From the NCBI GenBank assembly GCA_002633005.1, contig NMRA01000500.1:200943-264942 (forward strand): 64,000 nt of DNA, given 5' to 3'. This DNA is from Phoronis australis (lineage: Eukaryota; Animalia; Phoronida). A program made the translations under genes and the position numbers. How positions within the stretch are numbered: position 1 is the stretch's first letter; the number at the start of each line of letters is the position of its first letter. Positions 1-64,000 of this stretch are shown piece by piece. The notes under the pieces are model-generated. The model ran no database searches. It had not been told where the DNA came from and saw nothing but the letters and a program-made list of their open reading frames with translations.

Positions 1-1084
1 ATTAAATTTTTAGTCTTTTTGTTATATTTAAAATGTACTAAGTTAAAGCTACTGGCAAATGCCATAGAAAACCAATTCGGGGGTAATAACACTCACCATT
101 GTTGAGACAGTAGTGTTAGCGTTTACATTTCCTCGTCATTAGCTCAGATCTACATCAATACAAAGGCACCATAAAAGTTGTCTAGGGCTATGGGAATCTG
201 AACAGGGATCAGTGTAAGCATTCTCCACATGTTTATTGCAATATAGCTTGCAAAGCAGTATTAACATTAAACCGCCATTGTTCATGAACACATATTAGGA
301 GCGTGTCCAGCTATACACGGTTATACTTCCCCTGTTGAAATTATAACACCTTCCGCGATACTTTACCTCAGTTGCACAAGCATCTAGAGACCCCGCCTAG
401 AGATGGAGTTGTTGATAATTCTGAGCAACTGGGGAAAGTATTAGTAGATAATGTTTCAAATATCTCTTAGCTGTTTCCTTCTACGTTCAACTAGACTTTC
501 TGCAATACGGGTGACATACCAGTGCCTCGCTCCATATGAATCCTGCCCGATGTCTCGCACTCTTGATGGGCTGAACTAGCGGCTTCACCACGGTTTTTAT
601 ACACCTTGCATGACAGTTCACGATCTTTTCTGGGGCAAAATTCAGAACAAGTTCAACTGCTGAAATCCGCCGAGGTAACTTCTATGAAAAGCATGCCGAA
701 GTACCCAATGAACTAGCTCTTGCAGTGTTGAGAAGTTACAGATAACGATCACGAGGACATGTTTGTCATTGGCACAAATCCTATTTGTTTTTCTCTTTAA
801 TTCCTTTACAACATGAATTGGCATTAAGGAAAATTCTTGTTCCACTACCCTCGTGAAGGTTGTTGAGGGCACCTGAGCCAGGGTGCGTGAAACAGTACCA
901 GCAGGGATTCTACTACATTCCCTAAATTTTCAGCGCATTTGTAAAATTTGCTTACTAAAAAGTACTATCCTACTTTACATGTTACATTTCCTAACAGTAT
1001 AGTTAAACTATAGGCGCTGCATGAAAACATCTCTATTTATTTTCAATTTGTTCTCTGGACAAAACTAAGTTACAATAAAGTATC

Positions 1085-1193
1085 GGAAAAAGGACAACCA
1101 GAGTTTAGGCCTGCGCAGTGTCCACAACTGCACTAGAAATTTGAGGAACATATCTGAGGCCCCACTGCGGCTGTTTCTTGAAACCGGTCACTG
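1085..1193 (-). repeat. ~105-bp dispersed repeat; inverted copy of 2038-2139
   Basis: Reverse complement CAGTGACCGGTTTCAAGAAACAGCCGCAGTGGGGCCTCAGATATG...AGGCCTAAAC..GTCCTTTTTCC recurs at 2038-2139 with a few substitutions and a 7-nt indel. Confidence 0.9.
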
Positions 1194-1429
1194 GTCCTTT
1201 ATGACGCGATGTTCACTGAGTAAGGACCGCTAATACCGGCGTAGAACGTTCTCACCCGGATTGATTTGTGGCAAATTATAAGCAGAGCAACATCAGTCCT
1301 TGTTATCCCGATGTCTGGGTCCATGTCCTTGTTTCGGTCGAATTTCTCATTTGAGACTAGATGATGAATAAAGATCAAGCACAAGTATACTGTTCTCTGG
1401 TACTTCATGCCAATACGATTTATACTCCC

Positions 1430-1746
1430 AAACTTTGACTTGTCAGCGATGATGCTATTCAGCTTCTCTTTGTACTCATTCTTATTCATTATGACATGCA
1501 AAGTGGTCTTATCGGACTTCCTAATAACTTCCTGATAACGATGTCATCATTGTCCCTCAGTTGCTTGGCGGCAATACGAAGTTCTTTGGTTAATATTCTT
1601 TTGGAATTTCTTGAATTGGATCTGTTCCTTGTTCCTTCTGCCTTGACTTGGTCTTTAATATTCGTATTAACATTGACAAAGCCATCTCTCTCAAATTTTT
1701 CAATATCTTGGTAAAGTTTTTCAAGTTCAACACGTTTTTTGTGCAA
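1430..1746 (-). mobile_element. Penelope-like retroelement, N-terminal part of the RT ORF (frameshifted), inverted relative to the rest of the element
   Basis: Minus-strand translation LRDNDDIVIRK / (frameshift) HVIMNKNEYKEKLNSIIADKSKF matches the pre-RT N-terminal motif of Penelope-like elements. Confidence 0.75.
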
Positions 1747-1754
1747 ATCACATG

Positions 1755-1757
<3 letters not shown>

Positions 1758-1792
<35 letters not shown>
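1758..1792. repeat. (TA)n microsatellite next to an assembly gap
   Basis: Directly visible. Confidence 0.95.
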
Positions 1793-1796
<4 letters not shown>

Positions 1797-2001
1797 NNNN
1801 NNNNNNNNNNNNNNNNNNNNNNNNNNNNNNNNNNNNNNNNNNNNNNNNNNNNNNNNNNNNNNNNNNNNNNNNNNNNNNNNNNNNNNNNNNNNNNNNNNNN
1901 NNNNNNNNNNNNNNNNNNNNNNNNNNNNNNNNNNNNNNNNNNNNNNNNNNNNNNNNNNNNNNNNNNNNNNNNNNNNNNNNNNNNNNNNNNNNNNNNNNNN
2001 N
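1797..2001. other. assembly gap
   Basis: N run. Confidence 1.
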
Positions 2002-2211
2002 TGTGTGTGTGGGATTTGCACAAAAAACGGTGAGTTGCAGTGACCGGTTTCAAGAAACAGCCGCAGTGGGGCCTCAGATATGCTCCTCAAATTTATAGTG
2101 CAGTTGTGGACACTGCGTAGGCCTAAACGTCCTTTTTCCTATCCTGCATCTCTTGACGTTGAAAATTTATTTACTAAGGTCCCTGTTGTTGCAACTGGAG
2201 AAATAATATTA

Positions 2212-2624
2212 TACCACAAGATTAACGTCAAATGGCAGATACAACCGTGTAATAACCCATAAAGTTATCTCACTAGTGAGATAACTATTTGGCGGGAAAC
2301 CGAGGACGGAGTCGAACCCGGGACCCTGGAATTGCTGGTCGCCGACTTTACCACTACACCATGCAGCGACTGACGTCATCAAGAGTGAAAATAGAATACT
2401 TAAATGAGCACGCGCAATAATCGCATGTTCAACAAACCGTATTGTACTGTACTTATACGCTACGAAAAATTAGACACATAATTTCCATAAAAATGATATC
2501 TTAATTCAGTGAAATTTTTCTCTCATGCCTCTTACTTGTAAATCACCGATCTCCAGTTTGAATGCAGGTATCGTGTCGTCAGCCGGAGGATCTTTGACTT
2601 GAGAATTATATTCAGTTACCAGTG
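2212..2624 (-). mobile_element. ~410-bp repeat containing a tRNA-derived SINE-like head and a 24-bp palindrome (copy 1, uninterrupted)
   Basis: Minus strand has an A box (TGGTGTAGTGG) and B box (GGTTCGACTCC) at ~2300-2365. Palindrome AGTTATCTCACTAGTGAGATAACT at 2263-2286. Second copy at 9963-10158 plus 11830-12049. Confidence 0.8.
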
Positions 2625-2769
2625 GTAACCTACTTTAGCAGACGTTTTCCCGGTCGAAGCTTAGCGTGAAAAAACGTGTTTTAAGCAATAATAGTCGGTA
2701 AACCTTAATTTATAAATTCAATTTATTTCTATTATATTTAAGTTTTCAATTGGTTTTGAGTAAAAGGGA

Positions 2770-2831
2770 GGATTTTGGAGAATTATCGCCCTCGGGGCTT
2801 ACGCCCCTCGGGCGATAATTCTCCAAAATCC
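2770..2831. repeat. long hairpin/palindrome (22-bp stem, 2x2 mismatch, 5-bp stem, 4-nt loop)
   Basis: GGATTTTGGAGAATTATCGCCC-TC-GGGGC-TTAC-GCCCC-TC-GGGCGATAATTCTCCAAAATCC. Confidence 0.9.
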
Positions 2832-5800
2832 ACTCGGGCTCTAGATAACGGGGGATAACGACTTCGCCATGTAATAATTTATATTTATCTTCTATGTATC
2901 AGGTATCAATGGCTCGTCCCAGTATTCCTAAGGAGGTAATTCGACATTTGTTGTTAATTGCACTACAAAAGTACCTTTTAGGAACTGTATTTACAAACCA
3001 ATGGTATATCCATGGGATCACCTCTCGTACCGACTTTTGCTGATTTTCACATGTGCAACATTGAAACTAAGGTTATTGATAGTCTTCAAGGAAAGCCGAA
3101 CATGTACTGCAGGTATGTTGATGATATGTTTATGATTGTCAACCATGATAAGCTTATGAAGATCAAACTCTCTTTAGAGCAAAATTCTGTATTAAAATTC
3201 ACGCATGAATTACAGTTAAAACAAGCTACCGTTCTTAGACGTACTTATTGATTATGATGAATTTGGCATTGAAACCTCAGTATACAGGAAACTACATATG
3301 ATGGGGTTTGTTTACATGAAACTAGCCAATGTCCTCTGATATATGAATTCTCTGTTTTGACAAGCTTTTTGAAAAGAGCATATTCCGTTTGCTCAGACTG
3401 GAAAACCTTCAACTCTGAGTGTAATCGCATTATGCAAATTATGATAAATAACGGTTACAGTAATAAGTTTGTTGATGAGAATATGAAGCTTTTCATAAGC
3501 CGCTTGCATAGGCCTGTGTGTTTAAAACAACCAAGTGGTTGTACTAAGAAACTATTCTACTGCAACCAATTCCATTCACGTTATATTGAAGATGAACGAG
3601 TTTTAAAACGGATCGTCTATAATAATGTTAAGACCGTTAAGCCAGAAGATAGTTTTAAGTTATTTATATATTACCAAAACCATAAAACTAAAGATCTTGT
3701 TGTTAAAAACAATATGTGCTCAAAGTCGGTCGAGTGTTAGCCAAAACTGACTTGATTTATCAGTTCAATTGCCCCCACAACAAATGTATTCGTTCAAACA
3801 CTGATTGCTCAAGGTATGTTGGTTATACAACTTGCACTTCATCTCGCCGGTTATCTATGCATTTACAAAATGGATCAATTAAAGATCACTTCCAAACACT
3901 CCACAAACAGAAAATTTCTCGTTCAGATATTGTTGACAGTACCATTGTCCGGCATTTCGAACGTGACTCCTTTCGTTTGAAACCATCATCCACAGATTCT
4001 GCATCAGGCATTGTGACATTGGCTTCAAGAATGTCAGTGAGCCATGATTTTAGGCGAACACGTCGTGACTGAGGCTGTTGGCAATGGTCCGATTTTCGTG
4101 ACAGAAAATGCCATGTTGATCGCATTGGCTATCCTGGCATGGTATAAATAGAATGTCTTCTGTTCTACTGAGTGATAATTCCTTGCATTCCAACCCAATG
4201 AGATAAATATAGAAGATATAGCTCATTGTTCCAACCTAGTTAGTGTTCCAACCTAGTTAGACCATGGACCAGGCGAAAAAGCTTTTCTGCTCTCACGACG
4301 ATGAAGAGGTGTACATGTGAATATCTTCTATTCTGACGAGTATGCATAAATATTAACTCTCACGTGATTGTATTTATTCAAGTTATTCCACATTACAAGT
4401 GATCAAGGCTCACACGCTATAGTCTAGCAGGTTGAACTCAATAATTATAGCTTTGGTAAAGCGAAAAACTACAAAAATGTCAAATGTTTCACATCATTTC
4501 AAAATAAATAGGTAAAAACTGCATTTTAAGGACTTGTGTGCTATTCGATGTCTTTCATGCCATCACTAGGAAGCACACCCTCTAGTATAATACAACACTT
4601 ATTTTATGGAATATTATTCCAAGCAAGAAAGGTACCGCAGGCCATGCAAGATGGTGCAGATTAAGGCAGGAGAGAAGTAGTAATGAGAATGCCCGTGAAA
4701 ACCATGTAAAATCCAATATATGACCGAAGTCAAGCACATCCCTGCATCAGCTACGATTTTGATACACGACTTCTCTGAAAAAAAAGATTATTCACAATTG
4801 TGGCTTACAGAATATGATACAAGAAGAATTGTGATAAACAGTTTTAAAAACAATAGTAGGCTAAGTGATTAACCACAACATAAGGTGCCCTTCTAAGCTT
4901 AACCATGGGGAACATCATTGGCAGTTGGCAGAGCAGTTTTTCAGTGGATGGAATGGTACTTGAAACCAGGGTCCAGTTTTATCAAAGGTTGCAAGTCTGG
5001 TTAAGACCGATGGCGAAAATTCAGAAAAAAAACGTTTCAAGAACTTTAAGACTGTCTTTGGTCGTCGGTTTTAGACTTAGACAGAAATGACCCAAGTGGG
5101 TTACGCTTTCGCCTGGACACAACACTGAACGAGGCGATGACTGAAATACTGTTTCAAGAATAATCTTGGCTTCGAAACTCTAAATGGTTATTTTTTACAC
5201 CATTTTTATGTGGAAATACCCTGGAAGGACTGGAAAATGTCATTTCAGATGTGCAGGTAATACAATGTCTCTACACCCGGTGGTTTGCCTGTTCTCGAAC
5301 CGAAATAAAACGTGAATGGGCATTAGGTTGCAAAAGATTGCTAAAAATATCAACGAAATTTGTTCCTCGACGGTTTACAGTGATGATCGTTCAGTCTTTT
5401 AAAAGCCTACACCGACCAAATTTGAGGTCTACTTTCAGTCTAATCTTAGACCGATTTCGGTCGAAATTAAAGTGCCCAAAACCACCTTGTCACCTCGCCT
5501 TTGGCAGGCGACAATATGTGTCGAGTGCAACAACATATGACACAATACACCTCTTGGTTTATAACTGACATGGGTTAAATTCCCCCACCTGGAAACAATC
5601 TGATTGAGACTCCAGCATTCAGTGGCAGATCAAGACCAGCATGTCAAACCACGGTACAAACGAAATGGAGCGAAATCGCACGGAACGCTTCTCCTGTGCG
5701 GTGTATATTGAAGATGCAAAGTCCTTACCTCGACAATGCCACCGTCTCAAGTGGTGGATTTAAAATTCTCTGAGATTCCATTTGGCAGTACGGGGGTGCG

Positions 5801-8800
5801 AATCGTGCAACCAGCTTTCATATTGAAGGTCACTTCCTGCATCGTTTTGTGACAACATGATGGTGGAGTGAACTGTCACTCGTTTTTTAAGCTTAATGAT
5901 GTTTAACCTTTCATCTTAAGGTGTCCCATTTCAGACGGGACCCTCTCTCGGTGAAGCAGTTCGGGGAAATGTCCCTTTGTCCCTCTATACATGTAAATCC
6001 AACACTGCCAAGTATTCACAAGGGAATTTGAAGTTTCATATTCATCAAAAAATACAAAACATTCGTACCCAGCACACCAGTATCAAGACATTTGACCCAA
6101 ACAACCAAAAATGTGAACAAAATAAAAAAGGATTGACCGCCATCGCAATGGTGGAATTTTGAAGAACGCGAAGACCACTATGTCAGAATTACACAAAAGG
6201 ACTATTTCCGATGGTTAGTTATGAATGTTACAGTTTCCCATAGTATCACAAGAATAGTATCTCTTTTGAAGATGGTTACCATGCGCACACCCAGGCCTAA
6301 AATATAGGGGGATCGAATTTTTGAGAATGTAGACCTTTTACTAAAAAACGGGTACTAAGAAAAATAAACGGGGTACAACGATCAGAGCTATGAATTGAAC
6401 ATTCCCGCCGAATTCCTGCCTTTTCGCCTTTTTAGTGGACTTTTATCTCGTTTTTCTCGGACTTTTTTCTCTGAGGCGGACCTTTGTTGCCCACTTCGCC
6501 AAATGGGGGGAGTGGCTCGTGCGCGCCCCCCTGTGAGCATGGTTACTACGATTTGTTTGTAAGGAATTTCCTGATGTGGAAAACACTACTGTCTATGCTA
6601 TTATTTCTGATGACAGCGTAAATGTCGAAAGGAGGTACTTAAAAAACTCCCACAATCATAAACAATGATTTCAGCGTTCAGCGTTTTTGTCAGTGGAGTT
6701 CAAATTTACCTAGTGAACAGTTATAGTTACATGTACCTCTGAAATGAGCAAAATATACTTTAATACGAATCCCCCATCTCCCATGCTCCCCCGGTTACCC
6801 GCCAAAATCTGAGAGCTTGCCTGCGGAAATTGCTTACAACATTTCGTTGTGATAAACCAATTCGTTGGTTTCTATTTTACTTGTTTATGTATCTACGAAA
6901 ATCGATAGATTCACAGATGATTTTTGACAATTAGAATCTAATCTTCTAAGAAATGAAGATATTTCAGTGAATTTAATTGCAGCCTGAAGTTGGAAAAACT
7001 CTGCAGTCCGATCCCCAAATAGTAAAGTACACTTGGAAGATTTTTGCCTATCTAAAATTACTCTTAAAGACATTGATGGAATTCAGACTCACAAACCGTA
7101 GATCGAAAAAAGTTTTAAAAGTCCTTAAATAAATAAAATTAAACTCATTGCTTGGAAAGGTTGTATTTGTACTTTCTTGGTGTTTTAATTTTCTGCTAGT
7201 TCTTCAAAACTGAATTCTTTGCTTGCCTGATTCCCGAGCACGTCATGACTGACGCACCCACGTTAAAAATAAGATATAACCGTGCAGTAGGTCCGCGCAG
7301 GATCACAGGGATCCACGGAAACTGAAGTTCAGGCGTTGAAGTGTGTACATTTTTGGGAAACGCTCTGTATCTTTTTCCCCAACAACCAGAAACTGGAATG
7401 CCGGTCGTGTTTCAACGACAAATTTTGAAACAGCTCCAAAGGCACTATACCAGGGACCTCAGTACCTCACCTTTTTAAAAACCTCCTTCAAAGAATGACC
7501 ATAATAAAATAAAGTTTTCCCTTTGCTGGATCACAATAAAATGAATCTTGACCTTAGAGCCATTGTGGACGGCCGGCATGACTAAACTGACCAGCAACTA
7601 GCTTTAGTTCATCGGGAATTTAGTATTTTAACACTGTTAGATCTCAGCTATAGCTACCTGAGGCAGGTCTTCGCTACCGGTTGTTTTACTGGTCCTAGGC
7701 TTATTCTTACTTTCCATGTTGGTTCACGGTTACTCAACTCTTGATGGCTGCATCCCCGGGATTGTCCCCTACCTAGGGCGAGCGTGGGAGATTCGGTACG
7801 AATATGGTGGCATCGGGAGCACGGGGGTGGTGGAGTTGGTGGCGATGGGGTGGGGGGGGGGGCTGGAGTAGCTTGGCGAAGTCGAAATAATTTGTGCCCC
7901 CAATAATTTTTTCCTGAATTATGTTAGGGATAATTAGCCTAAGCCAGTAGAGACGGTGGCACTGTCTAGTCCTTGCCATGCAAACTCGCCGGTGATTCAT
8001 TTCTTATTTTCATTCTGGCTAAAAGCGACACGCGTTTCTAAATATAACGATTACCTTCGGCTCCAAGGAGTATTATGCTGGCTAGGAATTCTATAAATGC
8101 GATCGCCCATCTTGGCTTCCACTCTCCATCGTCCAAGTCATGGGAACCGTAACGGCCACGTACGAAGTCTGCAAAAACTTTTTTCTGAAACAATATTTAG
8201 TTACTGGATACTACCACCTATGAAACAGAACAAATATGAAAACTATGCAACATGTGTTCAAAATAACATTGTCTCTTTTATTATTATTTTCCAGAATCCA
8301 CTTTCTTTAGTAACATAACAATCGTAAATATGTGTTCCAATATGGAAATTCCTACACTGTTGAGCCATCCACAGTACATTTCAAAGTTACATGATAGATG
8401 TTTGCTCATTTTTATCCATCCGAAAGCCTTTATCTACAAATATGATAACAATACTTGGAATAGTTTATCGCATTTTTTCGTAAATGTCACTGCATTCTGA
8501 ATTTTTAGCACAGAATTCAATTGCATCAAACGGCACCAAAAGTTCAGTTAATTATAATATATAAAGATGTATAATTCTGTATGAATGCCTGACTAAATTA
8601 CCTACAGCAAGTGTGAAGGATCCATATTATAAAACCTTTGTCTTTATGGATTAGAAATCTTTTGAAACATTGAAATTAAATTATTTCCCTGATAGCTTAA
8701 TTAGTCTTCTATAAAAGCTCTCTGGTTACTGTTACATGCTGTTATTTTTCGCATTTGGTGACACTCTTGGTTTTTAGAATTATAATATATATTTTCAAAT

Positions 8801-9420
8801 TATTCAGGTAAGCGAAATGATAATTACTTATGAATTATCTTTTGCTTCTGGTATAATCATCAAGAACTGACAAATGACTTTCTAATGATATTGCTCTTAT
8901 GCAATTCGGTTCGAAAACGGTAGAGTTGCGAAAAGTTTTACTGACAGTAAATTCCATAGCAAGTGAGGACCACAGTTCCAGTGGCTGAGTTTGACCTAAT
9001 CACTGGCTTGGGTGAATCAAAGCCCTTGGTGGCACAACTGTCAAGGACTCCTGAAAAGCAGGCATAACTGACAGTAAGTACAATCAAAAATGAAAAAATT
9101 CAACAAGGACATATCTTTTTACCTTGCTACATCCACCGGAGAAAAAATTCAAGATGGCAAAAAATATCAAAAAAGTGTAATTATATCCGGCAATTTTATC
9201 AAAAATTACAACTTCACGACCGCCTCGGTGCAAGAAAGGAGAACATTAAACAATTGCTCTTTTATTCTAGATTCCAGAAATTTAGGTTAAAATGTGTCAT
9301 TACCAACCAGATTTTTGACAATTTCCACTTGTCAAAACGCTACCTAGATTCGCGCGAAGAATTCAACACTAAACAAGTATGTGCTCTCAAAATGGCGGCA
9401 CTTCCGCATCCTAGTAGACA

Positions 9421-9627
9421 GGTGGTCTGATACACGTTGTACCAGACGTGCGCAGGCCTCGCATGTGGGCCCATTGCTCCGATCACCTGGAAATATTTTA
9501 TGCTTTATTAATATATGGTTAAAACCGAGCTGGCTCAAGGGTTTAGCAGTGTGACCTGGTGGGACTCGAACCCACGACCTCTAGTAAAGAAAGCGGGCAC
9601 TTATCAACCAAGCCACACTGCCTCCTC
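9421..9627 (-). mobile_element. tRNA-derived SINE with a 12-bp target-site duplication
   Basis: Minus-strand head GGAGGCAGTGTGGCTTGGTTG..GGTTCGAGTCCCACC (A/B boxes). Flanked by TCCTAGTAGACA at 9409-9420 and 9628-9639. Related copy at 19749-19975. Confidence 0.85.
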
Positions 9628-9962
9628 TCCTAGTAGACAAGAGCGCATGCCAAATTTCAGGACTCAATTTACTCAAAACAACTTCAAGGAACGACTGAAT
9701 ACCATCCATGGCAATCACGCCCCCTTTAGTCCACAATACTGCCATGAAACCCGACCCACCCCATTTTCTTTATTTTGGTGAAGCTACAAGAGTCTGTACC
9801 ACAATGCCAAAACGTTGAATCGTCGAAATCCCGGTCGCTCCTCACTATCAAAAGACAAAACGTCCAACTATCCTCAGGGTGAAAGAAATTCAGTTGATAT
9901 CCGCACGCTTATTTCCCCATTTATAGCGAAATATTTTCACTGCTGATTTTCAAATAATTATC

Positions 9963-12049
9963 ATTATACCACAATATTAGCGTCAAATGGCAGATACAAC
10001 CGTGTAATAACCCATAAAGTTATCTCACTAGTGAGATAACGATTTGGCGGGAAACCGAGGACGGAGTCGAACCCGGGAGCCTGAAATTGCTGGTCACCGA
10101 CTTTACCACTACACCATGCAGCGGCTGACGTCATCAAGAGTGAAAATAGAATACTTAAAGGAGCATGCCACCCAAAAAACAACCTAATTTGTATCAATTT
10201 AGATCGAGTAGTTCTATTCCATAACGACACGTACGGTTGCGTTACCTGACACCTGACGGCAGACGGAGGTGTTGAAATTATCCAATGACGTCATCGGTTT
10301 TACACGCAGTCTGTTCAGCAGTTCACAACACGGGTTACTGGTGTCAGCTTATCGCTTGAAGTCATCGTTTAACACCAATAAATCATCAAACTTCGATGTA
10401 AAACTCTTAAAAATACACCGAGTTCTTATGATGTTGTTTTATTTCGCTCTTACGGATTTATTGGTATTTGGACACACCGTAGCTTACAAAGTTCGGCAAT
10501 AACGTCCGTAGCAGGAGTTTGGGTTCTGTTCAGAGATAATTTCGAAGTATTTTCCGTGAGATACAGACACGACAACATAGATCTGTGTTGTTTAGACTTG
10601 TGATTTTTTGAGTTCTAAACACAAAACGCTTGTTATCCTGGCCAGTGGCTCTCGGAACCCGATCAGGTCCGTCGCGGCCGGCCGCCGTTGACTCGTCCTG
10701 ATCCCATGCGGGCCAGTGGCTCGGAAGCTGATCAGACGTCACGAACATAAACCAGCCAAAGTTCAGTGGAAACTAAACTTCCAGTGAAGAAAATACTATA
10801 CTAGTGAGCCAAAGTAATGTGCACGTGATTATGTTGGTGAATTACCACGAAACTGCAAATCTACTTACTCGTCGGGGGCCGCGAACTGAATTCAGGTTCC
10901 GGCGCTTTGGCCACAGCACCCTCAGGGCACTGAGAAGTCGTGCATTGACAATCATTATTTGAGTATTGTAAATATAAATACTAAGATTCCCCTAACACCT
11001 GGCCGTGGGATGGAAATCGAGTTGTTTCACAACAGTTTCTGTCAGCAAACACTATGAGCTCACACGGCCTCGGTGTCCCGTCAATTAGTTTTATTGCACC
11101 TAAAGCCGGTAACGCAGTGATTTATTCGTTGCTGGCTTCTCAAATCATTTGCACTCACGAACACTCCAAAGGCATTACAAATTGTATCTAATGAGACAGA
11201 CTTTGTTTCAGTTTTATATAAGTATTGGTTAGGGTGAGAATAATTCATTTTGAAAAAGAACGTTCAGTAATAAACGCCAACATGGCAACTCGCAATCCCG
11301 ACTTAGGACGAGCTAGAGCTCATCAGTCCCGACTTCGTAGGTGGATCGTTAAGTTTTACAGGCTATCAATTCGAACAAGAATACAGTGAGTGAAGAAATA
11401 CTAGAGAACAAGCTCAGACAACGGAACGTATGGAGTTATTTGGTAAGCCGGCATTCGTCAGGCACTGTCGACGTCTGCAGGCCACAGATACGGAGATGTT
11501 TCACGGCCTCATACTTGCTATTTACAGCGTACATTTCATTCTTCACTACCATGAGCCACTTCCTAAGCATTTCGGACTCTCGAGAAAGTAAAAAAACGAT
11601 ATACCCGCTTTCCTCGCAGCTGCTTAGTTCGGACAAGCGGGAACGATGCACCGCAACATAGCGACATTCACTCTGCATATGAACCATTGACGTCCCTAGC
11701 GTCGTTTCTCACCTTCCTCACTGGTTAACGCGACACCTCTTGGCAAGGTAAGGTCGACCGTATGCGAGATGTGGATATAGACCGATTAAGACGGCAAAAA
11801 AGACTAATTAAATCGGGTGGCATTCTCCTTTAAATGAGCACGCGCAATAATCGCACGTTCAACAAACCGCATTGTACTGTGCTTATACGTTACGAAAAAT
11901 AAGACACATAATTTCCATAAAAATGATATCTTAATTCAGTGAAAATTTTCTCTCATGTCCTCTTACTTGTAAATCACCGATCTACAGTTTGAATGCGGGT
12001 ATCGTGTCGTCAGGATCTTTGACTTGAGAATTATATTCAGTTACCAGTG
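9963..12049 (-). mobile_element. Copy 2 of the SINE-containing ~410-bp repeat, split by a Kolobok-like insertion
   Basis: 9963-10158 and 11830-12049 align collinearly with 2212-2624. Confidence 0.85.
10159..11829 (-). mobile_element. Non-autonomous Kolobok-like DNA transposon (TTAA TSD, 15-bp TIR, THAP remnant), copy 1
   Basis: TTAA|AGGAGCATGCCACCC...GGGTGGCATTCTCCT|TTAA. Decayed THAP zinc finger on the minus strand at 11436-11690 (..SRESEMLRKWL..HLRICG). Empty site at 2400-2403. Confidence 0.88.
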
Positions 12050-12343
12050 TCTCATGAGTAAAAATTATAACTTGGTGTTAAACGCACGTGGCCAGGAAGC
12101 GCGCGCTACATACATGAACCTGTCATCAAAGACATTAGTCGGGAACTATCCATTCATGAAACGGGTAGCATAGCATCGATAAGAAATGAATATTGGCACT
12201 AATTTCCGACAATTTCTAATACTATAAAACATGTTTGCGTTATTTTTGAGATGGATTGTTTGATTAACCATAATTGGCGTTTTTGAGCCGAATATCCGAT
12301 AAAATGACAACTGACAGTGAATGCTTACACACCCTTACACCGA

Positions 12344-13028
12344 NNNNNNNNNNNNNNNNNNNNNNNNNNNNNNNNNNNNNNNNNNNNNNNNNNNNNNNNN
12401 NNNNNNNNNNNNNNNNNNNNNNNNNNNNNNNNNNNNNNNNNNNNNNNNNNNNNNNNNNNNNNNNNNNNNNNNNNNNNNNNNNNNNNNNNNNNNNNNNNNN
12501 NNNNNNNNNNNNNNNNNNNNNNNNNNNNNNNNNNNNNNNNNNNNNNNNNNNNNNNNNNNNNNNNNNNNNNNNNNNNNNNNNNNNNNNNNNNNNNNNNNNN
12601 NNNNNNNNNNNNNNNNNNNNNNNNNNNNNNNNNNNNNNNNNNNNNNNNNNNNNNNNNNNNNNNNNNNNNNNNNNNNNNNNNNNNNNNNNNNNNNNNNNNN
12701 NNNNNNNNNNNNNNNNNNNNNNNNNNNNNNNNNNNNNNNNNNNNNNNNNNNNNNNNNNNNNNNNNNNNNNNNNNNNNNNNNNNNNNNNNNNNNNNNNNNN
12801 NNNNNNNNNNNNNNNNNNNNNNNNNNNNNNNNNNNNNNNNNNNNNNNNNNNNNNNNNNNNNNNNNNNNNNNNNNNNNNNNNNNNNNNNNNNNNNNNNNNN
12901 NNNNNNNNNNNNNNNNNNNNNNNNNNNNNNNNNNNNNNNNNNNNNNNNNNNNNNNNNNNNNNNNNNNNNNNNNNNNNNNNNNNNNNNNNNNNNNNNNNNN
13001 NNNNNNNNNNNNNNNNNNNNNNNNNNNN
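12344..13028. other. assembly gap
   Basis: N run. Confidence 1.
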
Positions 13029-14229
13029 ACCGCTATGCACAAATTGAATGCTCAATACTCAAGTTATTTATCGATACCTGTAGATCCAACAGGAAAAACA
13101 ATATAATTTAAATTGGATTTTGAAGTATTCCCTTTTTTAAACATAATCATGTAATCTCCATCCTTCCTCGCGTTCGCTTAGTGACCTGACCGACATTCGG
13201 TTTTGCCTAGTTATTCAACAATGCACTGCAATTGAATACATTCGGGAACCAGGCATTGGCCTTGACATTAGTTTTCTAAAATGGCGAAGCACCACTGAAC
13301 ACTGATGAAACGAGTAAAGAAATTGTAACTTTAACTCATATTCTTGTGTTAATGTTTACAAAAAAGGTTGTATAGTAATGTGAATTACAAATTGCACAAA
13401 AAAGTTTAGTGAACAACAGACCAGTCTAGTTATCCAAGTAGCAGTCTGCATGAACTGTCAAGAAATGCAGAATTCAATTTCAACGTTTCCTAGAGCAACT
13501 TCAATTGGTGATTGAAGTATGTTAGAATGATACAAAACCCTTCATACACTGAGATAACACGATAAAACTTCATTGCAGTGCCAGGTCCCGCATACACTGC
13601 GACTATTCACCACCACGCTCCATTTGATACCTAGGCAATGGGGGGATCTCACTTCCCATACTCATGAGTGGCAACAGACTTTGCATCACATTGCTGGCAC
13701 TGGTATGGGACTATTGTGCATGAATTTGGAATCCTTCTTAATCTCAAGATCGTAAATACATGAGCTTGGAATACAATCTTGAGGACACTCAAAATAATCA
13801 CGTTCACATTGATTATAATTTGCACTGCAAATTAGCAAATTGCATGTTAATAAAATAATGTAAATTTTAACCAACCTCTTTTCAACTATTGGCGACCTTA
13901 TTCACTAAACAATATTCGGTGAGCAAGTTATTGCAAAGGAGAAAATGGATGATCATGTCAGCCATTGAATCAATAACAAAAATTCTTTACACTGAACAAA
14001 AAATTTCACCTGATTTCCTTAATGAATATTCAATCTTGAGATTACGCAAGATTCTAAGTTCACGCAAAGCAGAACAATTCACCACCTTTCGTTGAATCAG
14101 ACAGTCATAGCCTCACATAGGGACAGGGTTTTAGTAACTTTTACAATCTACGGTTGAATGAAACCCTGAGTGCAAGGGAAACATAAACAATTACGGTTCG
14201 ACGAAGAAAAAGGATGGAATAATTTTAAC

Positions 14230-14340
14230 CTGTGATGAATACTTTGAATTTCCCCAAAACCGCTGAAACATGGAACTGTTTGTCTGCTCTTCTTTTCTTT
14301 TTCTTGCTCGATATTCAGCAAGCCTAACTTCTGCCTCCAT
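14230..14340 (-). CDS. SAYSD1: First coding exon of a SAYSvFN-domain protein 1-like gene; downstream exon(s) not found (partial gene or pseudogene)
   Basis: MEAEVRLAEYRARKRKEEQ..MFQRFW..SSQ followed by CAG|GTTAAA; resembles the SAYSD1 N-terminus (MEQRLAEFRAARKR, from memory). No SAYSVFN-coding exon seen in the readable sequence. Confidence 0.55.
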
Positions 14341-17298
14341 TTTGTAAAACATAAAGAGAGGGCGCTCTATATGCCCTCTCAAAAACAAATGCTATGATAT
14401 TTATAACATGCTAAGTTTTATGTGTTGTTAAATTATAATACAAAAAGTTAGTCACTGCAATTAAATGCTCATTGAAGCTAATAATAATTGACTAAACTGC
14501 CAAAAAGTCAGATGCGGCTCTAAAGTTAGAGACTAGACCAACAAAGGTCAAGGTTGAGTTGCTGTCCCAAACGAGTTTGTTTACAGTTAACAGGTTGAAC
14601 AATAAAAGTTTTGCGAGATGTTCTCTGTTAACTTTCAAGGTCTTTGAAGGAGGTTAGTAGTTAAGCTTAGAAGTTGTAAACAATGCAAGCACTTGGCAAA
14701 ATCGTATAAACTTAGAAGTAAGGACAGGACACTCAGGAATCTAGCCTAGCAATTAGTCTTGGCTTGTCAAGTCAAAGCTGTATAGCCTGTATATAAATCT
14801 GTCATTGTTCGCTCGAGCTTCCCTCACCGGATGCCATTTCAAGGAAGTTGAAAAACAGTGCAAGGGACACGAATCTTACAAATTTCTCCTGATACCTTCT
14901 CATGTAATTATTTGTAAGTGTCCTGTGCCAGGTCGCGCGCTAATTTTTGCCTAACTCACACGACAACAGTTGAAATATTTTGTTCTTATTGCGCATGGTG
15001 AAAAAGCTAATGGCGACGAAAAAAGTGGAGTCGGAATTCTTCACCAAAGTCTTCTTAATTCCCATATACGTGTTCCATCGAAGCTAGGAATCAATATTGG
15101 TTCCTAGAAGATATGGTCCTGTATACAGAACCAGACAGGAACCCTGGAGAAAGTCTTATTGAGCTACTTGTTGTATGTTAATTTCATATAAATTGAATGA
15201 GAAATGCTACAGGTAGCAGTGGCGGATCTATGGGGGGAGTTCAGGGGGTTTAAACCCCCCCCTTGGGCCAGAATAAAAAAAAACAAAAACGTCTCCTGCA
15301 AAACAAAAACAGTACAGACATCATGTATAAACCCCAAATAAACCAACTTGGAAAAAATTGAGGGGGGTTCAGTCCTCTGGTATTAAAGTACTTGCATTTT
15401 GTTGAACTGTACTCTTGTGAAAAAGAACAGTGGTTTGAAGATAGTTATCTCTTGGAGCTGGGAATAAATTTTGATTGAAGATATTCGGAAAGCCAACAAG
15501 CCTAGCAAATTCAATTTTACCTGCTAGAACTTTGACCCTTTGCTCTTGGAATTCCTGTTTCCAGTGCAATAAACTTGGCTAAGCCTTATTTACCGTCAGT
15601 TGCCACCCCTGTTTTTATGGTCAAGGAGGTCACATCTTGGATGTTTTCATGTTAGGCATCATAATTTAATGAACCTGAACAATTGGAAAAATAAACCAAG
15701 TTAAGATTTCATGGAGTATGAGAACATTGTCTTTTAAACCTTCATAGTTTGCAGTGAATACAAGTCATCTTCGTGCACACTGCAGGTTTCGCTTGTCAGA
15801 AATGTGTTGGGTGTGTAAACAAGGTTTAGTAATAAAACCAAGTGGTTCTGGTTTTTGTAGATTTTTTTCTTTAAATTCTTGTATCTTGTGTTGGTTGTGT
15901 ATTCAATGATTAGTTTTGCACAAAATGAAAAGCCTCTTAGTACTTTGACTTGGTGTGGATTTCCTTTGTTGGGTGATTCGATTCTGCTCCCTTGGCACTG
16001 AATATGTGCCATGTATTGAAAAAATAGATTGTCCATGAGATGTCCTGTGACTCCAATGTTTCTGTTGGTCTTAAAACTTTGAGAAGAACTGGTCCTTTTG
16101 TTATATAGTGTAGAATGAGAGACTGTGGCTGATTATAGCTATGGTAAGTGTCGGTTTCGACAAAGTGGACGTTTTTAATGCATTGCAGAAGATGATAGAG
16201 AACAAACTTTCCCTACTGACAATAGTACCTTCTGGCTGCAACTCAAAAATGGATTCACTTTCCACATTTGAAAATCCACTTTATTGTTTTGAAAATCAAT
16301 TCTGTAAAGCAAATCATGAGTTGCCCCTAGCCCGAAGGTTAATTGAAAATTTTCTAAGACAGAGTGTGGGTTCCAGGCGCAGCACTGGGTGTTTATCCCA
16401 TTGGGGATGTATCTTTTAGATGCTCACATTTTCAAAGAGTAAATCCACTTGAGACTAGCACAAATGATGTGTGATTGTAATATCAACCACTAAGTAAATA
16501 CTTTATCGAGTTCTATGCCATGGCTATCATCACAGAATAATTTGAAAAGTTTAAAATAGAGTTAGGAGCCTTTAAAAATGAGAAAGTTCAAGTAGTGCTT
16601 ACAATTTGCCCGAGGTCATTAAGATTTCATGGACAGTAATTATTTTACACAATATAATAACTATTCAGAAACTGTATTGAGTTGTGTAAATTGATTTAGA
16701 AATTGTTGCACATTTTTGTGGGTTCAGTTAATCATATAATTATTCCTCAGAATGTAGTCTGGCTGGGTGGCATTACGTGTAGTCTCCTTGTGATCTTAGC
16801 CTTAGGTTAGTGCACAAAAAGTGTAAGGACCCTGTCTGCTTACTCTTGCCAAGTCCAAAGGGACCACTTATGATCACATGAGTCTTAGGGCACTTTGCTT
16901 CTCCTCTCCATAGACCCATTTTATTCATATGTGGATCTGTTGGCTTTCGAGGAACCTGGGAAATCTTCTACCTTTGTGTTCAGGAATGGTGTATAGCAAG
17001 GATATTACACAGTACCTCGAAACGTACATGACTTTTGTTTAATTGCAAACTGGCTGTCATGTTGCCAGAGGTTGATTTAATATGTACTGGGTCATTGCAT
17101 GTTGTCAATAATCTGATATGTATAGGTGGCTACTAGGTAAATTGATTATGATAACACAATGCTTGCCAGCTGTCTTATGGGCCAGAAACAGCGTGCAAGG
17201 CTTTCTTCCTGAATATTTGATATCTCTTTTGGTTAAAATTGATCAGAGGTGGTTTCATTATTGCTCTGGAAGGTTTGGCCTTGACTCGTGGTGGAGAA

Positions 17299-17355
17299 AT
17301 GGCATCAGGTTATACAACTATCATCTATGTGACACATCATGAGAGCTCAAGTGAG
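17299..17355 (+). CDS. FRMD8: Candidate upstream coding exon of FRMD8 (MASGYTTIIYVTHHESSSE, phase 0)
   Basis: GAAATGG start context and GAG|GTAATG donor; frame-compatible with exon 23575-23728. No homology support. Confidence 0.3.
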
Positions 17356-19163
17356 GTAATGGATCTTAACCTTCTGTGTATGGTTAACTTGGTGATTGTT
17401 ATATGCTGTGGAATTTTGTTAAGTTCAAGTATGTGGAATATTTACGTAATGTGGGCAATGTACTAAAGGCTTACCTTTTAAAACGGAGTCATCTAATAGT
17501 TCTCAGACTGCTGCATAGTTGTCACTTTTGATGGCACCATATCGTTTTTGATGCTTCGTCCTGTATACCGCCACATCATCAGAATGTCCTGCTTTTGAAA
17601 TACGCAGTGATATTTACATAATCACGCCATGTGCGCGGCTACATTTTTCTTGCTTCTCCACACTATATACCAATATAAAGCCCTATTTCCAAGTTTCATT
17701 TCACAAACACGGTACACAAAGTGCCATCAGTATGTCGTTAGTGGCGGTTGCGGTAGGCTTCAACTTGCAGTATTCTAGAAACAGGTGTACTGCTTTTTCA
17801 TTTTGAAATGTGGGCAACTTAATGCCACTTCATTAGCGTTTATTGAACAGTCGTACTACGGTATATGCTTAATTAGTCGATAAAGCTGGTCAACAAGAAT
17901 TCGGCCTCCAACGCGAAACCTTGAAACAAATGCACCTGAAGATATTTCGCAATTAAGGGGTCTGGCGAAGTCAGATGCTTGCAGAACAATCAAAAAAAAT
18001 ATTTTTAAAAAGCCATGTGAATGCAAATATGAAATTGTTATGTTAGGCTTGTATTATCATCCTACGCTGTTGCCGGCTACTTCATTTAGTGGTTTAAATT
18101 TGGTGTCGTGCGCACAAGTCATAAATAAACGTGCCCCCATCTTCCTTGAGTAGCCTGAATACAGGTTGGTAGCACATAGGGACTTCTCGTGTTCAGTTTT
18201 ACTAAAAGCTCATATGTGCATTAGACGATTTCTTCTTTGTCTCTACCATGATTACTAGATATGGTGATACACATTGAAAAATGGTGCAAAGCATGACTCG
18301 TATTTGTACCTCATCTAGAAAAAACCTACCCAAATCATGCACTATCCTGTTTAGCGACTTCTAAATGTCACGCCAGTATTCATTTCATACTGAGAATTAT
18401 TGGACTGAATCTCATTTCAAGCAAAAATAGTTATCTCCCATTTTTAAAGCTATTTAACTTCAACGCCCCAAATATGTACCAAATTAGGCAAAATGATAAG
18501 AGAAATGACCCAAGTCTATACCAGAAATTTTGGTAAAATTTACCAAACATTCGCGATGAGTCGGGGAACTTGGTGGTGGCTGCAACGTATATACCATTTT
18601 AGCTTATAGCTAAATACTACGCTTCGCAAAAAATTGGACAAGAGACAACCAAATTTGTACAACAAGGAAACGTGGGTCAAAACCAACCAAACAAACTAAC
18701 GAATTTAAACTCAGCCCTTGGTATCAATTGGTTTCAAGGACAATATGGTGGCCATTCAGGAGTCATACGTGAACTGAGACTGGAGAACTCTGTTAATGGA
18801 AATAAACAAGAATGGTCGTTGATTTTATGATTTTAGCCAAGATACAGAATTGCACCGAAAAGCTTGTTTTATAGTGCTCACAAAAAAGAAAACGTACTTA
18901 TTACTTAATTTGACATACATTTTCAAGTGTTTGAACTAGAATAACCCTTGCGATAAGGTCTTTAAGCAAAGTATTACAAACTCTTATAAACAATAATCTA
19001 TGAGTGACCCAATCTCAAGCATTTTGGTCAACTTAGATGTATTTGTGCTGGTGGGCCTTGGATGGTGTAATTATTGTTGTCTAGTCAGGGTTTTTTTACT
19101 GGCAATGTAAAAACTCATGTTCTTGTTTTTCCATAATTTACCAAGTTTGCTTATCACTACCCC

Positions 19164-19306
19164 AGGGCCCTCATTCTCCTGAGGGTAAAGGTCCCTTATT
19201 CTTTCTGAATAGAGATTTTTATGGTGAGGGAAAATCCCCCAGGTTACTATTTTTAGAAGAGAATGTTGTCAATATCTGGAATCAAAATTGAGGCATTGAG
19301 GGCCCT
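19164..19306. mobile_element. short MITE-like element
   Basis: Terminal inverted repeat AGGGCCCTCA... / ...TGAGGGCCCT. Confidence 0.45.
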
Positions 19307-19748
19307 ATAAACTTACGATGTTTGTTGAAATTGAAACTTACAGAAATGGCACCTGAAGTCAGATATGTTAAGGTTGGTGCAAATTGACCTACCGTAGTCA
19401 GTGGATTCTATAAGATTCAAAAAAATATAATTAATTTTAGCACATAGAGCAAATCCCTTGAGTGCAGCTTGAAAATCAGAATACCGACTCATCGAGAGAA
19501 AATAAGGTAATCTATTTGTGGGGAGCTCACATGAAAATTTCACCCTTTCATGGATTTTTTTTTCAAAAAACATCACCTTTTATATAGATAATTTCTTAAA
19601 CTCGACCCTTTCGTAGCTGTTAGTACTTTAAAAGTATAAAACAGTATGAGAGATGTCATGTTGTCCAAACGGATCAGTTCTCAAGTTGCATCCAAGCTTT
19701 TTTGTATAGATGATATTCAAACTTTTCTGCAGATTTTTTTAATAATTG

Positions 19749-19975
19749 CAGGTGGTCTGATACACATTGTACCAAACGTGCATGGGCCGCTTAGTAGGTG
19801 GGCCCATTGCACTGATCACCTGGAACCATTTTTATGCTTTATCAATATATGGTTAAAACCCAGCTCAGAGCTAGAAATCTGACTCGAGGGTTTAGCAGTG
19901 ATCCAGTGGGACTCAACCCACGACCTCAAAGTAAAGAAAGTGGTCACCTATCACATTAGGTCACACTGCCTCCTC
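19749..19975 (-). mobile_element. tRNA-derived SINE, diverged copy of 9421-9627
   Basis: Collinear similarity, CAGGTGGTCTGATACAC..GGGTTTAGCAGTG..CACACTGCCTCCT. Confidence 0.8.
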
Positions 19976-20153
19976 AGTGTCTGCAGATTTTAGTACTTGA
20001 AAAACAAGCTCTTCCACATGGAATTAAATAAAACGACACCCTCTCTTCAGAAACTGTGTTGGAATTAAAAGGCATCCTTTCTTCGGAAATTATGTTAGAA
20101 AAGGAAATTCTTTGGATGTTATCACAATTTCATTGAAAAGGTCTCTCATCTAA

Positions 20154-20546
20154 AGTCCCGTCCACACACAGCCTATCCTAGAACAACTTGCACTAATGCA
20201 GTTTACCCCACTTTTATAAGTGGAGCATCCACGCACACTCAATCAGGTAATTTTTTGTGTGTGGCGCTGTGCAGCTTATGCATACACAACATGCAAAAGA
20301 AGACACGTCTATATAACTGCAGCTGATTATTACTTCAGCGTAACACTCTACTTTTGTAGCTACGCAGCGATTACAAGTGGCGTAAGTTACCTTAGAACAG
20401 GTTACCCATTTTGACATGGTGGAGTAAGTAGCCACAAGTGGGTTAAGTTGCACTAGTTTAAGTAGTGTCCATACAGCCTCCAAACCCAGCGACACCTTGT
20501 TCCAGAAGTAACTTGTCCTAGGGTACGTCTGTGTGTGGACAGCACT
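20154..20546. mobile_element. PIF/Harbinger-type MITE (TAA TSD)
   Basis: TAA|AGTCCCGTCCACACACAG...CTGTGTGTGGACAGCACT|TAA; TIR matches 16/18. Confidence 0.75.
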
Positions 20547-21851
20547 TAAGTAAACATCCAGCTTTGACCTCTTATATAGGAGTAACCCCCTCTCTCCAGG
20601 TTCTGTTGCCTAAATTGTATCCCCTGTTGAAGTGACTCAGAGTCACTGATGCCTGAAGGGCCAGTGGAAATAGTCAAACAATCTAAATGTCAACCTTAAG
20701 TTCATTGTCCTCTTCATTGAACTTTGATGATATGTGGGTGTTAAGCAATAGTTGTAGGGCACAAGAAATATACGTATACAGTATTCATATTTCTTACTGT
20801 CAGGTGGTTCTCTTGTGTCAAGATTCAGGTGAGACATATGGTGTGTCAAGTGGCAGAATAAATGAATCTTCCACTTTCTGTAAGTTTTTGTTGGATTTAG
20901 ACTGCAATAGTTTGACACTGATTTACACACCAACACCACATTTTCCTCTGTTTTGTAGAGTTTCAGTGAGTGGGAAAACTTAACTCCTAGACTTGATTTT
21001 TTTTGAGAAATTTGACCAAATAACATAAATTCAGTTGTACGTCGTATAGTGTGTGCTAAATAGGTCAAGAATTACCATAAGCCTATAAAAGACCAAATAA
21101 TTGAAGAATTGACATGATTTTAGAATTATATGTTAAGCCTTCAAGATCTGATACTGAATATATTTTAGAGAAAACTCTATTGGTAATTGGTGTTTTGAAG
21201 ACACTACTGTTCTGAAACATGATAAATAGACATAAATAGCTTATGGGAATTTTGAAGCAATGCTCTTTGGCCCTAACAGCTGTTTAGGTGTTGAGATATA
21301 AATAATGCAATTTGTTAGACGGTCATGTTTACTTAGTTTATCTAAAGCCTTCTTAAATTTTTTTTCTGGTTTATTTTTCAACGTAATGGAAATTTTTTTA
21401 GCAACAATATTACCAAAAAATAACTCCATTTTTTACAAAATAGTAAACCCACAACCCTATTGAGATATAAAGCAGAGAACGTGCACAAAGACTAGGACAT
21501 AAGGAAATAAGGACTTTTGTAGTCAAGACACCTGTGGTTTTGTCTTTGGAAGCAGATAGTCTTCAAGTTCATTTGTTGACTCCAGTTGTCAAGGCAGTTA
21601 TTAGGCTCGGAAATGACAAAAACTGGTCGCCTGCTTTGTTTGGGTCCTTGTCAGGTAGAGGTTTGAAGTAATTGATTTATGTCAGTTAAAACTACTCATA
21701 CATAGTAAATTAATTAAATAGAAATTAGAATTAATCGTTAAATGCTACTTACTGTAAACATCAGATTTTTAGAGATGACGAGGATTTAAATTATTTGCAT
21801 CTCAATGGGATGTTTTTAAAATCTATTGTATTTTATCCTCTATAAATACAG

Positions 21852-21894
21852 TTTATTATTGTTGTTATTGTTATTGTTGTTATTGTTATTATTA
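21852..21894. repeat. (TTA/TTG)n low-complexity repeat
   Basis: Directly visible. Confidence 0.8.
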
Positions 21895-23574
21895 TGAATA
21901 TACTGTTAGACAAGAATCTGCCTGTGTTCCTGCTTCGAAAGAAATTCAGGAAAGCTATTATTGTCACATGTGTCAATGGTTTATTTTTATTGGTTGATAA
22001 AGCTTAAAATCAGTCAAGTCATGTGAAATCTTATTGTGAGAGCACACAGTGAACTTCTGACCACTGAAGAAAAACACCAAAAGCTGTGTTCTCTAGAACT
22101 GACTAACCAAGAGGCAACTTACCTCTATCACATGAGAAACCCAACTCAGCCAGAGCGTTAAGACAAATACAATGAGAAGAAATTGGTAGATGCCTGTATG
22201 TCATAGGAAGTGCATGGCATTATTCTTCAGTTTGGGACAGTCTCTAAAATTTGGGGCACTGAAATTCAATCCAGAACTTAATTTTCTTGATTCTAAAGAT
22301 TGGGACATGGGTAATTTGGTGCACTGAATTTTGTATCAACAATGTCTGAGATAAAATCGTTGAAAATAGCCGCTAATACCAAATTTGTCTTTGTGATTCT
22401 GGGGCGACCAATATTGTTGATCTTGAGCAAAATAACCAATTTTTCTCAGTCTTAAATTCAGAAATTTTTACCGTAAGTGCCGGTATGCGAGCATGCCACC
22501 ACTGAAGCGCCATAGGTATGCCTTGACACTGCATCTGTCTACTAGAACCAGCTGCGCTGAGCTAAGTTGATCAATTGATCGCTCTACCTTGAAAAGGTAG
22601 TGGTAATCTGTCACCTCCTCAGTAATGTCCAGTTACCCCAGTTTTGTCCACTAAGGTCATTTCCTCCTGATCATCTTGTTCTTGGGACAACAATTTATTG
22701 CACTGGAGGGACTCCCTGTTTTTAATACACATTATGCTATATATTTACACTGCCTTTCAAGGTAAATTACTTTTGTGGCCCACATCTTAATGAACTTGCT
22801 GCCAGTTTTCTAAATGCAGATATTTGTCTCAATCCACTTTGCACAAAGTGGGTCAATTGTTGACTTCTTAGGAATTGTAACAATGGGTATATCAGGGTAT
22901 TGATGACTGCTCAACATTTGTGTTTATTTGCCAGACATACATTGATTGTGATCATATACAAGCAACTTTCATTTAGAAGATTTTTGTGTGTTGATCCTTA
23001 TTACTGGAAGATGTCTGTGAGTAAGATAGATAAGAAAGATCTGGTTATTCATTGAACCTGGACTAGTAGATGTTTTGTAACAAGGTGGAGCACGCTTTTT
23101 CATGTGCCGTCTCAAATTACACCGTCTTTACTGTAATTTCACTTCCATTGATGAGTGCAGTCCATATTGTTGGTATGGTGTCCTTTGGTAACAGAATGAA
23201 TTTTTCTGATTAATGTCTGTTGTGAGTATAATCTGTATTTTGTATGTTAGGAAGAGGGATATGTACCCAGTAAACCAGTCTTGCCGCAAGTCCTTTGCGG
23301 CATGTTGGCTTATAGTGAATATGTTATGTGCTTTGGTGTCGTTTTTGAACATTTGATTATTTAAGTTCCTTCGTAGCACAACCAAGTCATTTTATACAGC
23401 AGTTATTTTGTTCTAATAGTGGGCACATGTACAAGTTCGAGGGCTTAATCCTAGCAAAACTCGTATAGCATTGACGTACTCACGCGTGATCTTACTAAAT
23501 TCGCAAGGCACTCACCATAATGGACAAATCCCAGACTGGTAGATACACTATGTGTACAAGTGGTTCCATTTCAG

Positions 23575-23728
23575 GCCATCACCTCAAGCACTGCGGATCT
23601 CATTCATGGTATGGAAGTTGAGCATCAGGCAGACGATGTTCCTCTGACCCCGAGTAACACGGACAAGGTTCATTACGCTGCTGACAATATTACGTTTGTC
23701 TTCGTTGAGAACCCTGGGCTTGAACTAT
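23575..23728 (+). CDS. FRMD8: Candidate upstream coding exon of FRMD8 (AITSSTADLIHGMEVEHQADDVPLTPSNTDKVHYAADNITFVFVENPGLEL)
   Basis: TTTCAG acceptor, open frame, internal ATG at 23611, and T|GTAAGT phase-1 donor that joins in frame (T+CT=Ser) to the exon starting at 33336. Confidence 0.5.
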
Positions 23729-24083
23729 GTAAGTACTAGACTTGACTTAAAGGGGCACTTCACTGTTGTCTTTGGTTTGTGTTTGTTGTTTGGAAATGAT
23801 CATTGTATGTCAAGATGCCTTTTATTAGTGCAACACACAATAAATGCCTATTGCCTATTGCATTAGTACAGCGTACATTCTGAGAGGTGCTATCCCTTTT
23901 CGAAAAATGCCCTGCTGGAAATTTGCTGTGATGTAGCATTTGCACAAGTTTGGATTTTACCTCACATAGGCTTGCAAGCCATTGTAATGAATCATAGATT
24001 TGGTTTTGGTGTACTTTCAGCCAATAACATTTAAGACTCGTTAAAAGTCAAATCCAATGGTGAATAGGAAACTAACCCATTAA

Positions 24084-25836
24084 AGGAGAATGCCACCCAA
24101 AAATCAACCTATTTTGTATCAATTTAGATCGAGTAGTTCTACTCCTTAACGGCACGTTCGGTTGCGTTACCTAACACCTGACGGCAGACGGAGGTGTTGA
24201 AATTATCCAATGACATAATTGGTTTCACACGTAGTCTGTTCAGCAGTTCACAACACGGGTTACTGGTGTCAACTTATCGCTTGAATTCATCGTTTAACAC
24301 CAATAAATCATCAAACTTCGATGTAAAACCCTTAAAAATACATCGAGTTCTTATAAAAACATGTTGTTTTATTTCGCTGTTACGGATTTATTGGTATTTG
24401 GACACACCGTAGCGTACAAAGTTCGGCAATTTACCAAGGTCCATAGCAGGAGTTTGGGCAGTGCTGTAGTGGGGCGTAAGTGCACGTAGGCGTAGCCAAC
24501 CACCTTTGGGCATTTGAACATAGCTCCTACGCACCGTAAGTTACGTTCAGTGCTCAAAGTGATGCAGTGGGCTTTGGGTGCCTGCTTACCTCTAATTTTA
24601 CCACTACAGCACTGAGTTTGGGGTCTGTTCGGAGATAAATTCGAATTATTCTTCCGTGAAATACAGACAGGAGAACCTAGATCTGTGTTGTTTATACTTG
24701 TGATTTTTTTAGTTCTAAACACACAAAACACTTGTTATCCTGGCCGGTGGCTCGGAACCCGATCACTACTGGGCCTGGCGTCGCGGTTGGGACTGGCACG
24801 AACAACCAGCTTGAGTTGGAAACTAAACCTCCAGTCACGAAAAGACTATAATAGTGAGCCAAAGAAATAATGTGCACGTAATTATTTATGTGAATTAGCC
24901 ACGAAACTGAAAATCTACTTACTTGTCGGGGGCCGGCGAAGTCGGGTTCCCCTTCTGCACACTGTCAGAGCAAAGGTTGTACAGTAACTATGATTTGAAT
25001 AATGTATTTGTATTTCTAAATAAAGATTCCCCTAACATGTGACCATAGCATATAAAATCGAGTAATTGTTTCACAACAGCTTTCTGTCAGCAAACACTGA
25101 ATTAGCATGCACTCACACAGCCTCGGTGCCCCCGGTCAATTACCTTTGTTGCCGCCATCAAAAGCCGGTAACGCAGAGGTTTATTCAGTGCTGGCTTCTC
25201 AAAACATTTGCACTTCAAGGCATTACAAACTATCTAATGAGACAGACTTTGTTTCAGTTTCATATAAGCATTGGTTAGGATGAGAATAATTCATTTTGAA
25301 ACAGAACGCAGAATAATAAACGTCTACATGGCAACTCGCCCTGCGCCAATCCTGACTTAGACAAGAGCTCATCCGACGAAGACTTCACGGGTCAGATCAT
25401 TAGGTGTCACAGGCAACGGAACGTATGGATAGTTCTTTGGTAAGCCGGAATTCGTCAGAGAAATCACTGTCGACAAAATGCCGGCCACAGACACGGAGAT
25501 GTTTCAATGGCCTCATACTTGCTATTAACAGCATACCTTTCATTCTTCACTACCGCGAGCCACTTCCTAAGCATTTCGGGCTCTCGAGGAAGTCGAAAAA
25601 ACGATATACTCACTTTCTTCACAGCTTCATAATTCGGACAAGCGAGAACGATGCACCGCAATATAGCGGCATTCACTCTGCAGACGAACCACTGACGTCG
25701 CTGCATCGTTTCGCACCATCCTCTCAGGTTAATGCGACACCTCTTGGCAAGGTGGGGTCGACCATATAAGAGGCAATGTGGATATAGACCGATTAAGATG
25801 GTAAAAAAGACTAATTAAATCGGGTGGCATTCTCCT
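24084..25836 (-). mobile_element. Non-autonomous Kolobok-like DNA transposon, copy 2
   Basis: TTAA|AGGAGAATGCCACCC...GGGTGGCATTCTCCT|TTAA (perfect 15-bp TIR). THAP remnant at 25440-25706 (-): CIVLACPN..FFRLPREPEMLRKWL. Collinear with 10159-11829. Confidence 0.9.
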
Positions 25837-26319
25837 TTAATACTGTGTCTGGCTCTTAATTAGAAAATTTCCAATTCACCCTTCTCAATAATATTCACAA
25901 AGCCAAAACGTATAGCTTGTTCTGGTTTGTGTTTTTCTTAAAATCGAGTTGGTAATGCAGAGTTTTTAGTGGACTCATTTTTCAAAAAAAATCCACCTGA
26001 GATGGGCAAAAATAATCTGGTCTTGTTTTTTTTTACTCATTGCTTGGCCAAATATGCATTTCAAACCTTCCTTACGTGCCTTGGTGCGGCTTTTCAGAAA
26101 CAAAAAAACACGACCTTGGTCCGAAATTGATGTGCTCAGTTGCTGTTTTCTTTTCTAGTCTGTGAGCGCAGGTCTCAAAAGGATTCGGAGTGAAGAGCAA
26201 AACCAACTTTAGCTTCTTTTTGACCTGACGAGACCTATTTAGTTAGTAAAATTGGTGATAAAACAAAAAATTGTTTTGCTTTGTTTTGGTTTGGTTATTT
26301 TGTGTTCTTTCCTTTGGAG

Positions 26320-29300
26320 CTGAAAGTTTTAGTGTCCAACCTTGCACATTTACCCAAGAACGAGTATTTTAAGACATATTTTTGTAAACATTTCCATGTG
26401 TGACACCCATAGGGCACATTTTCAGCTGGGACTATGGATTATCTCCCATGTGAGATTTTACTGACGTTTGGGATTAGCACCATAACATCCAGACAATTCA
26501 ATTATTGAATTAACGTGCCATTACTCATGTCATTTCAAAACCCCAAGAATGTTCGTGTCTGGTCTGCCTACAGTTGATATTCACAGTGACGCGCTCAAGT
26601 CAGGTAAAGATCTTCTTAGCAGTCCTTAGGTTACGGCACACCCATACCCTTTGTGCAAAAGTATGTGACTTTTAAATTCTGTCCATAAACATTATACTTT
26701 GTATCAACATTGTATGGTGTGAAAATATAAACTGTGATTTTCTTAGTCATTTACAGTTTTTAAGTCATACTTTTGACCTGTTACCATTTTGTTAAGATTG
26801 TTATATTTTGTATTACCGTACGGTATACCTATACTACAAACCTATTACCGTACGGTATACCTATACTACAAACCTATTACCGTACGGTATACCTATACTA
26901 CAAACCTATTACCGTACGGTATACCTATACTACAAACCTATTACCGTACGGTATACCTATACTACAAACCTGAAATCGATCCTCAATGATCGAAAATAAG
27001 GGGAAGCTTTGTGAGATGGCTTAAAGCCATTCTGCAATTAGAATTTTGCCATTGTAATACAGATATCACAGTTATTTTTGGTGTTAACTGAATTAGTCCT
27101 TATGACGGGAAAACAGCATTTTGTTTGTTTACTTTTTTCTTGTACCATGTTGTTCCTTATTTTGATTTAAGTGTACTTCTAAATGTAATATTTATACTTT
27201 CCGGTTAGAAATTATATACGGTTCAGACATTCAAGTGGTGTGCATAACAGATATGAGCGACTAAGCCTTGTTGTGATGACATAATATATGAACATTTTGT
27301 TAACATAGGTCACGGTACACTCGCACGATATCCCTGAGGAATCGGATTTGCAAGGTTAAACCTAACATTTATGCGAAAGAAATTGACAAAAACACATCTT
27401 ATTTTCAAAGTGTCGCCCAAAATTGAGAAAATAGTCACAAGTTTATGGAAAATGTGATAACATTATGAGCATTTTTGTACACTTTTGGAAGTGATTGGAT
27501 GGCTGGAAAATTGCCCAAAGATGAGGATGAACATGGAAGGTTCCAAAATAGCGGAGTTGCAATGCCGCCATATTGGAAATGGGTCAGAATGTTGCATTGT
27601 GGTTAAGCCGGTAAACAAGTACGTCGGCAAGCGTGGGGGCGAACCGGCCACAGGGAGGTTATACGTGTTGTGTGCCTGGCATGCAATAATACCAGTTAGC
27701 GAGATAAAAAATTTAGTTACTACCTGTCTCCCAAGGATCAAGAACTGCGTTAAACATGGGTCAGAGACATTAGTAGAGATGGTAGCAAAGGACGACTTTG
27801 TGAATTCTTTCCGACTTGGTAGCATAAAATATGCAGCGCTCATTTTGAGGGCGGCAAGAAAACGTATCTTGGAAACTGCCCAACAATATCTCCCTTCAAA
27901 GAAACAGTAACAAAATACTCTACGGCGGTTGGTAGTGAAAAAAAAACTTGTTTTCGCTTGACCAGAACCAAGCCAACATGAGCAATTTTGAGGATAATGC
28001 CTCTGCACAATCACCTGTTCTGGGTCAACACACTTAACGTACGCTCACTATATGTATTTCGCGCTAGGATAAAGCGTGCAGAATATTATTATTTACTTTC
28101 TACAAAATTGTGGTGCATTGCTATCAAAATTCGTTGTTAAATTACGATCATTTTTCATAAAATTGTGTTGGAAGTCCCAGGGCGAAATCTTGCCGACAAA
28201 TGCGTAGCTGCCGGTCTCNCTGAAAGTTTTAGTGTCCAACCTTGCACATTTACCCAAGAACGAGTATTTTAAGACATATTTTTGTAAACATTTCCATGTG
28301 TGACACCCATAGGGCACATTTTCAGCTGGGACTATGGATTATCTCCCATGTGAGATTTTACTGACGTTTGGGATTAGCACCATAACATCCAGACAATTCA
28401 ATTATTGAATTAACGTGCCATTACTCATGTCATTTCAAAACCCCAAGAATGTTCATGTCTTGTCTGCCTACAGTTGATATTCACAGTGACGTGCTCAAGT
28501 CAGGTAAAGATCTTAATAGTCCTTAGGTTACGGTACGCCCATACCCTTTGTGCAAAAGTATATGACTTTTAAATTCCGTCCATTAACATTATACTTTGTA
28601 TCAACATTGTATGGTGTGAAAACATAAACTGTGATTGTCTTAGTCATTTTAAGTTTTAAAGTCATACTTTTGACCTGTTACCATTCTGTTAAGATTGTTA
28701 TATTTTGTATTACCGTACGTACGGTGTGCCTATACTACAAACCTGAAATCGATCCTCAATGATCGAAAATGAAGGGGAAGCTTTGTGAGATGGCTTAAAG
28801 CCATTCTGCAATTAGAATTTTGCCATTGTAATACAGATATCACAGTTATTTTTGGTGTTAACTGAATTAGTCCTCATGACGGGAAAACAGCATTTTGTTT
28901 GTTTACTTTTTTCTTGTACCATGTTGTTCCGTATTTTGATTTAAGTGTACTTCTAAATGTAATATTCATACTTTCCGGTTAGAAGTTATATACGGTTCAG
29001 ACATTTAAGTGGTGCGCATAACAGATAGAGGGACTAAGCCTTGTTGTGATGACATAATATACGAACATTTTGTTAATATAGGTCACGGCACTCTCGCACG
29101 ATATCCCTGAGGAATCGGATTTGCAAGCCTAAACCTAACATTTATGCGAAAAAAATTGACAAAAACACATCTCATTTTCAAACTGTCACCCAAAATTGAG
29201 AAAATAGTCACAAGTTTATGGAAAATGTGATAACAGTATGAGCATTTTTGTACACTTTTGGAAGTGATAGGATGGCTGGAAAATTGCCCAAAGATGAGGA

Positions 29301-29322
29301 TGAACATGGAAGGTTCCAAAAT
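26320..29322 (+). repeat. Direct duplication 26320-27549 / 28220-29322 across a single-N join (probably allelic overlap)
   Basis: Near-identical copies with scattered substitutions; copy 2 begins immediately after N28219. Confidence 0.85.
26811..26970. repeat. 32-bp minisatellite x5 (TATTACCGTACGGTATACCTATACTACAAACC)
   Basis: Units start at 26811, 26843, 26875, 26907 and 26939; each contains the palindrome TACCGTACGGTA. Confidence 0.95.
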
Positions 29323-29829
29323 TCTATGTGTAATTTATCTGGAAAGCAGTATTGTTGCAGGTTGGAAATAAAGATGTTGTACTGGTAATCAAAGGTTTAA
29401 TTTTCTTTTTTGTTATTTTCATAATTTGTCTTTAAAATTTAGAATTGCGTTAAGATTTTCATATTAATTTCACAAATCCTGTTTCATAATTTTTTGGTTG
29501 CCATACATGAATGTTCTGCAGTTGCTCAGTCATTTGTAAGTTGTCCCCCTTGTCGTTGTTGTCAGTATTAGAACACGGGACACAACTCCCATTTCTAAAG
29601 TGTCTAAAATAATATATGAAATCCTTACAAGTTTGTGATGTGACATAATATCCTATAGAAGTGAGATGTGTGCCAAAAGCACTCGAAGGCCATCGCTTAT
29701 CAGAGCTTGTGCACACAGTCGGGTATATTGTGATCGTAATCGTATCTATAAATGTGGACTTAGATTGCCATGGGTCACTCTCTTATTGATCTGTGGAGCA
29801 TAATTCTGACAGAGGAGAAATCATAGGTG

Positions 29830-29878
29830 ATGGAGACAAGTCAAGGAATTGATCTTGTGGAGGTTGAGCCTCTTCTAG
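29830..29878 (+). CDS. FRMD8: Candidate alternative first coding exon of FRMD8 (METSQGIDLVEVEPLL, phase 1)
   Basis: GTGATGG start context and G|GTCAGT donor; G+CT=Ala joins in frame to exon 33336. Confidence 0.35.
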
Positions 29879-32842
29879 GTCAGTACTCAAGTGAAAACTA
29901 TCTCTGATGGAGTGACTCAGTGATCTGTGGTTGTGTGATGTAGGCCTAAGGCTTGGACTTGTGGGTGGTTATATACTAGCTAGGATCCAGGATTCTCATC
30001 ATTGTTGTAGGATAGTTGTTTCTGTCATAAAACCTGCAAGTACTCAGAATAGACATGGGTCTCATTTTACAGTATCATTTGTTTCAGACATGACATGTTC
30101 AAGCAATCCATATTGATAGACATGATTACCAGGATGCACTTGTCATTTTGTGCCAAACCTTTTGGCTTTATACTGCTCAAGGGACTCCTCATTCAAAATT
30201 TGGTAGTGCAAATTTTGTTTGTTGCTATTTACTGTGAATGTATTGTCCAAGTTGCTGATGTCACTGAATGCACCACTGACCATCAACTCATCAAGTCCCA
30301 GTGCATCACTGCCCCTTGTGGAGCCTCACTGTTAACCTATTGCTCAAGTCTGTGACCAGACTCTGCTGTGTATTTGACCTGTTTTCGTGGCTGTGTTCAG
30401 TCTAGTGTGCACACTCAAACCCAACCACAAGAGCCTGGCCCAGACTGTCTCAGTGCAGTAGGGCTGATATTGTTTACTGACAACACTCTGTGTGAGCATT
30501 GAACTGCTACACCCATTCTATCTGGTGGATTCTCTTCCAGGCTTTTGCCTGATTGGTGTAAGTTAGTTGACTTCATTTTAGTTTGTGTTTTATAATCATA
30601 GACCAGCACCAGGCCACCAGGCCACCAGGGTAGTGTTCTGTCTGTTATAATTCAGTTCCTGAATGGTGTAACACACCTAGTAGTTATAGTATATTTAGTG
30701 TGTATATAGGGAACCAAGCTGTTCTTGATGTTGCCTTTAGTAGAAATACTGATCCCTGGGTTGTTATGTCAGAGTTGTATTTTGTATGCTGGTTACTGTT
30801 ACATTGGTGTGTATCTACTGTGCAATGTAATCTGGTAACACTAGAAGATGATGGCCCAGTGAAAAGTCCTCTTTCATGGTTGTGTATTCTCTTACAACCC
30901 ATTAGGCAAACACCAATGACAGTGCATGTCTTGGAAAACAACCTGAATTAGTTGAAGTTTCTTATGTTATGATGTGTGTAGCTTGAACCATATTATGCTA
31001 GCCTGTGTGGATATTTGTTTTGCATGATGTTGAATTGCAATTGCATCAAATCTCTCTCAAGCATTTCTCCTTCTTTTGATCTTTCCACGTATTTGTTGAG
31101 CAGCTCAGAAAAACTGAAGTGTTCAGACGCATTAATTCTATTAGATTACTTAGCAAGCTCGCCTGATTATTCGTCTACAGTAAAATCAATATCCTCTTTA
31201 GTTCTGATCAGTCCACTGATTATAGTTCTCTTCCAAATGCAAGAACGAAAGGTGAAGGAAAAGTTTTTTCCATTCTTAAATATTTTTGTTCCAGTTATAA
31301 GGGCGGCAAAAAACATTTGACCAACGTGACAAGGTAGTGTTGAGACTTGATTGCGTTCAATGTTTAATTTTTTTTGTTTACAAAAGCATTGATTTCATGT
31401 TTGCCTAATTGCCTAGGTCTGAAGTACATTTTCATGGATGGTTTCATTTTTGGTTTTTAAAAGCATTGGCAGTGTTTTAATTGACATTGACTAATGAAAT
31501 TACAGCCAGAATTTTAGGAGCAACGCTTCAAGAGCTCAATATTTTGGAACCAGTTGGTATTTAGTTCTTGTTTGAACTTACAAATTTTAGCTCATTTCAT
31601 TTTCGCAATCCCTGCATTTGTATTAGACCACCATTTTATGGGATGGGAGCATTAGTATAGTATGTGGGTGTGTGTAAAAGCCTGTTTGTTGACACAATTA
31701 TTTCCTTATAGCTAGGTATGTTTAACTGTTTACCACCAGACAGGTCAGTTGCTGGTACTTAAGGAGCTGGTTATTACAATCAGTTTGGAAATTTTCATTA
31801 CTCCTAATTATTCTTATCAGAGCCGGAATCTAATATTCACCTACTGTCAGTTTAAAAACAAATTTCATGTGAGGCTCTCAGGTTTTCATAAGTGTAATAA
31901 TGCTAAAACTAGTACAAAGGTCAAACTTTATCTTATTTACAGATGTTATTGCGTTGTTGAGTGCTTCTAGCTTTTTTAGTTATCAACAACCTGCTTTTTC
32001 AAAAGTCACACCTGGTTGTATTAAGAATGATTATTGGAATGTCATGGGAAATGTGATGCTGCGTTTTACAAGAATGAAACATTAGTATGAATTTGACCAT
32101 GATTTGTATTTAATCTTAATGTCATCTTCCTATGATTCCTTCAGTAACATGTGTGCCAAAAAATCTCAAGTACTACCATGTTAGCTATTAACAGACCTAC
32201 AACCTTTGGTCATACTCCCCCCTCCTAGTGTTAGCCAGTGGTCAGGAGTTACTTGATCTTGTAGTTACATAACGTATTAGGGTTTTCATACTGCTGGGTT
32301 CAGAATGTCTCATTTTGAAAGTCTGTTCATGGTGTTAAATGTTCTAGTCACTAATTTAGGAAACATGTATTGGACTTTCAACTCTTGTATGTATGTGTGA
32401 GAGGGAATGAAATTTTCACTCGCTTGTTTGAATTCATCTTTGTTGTATGCAAGCTGGGTTACCTGGGATGAATCTTTTGTCCACGGATATTTTGAGATAA
32501 TGGAATTTTTGTGTGAATGCGGTAGTTTCTTCAATTTAGAACGCAATATGAAAGAATAGTGAAAAATCGTTGTATCAAAGTCTCAACAAAAGTAAACTGG
32601 AGGAAAACTTTATTTTGTTATTTATACAGTTTATACTGTGGAATCGTCATCAACAACAAACACACAATTAAATGGAGCATTCTTAACAACATATTTAGCT
32701 TTTGAAAGTTGGCCGTTATTTTTGCTCTTAATTAGTTTGAATAAATCCCTGTAATTTTGTGGCATGGGCGTCACAAAGAATTTAAAACAATCCTGTGCAG
32801 TCTCTATCTGCTGGAAATCCCAATACAAGAATGCAGGACTAG

Positions 32843-32856
32843 ATTACCATGACAAC
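32843..32856. promoter_or_regulatory. RFX X-box-like motif upstream of the FRMD8 ATG exon
   Basis: ATTACCATGACAAC, close to the GTTGCCATGGCAAC consensus. Confidence 0.3.
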
Positions 32857-33337
32857 ACGTATTTCAGCGTGTCGCCCATGCCCCATGGTTATTGGCAGAG
32901 TGACTATTTCGTTCTTACTCTTTTTTAAGATGGTATCTATGGGCTCGTTGCTAATGGATCTATTTTTTAACATAGGTTATGTTTTATGACTGAATGCTGT
33001 CATTTCTAGATTGACATGAGTGTATTGATTGTTTAAAACTCAACCGGGTGTTTCTGTTCGTTTGTGGATGTCCATATACAATACAAGCCAGAAGCATTCA
33101 GATGAAATGAACTAGAATTCAAAATCATAACGGCCACGCGGAAGCCGAACTTATCGTCCGAATAGTCTTCCATTCTGATCGAGAATGAAGGGAGATTCAC
33201 AGGAAAGTTAATAACATAGTCAAGTCATATTGTAACTAGAATTTTGTTGCCCTAATAATTATTACCTCTCTTGATTATTACTTTTGTCTTATTCTGTATG
33301 TATAGTTTGTGTCATGCTATTATGGCTTATTTCAGCT

Positions 33338-36300
33338 ATGACAGATCTTGAACAGAAAACTCCACCTGAGCCCGCGACACCACCGGCCACCCCAGCTGAC
33401 CCTGTTGACATACAAACGCGACCTGACCCGGTCCCCGCTGCAGCCGCACGAATGGAGCGATCAGTTTCGCAAACTTCGGCCAACGAACGTAAGTATTCAC
33501 TGGATTTTCATCAGTGTTCGCATCAACTGAAAGACAGTTTTTTGCTAAAAGCATTAGCCATTTCTCAGTGACTTTTCTTTTTTTCTAACTTTTAATGCTC
33601 AGGTGCAGTATTCAGGCCCCGTACAGGGTTGTTTCCCACAGTCTAATTGTGTGGGGTCATACTGCTTTGTCAGTGGTGTGGTCTTGGCTAGGTATCCAGA
33701 ATACATTGTGCTGTGGTGTTATCTATTTTAGATTGAATTTTTTCCCCAATTGTTCCGGTATTTGAAGAGAATGGCTGGTATTTACTTTTTCAAGAGGGAG
33801 TGTAAACATAAGTGATATCGTCAACTGTTGTGATAACTAACTTTATTTCCATCCTGTCATGAAACTGTGCTGTTTATGGACGGTAGTCACACCTTTGTCA
33901 TTTCATTGTTGACCTCCAGTTAAACTTTTGTTGACCAGGTATTGTGACATCATCAGTGATGTTATTAACTTCCCGAAATTGAAACCACGTCACAAACATT
34001 TTGAATTAGTTTCTAACATTCTATTTCTATGAAATTATTCGACTGAGCTATGTACTAGATCGTGGTTATGCAGTTTACTTTAACTTGGTATTTTAATTTT
34101 GACTGTTCAGGACCCAGAATGAAAGGTAGGTTGTGTTTGAAGTTTGAAAAATTATCACAAATCTTTGTTTGAATTTTTAAGGGTAACCCTAGGTGCTTGA
34201 AAATCTGTACCCTAGATAGGTTTTCAACTCTCAGTTTCACAAATTAAGTGGTATTTTAAGTGAAGGGCTCACTTTCAACAAATCTTTTAGTTTGTGATAA
34301 AAAATCCAACTATCTTTGAAGCAGTTTGGGATTGCTACTTGTAAAAAAGTGTAATCATAGCATCTACTATTATATAATTACAGAAAAAGTAGTTGCCAAA
34401 GTGTCCTTTTCCTAAAATCCAAATTTTTGGAATTTTTATTGCAATCTGTTTTTGTTACTTTTTGGGTTGATGGTATTACACAGTGTTACGGTTGTTTGTG
34501 TGACCAGGCCAGCATTGGGTAAATTTTGTGTAGAACAAGTTGAACCAATTTGACCACTGTGGACTCAAGTACTGATATCTACCAGTCAACCAGTACAGGA
34601 TCTAACCAATGCACTTAATACAGACATGTGCATTTCCAGGGCATCATGTCAGGATAACCCAAACAAATGGGAACCTGGTTTTAATTGATTGCTGGTTTTA
34701 GGTTAACATGTTTTCATATCTGGAAGGGAAATGGGTATTATTTTGGTTTGACCCAGTAGCACATTTTTGTACTGCATGCTTGGTGTCTCTTGTGAATGTA
34801 GAGTGTTAAGTGAGCATTTCCTTCCGTTCCTCTTGTGGCCCTAAGACAAAGCTCAGAATTATGATAAAATGTACTGAAGAAATTGTGATAGTCTCTAAAT
34901 GTCCCTTGTCATGATAGCTATTGGTTTTACCATCAAAAGAAACTAAAATTTTACCCGAAGCACCCAAATTTTTGGAAGGACTTATCTGTGCTATGGTGAT
35001 GTTAAGAATGATCTGCATTTGGGGTGTTGATCATTTTCTATCTTGGCATGGAAAGGTTATCAAAACATAGTTTGTGTGTTGATCTGGTTGTCAACTTAAT
35101 ATTTAGCTAGTGAGAAAGAAGGAAGTCTCTCTTTAATTGCACATCTTTCTAAAGTAAACAACTTAATATAAGGTTCGTTAAAATAAATACTTCTCTTCCT
35201 GTCTGTATTCATAGATTTCATGCAGGTGTATTCAGTTTTTAGCTTCTAAGTGTTTTTTTTTTCAATTCTTTAGCGTATACTGTCATACGAGTATTGTATT
35301 CTGTCATGTCGATGCTCATTGCTCAATTTAGTACCCTCCCTCAATTTTGAGTGGCGTTTGTTAAATGTTTTGTGGAGTTTGTTAAGCGACCAACCGTGCT
35401 CATTTTAACACCCTCTCCTGACATTTGAAAAAATGTTCCTCGGACATCCATGAGACCCCACATTTTTATGAGCCATTCCCATGCAAATTTTTTTAAGTTT
35501 TCGAAATGCCGCATTTTTGACATTTCTTCACTGAAACAAATACACAAGGTGAGTTACGAGTTTCACGATTAATCACCCTCGTTTGACCTAAAAGTGGAGT
35601 TTATTGGAATTGCGGTATGCTATGGGCAACAGTCAGACTTTAAAAGGTCGCAAGAGTTTGTCCCAAACTTTTACCGTAAATATACTGCAAGGCAAGTCGC
35701 AGTTCAACAACAAAATACGGATTGTCCGGGGTATGTTTGTACAACTACCGTTTTTTGCATTTAAGTGAGTGGTGTGTAAATGTGTAGTCAGATGGGCATA
35801 TGTTTGACTTGTAGGCATTTGCACACTCGTGCTCAAATTAAACTATCCAAAAATTTTTGCACCATTTACATGGCAGAATATTGTACTTGATGATTGATAA
35901 CAGTTGCTAACCCATAGGTCTATTACAGGCATTGTTGTACTTTGTGTTCGCTTATCTCGGCAGATTTTGATAGGTTCAAGATTTTGATGCTTCATACTGC
36001 AACTTGTATTTGTTCTAATGTAGATTATTTTCAGTGTCAAGCCCAGAGTAATGTTTTTTTTCAGCCAATTCTTGATCATTTTGAAGATTTTATCCTGCAG
36101 TGATTGTTGATCAAGGCTCATACGATTATCCATCACTGTGTCATCTAAGTTCAATGTAGTTTCTCTCAAGCTTACGTAGGACAAAAAAGTTCCCATATTC
36201 GGGTAACTTCAGAACATTACGTCTCAGAAGTGCCTGTTCAAGCCCATATGAAACTTCCATACTGTGATTTATGCTCTCTTCTCCGATATGCTTTGTATGA

Positions 36301-39300
36301 ATTGTTTTTAAAATGCTCCACCTAAGCGTGGGGCCTTTACGATTTCCATGAAAAAAATCAAGAGTCGCATAAAACAAAGAAATAACGCAGAAAAGTTTGA
36401 GATTTCATCGTGAACATTTAAATCAAATGAAATTTGGTCATATAGGTGTTGATACCATACAGGTACCTTTCAAGAATGCGCTTTTCTTTTTTTTGCTGTT
36501 TACCAAAAGACATGGTCATATGACTCAATTAATGACAGATTTTAAAAAATCAAATCAAGTTCTAGAGGCATTTCACTTTCAGAAAATATATATTAATTTT
36601 TTACAAAGTTAAAATCTGTAGTTTTGTAGATATTTGGCCTTAAGGTGTTCACTACTATATATCTTGAACATCAATCTTGGTCTATGGAATGATAGAGCAG
36701 TGGTACATTTCATTTTTTTCCTTTTCAGCCATCGACATCGCCGTTTACTTCCCAGATGGAAGTGACATAGTTCTTAATGTGGAGAACGGGAAAAACAAGA
36801 CGGTGCAACAGCTTGTTGATTTGGTGGTGGCTGAAAAAGGGCTGCCTGCCCAGGCAAAGGAGGCCTTCGATCTCTGGTTCATATCAGCACATTTGGGTTT
36901 GTATTTTGCACCTGGTTGGCAAAGCCTTTGTAAAGGTGTACGGTAAAAATCATTTATTTTAGGGCCCAATATGCCGGACAAGTGGAATATCGCGTTGTCA
37001 AATCTTTCAAATATAAAGAAAAGTTTCTTTGTTTTAACATGCTTTATTTGGTACAACTGTAATTAATGAACAACTAGTTAATTTTTTTGGATTTGACACT
37101 GACCCTGCAGCGAGTCCTTCGAATGTAGAAAAATGGCAATTTTAACAATTACTTTTATCTCGAATTGACGATTTCATCCATAATGTTACTTCACAATTTT
37201 CAGTTGATAAAACATCATTTCATTTATCTTTGCCAATTGAGAATCAATCTGTGAGTTTACTTCTCATCCCTGATTGGTCCACCAAACCATGTGACGTGGT
37301 GTAAACAATTTTGCTTGCAAATGTCATACGGTAGTGGCTTTTGTTGATTTGAAAGCAAATTTTTTGAATATCATATAAACAGAGCAGACTTCATGGTTGA
37401 TTAGATTTTCAAATCACGGAAGAACAAATTCATGTCTTTTCAGCTCTGCAGTTAAAAGCAAATCACATTCCATATAGGCTAGCCATGAAGTGGCCAGACC
37501 TGCTGAGCAAGTACCTGAAAACAAACGACGACATTGACATAGGTAATGTATAAGTTATCTGAAGAATTTCAATGCATGATTGTAGAAATCTGTTTGTTTC
37601 AATAACAAAAGACATTATTGGGTTGCATGTTTTAAATACTTACAATCTTATAAGTGAACATAATATATTTTTTATCTTAGCGATATCAAAGGTTTCGGAG
37701 TTTGGCGTTGATGATCTTGTTAACCCATTATTGTTTTATCTGTTAGTGCAGATTCATGAACTGAAACCAAAACTATCTGAATATGCTATCCCCTTAACTC
37801 ATGGTTAATTATTGCGTTTCGCACACTTATCAGGCATCTATATAATTATTAATACTCTTAGCGAAATTCTGTAACGAATCACTAAAGCCAGGCTGATCAC
37901 ACCGCAATTGGAGAATTTTTACATAATTATTTATAAAATACAATCTTCAATTAATGGAGTGGCAGTGCCTCAACCCATTCTGCGTTCATTGCAGCTGCTG
38001 ATGAACCCGTGCTGACCTTTATGAGAAATGTTTACTTTACACAAGAACAAGAAGAACAGGTAGAAATCAACTTTTTATTTTCCAAAGGTTCACAGAAATG
38101 TGGAGTTGGTGTCAGTAAAAAGAAAAGATTATGGCATCAGAAAAAAATTCCTTGGAAATTTGGTGTTTACCATCGAGAAACTTTATTTTCATAATTTGAA
38201 TAAGTTTGAACTTGGGATCGTCCAGGATTTGGAAAAGTAGCATTCTGTTGCACCAAATGTGTTGTCTTTAAGGCTGCTATTTGTTAGCAAACCTATGTGC
38301 TTTACCTTAGGCTGTTTCAATTTCTTTATGAAGAGGACAGAATCTTTGCTGCACTGTTATTAAATTGTTATGCTGAACTTATTATAAGGTCAAGCTAAAG
38401 TCGCAAATAAACTTGATTCAATTTAGTTAGCAATGGTGAATCACACGAGTGAAACAATTAATGAATTTCATTTTGTTGCTGGCTGTAGCATAAAGAAACG
38501 CTAACCAGTAACTTTCTATACTAAACGATCAAAACGAAGGGTTCCATCCCAAAACCTACGCAAAAACAATGTTTTACAAAGATCCTGCTGTGTTGGGCTT
38601 TGAGGCTAAGTTTCGGGTTGGAAAAATTGGGTACTTTACCATTAAAATGGAATTTGCTGGCAAATCATTCATCTCTGTGATTATTGGGGCAAACAAGTTA
38701 GAAATACTACTTACAGTGATGATGTGAACATGAAGTGGCTTGAAAATTGCTAAATGTTTTCTGTGGTGAAAATGATTGTCGCAAATCACCGAACCATAAC
38801 CAGATAGTATCCTGACATGGTAATGATGAATAATTATAATACATGGTGTGGGCTATTTGACCCTGTGATAGTGCAATGGTCAGATATTTGCATGACTTTG
38901 TTGTTTTCTTTTCACAGTTACAAATTATCTGTGAATTCAACTGCGGCTATTTAATGTAGGATGCGTCAAATTAGCATTTCCATTTAGTTCCTGCTATTTG
39001 TTAGCATAGTTAGAAGCATGCAAATGCGTCTTTAAGTTGTTACAATTTTGTCAATCATGCAGGTGGTTGAATCTTTGCAGCACTGCAGCTGTTAAATAGA
39101 TAAGTTCTATAATTCAGCATTACTATATTCCCCTTTATGTATTGCAGCTGACTGATAATCAGATGATTGAGCTACTGTTTGCCGAAGCGAGGGCCAAGGT
39201 GGTGCAAGGAATGTACCCCTTTGATCCGCCACAGTTCATAGAGATGGGAGGGTTTCTGGCACTGCTTGATCAAGGAGCGTACAATCCGGCCACACACAAT

Positions 39301-42300
39301 CAGCATTTCTATGAGTGAGTGGCAATGACTGAAGTCACAGGCAGCTCGTGTCTGTGTTTTTAATTGTCAGATCTCGTGTAGGTCAAACTATACTTCCTGT
39401 CCACTAGACTTGAAACTCTCCTTCCATCAAAAATTAACGTTTGATGTTGACCACTTACTGTTGTGAAAATTGTTTGCATTCTGTAGTTTTATACTCACAA
39501 AGCAATTGTGGAGAGTATTTTTCACTCACGGAACAAAAAACGCGGTGAATTCTGACGAATATGTCAACCGCCCAATCTCACTAAAACAGTCACTGTAATG
39601 GCCGCCCTTTTACTTTTGTACAACCAGTAGAGTCCTAAGCATACTTACGACACTCGCCTTCCACTGAATGCATGATTTTGCTTTTTCGTTAGATTCTTGC
39701 ATCAATGCAATGCACCCTTGGTTGAGGTCAGGCCCGATTAGTTGGCTTAACACAGCAGGTTAATTTATGCGCCGAGAATGGTCTCGGGGATTTAACAAAC
39801 AGTTTTCCTTAAGTCCAGAGACCACTTCTCATCTGAGCAAAGAACCATTCACAGTTTCTTGATAAATTGTCAAGATCAAAGCGAAGATTTTTATGGTAGG
39901 CGATCTGAAATGCAATTTTACGATATGCCTTGACACAGCTGGCAGCCTCCTCTTGCTTTAGTTCGATCTTTGCATCAGCTGAAATAGGGTCGTCCCGCAC
40001 TACAAAGCTCACTTGAATCTCACTGTATTTACCCATAATGGTGTAAACATCCATCAGGCACATATGCTGCCTCGTTTTCATGTCACCGGAGTTTCACGTG
40101 TTATTTGTTATCGTCTGATTCCTTACAAGTTTTTTCTCAGTTGCATTACTCTATTCGTCCTTCCAGTGCCAACTGCTGTGCTGTTGGCTGCAACTTCGAC
40201 GTGAGAATGTTTGATAAACTGGACAATACCCATGGATGCGTGATCTGAAATTCTTTGCCTTCTTGACATCAATGAGGAATTGGAAAACGTGCCTGATTGC
40301 CAAAACAAAGTCACATGCTTTCTCATCTCTGGGACAAAAGAGTTCTATCGCCATGTAATCTGGAACGACCCTATTCAAACTATTTCCTCATACCTTATTT
40401 TCTGTATTACAGTCAGATTGGATTTTTTTCATTTTCCTGGTTTGAAGCACACTCAAGACAATGTGCAATTTCCTCTAACTTATTACAACAAAACGATTTG
40501 TTCATTCTCATCTCTAAAGAACTTAGGATGTGTAAAAAAGGTTTGGATGCAAAGAAGCCAGAAATCTTGAAATTTCATATCTTCAACGTTGTAACGGAAT
40601 CATATGAAGGTGAAAATTATTGTGGAGGGCACATTCTGCCCCAGCCACCTGGTTTCAAATGCCCTATTGTAACAGTCCAACAAACTTATTGTGTGCATAC
40701 AATTTTATCGATTTGTGGGCAGTAATTGTATCACTTTTTGCTCAATGTCTTAAGACGAAATGAACAGTTGCTTAATGTAATAGGCTAAATCAACAACACA
40801 GTGGTCATGTTTTGCATTATTTCCGACTTTGTACACCTTGACACTGCAAACTTGTCCAATTCAGGTATTTAATGCGTTCTTTCGAATTGAAGTAGTACCG
40901 AATGCGTGAACTTTTTGTCCACAGTGTACACATAGCAGACTTTCTTCCTGCACACCAGAGAAAGCGAAGGTTATCGCTCAAGGGGAAGAATCCTCGTGAA
41001 CAGCTTTTGGAGGCACATAGGCAGGCAACAAGCGAGTGTGGGAGCAATGTGGACCCAATCAGAATACAGAAGGAGTTCCTCCGAATATGTCGTGGCATGC
41101 CATTCTACGGGTAAGTTAATAATATAGTAGACGTGGTTATACTTAGTAAAACAGGTGTAGTCTGAGCATTTTCTCTTCAGTTCTGTGGGTAACCTTTTGA
41201 AGGAATTGGATCGAGGTTAAATGTCATTAAATTATAATTTGAAAAGTCACGTACATAATGGACGAATCTCATCAGGTCAAGGAAATATCTCACCATCAAT
41301 GTGTTCTATCAATGGAAAACCTAGTGCATTTGTGTCACGTGATATCGTGAATGAACGACAACTGAGGTCAATTTTGTTTGGGATTGTCTTCAGCGTAGCC
41401 TGTGTCTCTCATCAACACGTTGACTAGTATTAGAGAACTGAGATGACGATAGAAGCAGGGAGTTTGTGGGACGCGCGTTTGATCCCAGTTCCAGTTTTAT
41501 GGGCTTTAACAGCACAGTAAAGTCCTGGTCTGTGCCTTTAAACTAAAGTGAATTCTTAGACGAAGCGTGCAACTCACTGCGTCTACGTGCCTCTTGTACT
41601 GGTGACTGACAGCAGTTTAGTATTGACCAGCTCTCCATAAACTTTTGTGGTCCAGTAGCTCACAAATTCACCTAAGAAAAAACATAATACTGAGGAGTCT
41701 GTAAATTAAGTCCCAAGTTTGTAATGGTGCTAGTGCGAGACTGGCACTGGAGAACCTTGATCATTATTCCCTTGCTTCCAAGTGTATGTTGACAGATATC
41801 TCATCTTTCTAGTTCAGTTTGTTGTATCCAGTGTGGTCCAAGGATATCATTTATACCATTTGATGTTTGATATCAGAAATAGGCATCTATTAATGAGGGT
41901 ACATGTTGCCAACTATATGACACAAGTTGGATGTAAAAAACTTGCAGCACTGGTGGCTTATCACCTGAATTATGTACTTGTAACGAATTGCCTTTTTGTT
42001 GACAATTTATGGTTGTTGCAGTTGCGCGTTCTTTGACGGACAAATTGAAACCCCTAGAGGGATGATGAAGCTTGTCAACCAAGAAGACAAAGCTGTTAGG
42101 ATAGGAATCAACAGAGAAGGCATCTACATAATTGACCCAATTAAAGTGGTAAGTGGCCTGCTAGGAAACCATTAAAGTGGTGAATGAAGGTAGGAACAGT
42201 TGAGAGAGCGTCTACTGACCTTATGGCTATTTCCAAAGTAGCGGTGACATACTGAAGGATACTTTATTGCTAAGTGGCAATCTAGCATTTGGTGGACGAT

Positions 42301-43799
42301 CCGTTCGTATCACCTGTGACTTGGGTTGAGATTTGTGGCATTGGAATTTCACGTTTTTTTGAATTTATAATTTTTGTGCAAACGTTATCCGGTAAAATTA
42401 TCATTTGTTCTGTTGGATGGTTAAATGATTTGCGTGCAAAAGCCTAACTTTTCAAAATGTCCGTGAATTAAAGAAATTGCATGGAAGGTTCGTCACCCCA
42501 GAATTTGAAATTGGGTGAGGTGAAGGTCACTTTTGTGCTCTCATGTCACAAAAGGGTTATATGTCAGGTATCATGGAACATGGAGATGGCTTTATTAACC
42601 TTATTTCGTGTTGATCACGACTTTGTTAGCATAGATAGGACTTTACTGTTCTCTGGTAGGTTGACTCAACTAAAATGTTACAAGTAGTGGTTTTAAAACT
42701 TTCATGAAAAATAGGAATCAAACTGCCCACCATCATGTTTTTAAATTAATTTTAGAAAGTCGGTGCGTCGATCATTTTTGTTATTTGTGAACATTTTTAT
42801 GACAAATCTGAAATCTCACTGTGAAGAAATCTAAGTAAATGCTCAACATGCATTGTGACTGTGCTCACTTTGCTTGTAAGACTTTTGTAAGTACTGTTGT
42901 GTTGCAATGAACCTCACAGGATCTTCTGAAATGTTCTGTGTAACCGAAGTTTGCTGTATTAAGCAAATCAACTTGGGACTTGTGAAATGGAATGTCATGA
43001 GTGAACAAACATAAACATGGAAACACTCAGTTACATGTTTCACCAGCATGAAGCTCCGACAGTCTAATTAATGCAAGTTTAATTTTCTCCCTGATTTTCT
43101 TTGTAGTCACTCATCCTGGGTTTAACATATAGAGAGTTCTCCTGGCAATTCGCCACGTCCGACAAGTGCGCCAAGGATCCCAAACACTGTCTTCCATGTC
43201 TTTTTATACAGTTTCAAATCGACGGTGTCAACAAACTGTTGCAGATTTTCTCAAAACAGGTGTGTCATGTCATTTGATTTGCTTTCTATTGTTGCCTCTC
43301 TCCTTAACTTTGTCTTGCTATGGCATTTTTCACTTTAATTAAGACTATTGAGTCATGTGCTGTGATTAGATAATGCATCGTTCCATAACTTTAAGAAGTC
43401 GTTAATTAAGACTCTAATGAGGGAACTGGACTTTAATTACGAGACTTTAAGTGATGAAATTCATGTTAAGCTGTGACAAAGAAAGAATTTGCATATTTTG
43501 AAATAATTATTCTGGACTCGTTTCCATGTGGCTCTGTCCACGTGTTGTGCATTTGATTGCTCATGTGGAACTGCCGGGAAAATAACCTGCGTTTAACTGT
43601 TTAGGCCGTGATGATGGATGCCCTTATCGACGCCTTTGTTGGATTCCTACTACAGTCGCCCGTGGCAACAGAACAAATAGATGGCAACGCCGGTGGTGAC
43701 GTCGTTGATGGAAGAAAGAGCAGCGTTGATGGCAGGGTTCGTGTGTGTATGCAACGACAAGGTATGGAAATTGGTTGTTCTCAAGAGCAAGTCGACTAA
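33338..43799 (+). CDS. FRMD8: FERM domain-containing protein 8 (iTAP), ~436 aa from this ATG
   Basis: Exons 33338-33488, 36729-36896, 37444-37542, 37995-38059, 39148-39314, 40925-41110, 42022-42148, 43107-43259, 43605-43799, all GT-AG and in frame. Motifs matching FRMD8: FDLWFISAHLALQLKANHIPYRLAMKWPDLL, DEPVLTFMRNVYF, DFLPAH, MPFYGCAFFDGQIE, NKLLQIFSKQAVMMDALI, MQRQG. The 3' end is uncertain (possible donor after 43761); AATAAA at ~43883. Confidence 0.92.
39960..40350 (+). mobile_element. THAP-domain DNA transposon remnant in an FRMD8 intron
   Basis: Homologous to 52840-53170 (-); decayed CCAVGCN..KLD.YP..KFF motif. Confidence 0.65.
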
Positions 43800-45265
43800 G
43801 TATCAAGCTACCTGAACAACATATCTGCCACACTCATGAACATAGTTTCTTACTGATAAAATGAAACGTTTCTCACGGGCCTAATAAATAAACTCAATGT
43901 ACAGACTCAAAAACATGGCTCACCTAGGCCCAAACACTGTGTCGGACTCAAAAAAAACATGACGTCTTGTGCACCTAAAACACAATTCCCGGCAAAGATT
44001 TGGCTCACTTATCCCCCCAGCACAGTTCACAGATATGTAATCCAGTGTTTGTGAAAATGGCTTCAATTTCGCGAGTGTGAATTGTGGATGCATAAGAACT
44101 GATTTGTGAGTCTGGCACCATGTTTGGTGCCGGTAAGGAGTTGTGTTTGTGAGACCAAGCACTAGTTTGCTAGCCACGTTTTATAAGTGTGGAAATTGAA
44201 TGTGACGGCCAATTTGTTCAGATAACTTCTGAGTATTAAAATCNTAGACCTCTGACAGAAGAGACATTTTGTGCGTATGTGGGCGGTCTATTTTCAAACG
44301 TTCAGCCTTTTGCTCATATGTGCTAGTTGATTTGTGATAGTAATTGATACGATTTTGAAAGTGCTATTCAGTGTATGTAACGTATGTCAAATTCAAGTAT
44401 CGTTCAAAAAGGTAATGACCGTTTAGTTCAAAGGAAGTGTCTGTCTCTTATTCTGTGTCTTTTTCTTCTGTGTGTAAGGTTACGGTTTCAAATGTTAAGC
44501 CACTTTTTGGCAGGTATGCAGCTATGAGGATACAAATTGCTTATTGACGTGTTTCGAACACCTTGCACTGTAGCACTTGAGCAGATGATACTGCAATTAA
44601 CTAAGATTTCACCGATTCATTCATCATTATACCTTGTTGCAAGTTGATTAAATAACTTGCATACAGAAACTTGCATCTGTGACATCTGCACCCTGGAATT
44701 GTGCACATAAACAGTCGTACAGTACATTCAATTTGCTTCATCATTTTTTCTTTTTACTTTTTAAAGTTGTATTGATTTCACATTAAATGAAACTTTGAGT
44801 AGTGGTTAGCGTAGTGGAATGTAAATAGTTAACTTATAAAGTTAATGTGACATGTTAGAGCTAAAGCTATATTGAGTGCAATTTCAGTAATATGGTTATC
44901 TTGAGACATCCCAATTCACACAATGGTGAGTTTTGTGATGATCACAAAAAAATTTTATGTGGTGAAATGAGGCAAATATTAAGCTCTTCTGGTTTTCGGT
45001 CATTATGTTGTGATCGGAATCAGGAATGGAGCTCAGTGGTGTTGTTTCTGGCTCCCTGACCCGCTCCATTCTAATTTGATGTTGCGTTCAAGTCTGCCAT
45101 TTTTGACCCACCGAAGCAGCACTCAATATAACTGTAAAGAAAATTGAAACTCTAAAGTGAACAATGAAGAGTATACACTGTGTAAATATATGAACAAACT
45201 TTATTAACTTTCTTCACTCTTTCAGTTGTTTACATTTTAATACAATTAATATTGTGTACATGTTA

Positions 45266-45555
45266 GGCCAAAAAAGTATTAGTAGGTTGTGGTCTCCCCC
45301 TGGCTAAAAAAACACCTTTCAGTTTCAGGCAAGGTCTGGTGACGTTTTTTATTTGAAAAGCTGCTCAAAGGCATGTAATCAAGATTTTTGGAATGCCACG
45401 ATCAGCCAAGCAACGAGTGAAAAAAGTAATCCCCATCACTTTTGCTCAGTTCAGGTAGAGTCTTTTTTGAAAATGTGAGCAATTAAAACATACTGCACCA
45501 CAGACTCAATTTTCAAACAAACAGACCAGAAGCAATATAATATGCTATTTTGGCC
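45266..45555. mobile_element. MITE with TTA TSD
   Basis: TTA|GGCCAAAA...TTTTGGCC|TTA. Confidence 0.55.
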
Positions 45556-46526
45556 TTATATTTAGGCACTTCAGCATTTTGGAGTTGTTTTGTACATTCA
45601 TCTGTGTGTATTGTGCAATTTGCATTAATCTTCAAAACTTGGTATGGTTATTTTATTTTTCATTCATCTCAATATCTGTGATCTAAACCAGCAAGCGTAA
45701 TTGTACTGGTGAGTAGTCGTTATGACATATAGATACAGGTGTAACAGATGACTGCAAAATAAGAAAACAATTAAACGTCATTAAGATGTTACATTATTTG
45801 ACCATATCATTTGGTAAAAGAACAAGAAACATATAGCCCAAAGCACTGAGGCAGTTTAAAAATGAAAAAAATTAACAACATAAGCTGACTTAGGAAGGTT
45901 CGAGAAGGTATGAAATTCCTTATATTTTTCAATGTGAGTCGAGGTTCTGCGAGATCAGATTGTCACCAAGCCTTTGCAATTAGCCAAATATTTACATAAC
46001 TGTAGCATTTTAAAAAAGTAAAAGTATACAATTTCTTAAACCAGAAAGCCTGTAGAATTTGATTTTACCCCATATCAATCTGAAATTAATTTGGACACGC
46101 GACTGCCTTTTTGGAAAATAATGCAGAAAGAGAATGCCACATTTATAGCAAATGATAGCAACAAAAATTTTTAAATTATCAAGATGAATGCAGTAAAATC
46201 TGTATGAGAAAAAATTTATTTATTTCTCCCGCCATGTTTTTGTTTTAGTTTTAGTTTCCAAACCGTCCACCCATAATTTTTAATTACTCTGGAATGCAAC
46301 CATGTTAGGTCACTTCAATTTCTTGAATTTTCATATACTCCACAGGTTCTTCCAATGCACAAAAACAGTCGAATACGGTTAATTATAAGTTTTTTCAATT
46401 ATGTGATGCAGTTTAATGATGCAGTGGCATAAAATATGTTGCTTGGACAAATGATACACGATGATATAGAGGATATCCAGTTACACTGGTACTCCCAAAA
46501 AACATTTCACACATCCCTACTCGTAT

Positions 46527-47049
46527 GGTGCGTTCCCATTAGGGAAACTTCGGTTTACCGAAGCTTCGCTGAGACTTCGCTTATCTTTCCAACTAGACGG
46601 TGATATTGAAGTTATCACTAGATGGCAATTCAGTCATGGGAGTAGACACCAGAGGGCAGTTCATTAGTACCATTCTCAAAAGAATATTAAGGCTAAATGT
46701 AAATTGTTCTGCCATTTACGAGTGTTATGAAAATTATCAGTGTCATTCTTAATCAGATATTTCTTTTATTTATTTACGTGCATCTATTGAGAGCACATCG
46801 ACTATGCTACAATAACCAAGAACATATTTTGCGAGTCTCGCATGATTGTATATTGTTGCCATGACCTCGTATCGATAACTTCAACGAAACTTCGTTCTGA
46901 TCATTCCTATTTCGGAGAGTACTGAAGCTTCGCTTTCAAACCCCACTACTTCAGCAAAGTTTCGCTTGCAGTTTCATCACAGGAGTTAACCTTTCACACT
47001 TACCGATACTTCGGTAAAAGTGAAGTTTGACCTCTAAAAGGAAAGCACC
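46527..47049. mobile_element. MITE with Harbinger-like termini, carrying two CTCF-like motifs
   Basis: TIR GGTGCGTTCCCATTAG / CTAAAAGGAAAGCACC (13/16) plus subterminal CTTCGGT/ACCGAAG repeats. Confidence 0.6.
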
Positions 47050-48018
47050 AATAAAGTGCTGTACACTTCAGGGGTATTTAGAATTCAGATAAGTAAGAAT
47101 CCTAGTTTGGCCATTACGGGCACAAGCCCAGTCAACTGGATGTGCCAACATAGTACATGTGGGACTTGCTATCACTAACAGCAATCATTACTCCCCAGTC
47201 CCCAAATATGAGAAGCTGATAACAAAAGAAAGCACGCTAGTTGCTTGTGCCCTTCAGATTCCAATACCAACCAATTCGGACCATTCACAATTTAACTACT
47301 GACACCTGCAAAATGGATTATAGCATTCCATGAATTCATTTATTAACAATACGCAAAATTTTTGTTACATGTACTTTGTTGCGTGGAACATCCGATAATA
47401 GCACTGTGACAGTAGGTTGAACAGAAACTGGTACTTTTTATGAACACAGGCATACACAATTTATATTTTAATTGCCGCCCACCATTCGTCCTTGTTTTGT
47501 TCAACTTCTACTCACATGTAACGTGGAAGACTTAAAAAAATAATTCCTCATAGCACAGCATAAGAAAACTTCATTTCAATATGATCAGTCATTTCTGAAT
47601 CTGAGGCGTGATGTTTCAAAATTAACCAAATTTGGACACATTCCTTTATTTTTCTGTGGCAGAGCACGATTTACCCTTCATATTGGGTCAATCTTTAAAC
47701 ACAAAAAGATTTAAATGCAAGTAAATACTGATTGAGTGATTTAAGGATAAATAATCAGAAAGCAAGAAAAATGGATTCATTACCACGTATAGTAGAAGTT
47801 ATAACCTGAATGATGACTAAGCAGTTTTTCATTAATCTAAATGAAACTGGCAGGCTAGAGCTTATTACTAAAGTAAACCAATGAGCTAGAGATATACACT
47901 GTATTTAGCTCACTGAGTAAACACAGCTCACAATGAAAGTGTGTTGGCGAAACAAGATTAATTACCGTAATTAGCAAGATTTTAAATCGTAAAACAACAT
48001 GCAGTTACAGAATTATTA

Positions 48019-48900
48019 TTATGCAGTTCCCTTGGACAGTCCTTTCTTTGCAAACCATTCATTACTTTTGTCAGCAGCTATGCCTTCATCGAGCAATGAG
48101 TCAGCATTTGGGTCTTGCCTGGACAATTCACGGAATGCTTCATCTCCAACAAAACAGATTTCATGTCCATCGGGATCTGCCAAAATGACCACTTGAACAG
48201 TGGCTTTTCCTGGAGTGTCCAAGCTAACCAAAGGCGTAAGAATTGTCTGATCAGCGTCTTTCATTTTCTTCTCGATTTCCGGAAGATCATTGGCTGGGCA
48301 GGAGAAGGCAATCCTTCCATATGCCTTGGCATGGTCAACCACTTTACCAGTGTCACAAAGTTCCAGCTTACACTGGTTCTCGGCAAATCCCATCAGAGCA
48401 CGCTTTTCATCTCGCAAATATAATTTCATTCCGAGCAGTCCTTCCCAAAAATCCACAGAACGTTGCAAATTCGAGGACGCCAAAGAAACAGTCTGTACAG
48501 GATCTTCCACCGCATCTTTATCCACCAAGACAAATTTATAACCTTCCACCGCCAGAATTATATTACCAGAATCGTCGACGCTGGATGGCCATTCACCCTT
48601 CTGTGCATTCGCCACCGCTTGCTTAGAATGAATAGTGATGCCTCTAAAGTCGTCCCCCATTGCATAGGTACCGAGTCCATAATTATAGGTCAGTTCTAGT
48701 ACAAAGTGGTTGTCTTCTGATCCATAGCCGACCATGGACTTACTCCATTTTCCGTCGTACGGGCCGTTACATGCAGCTTTGCAACCTTCCTCGAATTCCT
48801 CGTGACGAAGAAACTTCATGCCCAGGATGTTGCGAAAGAAACTGGCCGTTTTTGTGCGATCACCAATTTTGAAAACGAAATGAAGCGCTCTTCGAGACAT
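48019..48900 (-). CDS. GLOD4: Glyoxalase domain-containing protein 4, intronless, 293 aa
   Basis: Single [121 protein letters not shown]. Confidence 0.97.
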
Positions 48901-49190
48901 TGTTACTCCGAGATAAAGGCGGGAAGTAAAGTCGATGACTGTCAATGAGCGAAACGTACGCAACAAGGACTAGCAAAAACAAATATTTGAGCAAGTTTGG
49001 CAAATCTCACGTGACGGAAGTAAACTCACTTTATTACCTTCAGTACAAAAGTTTGTAAGTTCCGGGAAATTTGATTTCATTTTTTAGTTTCAGTTCGGAA
49101 CAACTATTGGGTTAGAATTATACACCTTATTCGAATCCAGACTTCTTGTATATTTGTGTATCGTATTAATTTTAATCTATAGAAGGTATG
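48901..49190. promoter_or_regulatory. Probable bidirectional promoter shared by GLOD4 and RAD52
   Basis: Divergent genes; E2F/ETS-like GGCGGGAAGT (~48918); E-box TCACGTGA overlapping ETS CGGAAGT (49007-49021); likely non-coding RAD52 exon ending AAG|GTATGT at ~49185. Confidence 0.6.
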
Positions 49191-49503
49191 TTGTACAACG
49201 AGATTCGATTTTACATTCAATCTTTTCTTACACTTCGCAAGAGCAGCAGAGGCTAGAGTCAGACAGAGGGTGATGTCCATCTCACTCAGCAGGCATCACA
49301 CTGTGTCGACTGGCACGAGTTCTCAGTATATCCGAATGAAGTTTGCGTTGTAGTTATTTACAGGGGTCCAGAATTTTGAGAGCCAGATTGATGCCCGTTA
49401 TTCTGTGGATAAAGCTGGTTCTCAAAATACTGGCTGCCGCGAGTGACTTGCTGAAGTTTGGTGTTTATTATGAGGGAGCAGTATGCATATTGCATCGTGC
49501 ATA

Positions 49504-49517
49504 GTGCCACCTAGTGT
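49504..49517 (-). promoter_or_regulatory. CTCF-like motif
   Basis: Reverse complement ACACTAGGTGGCAC. Confidence 0.4.
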
Positions 49518-49757
49518 CACTGTAAGTTGGCTGCTGTGGGTACACAATCATTACTTTTCACGCTCATCTATATGCTGATGTTCCTTGGCTTTGCTTGATT
49601 TGTTTGTGGTTGTAATTTTTGTATCGACTATGATCTGTCTACATCGTGTGTTTTGGTGTTTTAGATATGTCAATAAACACTGGTACAGGCTCACCACTTG
49701 TGTTCAATGAATGAGCTCATGTTGAAAGTCTGTAAACTGATGAGCTGTTACTGAGCA

Positions 49758-52700
49758 ATGGAGACAATGCCTTCTACAGGACCAGTGGAATGTCCTCCAC
49801 CAGGATTTGGTGTGGTAATTACTTATTGGTGCTTGATAACATGAAAGTAAATTTCATGTGTAGACAGTAGTGGTCCTCTACGGTATATTATTGGTGCCAG
49901 TTGTTTAAATTTGAGTATCCAGCATAAATTAGTTCTACAGTCTCTAATTTCTATTCAATTTAGGGCTATTTTTAGTGGCACACCACACCATATCATGGGT
50001 CAACAACTGATCCAGCACCAATTAGCAAAAATGATTAAAAAGGCTACTGATTTGTTTCTATTATCTTCCTGTGAAAGTACATTACAAAAACTCCTGTTTG
50101 ATTTCAACTCCAGGCCACAGCGCTCTCTAAATTAGGTATGGTACCAATATCAATCTAGCTGTTAAGCATTCCCGCAGTCTTTTGTCCAGCGTCATAACTC
50201 GCAAGCCAACTATCTAACATGGTTAAAGGAGTTTCTAAAACCATTCATCAACAAGAACCAGAGAACCAAAACCTAACGCATATCTATGTTTGTTCATTGT
50301 TGTCATATTTTTGATAAAAATCACTGTAAGCTAATGTTTTATAAGGAATTCAAGTTTAGAAGCCAAACCATTCCCGATATATCAATTTAGCCAGTATTTT
50401 ATTGTTATGAAGCCATTGCTAATGCAGTAATTGCTCTGCTATGCACAATAAGACATTAGATCAAGTTTGCTGTTTACTACATTTCTTGTACAAATTAATG
50501 TAGTTACGTGAAACAAGCTGAGGTTCTAATGAAAAGTACAAGTGTTTTAATAAAAAACACAAAATTGTACATAACACAGTTACAAATTGTTTTCATGTCA
50601 GAGAATTAATACCATGTTGGCCATGTCTTTCTACAGCTAGATTCATTACTTCACACTTAAGTTAATGTAGGTTTAAGTTGGTGATTGTTGGCATGTTGGT
50701 GACACTTTGAGTTCATATAAACATTGTGTTAGAATTTATGTATTGCTGTTTGTAAGATCAAATATGCCGCTATTCGCTTGAGCAACCACAAATTAAGGGT
50801 CCAAATCTGGGTTTTTGTTTGTGATTCCCTGCGCTTTTTACTCTGTTGTGTTTCAGACCCAGTTCACAATTGAGGAAGAGAAAGCCATACAGGCAGCCCT
50901 GCAGCAAAAACTTGGACCAGAGTTCATCAGTCAACGCCAGGGGGCAGGAGGACAAAAGGTATGTTCAAGCATTTGAAGTCAACCATCCCTTCTTGCTATA
51001 AGTTATGGCGTATTCTTAGAGACTGTATTTTTACAAAAAGGAGATATGTTCCAGCAGGGATGTAGAGCGTAAGACCAAATTTCTGACTTCATGAAAAAGA
51101 TCCCTGTACTCAATATAAACTGCACTTCATTTTTTTTGCAGTTAGCCTACATTGAAGGATGGAGAATTATTAATCTTGCAAATGAGACCTTTGGTTTCAA
51201 TGGCTGGTCTCACTCGGTCACTCATCAGACTGTAGGTAAGAAAAGTCTTTTTAAGCCACAGACTATCGCAGTATTTCATAAGCTGTGTAAAAACAGGAAG
51301 GGTTTTCAGAGCTGCCTTGGTCTTTGTTATGTTTTCTTTCGGGGAGGGGACACAATGTTGTTTATTTCATTTTTTAGCCCACTTAAGAGGTTATGAGAAA
51401 CCCCTCATCTTACCTCACTTCCGTAAGTGATGTAACTGTCAATATTGTGTTGACCTCTGAGAGGTCAGGTCTTCAGCAACTGGAGCCACTTAATAAACTT
51501 ATGGGTCATTTCATTGACCTTCCACCTCACTTCATAAACCCAGGAGAATATGGTATGCTAACAATACTAATACTGCCTTTTTATAGGATTGTTATTAACA
51601 AAATAATTGTCACATTCCATGAAAAAATTAAATTCTTTTATTTTGGATCCTTACATATTGTGCCCATTCATTCAGTGCATTGTGTGTTCAATGGTGTCAA
51701 CATGTGTCAAGAAGATCGCAATTTTCACTTCAAAATCATGTCATGTTTCGAATGAGGTATGCGTCTTTTTTATGCAAGTAATTTTTGCAAAGATGATAAC
51801 ATTTCAAATGCTGTGTTTGTCTTTGCAGATTTCATTGATCATTACAACGGGCGATTTTATGTGGGTGTGAGCGCATTTGTTAAGGTTCAGCTAAAGGTTT
51901 GTGACAACTCAATAATTAATATGTTATGTTTTGAAGACCACGCCTATTGTATTTGTAAACCAGAATTAAAAGCCATTTCAATGTCATCAAAACCCTCTTT
52001 AGTAACATTATGACTTCTTGCAATAATATAATAAGCTTTTAACGGAAAGGTATGAAAATCAAAAGTGGCAAATTATTAGTTTTAGCAATAAATTGAAGAA
52101 TTTTTTCAGCATTTGTGAATGTCAAGTATTTCATATTCTGCTCAGAAATAAATTGTATTTTTCCACGTGACATTACTTCTTGTGTTCATTTCTGCACCAA
52201 AGCTGCATTTTGTTGCATTTCACATTCAAACAATCAACTATTGAATAATAATTTCTTTTCTTCCAGCTAGTTGGTTTACCACCTGCGGTTGATAACTTCA
52301 ATCTTTGGTTGAAAACTTAATTACTAATGTTTCCAGGACGGTGCTTTCCATGAAGATATTGGTTATGGAGTGTCCGAAGGAATGAGATCTAAGGCACTGT
52401 CTGTGGAGAAGGCTCGCAAGGAAGCTGTCACTGACGGTTTGAAGAGAGCCTTGAAGTAGGTGTTACATAACAATTAAAAGCGCCCGCTTTGTTGTAAAAA
52501 AGGAATTTATGTAGACCTCGCACTGCTATGAAACTGAAACAGTCTTCGACTTGTTCCATACTGAGATTAAGAGTGATTTCTGGACTTGGGAAGAGCTGAC
52601 AGTTATTTTGTGCACCGAGCTTGTTCTCAAGCAACAACAGAATATCTCCCTGGCACAGCAGTCATGTTTAATTTTTGGGACCTTTTAAAGTGCAGTGATT

Positions 52701-55700
52701 AATGGATAAAAGTACTGTCACAATGCAAAAGCAAATTTCAGCAGATTTAGGACAAGCTAACAGTCTGTAGTATCGCTTGTGATCAGCAGCTGATTATTGT
52801 TTGATAACGTTGTTGTCCTGTATTACACTGCAATAGCACTCTCCTTTGTCCCGAACACCTCATTTTGGAAATCAAGCACATTTTTGTACCTCTTATTGAT
52901 GCTGGGAAGGTGAAGAATTTCACATCAGACATTCACGGGTATTTGTCCAGTTTATCAAACTTTTTCACGTCGGAGTTGCAGCCCACAGCACAGCAGTAAT
53001 ACTTTGTTGGCATTGGAAGCATGAATAGAGTAATGCAACTGAGAAAAACTTGTAAAGAATCAGACAACAACAAAAAACATATGAAACTCCAATTGCACGA
53101 AAACGAGGCAGCAAATGTGCCTGACAAATGTTTACGGCATTGTGGGTAAATACATCGAGATTTGAGTGTCGCTGTGTAATCCAGGAATGCCCTATTGCTC
53201 GAATGGATCAGCTATTGTGCACATTGAAACGCATGGCTAAAAAGGTTAACAAATTCAGTTTGCATTTAATTACAAGTTTCCTATGATAATAAAATGGTGT
53301 CATCAAGTGTTACTCTATAACAATAGATGCATTATAATGTCTCATAATCGCCTTGGCAACATTTTCAGGTCATTTGGTAATGCACTCGGTAATTGTCTTG
53401 GGGACAGGGATTATTTGAAGTTGATCAACAAAGCACCTAAAGCCGTAAGTTGTGCATTATAACTCAATAATCCAGTGTTAATTGAGAAGATGATTGAAGT
53501 GCCTGAGTTCTTAGTGTCTGCTTTCATCATTATTGTTACTCCAGCTTCTTTCATTTGCCATGATATGAAATGTGCTCTAAATACTTTGCATGTAAATGTT
53601 TAGATTTATGTGTGTGCAGCTGAATGTCAATCAGTTTGTTTACAATGTTTAAGGCATTCGATCACACGTTATGTATAATTCAAAAAGCGGTCTGAGCAAT
53701 TTTTTCATGAAGGTAGATGCAATAATTTCAAAACGTTAAATTTGAAGTGTGAGTTTCCATAATTTTTGCAACATTTTAAAGTTGACATTTTTGGATACGT
53801 GGTTCTTTGTCACCAACTGAGAGCTGAGAAGTGCTTCATGATCTCCGGTCTATAAACAATGTTTTTAATTTGCTTAATTTGGCATGGATGTTGCTAAACT
53901 CGTATTTATTCAGGAGACAGTTGTCACAGAGCAACTAACACAGAATAGCTGTTCAGGTGAAAGTGTGTGTGTGTCAACACGACTCACCCCTAGCAAGTTG
54001 ACACTGTGATGGCCATTTTTGACATTGGTTTATGAGGTAGAACAAGTCGTTTTAGTTTCAACTACAAGTCCACTCACAAACTGGGGCAGGACAGAAGCGA
54101 TTATCTCAGTTACCCTTTCGTAATAGCGTATGTACGAGTATTTCGTTAGCATTCCCCATAGCTTGGGTGTTTGCTGTTTTTTATGAAAGCATTCATACAC
54201 AGCCTTTGTGGAAATGACTCATGCTGATCTAGTTTGCGAAAATGCAACAAAAGTGGAGCACGTCACTGTTTGACATCACCATGACTACTGCTCCCCATGT
54301 AAAAACAGCTCAAGATTCGGAAATGACATGCAATTCATTGACCGTTCACATAAATACTTTGACCAGGCATTGAAGTCCCATGCACTGCTAGGTAGGTCAA
54401 GCTGGTGGATCAATCCATTAAATCCATTTCCGTGTTCATTTGTGAATGGTAACTCACTGTATTAAAGAACCAAAACAAACTAAGGATTCCTCCCCGAAAC
54501 ATGGACTAAAACTATTAGTTTTCAAAGATTGGAATTCCAAGGACTTGACTATAGCTGGAAATATATATTTATTCCAGGCCAATTTTGACTCATAGCTAAT
54601 TGGCCAGATTAGTCCTGTATCCAGCCACTGGATTAAGTATTTCTTTGTCTTGAGTTTTGAGATTACCCTTCATATTATTAGTGGTGCTCTTATGTCACAC
54701 AACATTCTTTGTTACTTGTCCAATAGGCATCAAGTCCTGTGGAGATGTCTTCACTCAAACGCAAAGATGCAGACGCAGCAGTTGTAAAAGCGAGGTACAC
54801 TCGAAGGCCTGTTCAACAAACAGAGCAGTTCAATTTGAATAAAGCATCAACAAGTTCAGATAACACCATCTTCGTGCAAGATAACTTGAATCGTGTGATT
54901 ACTCACAGCCACAAAATGGAATCAAATTCGACCTCCACCTCAGTGATTACTGGTGAAGAGACAGAAAAAGTCACATCATGCACTAATGTAGTGAACACCC
55001 GCAGTAAGTCTCTTGGCGAACACCATTCTAATGTGACATTCGTGAAGCCTCTGCCGAGGTCAGATACGAAAGGCAGTGGACGCAGGTCAGTGAACGAGTC
55101 TGACACAAGTATAACGGAAGAGTTTGTGGCTGGTAACATTACGGAAGACGAGGCAGAGAGAATTCAAAGAAAACTGCGACAAAAGCAAAAACAGGAAGAG
55201 TTTCAAATCAAGATGAAGCAGAATAAGATTAAATCGCCTGTGTCTACAAGTAAGTAATTTAGCAAATGATGATGAATTGAAATTTTTGCTTCATTAATTG
55301 TGATTTTGCAGTCCGTCCTTTTATGAGATAGTTTATGGAGTGCTGTAGAGCTTAAAAAATATTTCATGGAGAGCAGTGTTTGTCAGAGGCAGCAAAACAT
55401 TGACTTACAGCGGCTACAAGTTCGCCTTTCATCACAAAAATCAAGTTGTGATTTAGACCACTTATGGTTATTAAGATGGTCTCGATTTGTTCCTTTTAAT
55501 AGTCAAACTGGAGGTGATGCCAGGCCTTCGAAAGAACTGACAGTTTGTTAGAGCTTGAGACCTGTCTCCATAAGTTGGTTTGTCACAACATGTCATTTTA
55601 TTTGACCAGCATGATCTCAAGAAATAAACAAACATCTTTGCACACCTGGAAATTACCTCCACTTTTGCAAATCCAGAAATCACTACTCATCCTAGTAGGG

Positions 55701-56881
55701 AACAAGTTGAGACCAATTTTATAGCAGCAAGTGGTTTACATACAAAATAGCGTCTTGAACAAAATGCAGGTTTAAAGCTACTTAAATTGAAGGTAGAAAG
55801 TTTTACCCAGCTGCTTACGTTTGAGAACCACCTGCACAACATTTGAAGTAAAGAATTTCAGTAGGTGTTTTTAAACTTTTTGGCGCGTTTAAGTGACTTT
55901 TTATTTATCTTGTGGATCATAACTATACATATTAACATTTAAAAGATGATTCTGGGTGACTACTTCAAAAGGCAGCAAATTAACCTAACTTCCTGAGCTC
56001 TGAATAGCTGACGTTCCATCTGACTTGAATATTTCACAATCCCATATTTCAGGTGTAGCTAACCCCAAACCCTGTTCAACACCCACTTCTGTTGATGTAA
56101 GAAAGCAAATGAATCAAACCACCAGCTCTCGCGAGTCACTACTGGCTGAGGATAATTACATAGGTCGGTGTCTCGTGTTAATGATTCATTTGCAGTTGTG
56201 AGCTAAACTGGTTAACTTGTCTCATTTAATTTTGCCTTTTTCAGGTTGAAAATTCCTGGTCGTTTTGTAAAACATTTGCACAGATAAGTTGAGTTCCACG
56301 GGGATGGTTCTGTAGGATGGCAATCTGTAAAACACCATCTTTTGTATTAAATGGTTGATTTTGTTCATTTCAATTTTTTACCCATTTCACCATGATGGCA
56401 CCCACGTAGATCAGTTTTAGATTCTGTAGACTGTTCATTTTATTATTATTTTTAAGTCGTTTGAGAATATGATACTCTTTAGTACTCCATGTTCCTTCAG
56501 TGGTAAAGATTTAAGAGAAGAGAATTTTTCTGATGAAAAACATTTACATTATTTATTATCTTTTGGTGAACACATTTTCTCTCATGTTTTACTATCATGG
56601 ACAAAATTTGCATTTTTAAGAGAATGTTTACTGCATTAGAAAGACATAAGATGGTTTCGAAAATTGACTTGTCTACAACAATCAGAAAGTATATTGCATT
56701 TTGACTGTATTGCATCCTTCCAGATGATCCAGAGTTGTGGAATCAGACTTTGGAACTGGATGATCTGGAGAAATTGCAGGAATCGGAAAACGAACAGAAT
56801 CTGCGATCATCTCCACGTTTTTCTCAGAAACACCAGACTCACCACGGCAAGAAGAGAAAACTTGAATCTCCTGCTAAATGA
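49758..56881 (+). CDS. RAD52: DNA repair protein RAD52, ~435 aa
   Basis: Exons 49758-49814, 50857-50958, 51142-51235, 51829-51896, 52337-52455, 53369-53444, 54727-55249, 56053-56163, 56724-56881. Motifs [92 protein letters not shown] and a C-terminal KKRK NLS; AATAAA at ~56930. Confidence 0.96.
52840..53170 (-). mobile_element. THAP-domain DNA transposon remnant in a RAD52 intron
   Basis: Minus strand [36 protein letters not shown]; homologous to 39960-40350. Confidence 0.65.
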
Positions 56882-58687
56882 CCTTTGACCTTCCAACCAG
56901 CTGTGGATTAGTTTGTTAAGTAATAAGAGAATAAATAATAAAATAAATGCAACACTTAGCCACTAACTGATGCTATTAATGTGAAATTTTTATAAAGTAA
57001 TAATGAATGATCACTTGGGAGCACTTTGTGCAACAATAGTGTTAGTTTCAATTGCTAAGAAGGTTTGATTGGCGGCCTTAATGTGCCATCATGTTAATTT
57101 TGTGTAAGAGAATACACGTGTGTGTGTTTCTTGATGAATTTTGTTAATGTCTATATTTATTCTCATTTTACCACATTGTTAACATCTAATTGAAAACTTC
57201 GTAATGAATTATTAAGGAATTTCAGCTTGTCCAGTCGCTTTAGTTGAGATTTCTTTTTGCTTGCGTCATTTATTTTGTGCTCTATGTCTTTCATCTCAGA
57301 GGACTTCAATGTGCAAAGTCACTTTATGGTTACTCTTTGCTTGCTTTGTGCTATTTTATGTGTAGGAAATTGAGAATCTCTTTAGGGCTTGATAATGAGG
57401 ATTTAAATGGTACCGTAGTTGAAAACATTTGAGGTTAAGGCTGCTATTATCCATGTTTCAGCCAAGAAGTAAACTTTTTATTTCGACAACTTATTACAAT
57501 AGAATTAGTTTCTGTTTGTTCCTTATTCCGATGGGAAGAGATTACTAGGTTTGGAAAGAACTAACAGTTTGTTATTATTTGAATCCATGCTCGACACAAA
57601 AATATATGCTGTGGCAAGAAGCCAACTTGTGGGGCTTAATCTCCAGCAAAAACTAAGTGTCAGTTTGCCGAAAAGCTGAAATCATCTCCCATTGGACTAA
57701 CGAACAATTTGAGGCCACATTGATGAAAGCCAATCGGCTGTGGTTTCTTTAATTGGAGACTAATTTCATGGTAACTGGTCCAGATCAGAAGTTGTTTCTT
57801 GGGATGGAAGTATGTTTATTGCAACTTTTAAGTTGCACACATAAATGTGTCTGAGCTTTCTTGGATCAACTGATTCTGAGGATGTAGGTGTGGTGTTTCA
57901 CTGGTTTTCGTGTCATTTAAGCATTTCTTGAGCGGCTTTGCCCACATCAGAGACTTTCATAAAGCATACCAAATGATAAGGAGAGAAACATAGCTGTTTT
58001 TACTGCTGTCTAGAAGACATGGAAACTATTTCCCTTGATGTAGCAACTGTATCATTGTATTAAGCCAATCCCCTCCAGATTAAGTTTCTCGTATTGGAAA
58101 TCCCCCCCTCTGTAACCAATGGGGATGCACTCACTGCCCTATTGGCTGCTGAGGTTTGCGCAAGGTACCATCCATGGGTACTTCAGGTCTGCCTCAGCCA
58201 TTACAATTTTATTTCCAAGTGTCCATGAAGATTCTGTGACATGAACAGCTCATAACCCGTGAGTGGAAAATTGGCTGTGACCTAGGAGAGCAAAGCAAAC
58301 TGTCTGCTAATCACAATTTAACTCCAATGAGTGGTGCCTGCAGACAAATACTTCATGTTGATTATGGAGCAATTACAGCTTGGTAAATAAAAACATAAAA
58401 ATGACATTTCTCTTGATTTTGTCATTACAACAAAATGTTATTAAACTTTTATTCCAATTCTTTAAACTTTGATAACATCCATACAACTATATTGCAACAC
58501 AATATCCATATTAACTCTCACAGAATTCTTGTATTCTGTGTATCACATGTCTTTTTTCAAAGCATTCTTTGTCATAGATATGCCTTCATCTCACAACTTG
58601 AGCAATGAAGTAAATAAATATTGGTCCATAGCCTTAAAATCCTCCTGTTGAGTATCACCATCTCTCAGTCTTTTCAAAACAATCCTT

Positions 58688-61162
58688 TTATATATTATCC
58701 ACAATGGTCTTGTCCGAGACAGTGTTGAGTGAATGATTCCTGTACATTCCACATTTTCCTAAATGCTGAAACAAAAAAGTGAAACGTGAATTTCTCGAAG
58801 CAGATCCGGGGAGTGCTACCCTTGGCTACACTAACCTTTGGTTAGTCTATGTGAGGTCTACCGAAGCATTATTTCACCTCAATCATTAATGAAGTCATTA
58901 CATTGTAACAAAACATTGATTTGTCCATTGTAATGCTCAGATGAGATTTTATGAAATAGTACCAAGAATCTACCAATAGGAGCAGATGCATAAGATTTTA
59001 GGTTTGTGAAATTTTTAGACATTTAAAGCTAATTTGGTAAGTACTCCAAAGATGGCAATGATGAAGTCAATGTATTGACCAAATACAAGGAAAATAGTCA
59101 GAGTAGCAATCAATAAAATTGTGTAAAATTTGGATTTATACTTGATTATTGTTTTAAAAGAACTCGGAATAATGCTACAGGGGAATTCGGTCTTTGGCAA
59201 CAATACAGAAGTTAAAAATTCGAAAGTATTGCTGTGCACATTTAACAAAGGTGTATACGAACAGTTATTCAAAATGTCCTTGCAGTAAATGACAATGGCT
59301 TACCTCGCTGAAGCCCTGAGATCTGCAGTAAAATTGGGACGGCATGTCAAATACCGATGGAGGTAAACCACCGTATGTATTCGATGTTGTCTGAAACATA
59401 GGGTTTTGCTTCTTCTGTCCGTATCCTTTGAACCACTCTGAAAGGAAGATCAATTCATTGTATTGACATGTAGACTAATATTACTGAGCTAGATTGTTCA
59501 ATAAAATGTGTCGATATGAGAGAATGCTTACACTACAAGCAAGCATATTATTGAAACATACGCATTAGACAAGACCTCCAGCTTGGAAATTTAGTGAAAT
59601 TATTAATAGTGAATTTTAGGCTTGTCACAATAAAGAAAAGCCAGTTCAATATTCCTTGAGGCCATGCTCCTATTAAATGGCCCAGCAGGCCAAGCCACTA
59701 ATATCTTAGCCTGATCTCAAGTGCTAACCAATTCTTTGTTCTTCATAAGCCCGAAAAATCCCTTCCAGTTTTGGTAATGAACAGGTTGAGACCAGTTTTG
59801 TGAAGGTAACAGCTTGAAACAAATAAAAAGCCTATCAAAGCTGGGCTTATAGCACCTATATACAGCCAGTTGCATATAAAAGGACTACTAAAAATGACAC
59901 AGCACTAAACGTATTCAAATAGATGCCAAGGTCAAGTAAAGAGAAGCATTTTAAGATGGAGTACAAATGCAGATGTGTAGTTTTTATCAATACTCTGTAC
60001 CAAGAACCATTAGCAAATATAGACTAGAACAAATGTAACTTCTATAACTTTTCAGATATTTATAGTTGCAATCAAGAATACACACCGTCTGTGATTGGTT
60101 CAGGTTCAGGTGCTTTCATTGAGCGTGAACAAGAGAAAATAGGATTACCAGGTAAATAACAACCACCTGAAAACAAAAGCAATCTATTAACACACCAGTC
60201 CATGTAGAAATTGCAGCTGTGATGAGCAACTTTAACAAAACAGTTTTGTAAAGTCAATGCTTGCTGTTTTCAACATCACATTAGGTATGTTTTGTTAGAG
60301 AATACATTAAAACAATACAAACCAACCTTGGTATGGTAACATCAAGCTGCATGTTCTACAGGACTGTGAAAACAAACAAAATGTTACCATACCAGGATTG
60401 TTAAATCTTTCAGGGATATTGAATGTTCTCATATATTCCTCAGTTTTCGAACCTTTGGGGACACCACCAGGTCCAACTTCTGTTTGTTGAGTAGTCTCAG
60501 CATTTCCTTGAGCAGCACTGGCCTCCTGTAATATGAAAGTTTATTTTTGTATTACGAAACAGAACATTTGGAACGAAAAAACCAAGCTAGTACATACATA
60601 GTCAGTAAGATTGGTTGTGTACCACAAGAGAAAGAGTATCGGAACTTCACATGACAAATTAAAAATCAAAAACTTCTGGAATCCTCCAGTAGTTGTGGAG
60701 ACGCTCAGCTATTTATATATTGCGGAATGGCAATTTGAGAATGTTTTTAAACAAACACTTTTGCTCTTGTAGCCCCTGGTTTTGAGAAAAATTTTTATCT
60801 AAACGCCTGGTTCTCAAAATCACGGGTCACCAACACATGATGAGAGACCATTTTCCTGAAGTGAGTTCCAGATTTTTTTTTTGGAGTTGTTTCACGCCAT
60901 ATAATGAATGATTAAGTCGGAGCCCGGGGGTCCATGTCTCCATGCATACTTATAGTAGTCAAGCCCGACCCTGGGGCAGAGAAAAGCAGTCAAATTTCCA
61001 AATACTTCAAATCCTAAGAATAGTTAGGGTGAATTAGCCGATCGGATTAGGCAGCGCAAGGGCGATGTTCCTCCAACACAACTGATTTACTTTATGATTG
61101 AAAAATCTATTATTCCACGCTTGATGTAGATTGCACGATTTCGCTTCGACATAACTTACCAT
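58688..61162 (-). CDS. PIERCE1: PIERCE-family (C9orf116/UPF0691, FAP182-like) microtubule inner protein, PIERCE1-type isoform, 115 aa
   Basis: Exons 61162-61160 (ATG|GTAAGT), 60525-60393 (..KTEEYMRTFNIPERFNNP), 59437-59304 (EWFKGYGQKKQNPMFQTTSNTYGGLPPSVFDMPSQFYCRSQGFSE), 58765-58688 (HLGKCGMYRNHSLNTVSDKTIVDNI*). Matches PIERCE1 LPGRFNNPGWFRGY..YRTSNQAYG..GMFRNNTLN (from memory). AATAAA on the minus strand at ~58450. Confidence 0.92.
60086..60166 (-). CDS. PIERCE2: Alternative 81-nt exon encoding the PIERCE2-type motif (GGCYLPGNPIFSCSRSMKAPEPEPITD)
   Basis: TTTTGTTTTCAG acceptor, G|GTGTGT donor, symmetric phase 1-1. CYLPGNPIFSC resembles PIERCE2/C15orf65 CVNPGNPVFSC (from memory). Confidence 0.75.
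60327..60363 (-). CDS. Alternative 37-nt exon (SCRTCSLMLPYQ, phase 0 to 1), mutually exclusive with 60525-60393
   Basis: TTTTGTTTGTTTTCACAG acceptor only 29 nt after the exon-2 donor; AAG|GTTGGT donor; same phases as exon 2. Confidence 0.6.
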
Positions 61163-61282
61163 TTTGTTAAAGTAAATAGTCCCTTCTGTATCACTCGAAC
61201 GAGCAGCCAAAAATGAATGTACAGCCAGGTGGTTGAGAAAGCAATGAAAGAATGTTATGATGACGTATATTTATTGACGATT

Positions 61283-61296
61283 GTTGCTAAGGACAG
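61283..61296. promoter_or_regulatory. RFX X-box-like motif ~120 bp upstream of the PIERCE ATG
   Basis: GTTGCTAAGGACAG; one strong half-site, at a position typical of ciliary genes. Confidence 0.45.
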
Positions 61297-62934
61297 TAGT
61301 GCCGCCTTTTGGTTGAAACAATCGTTTTAGTGCAGTTTAGAATAGAAACCATTTGTCGTTTAAGAATTTGTTCTATAAAAGTGTAGTAAAAATGGAAATT
61401 AATAGTAAATATTACAGTAAGTTTTTTTAAAAATTTAGGTCAGTGACGGATGTGACCGAGTGAACGCTATGGCACTTTCGATAATTTCCGTTCAAGTTAC
61501 GGAGATATCCGAGATATTCTGAAGTGAATTTGAGGCCATAGAAGGCCGAGGTGTTCACTGAGTCCTGCCGCATATATTCGGCCGTATACCGTTGTGAAAA
61601 TGTTTCCGTGACCCACTGTTAGCGTAGCATTTCTGATAAGTTCAGGTTATGTTAATTTTGCGAGTGTTTTGAACACATTTTTATTGATACTTCAGAGGAG
61701 ATTAATCAAAGCTATAATGTTGAAGCAGACCCCCGGCGGCACAATCTTGAGTGTTTCGTCAGCTCCGCTCCGTGCAAATGAGGAAATAAATGAAGCGATT
61801 TCGGCCGCGGAGGTTCTACCATGCTCATCTTGTTGCCTACCGCCAGCCGGCAACTGACATGCGAAGCGTATACGTGTGCCATTTTCGAATTCGAAGTTTT
61901 AGACCTGGTCCGCGAAATTCAGTAACAGTCGGCAATAAACTTTGCCATCGGCCCGGTTTTCAGCGGCTGATCATCGAAGTCCTTGTGAATCCTCATCACG
62001 CCTAGGCCATAATGACCGTGACTTAGGCCGTGGCCGGGTGAGCCCGATTAGGGAAGGCCTAATTTGATTTTCATTTTATGACCAGCAAGCGAAACGCAGC
62101 TTTCAACTGAACATATGGTTTTGATTGGCAAATACATGTGCTGTCGTTTTTTATAAAATTTAAGAAAATTTATTTATTCTTGTAATATTTAAAACTAGGG
62201 TGGCCTCCAGTGACAGTACTGGTTGTCAGAGGCCCCCAATGAAATAGGTAAACCACGCCAAAAACCCGGCCTCCTAAATTTTAATTGCGACGGCCGACTC
62301 AGGAGGATCACCAGACTGTGAGACGGACCTAGTTGTCACTAGCTATTTCTGAAATAAAATTCCTTAATGAGTCCAACATTCCTAAAGATTGTAAGTCGTT
62401 AAAAGTCCTTTTTTATAATTTGCCGATGCAATTAATGAAAAACAGAAGAAATGACAATGCGTGTGTCAGTCAAACTTTTCCCGACCCCGCACTAGTCTCT
62501 GAATACTGTTATTTACGAAGTAAATTTTCCAAAGTCGCTAGAGAGCTCAACGTAAAATCTCGAGTACACTTTGAAAAAATTAAAGTAGTCACGAATTCGG
62601 TCACACTTTCTTGCTAGGAAAACTGAGAATTATTAATTGGCTTTCGAGTTCGTCCGTTTAGTGGTTGGTTGCATGTGTACTAGTGACTTTGCGAAGAGTG
62701 ACGATTGAATCAAATTAGGCTGATTTAGTCAACTACACTACTTATAATAATTCTTTATTATATGTTTTGGTGTTTTGTTCGAGCAAACTGTCGTGTTAAG
62801 CCGGTAAGTTGTAAAGGAAGCTTAAGTTTTTAACCGAGTGCACTCGTCTGCCTGTACGGCTCTAGTCCCGACCTGCCTAGTTCATAAATATGTTACAGAA
62901 GTGCCCTGGACATGATTATGTAAGTAAGATATAT

Positions 62935-62948
62935 GCGCCCTCTAGTGG
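62935..62948 (-). promoter_or_regulatory. CTCF core motif
   Basis: Reverse complement CCACTAGAGGGCGC, a near-consensus core. Confidence 0.55.
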
Positions 62949-63173
62949 TCAAGCTGTGTATTACGTATGGAATTTTCCTATGATTTCTGAGTCCTTTGGA
63001 TATGGCCAAATATGGTCAGAACCTAGGAGTTATGGGCCTTGCCCTTCAGATCGTGTCTGATTGGTTGAAATTGTGTACTTAAGCTTTGTCTCTGACAGAC
63101 ACGAGGAGTCCAGTCGCAGAGTTCAACAAGCAAACATTAACACCTTCACTCACACCAAATTGCAACTGTTTGT

Positions 63174-63253
63174 GCAGCTTTCGGGCTCCTCCCGAACTTG
63201 GTTGCCAATAGTTTAGCCCCAGCAATTCTCGGGCTCCTCCCGAGCTTGATTGC
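63174..63253 (+). other. Tandem pair of bulged stem-loops (candidate cis-regulatory RNA element)
   Basis: 63174-63205 GCAGCTTTCGGG-CTCCT-CCCGAA-CTT-GGTTGC and 63222-63253 GCAATTCTCGGG-CTCCT-CCCGAG-CTT-GATTGC; all differences preserve pairing. Confidence 0.7.
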
Positions 63254-63376
63254 ATCTCACCTTTCGGATCTGAATAACCAAATTGCCCCGTTCTTGCACA
63301 CACGACTATTAATCAGCGACTGCCGGCTTGCCCGTGTATCAGAACTGTATAAATCACAACGCTGCGATACTAAATC

Positions 63377-63396
63377 ATGGAACAACTGGATTGCTT
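63377..63396 (+). CDS. Putative first coding exon (MEQLDC..) of an unidentified gene continuing past the window
   Basis: ATCATGG start context and TT|GTAAGT donor; CpG-rich upstream region with several donor-like sites (61645, 62037, 62803). Confidence 0.3.
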
Positions 63397-64000
63397 GTAA
63401 GTGTGAAATATTGTAGTTATATATTCTTACAATAAACCTATGTATTATTCACCAACTTTTCGTTTTCAATATCACCCTCAGTCCGCACCGGGCTCGTAAA
63501 ATCGGGGCGCCTTGGTCGTACTGAGAAACCGCCCCCGTTACACTGGTGCACGTGGCCCGCGGATATGTGCGAGTGATGTTGAAAAGCAGTAAACTAAAAT
63601 TTCTTACCGTCAATGCCTATTAGTGCGTTAATGACATTCTTTTCGTTGCTCATGCCGTTGACGTCTTGTCACGCTCGCTGGGTGATGTTTGGAATTAATT
63701 AACTCACATAGCAAACGTCTGTTGAAGGTTGCGTGTTCAAAGTTCGCAAAACGTAATATTTCAAACTCATAGTAGCGACATTGAACACATTTTTGTCAGT
63801 ACTCCTGAGTTGATTTTCCGTTGAGGTTTCACTAAATACCCTTGTCGATTATCAATTCACAACTTTGTCGTGTGTTGCTGTTAATTTCCATGGATAACCT
63901 TGCTTTCGCGAAACTTGCAATATTCAGGTGGCGATAGCTTGAATGTGGGAAGTAACGCCCACTTGTTGCCCAATTAATATTTTCTAGAAGTAGATTCATG

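Follow-up and report, generated by a model that had tools for sequence, protein, structure and literature searches.

Two messages from one PIERCE gene

RNA reads support the conclusion that one gene of Phoronis australis yields both PIERCE1-type and PIERCE2-type messages. The gene lies on the minus strand of the window, i.e. the whole stretch of 64,000 nucleotides that was analysed. Its two messages are mutually exclusive and place different N-terminal segments before the same core. Judged from the predicted proteins, this single PIERCE-family gene probably fills both wall-piercing sites that are known from vertebrates.

Four RNA sources were used, a contig set (X1) and three raw runs with the same species label from a single study (X2, X3 and X4), each of these runs sampled at 18-19%. 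Mapping to positions 58300-61500 yielded 1105, 722 and 192 reads from X2, X3 and X4, respectively, most of them at least 99% alike. Five joins were listed in the gene, and the identical five were obtained when the mapping was repeated at 95% identity. Joins 61160>60525 (208, 110 and 15 reads in X2, X3 and X4) and 59304>58765 (253, 161 and 58 reads) belong to both messages. Join 60393>59437 (227 reads in sum, plus one X1 contig) is specific for isoform A; joins 60453>60166 (136 reads in sum, the cut being placed by a +2 shift from the reported joint 60164/60451) and 60086>59437 are specific for isoform B (Table 1). The X1 contig set contained route A only. On the exon 1 side many molecules end at 61235 and a few at 61254, and the 3' UTR extends to about 58410-58510.

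Isoform A (115 aa) passes from the full exon 2, which ends at the long donor 60393, directly to the shared exons. Isoform B (122 aa) leaves exon 2 at an internal phase-1 donor, 60453, which closes the common part of the exon and serves this isoform only; it then includes the cassette before it reaches the shared exons. The two proteins have 25 N-terminal and 70 C-terminal residues in common, and differ in a segment of 20 residues in A and 27 in B. Isoform B accounts for a fraction of 0.35-0.64 of the joins across the three runs, both forms being present at comparable levels in all of them.

A first-pass annotation, made from the letters of the window, had proposed six exons and two routes through them. 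All six have AG/GT ends and compatible phases, and on paper give 115 aa for route A and 110 aa for route B. Joins 61160>60525, 60393>59437 and 60086>59437, which it had predicted, are all present in X2, X3 and X4. Use of the cassette was therefore foreseen correctly, and the way into it was not: isoform B enters from donor 60453 instead of via an exon 60363-60327, whose joins 61160>60363 and 60327>60166 were listed in none of the runs. The depth of the bin 60226-60332, which contains the last six bases of this proposed exon, is zero in all four runs, and its 12-residue peptide matched none of 299 family proteins, so that it was rejected as an exon in the samples examined here. Isoform B consequently shares the first 25 residues of isoform A and has no MSCRTCSL-type start. 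None of the three outcomes that would have spoken against the proposal was observed: the cassette is spliced in, no hybrid linking it to the full exon was seen, and its motif aligns with PIERCE2.

Table 1. Features of the PIERCE gene in window coordinates; read numbers refer to runs X2/X3/X4
Feature	Position	Strand	Evidence
Exon 1, 5' UTR and ATG (61162-61160)	61160..61235	-	RNA reads, splice and phase check
Exon 2, common part, 73 nt, both isoforms	60453..60525	-	76/48/12 reads to 60166
Exon 2, extension, 60 nt/20 aa, PIERCE1-type motif, isoform A only	60393..60452	-	143/75/9 reads to 59437
Cassette exon, 81 nt, phase 1-1, 27 codons, PIERCE2-type GNP[IV]FSC motif, isoform B only	60086..60166	-	85/65/16 reads to 59437
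Shared exon 3, first part of Pfam PIRC1_2 core	59304..59437	-	PF14892 profile score
Shared last exon, coding part and stop codon	58688..58765	-	RNA reads, splice and phase check
Predicted pre-mRNA hairpin over the long donor; 3' arm contains the unused 'exon' 60363-60327	60323..60400	-	Folding, prediction only
Competing intronic helix, 60360-60345 with 60218-60203	60203..60360	-	Folding, prediction only

Coupling of donor choice and cassette use

In the junction reads, the choice of donor is tied to the cassette: the long donor goes with skipping and the short donor with inclusion. Neither a hybrid join (long donor to cassette) nor a double skip (short donor to exon 3) was listed in the RNA runs, where about 85 reads of each would be expected under independence. 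Even if two hidden reads per run (at most six) are conceded under the listing threshold, independence is rejected (Fisher p 5e-86).

Three possibilities bearing on this pattern were considered and discarded. The reading frame is intact in either missing form and contains no premature stop, which argues against nonsense-mediated decay as the source of the either/or pattern. A constitutive hybrid or double skip would be equally in frame, yet was unlisted at either mapping stringency. Blocking of the hybrid join by a distant branch point does not fit either, because an extra AG is found 18 bases upstream of the cassette acceptor and thus there is no long AG-free zone.

Predicted RNA structure at the long donor

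The predicted hairpin that covers the long donor has a folding energy of -36 kcal/mol (z -6.7; 0 of 200 shuffles were as good). Its arms, 60381-60400 and 60323-60342, head the list of 25 inverted repeats that the gene contains. Among 4646 82-nt windows it ranks fifth by energy, and among the best 25 only a palindrome near 2755 has a lower z. Comparison donors, seven others in the window and that of the cassette-free locus L012, all gave z above -1. The folding energy of the intron is -84.0, as against -64.0 +/- 3.6 for shuffles. According to the prediction, the rival fold listed in Table 1 would cost about 3-6 kcal/mol and leave the long donor exposed.

Consensus letters favour the long donor (6 of 9) over the upstream one (5 of 9). 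By burying the long donor, the hairpin would reduce its strength to a level at which the upstream donor can compete; the second fold, of similar energy, would set the long donor free again. In the computation, opening of the long donor and opening of the cassette acceptor were not coupled (-2.3 to +0.5 kcal/mol, 12 of 100 shuffles being as high), and an equilibrium coupling of hairpin and acceptor was dropped as an explanation. From these models we infer that the hairpin may account for competition by the weaker upstream donor, and not as yet for the strict pairing of donor and cassette.

In Drosophila Dscam1, RNA structure controls mutually exclusive splicing by means of competing intronic pairings beside the alternative splice sites. 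The PIERCE gene resembles it in the predicted presence of such pairings near alternative splice sites. Unlike in Dscam1, the choice here links an alternative donor with a cassette, the predicted structure lies over that donor, and computation gave no coupling.

Identity of the alternative segments

Shared exon 3 alone scores 51.4 bits on the Pfam profile PF14892 (PIRC1_2; cut-off 27), which places the gene in this family. In the PDB it matches PIERCE1, CFAP182 and FAP182 chains, and PIERCE2 chains weakly, the core being closer to PIERCE1. Exon 2 found sea urchin Pierce1 as its sole PDB match, and a homologue search with the 44-aa exon gave a single match. The 26-residue cassette query gave four matches at E<=10 among 177,635 PDB sequences, all of them PIERCE2 and all weak (E 0.23-1.4).

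A profile built solely from nine invertebrate two-motif proteins aligned with four mammalian PIERCE1 proteins and the sea urchin chain in two pieces, with the cassette positions skipped. With four mammalian PIERCE2 proteins it aligned in one piece, which starts at positions 53-58, inside the cassette. Mammalian PIERCE1 and PIERCE2 thus carry complementary halves of the two-motif arrangement. In the same way, isoform X1 of Nematostella reaches into the N terminus of PIERCE2 chains only, and isoform X2 into that of PIERCE1 chains only.

Within 299 family proteins, the exon 2 extension matched 129 of 181 PIERCE1-type, 8 of 12 two-motif and 0 of 30 PIERCE2-type proteins; the corresponding numbers for the cassette are 0 of 181, 3 of 12 and 14 of 30. 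These classes come from motif profiles on the same nine proteins with an 8-bit cut, by which 60 of 283 proteins, many of them fragments, had neither motif; three further matches of the extension and 12 of the cassette fell on unclassed cluster members. The two alternative segments are not detectably homologous to each other (cross scores under 0 bits).

Isoform A has the motif T-S/E-x-Y...P-x-R-F-x-x-P directly before the core, as is typical of PIERCE1-type proteins. Isoform B has GNP[IV]FSC within the range of 15-25 residues before the core and no PIERCE1 motif, as is typical of the PIERCE2 type. Its core lies outside the vertebrate PIERCE2 gene group in three of three trees. As far as sequence goes, isoform B is PIERCE2-like by motif and not an orthologue of the PIERCE2 gene alone. 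The gene is comparable to vertebrate PIERCE1 (C9orf116) and PIERCE2 (C15orf65) in its PIRC1_2 core and in the motifs, that of PIERCE1 in isoform A and that of PIERCE2 in isoform B. Unlike the vertebrate pair of genes, one spliced gene is present here, so that the core is identical in both forms.

Occurrence in other animals

Relatives were collected by an alignment search (292 proteins, 120 listed) and a search of 50% representatives (594 proteins, 150 listed); they are automatic gene models, with exons inferred from the proteins. Of 43 stored proteins with a PIERCE2 segment, ten can be paired with a PIERCE1-only protein whose last 66-75 aa are identical, and 33 are unpaired within this set. 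Four of the pairs are of the either/or kind (Nematostella X1/X2, Lingula X1/X2, Oculina and Xenia X1/X2). Those of Nematostella, Lingula and Oculina split between the same K and G as at donor 60453, and that of Xenia two residues earlier. In the other six pairs (Ptychodera, Rhopilema, Corticium, Littorina, Pomacea and one unnamed transcript pair), the PIERCE1 motif is kept and the cassette is either in or out; a sponge, a jellyfish, snails and a hemichordate are represented. Since six of the ten pairs contain hybrids keeping both motifs, strict either/or splicing is not universal. Two-motif proteins occur also in Oscarella, Trichoplax and Dimorphilus.

A single gene accordingly combines both N-terminal motifs in sponges, Trichoplax, cnidarians, spiralians and a hemichordate. 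The idea of the first-pass annotation that the two N-termini were splice forms of one ancestral gene gains from this distribution and from the two messages described above, its route to isoform B having to be replaced. On present protein comparisons, the presence of both motifs in one gene is old.

The either/or pattern is visible at the protein level in the RefSeq entries of Nematostella (XP_032239910.2), Lingula (XP_013388414.1), Xenia (XP_046840278.1) and Oculina (XP_078384631.1). Such isoforms are labelled X1, X2 etc. under a single PIERCE1-like or PIERCE2-like name, and the correspondence to the two vertebrate genes is absent from the names.

Lineages with a single motif exist as well. 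Eight named echinoderm proteins are PIERCE1-type only and bear no isoform label; no PIERCE2-type chain of the sea urchin model 8SNB was among the PDB matches (8SNB derives from sea urchin sperm, as the accessible text of PMC12551952 has it); and L012 has the PIERCE1 exon and no cassette. Taken together, these cases indicate that the cassette motif can apparently be lost. None of 33 metagenome loci contained both exons. L013 (1110-1640) and L018 (600-1330) have an intron-bounded PIERCE2-type exon with no PIERCE1 motif seen, and the core of L013 groups with Watersipora. Such intron-keeping PIERCE2-only loci may represent another route to a single-motif gene.

In choanoflagellate proteins (Choanoeca, Diaphanoeca) a GNAVF stretch, judged by eye, precedes the PIERCE1 motif. 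In five choanoflagellate and look-alike proteins (P0182, P0204, P0188, P0196 and P0229), one chain appears to combine the two, with the PIERCE2-like stretch ahead of the PIERCE1 motif, the reverse of the animal order. The only choanoflagellate-like proteins that passed the motif cut were two unnamed look-alikes. In another five (P0151, P0162, P0173, P0183 and P0186) both motifs run together, with a shortened cassette motif GN[AC]VF; this group may consist of constitutive hybrids.

Origin of the separate genes

PIERCE2-only proteins with their own diverged cores are present in amphioxus, Xenopus, Ephydatia and Halichondria. At the protein level, each duplicate keeps one form in mammals (PIERCE1 and PIERCE2) and in amphioxus, where P0130 and P0150 represent two genes with one form each. 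In outgroups one gene makes both forms, as seen from the RNA joins here and, at the level of gene models, from pairs belonging to cnidarians, a brachiopod, a sponge, snails and a hemichordate. We therefore favour a history in which early animals would have had both motifs in one gene and duplicates would later have kept one motif each, probably more than once. Before duplicates divided the two jobs, both were likely done by one ancestral gene.

Three trees (60, 64 and 69 rows) were computed from the core only, i.e. from 68 columns, and have many open forks; some of their rows were called 'vertebrate-like' or 'chordate-like' from sequence, not from source labels. For the 69-row tree, 18 rows were added and nine redundant ones dropped. 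The window core and the spliced genes fall outside the PIERCE2-gene group in all three. Six unnamed PIERCE2-only proteins added to the 69-row tree are scattered: four stand beside named PIERCE1-type invertebrate rows, one beside the window core and one in the vertebrate PIERCE2 group.

As regards the date of the duplication, PIERCE2-type genes stand apart in two demosponges, two genes are already present in amphioxus, and vertebrate-type and demosponge PIERCE2 join in the trees with values of 87/77 (60 rows), 98/79 (64 rows) and 85/81 (69 rows). For these reasons the duplicate may be much older than vertebrates. It is even conceivable, albeit in our opinion somewhat improbable, that a gene with the PIERCE2 motif alone branched off in the animal stem and existed beside the spliced gene; demosponges and chordates would then have kept the duplicate and lost the cassette, and other lineages would have done the reverse. 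Such a history differs from the favoured one in timing only. It draws support from the joint position of vertebrate and demosponge PIERCE2 cores in every tree and from the borderline rejection of a constrained grouping of demosponge PIERCE1 with PIERCE2 (p-AU 0.047). The joint group, however, is based on 68 columns, was never starred and has fast-evolving members; amphioxus PIERCE2 lies inside it in one of three trees (that of 60 rows), and the constrained grouping of chordate PIERCE1 with PIERCE2 was not rejected (p-AU 0.26). Moreover, several losses would be required, and adaptation to the same site could produce the same grouping.

Exon shuffling would turn the order of events round, the cassette being copied from a separate PIERCE2 gene into a PIERCE1 gene and the spliced gene being derived. 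The different motif order in choanoflagellate-type proteins does imply some rearrangement close to the origin of animals. Nevertheless, the position of the cassette is constant from homoscleromorph sponges and Trichoplax to hemichordates, so it is older than their split, and choanoflagellate-type proteins seem to have both motifs in one chain. We consider shuffling very improbable.

How a separate PIERCE2 gene could arise is hinted at by L007 (about 1750-2130) and L008 (about 4020-4399), on contigs of 9.5 and 21 kb. Both have an intronless PIERCE2-type frame of about 125 codons, and this gene groups with the PIERCE2-gene clade, which suggests origin as a retrocopy. Intron loss alone is no proof of a retrocopy, since the chordate-type PIERCE1 core of L009-L011 also has no intron between the two shared exons.

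Implications for the axoneme

In their description of the two proteins, Gui et al. (2021, PMC8595878) place PIERCE1 and PIERCE2 24 nm apart; both bind the dynein docking complex via similar C-terminal parts, and different stretches of CFAP53 via diverged N termini. By swapping the N-terminal motif alone, one gene could serve both CFAP53-binding roles. Both isoforms might also be real without dividing the axoneme sites between them: they could belong to different cell types (e.g. sperm versus epithelial cilia), or isoform B could be dispensable, with one protein at both sites. The share of isoform B does vary between runs, single knock-outs in zebrafish are described as having no obvious phenotype (PMC8595878), and PIERCE1-only loci and lineages exist (L012, the echinoderm entries). 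On the other side, both forms are expressed at comparable levels in all three runs, the cassette motif persists from sponges through to hemichordates, and vertebrate PIERCE2, which occupies the second site, keeps the same motif. For these reasons, we regard the absence of site division as unlikely.

If the two isoforms do divide the sites, the two-site PIERCE design is older than the paralogous pair of vertebrates and dates from early animals, and it becomes clear how a species with one gene could still occupy two sites 24 nm apart. The gene would then be a natural experiment, in which the core is identical and 20 versus 27 residues differ, so that the choice of site could be attributed to these motifs. 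A practical prediction follows: cryo-EM models of invertebrate axonemes based on one database sequence may carry the wrong isoform at one of the sites.

A bolder version can be formulated, which we put forward with reserve and believe rather doubtful as a whole. One early-animal gene would have built the 48-to-24-nm bridge, an RNA-fold switch in intron 2 would have picked the CFAP53-binding motif for a common core over more than 500 million years, and the PIERCE2 gene would be a reverse-transcribed copy of isoform B. The last point was suggested by the intronless PIERCE2-type gene of L007 and L008.

Division of splice forms between duplicates is a known route of subfunctionalisation, as put in the accessible parts of Lambert et al. 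(2015, PMC4417111) and Abascal et al. (2015, PMC4494069). The PIERCE pattern fits it and would be an unusually old and structurally interpretable case. As in the examples given there, isoforms of a spliced gene correspond to separate paralogues elsewhere. Those comparisons, so far as their accessible text goes, concern vertebrates, and the set of Abascal et al. homologous mutually exclusive exons; the PIERCE case differs in segments that are not detectably homologous, in a range from cnidarians to bilaterians and in paralogues with known distinct structural sites. In the accessible text of PMC8595878 the two proteins are described as paralogues of mammals having 'diverged N termini'; splicing is not mentioned there, the word 'exon' appearing once, in a genotyping method. 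Our literature search found no published report of PIERCE either/or splicing; most subscription papers were outside its scope, and a passing remark is possible.

Genomic neighbourhood

On the plus strand at 51100-56900, tail to tail with the PIERCE gene, lies a weakly expressed, spliced member of the Rad52/Rad22 family, the part 52337-52456 of which scores 47.4 bits on Pfam PF04098. The long near-perfect palindrome at 2755-2840, close to the assembly gap 1797-2001, gives the strongest fold predicted anywhere in the window (z about -10) and is probably a small mobile element. Upstream of the PIERCE gene, the region 62890-64000 is covered on both strands by reads that show numerous differences and loose ends, and looks like a transcribed repeat family.

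Follow-up and report, generated by a model that had tools for sequence, protein, structure and literature searches.

Tandem bulged hairpins in the phoronid Phoronis australis probably belong to the LTR of a retrotransposon rather than to a host 5' UTR

We analyzed a stretch of 64,000 nucleotides from Phoronis australis (GenBank assembly GCA_002633005.1, contig NMRA01000500.1, positions 200,943 to 264,942 of the forward strand), which we call the window, and in particular two tandem hairpins near its end that a preliminary description had placed in a probable 5' UTR of a host gene. The structure is real and has probably been under selection, but it should probably be reassigned to the LTR of a retrotransposon (Table 1). 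Our best guess is that the element's RNA would carry the hairpins at its 3' end as a pair of binding sites that aid export, stability, or packaging, and we put the probability of this at about one half. The earlier idea of a selected, double protein-binding RNA element survives in that form, while its host-gene setting does not. Our results have no bearing on host gene regulation at this locus. Rather, they provide a small duplicated unit with built-in covariation and an unchanged loop, bulge, and wobble, which is a ready probe for a protein that handles such RNA. They also warn that a hairpin which looks convincing as part of a "UTR" in an invertebrate genome can be part of an LTR.

Table 1. 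Features of the putative LTR and its surroundings, in window coordinates
Feature	Position	Strand	Remarks
Putative 5' LTR of a multi-copy LTR retrotransposon	62891-63542 (652 bp)	+	TG...CA; terminal hexamers complementary at 5 of 6 positions
Reverse CCAAT box (presumed)	63060-63064	-	From reading the sequence; we take the motif to be such a box
Upstream tract, gapped complement of unit 2 and its 3' flank	63063-63111	+	A lead only
Extended hairpin 1 (predicted)	63164-63213	+	7-bp basal stem, 63164-63170 with 63207-63213
Hairpin unit 1	63174-63205	+	6-bp stem, 3-nt bulge, 6-bp stem, 5-nt loop; in putative U3
Hairpin unit 2	63222-63253	+	Folds as unit 1; in putative U3
TATAAA, predicted LTR promoter	63348-63353	+	Predicted start near 63377, from the spacing
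7-codon ORF from the ATG at 63377	63377-63400	+	At predicted cap site; unsupported as a gene start
AATAAA, then CA and a T-rich tract: predicted poly(A) site	63431-63467	+	Motif and drop in sense depth
Putative internal leader	63543-64000	+	No gag start seen up to the window end
PBS-like tract	63544-63556	+	1 nt past the LTR end; resembles the complement of a tRNA-Gly 3' end

The two 32-nt units are repeated with a spacing of 48 nt and are 84% identical. For each of them, the MFE and centroid structures agree on the fold in Table 1, with the bulge on the 3' side, and together with self-comparison of the sequence this confirms the units, the period, and the 12-pair bulged fold that had been reported. 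On the + strand, the units fold with -28 kcal/mol (z -2.76; equalled by 2 of 200 shuffles), while the fold of the minus strand is weaker (z -1.78; equalled by 12 of 200). All 12 pairs are kept in each unit on the + strand and only 10 and 11 of 12 on the minus strand, so the wobbles do favor the + strand. Folding the + strand as DNA yields an identical structure, so the fold does not distinguish RNA from single-stranded DNA. Nor is the region unique: in sliding 80-nt segments, its best z-score was -2.8, and another segment, on the minus strand, reached -3.15. In the window, we find the 15-nt core twice, versus an expectation of 0.17 occurrences. The only other near-identical tandem 32-mers in window positions 1 to 62,000 and beyond form a 32-bp array that barely folds.

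The units differ at five positions (4, 5, 7, 23, and 28 of the unit), all by transitions. The pairs change from G.U to A-U, from C-G to U-A, and from U-A to C-G, and two of these are double changes. The loop, the bulge, and the U6.G27 wobble are identical, so this part of the preliminary description (that every difference preserves pairing while these features are invariant) is borne out. How surprising is this? We simulated five random substitutions, with 400,000 trials per setting. If all substitutions are transitions, then 16-19% of trials leave all 12 pairs intact, which makes the keeping of pairs weak evidence by itself. It is the two double changes that carry the signal: an outcome in which the pairs are kept, the five changes all fall in stems, and two of them are double changes occurred in 0.26-0.30% of trials in the transitions-only setting and in 0.056% of trials with 67% transitions. 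CpG decay can be rejected as the origin of the five changes, as all five positions are outside CpGs and each unit retains both of its CpGs. Taken as sequences, the units look as though selection has probably maintained an RNA structure of the + strand.

Retroelements pass through single-stranded copying stages, and it could be that a chance hairpin was duplicated and that its pairs were then repaired by template switching, without any selection. According to PMC8794818, template switching can create and maintain stems and can mimic compensatory changes. On the other hand, a single switch across both double changes would erase the bulge and the U.G wobble, and both of these persist in both units. 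Two separate short switch events would hence be needed, and we doubt this explanation.

To see the setting of the hairpins, we mapped RNA-seq reads of three stranded runs labeled with this species, along with one contig set, onto positions 61001-64000. About one fifth of each raw run was sampled, and 620, 512, and 590 reads (1,722 in total) and 14 contigs were placed. As a check of strandedness, an exon of a PIERCE-family gene on the minus strand has depth in one mate direction only. Because these are reads of other individuals, a fixed difference may be allelic, whereas allelism cannot account for mixed flanks. Just before 62891, 17, 34, and 91 reads of the three runs have loose ends, whose sequences agree at only 0.46, 0.61, and 0.69; behind 63542, there are 21 such reads (agreement 0.48) and one contig. 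The units sit in a dispersed multi-copy repeat with sharp common boundaries. The preliminary description had itself set a multi-copy transposon repeat against its proposal, and this is essentially what we see, LTR-like rather than the subterminal repeat of a DNA transposon.

We consider it very likely that this 652-bp repeat is an LTR because of its TG...CA termini, its TATA box, the AATAAA with a T-rich tract, the TGG tract behind it, and its mixed flanks. TG...CA ends with short inverted termini are part of the definition of an LTR (PMC8220671), and the layout of TATA, AATAAA, and T-rich tract has also been described for LTRs (PMC2664473). Most likely, it is the 5' LTR of an LTR retrotransposon that runs off the window. 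We found no gag, pol, or second LTR in the window, which ends 458 bp past the LTR, and no second copy of the repeat within the 64 kb. Around this single LTR, we also see no target site duplication of 4-6 bp, which is what one expects of a 5' LTR. We compared the PBS-like tract by eye with the tRNA-Gly 3' ends in the supplement 1 table of PMC13524379, and it matches the last 7 nt exactly. With its TGG at +2, it matches at 11 of 12 positions with one gap, or with 4 mismatches if ungapped, where the limit used in that paper is 2, and these are not tRNAs of the host. The window contains no tRNA genes. In one of the three runs (34 reads, agreement 0.61), most of the reads that extend beyond 62891 have a run of purines right before it, which may be a polypurine tract; this is a majority of reads and not an assembled element. 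Reads over 63550-63599 carry at least 5-8 differences, which suggests that they stem from other copies.

Two further observations concern the structure of other copies. First, one contig joins the LTR start (62891-62914) directly to 63376, which gives a short LTR without most of U3, and the window sequence has a 4-base direct repeat at both break points. Second, the putative leader also yields minus-strand RNA, which appears to be spliced from two donor-like sites, near 63607 and near 63489, to one shared outside exon; in two of the runs, 17-20 reads support each site. This suggests an antisense promoter in some copy of the element.

A role in a host 5' UTR, in translational control or autoregulation, is not borne out: the units lie upstream of the repeat's own TATA box. 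The ATG at 63377, which had been suggested as the gene start, is indeed 124 nt downstream of the hairpins (about 125 nt had been stated), but it lies 29 nt behind the TATA box and opens only 7 codons. The sequence does contain possible splice sites, an acceptor-like one near 63099 and a donor-like one at 63397, and some host transcripts probably carry copies of the LTR. Nevertheless, there is no splice joint among the 1,722 reads placed on 61001-64000, and none of the 23 sets of loose ends that are listed (of 59) falls at these two sites. Also, the upstream flank has no read depth at 62201-62800, and coverage begins abruptly at 62891. Given that the repeat is dispersed as well, we view a host UTR element as very improbable.

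Sense RNA covers the hairpins at a depth of 45-155. From positions 63201-63300 to 63401-63500, which lie on either side of the AATAAA region, mean sense depth falls from 69.9 to 14.1, from 55 to 11.2, and from 155.3 to 13.2 (5.0-, 4.9-, and 11.8-fold in the three runs). Because of this drop, we infer that the hairpins are near the 3' ends of RNAs, which come from the 3' LTRs of other copies or from read-through of solo LTRs. U3 is transcribed solely from the 3' LTR. If this applies here, then the hairpin pair would mark transcripts that reach the end of the element, and the hairpins of the window's own copy, in a 5' LTR, are probably not transcribed.

How might the hairpins have evolved? A short unit was duplicated, and then the copies diverged only in ways that keep the pairs. 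As this divergence keeps the stems while the loop, the bulge, and the wobble stay fixed, selection may act on the shape of the RNA and on a few recognized bases, and a protein may contact the RNA at the invariant loop, bulge, and wobble. The likeliest candidate for this protein would be the element's own Gag or nucleocapsid, or else a host factor for export or stability. The strand that is favored by the wobbles is the sense strand of the LTR, as judged from the TATA box, the AATAAA, the PBS-like tract, and the purine run before other copies, which supports such a role. As a counterpoint, the covariation rests on two units, and there is a copy without hairpins (the contig that joins the LTR start to 63376).

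The units could also matter as DNA. They span 95-174 nt before the TATA box (the hairpins end 95 nt before it), and the presumed CCAAT box is nearby. Enhancer repeats are common in U3. The 15-bp core, which does not vary, has the form of an inverted repeat around a 5-bp spacer and might bind a dimeric transcription factor, with the duplication doubling the site. But binding of a duplex leaves the compensation across a 3-nt bulge unexplained, as well as G.T wobbles that function on just one strand. Also, all five changes lie outside the core and still keep the pairing. An enhancer seems unlikely to us.

It may also be that hairpin 2 does not dominate among the folds. When all of U3-R is folded, hairpin 1 has a predicted pair probability of 0.94-0.99, while hairpin 2 competes with an alternative helix and has a pair probability of about 0.25, or 0.83-0.96 if the pair span is capped at 150 nt. 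In the alternative, the upstream tract at 63063-63111 would open hairpin 2 by way of its loop, either within one RNA or between two RNAs, so that the RNA would be a two-state switch (one versus two hairpins) or would have a dimer contact. Over 9 bp, positions 63103-63111 can pair with the loop and upper stem of unit 1 as well as of unit 2, and a match of this kind is reached by 14 of 1000 shuffles and by 2 of 444 tiles of the window. Such a switch or contact would account for the invariant loop, and the sole listed raw-read variant in 63041-63126 falls in a small loop. The alternative fold is predicted at -66.7 kcal/mol versus -63.5 with hairpin 2 forced, and among 1000 shuffles of a 111-nt segment that was chosen post hoc, 3 attain the duplex. 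On the other hand, with the whole upstream U3, 42 of 500 shuffles reach it, and 21 of 150 shuffled upstream segments also lose a hairpin. Furthermore, the probability of the alternative ranges from 0 to 0.98 depending on the boundaries that are folded, and the helix is without covariation. We regard it as a lead and not as a finding, and a switch or dimer contact as rather improbable. If twin protein-binding hairpins and the antisense tract formed a two-state device in U3, which would switch the RNA between translation and dimerization or packaging, then control at the 3' end would be doing a job that is otherwise known from 5' leaders. This, too, we regard as rather improbable.

Variation among the transcribed copies is relevant to selection on the hairpins. 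We considered 40 of 153 substitutions and 12 of 26 indels. Among those listed, 26 substitutions are within the LTR (22 supported by raw reads and 4 essentially in contigs only), as are 10 indels, which merge to 7 places. None of the 29 listed places in the LTR with raw-read variants is inside the 64 hairpin bases, versus 2.85 expected (P = 0.047). Among the listed variants, the test gives P = 0.099 for substitutions alone and P = 0.145 if contig-only variants are included, so this depletion is suggestive only. The sole listed variant within a hairpin, at 63191, is from a contig only and changes G-C to G.U, which keeps the pairing. In the basal stem of hairpin 1, a read variant at 63209 changes G.U to G-C. 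Just before unit 2, an extra base after 63221 is present in 55 of 86, 48 of 71, and 109 of 141 reads, which makes the period 49. By our reading, this base lengthens stem 2, and a variant at 63254 retains the added pair as a wobble. Finally, ten reads of one run align through the last base of hairpin 2 and then diverge.

To our knowledge, the cis-acting RNA signals of LTR retrotransposons have been characterized in only a few models. The RcRE of HERV-K and the RxRE of HTLV-1 are large multi-stem elements. They resemble the hairpins in being structured cis-elements that the RNA carries at its 3' end, in the U3R of the 3' LTR. The RcRE is a functional RNA, and each of these elements is bound by a protein that aids export and stability (PMC3185809). 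Unlike our hairpins, they are vertebrate retroviral and their binding partners are Rev-like proteins, whereas the invertebrate element has just two units of 32 nt, for which no adaptor is known. The SL-C and SL-D of MoMLV (PMC3247676) are tandem hairpins with conserved loops, too, and have been proposed as a scaffold for Gag and dimerization. However, they have kissing GACG loops and lie in the 5' packaging region, whereas the loops of our hairpins consist of pyrimidines alone, are unable to pair with one another, and are located in U3. By analogy, then, the likeness is to RcRE and RxRE by position and to the MoMLV double hairpin by design.

Other systems share fewer features. The U3 half of the bipartite primer-binding site of Ty3 is functional as RNA (PMC5371799), so a functional RNA sequence within the U3 of an LTR retrotransposon has a precedent, but it pairs with the primer tRNA, and we saw no such complementarity for our units. 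The dumbbell pri-miRNA of foamy virus (PMC6950176) also has two adjacent hairpins in U3. These are Pol III cassettes of 111-128 nt with a terminator and Dicer-length stems, whereas our hairpins take up 80-90 nt with stems of 12 to about 20 bp and have no T4 run before 63457. The ENE of Copia93/Evade (PMC12501189) is a repeated structure near the 3' end of an LTR-retrotransposon RNA that aids stability and mobility, but it requires U-rich internal loops and sits between the ORF and the LTR, while ours has a one-sided 3-nt bulge and is in U3. We rejected membership in the gammaretroviral SL-C/SL-D, foamy dumbbell, and ENE groups, as well as in the retrozymes, as their defining features are absent here. 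For retrozymes, Rfam shows no hammerhead, and the core motif is absent from the + strand of the repeat. We also dropped a reading as Pol III A and B boxes, given no strict B box and no terminator, and, on inspection by eye, readings of the loop as HDV-like or as an anticodon mimic. In the part of the literature that we could search, with subscription papers and bioRxiv supplements mostly outside its scope, we did not find a structured U3 element in an invertebrate retrotransposon.

Searches for related families gave little. Rfam has no hits at the gathering score in the window and none at E ≤ 10 in 63140-63290, and on 62600-63700 it has just two chance-level matches, both outside 63140-63290. 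There is thus no match to any family (IRE, SECIS, histone stem-loop, ribozymes, or viral cis-elements), in line with the preliminary description of the loop as not IRE-like and of SECIS and histone stem-loop hallmarks as lacking. A scan for the tandem core found 111 stretches in metagenomes (80 of them listed) and 3 in viral contigs, and none of these 114 loci has a blastn match to the LTR at E ≤ 1e-3. The best look-alike (L112) was rejected, as it folds differently and belongs to the coding sequence of a phage: at 2983-3080, it has an exact 49-bp tandem duplication, which lies at the end of the phage open frame and is possibly an assembly artefact. A scan for single units had no matches in viral contigs and two GC-rich matches of 19-33 nt in prokaryote genomes, which lack LTR context and which we judge to be chance. 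That the metagenome, viral, and prokaryote collections hold no relatives says little, as they contain little animal DNA.

We also noted other contents of the window. RAD52 (+) and the PIERCE-family gene (-; Pfam PF14892) lie tail to tail at 52337-61254. An intronless open frame for GLOD4 (48019-48897, minus strand) is possibly a retrocopy; among the 120 relatives listed, its closest are from a nemertean (71%), bivalves (69-70%), and a brachiopod (68%), which fits a lophotrochozoan host without a close relative in that collection. Two overlapping frames at 3273-4072 have no Pfam match and presumably resemble the C-terminal part of a Penelope-type element. A tandem duplication of 1.8-1.9 kb (26320-29322) is 94-98% identical, and one of its copies contains a perfect 5-copy array of 32 bp (26811-26971). 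A dispersed repeat of about 1.7 kb is present at 10155-11833 and at 24080-25840 and is 84-97% identical in blocks. Finally, there are long, near-perfect inverted repeats at 2770-2831 (29-nt arms with a 4-nt loop) and at 60323-60400 (20-nt arms that are 38 nt apart).
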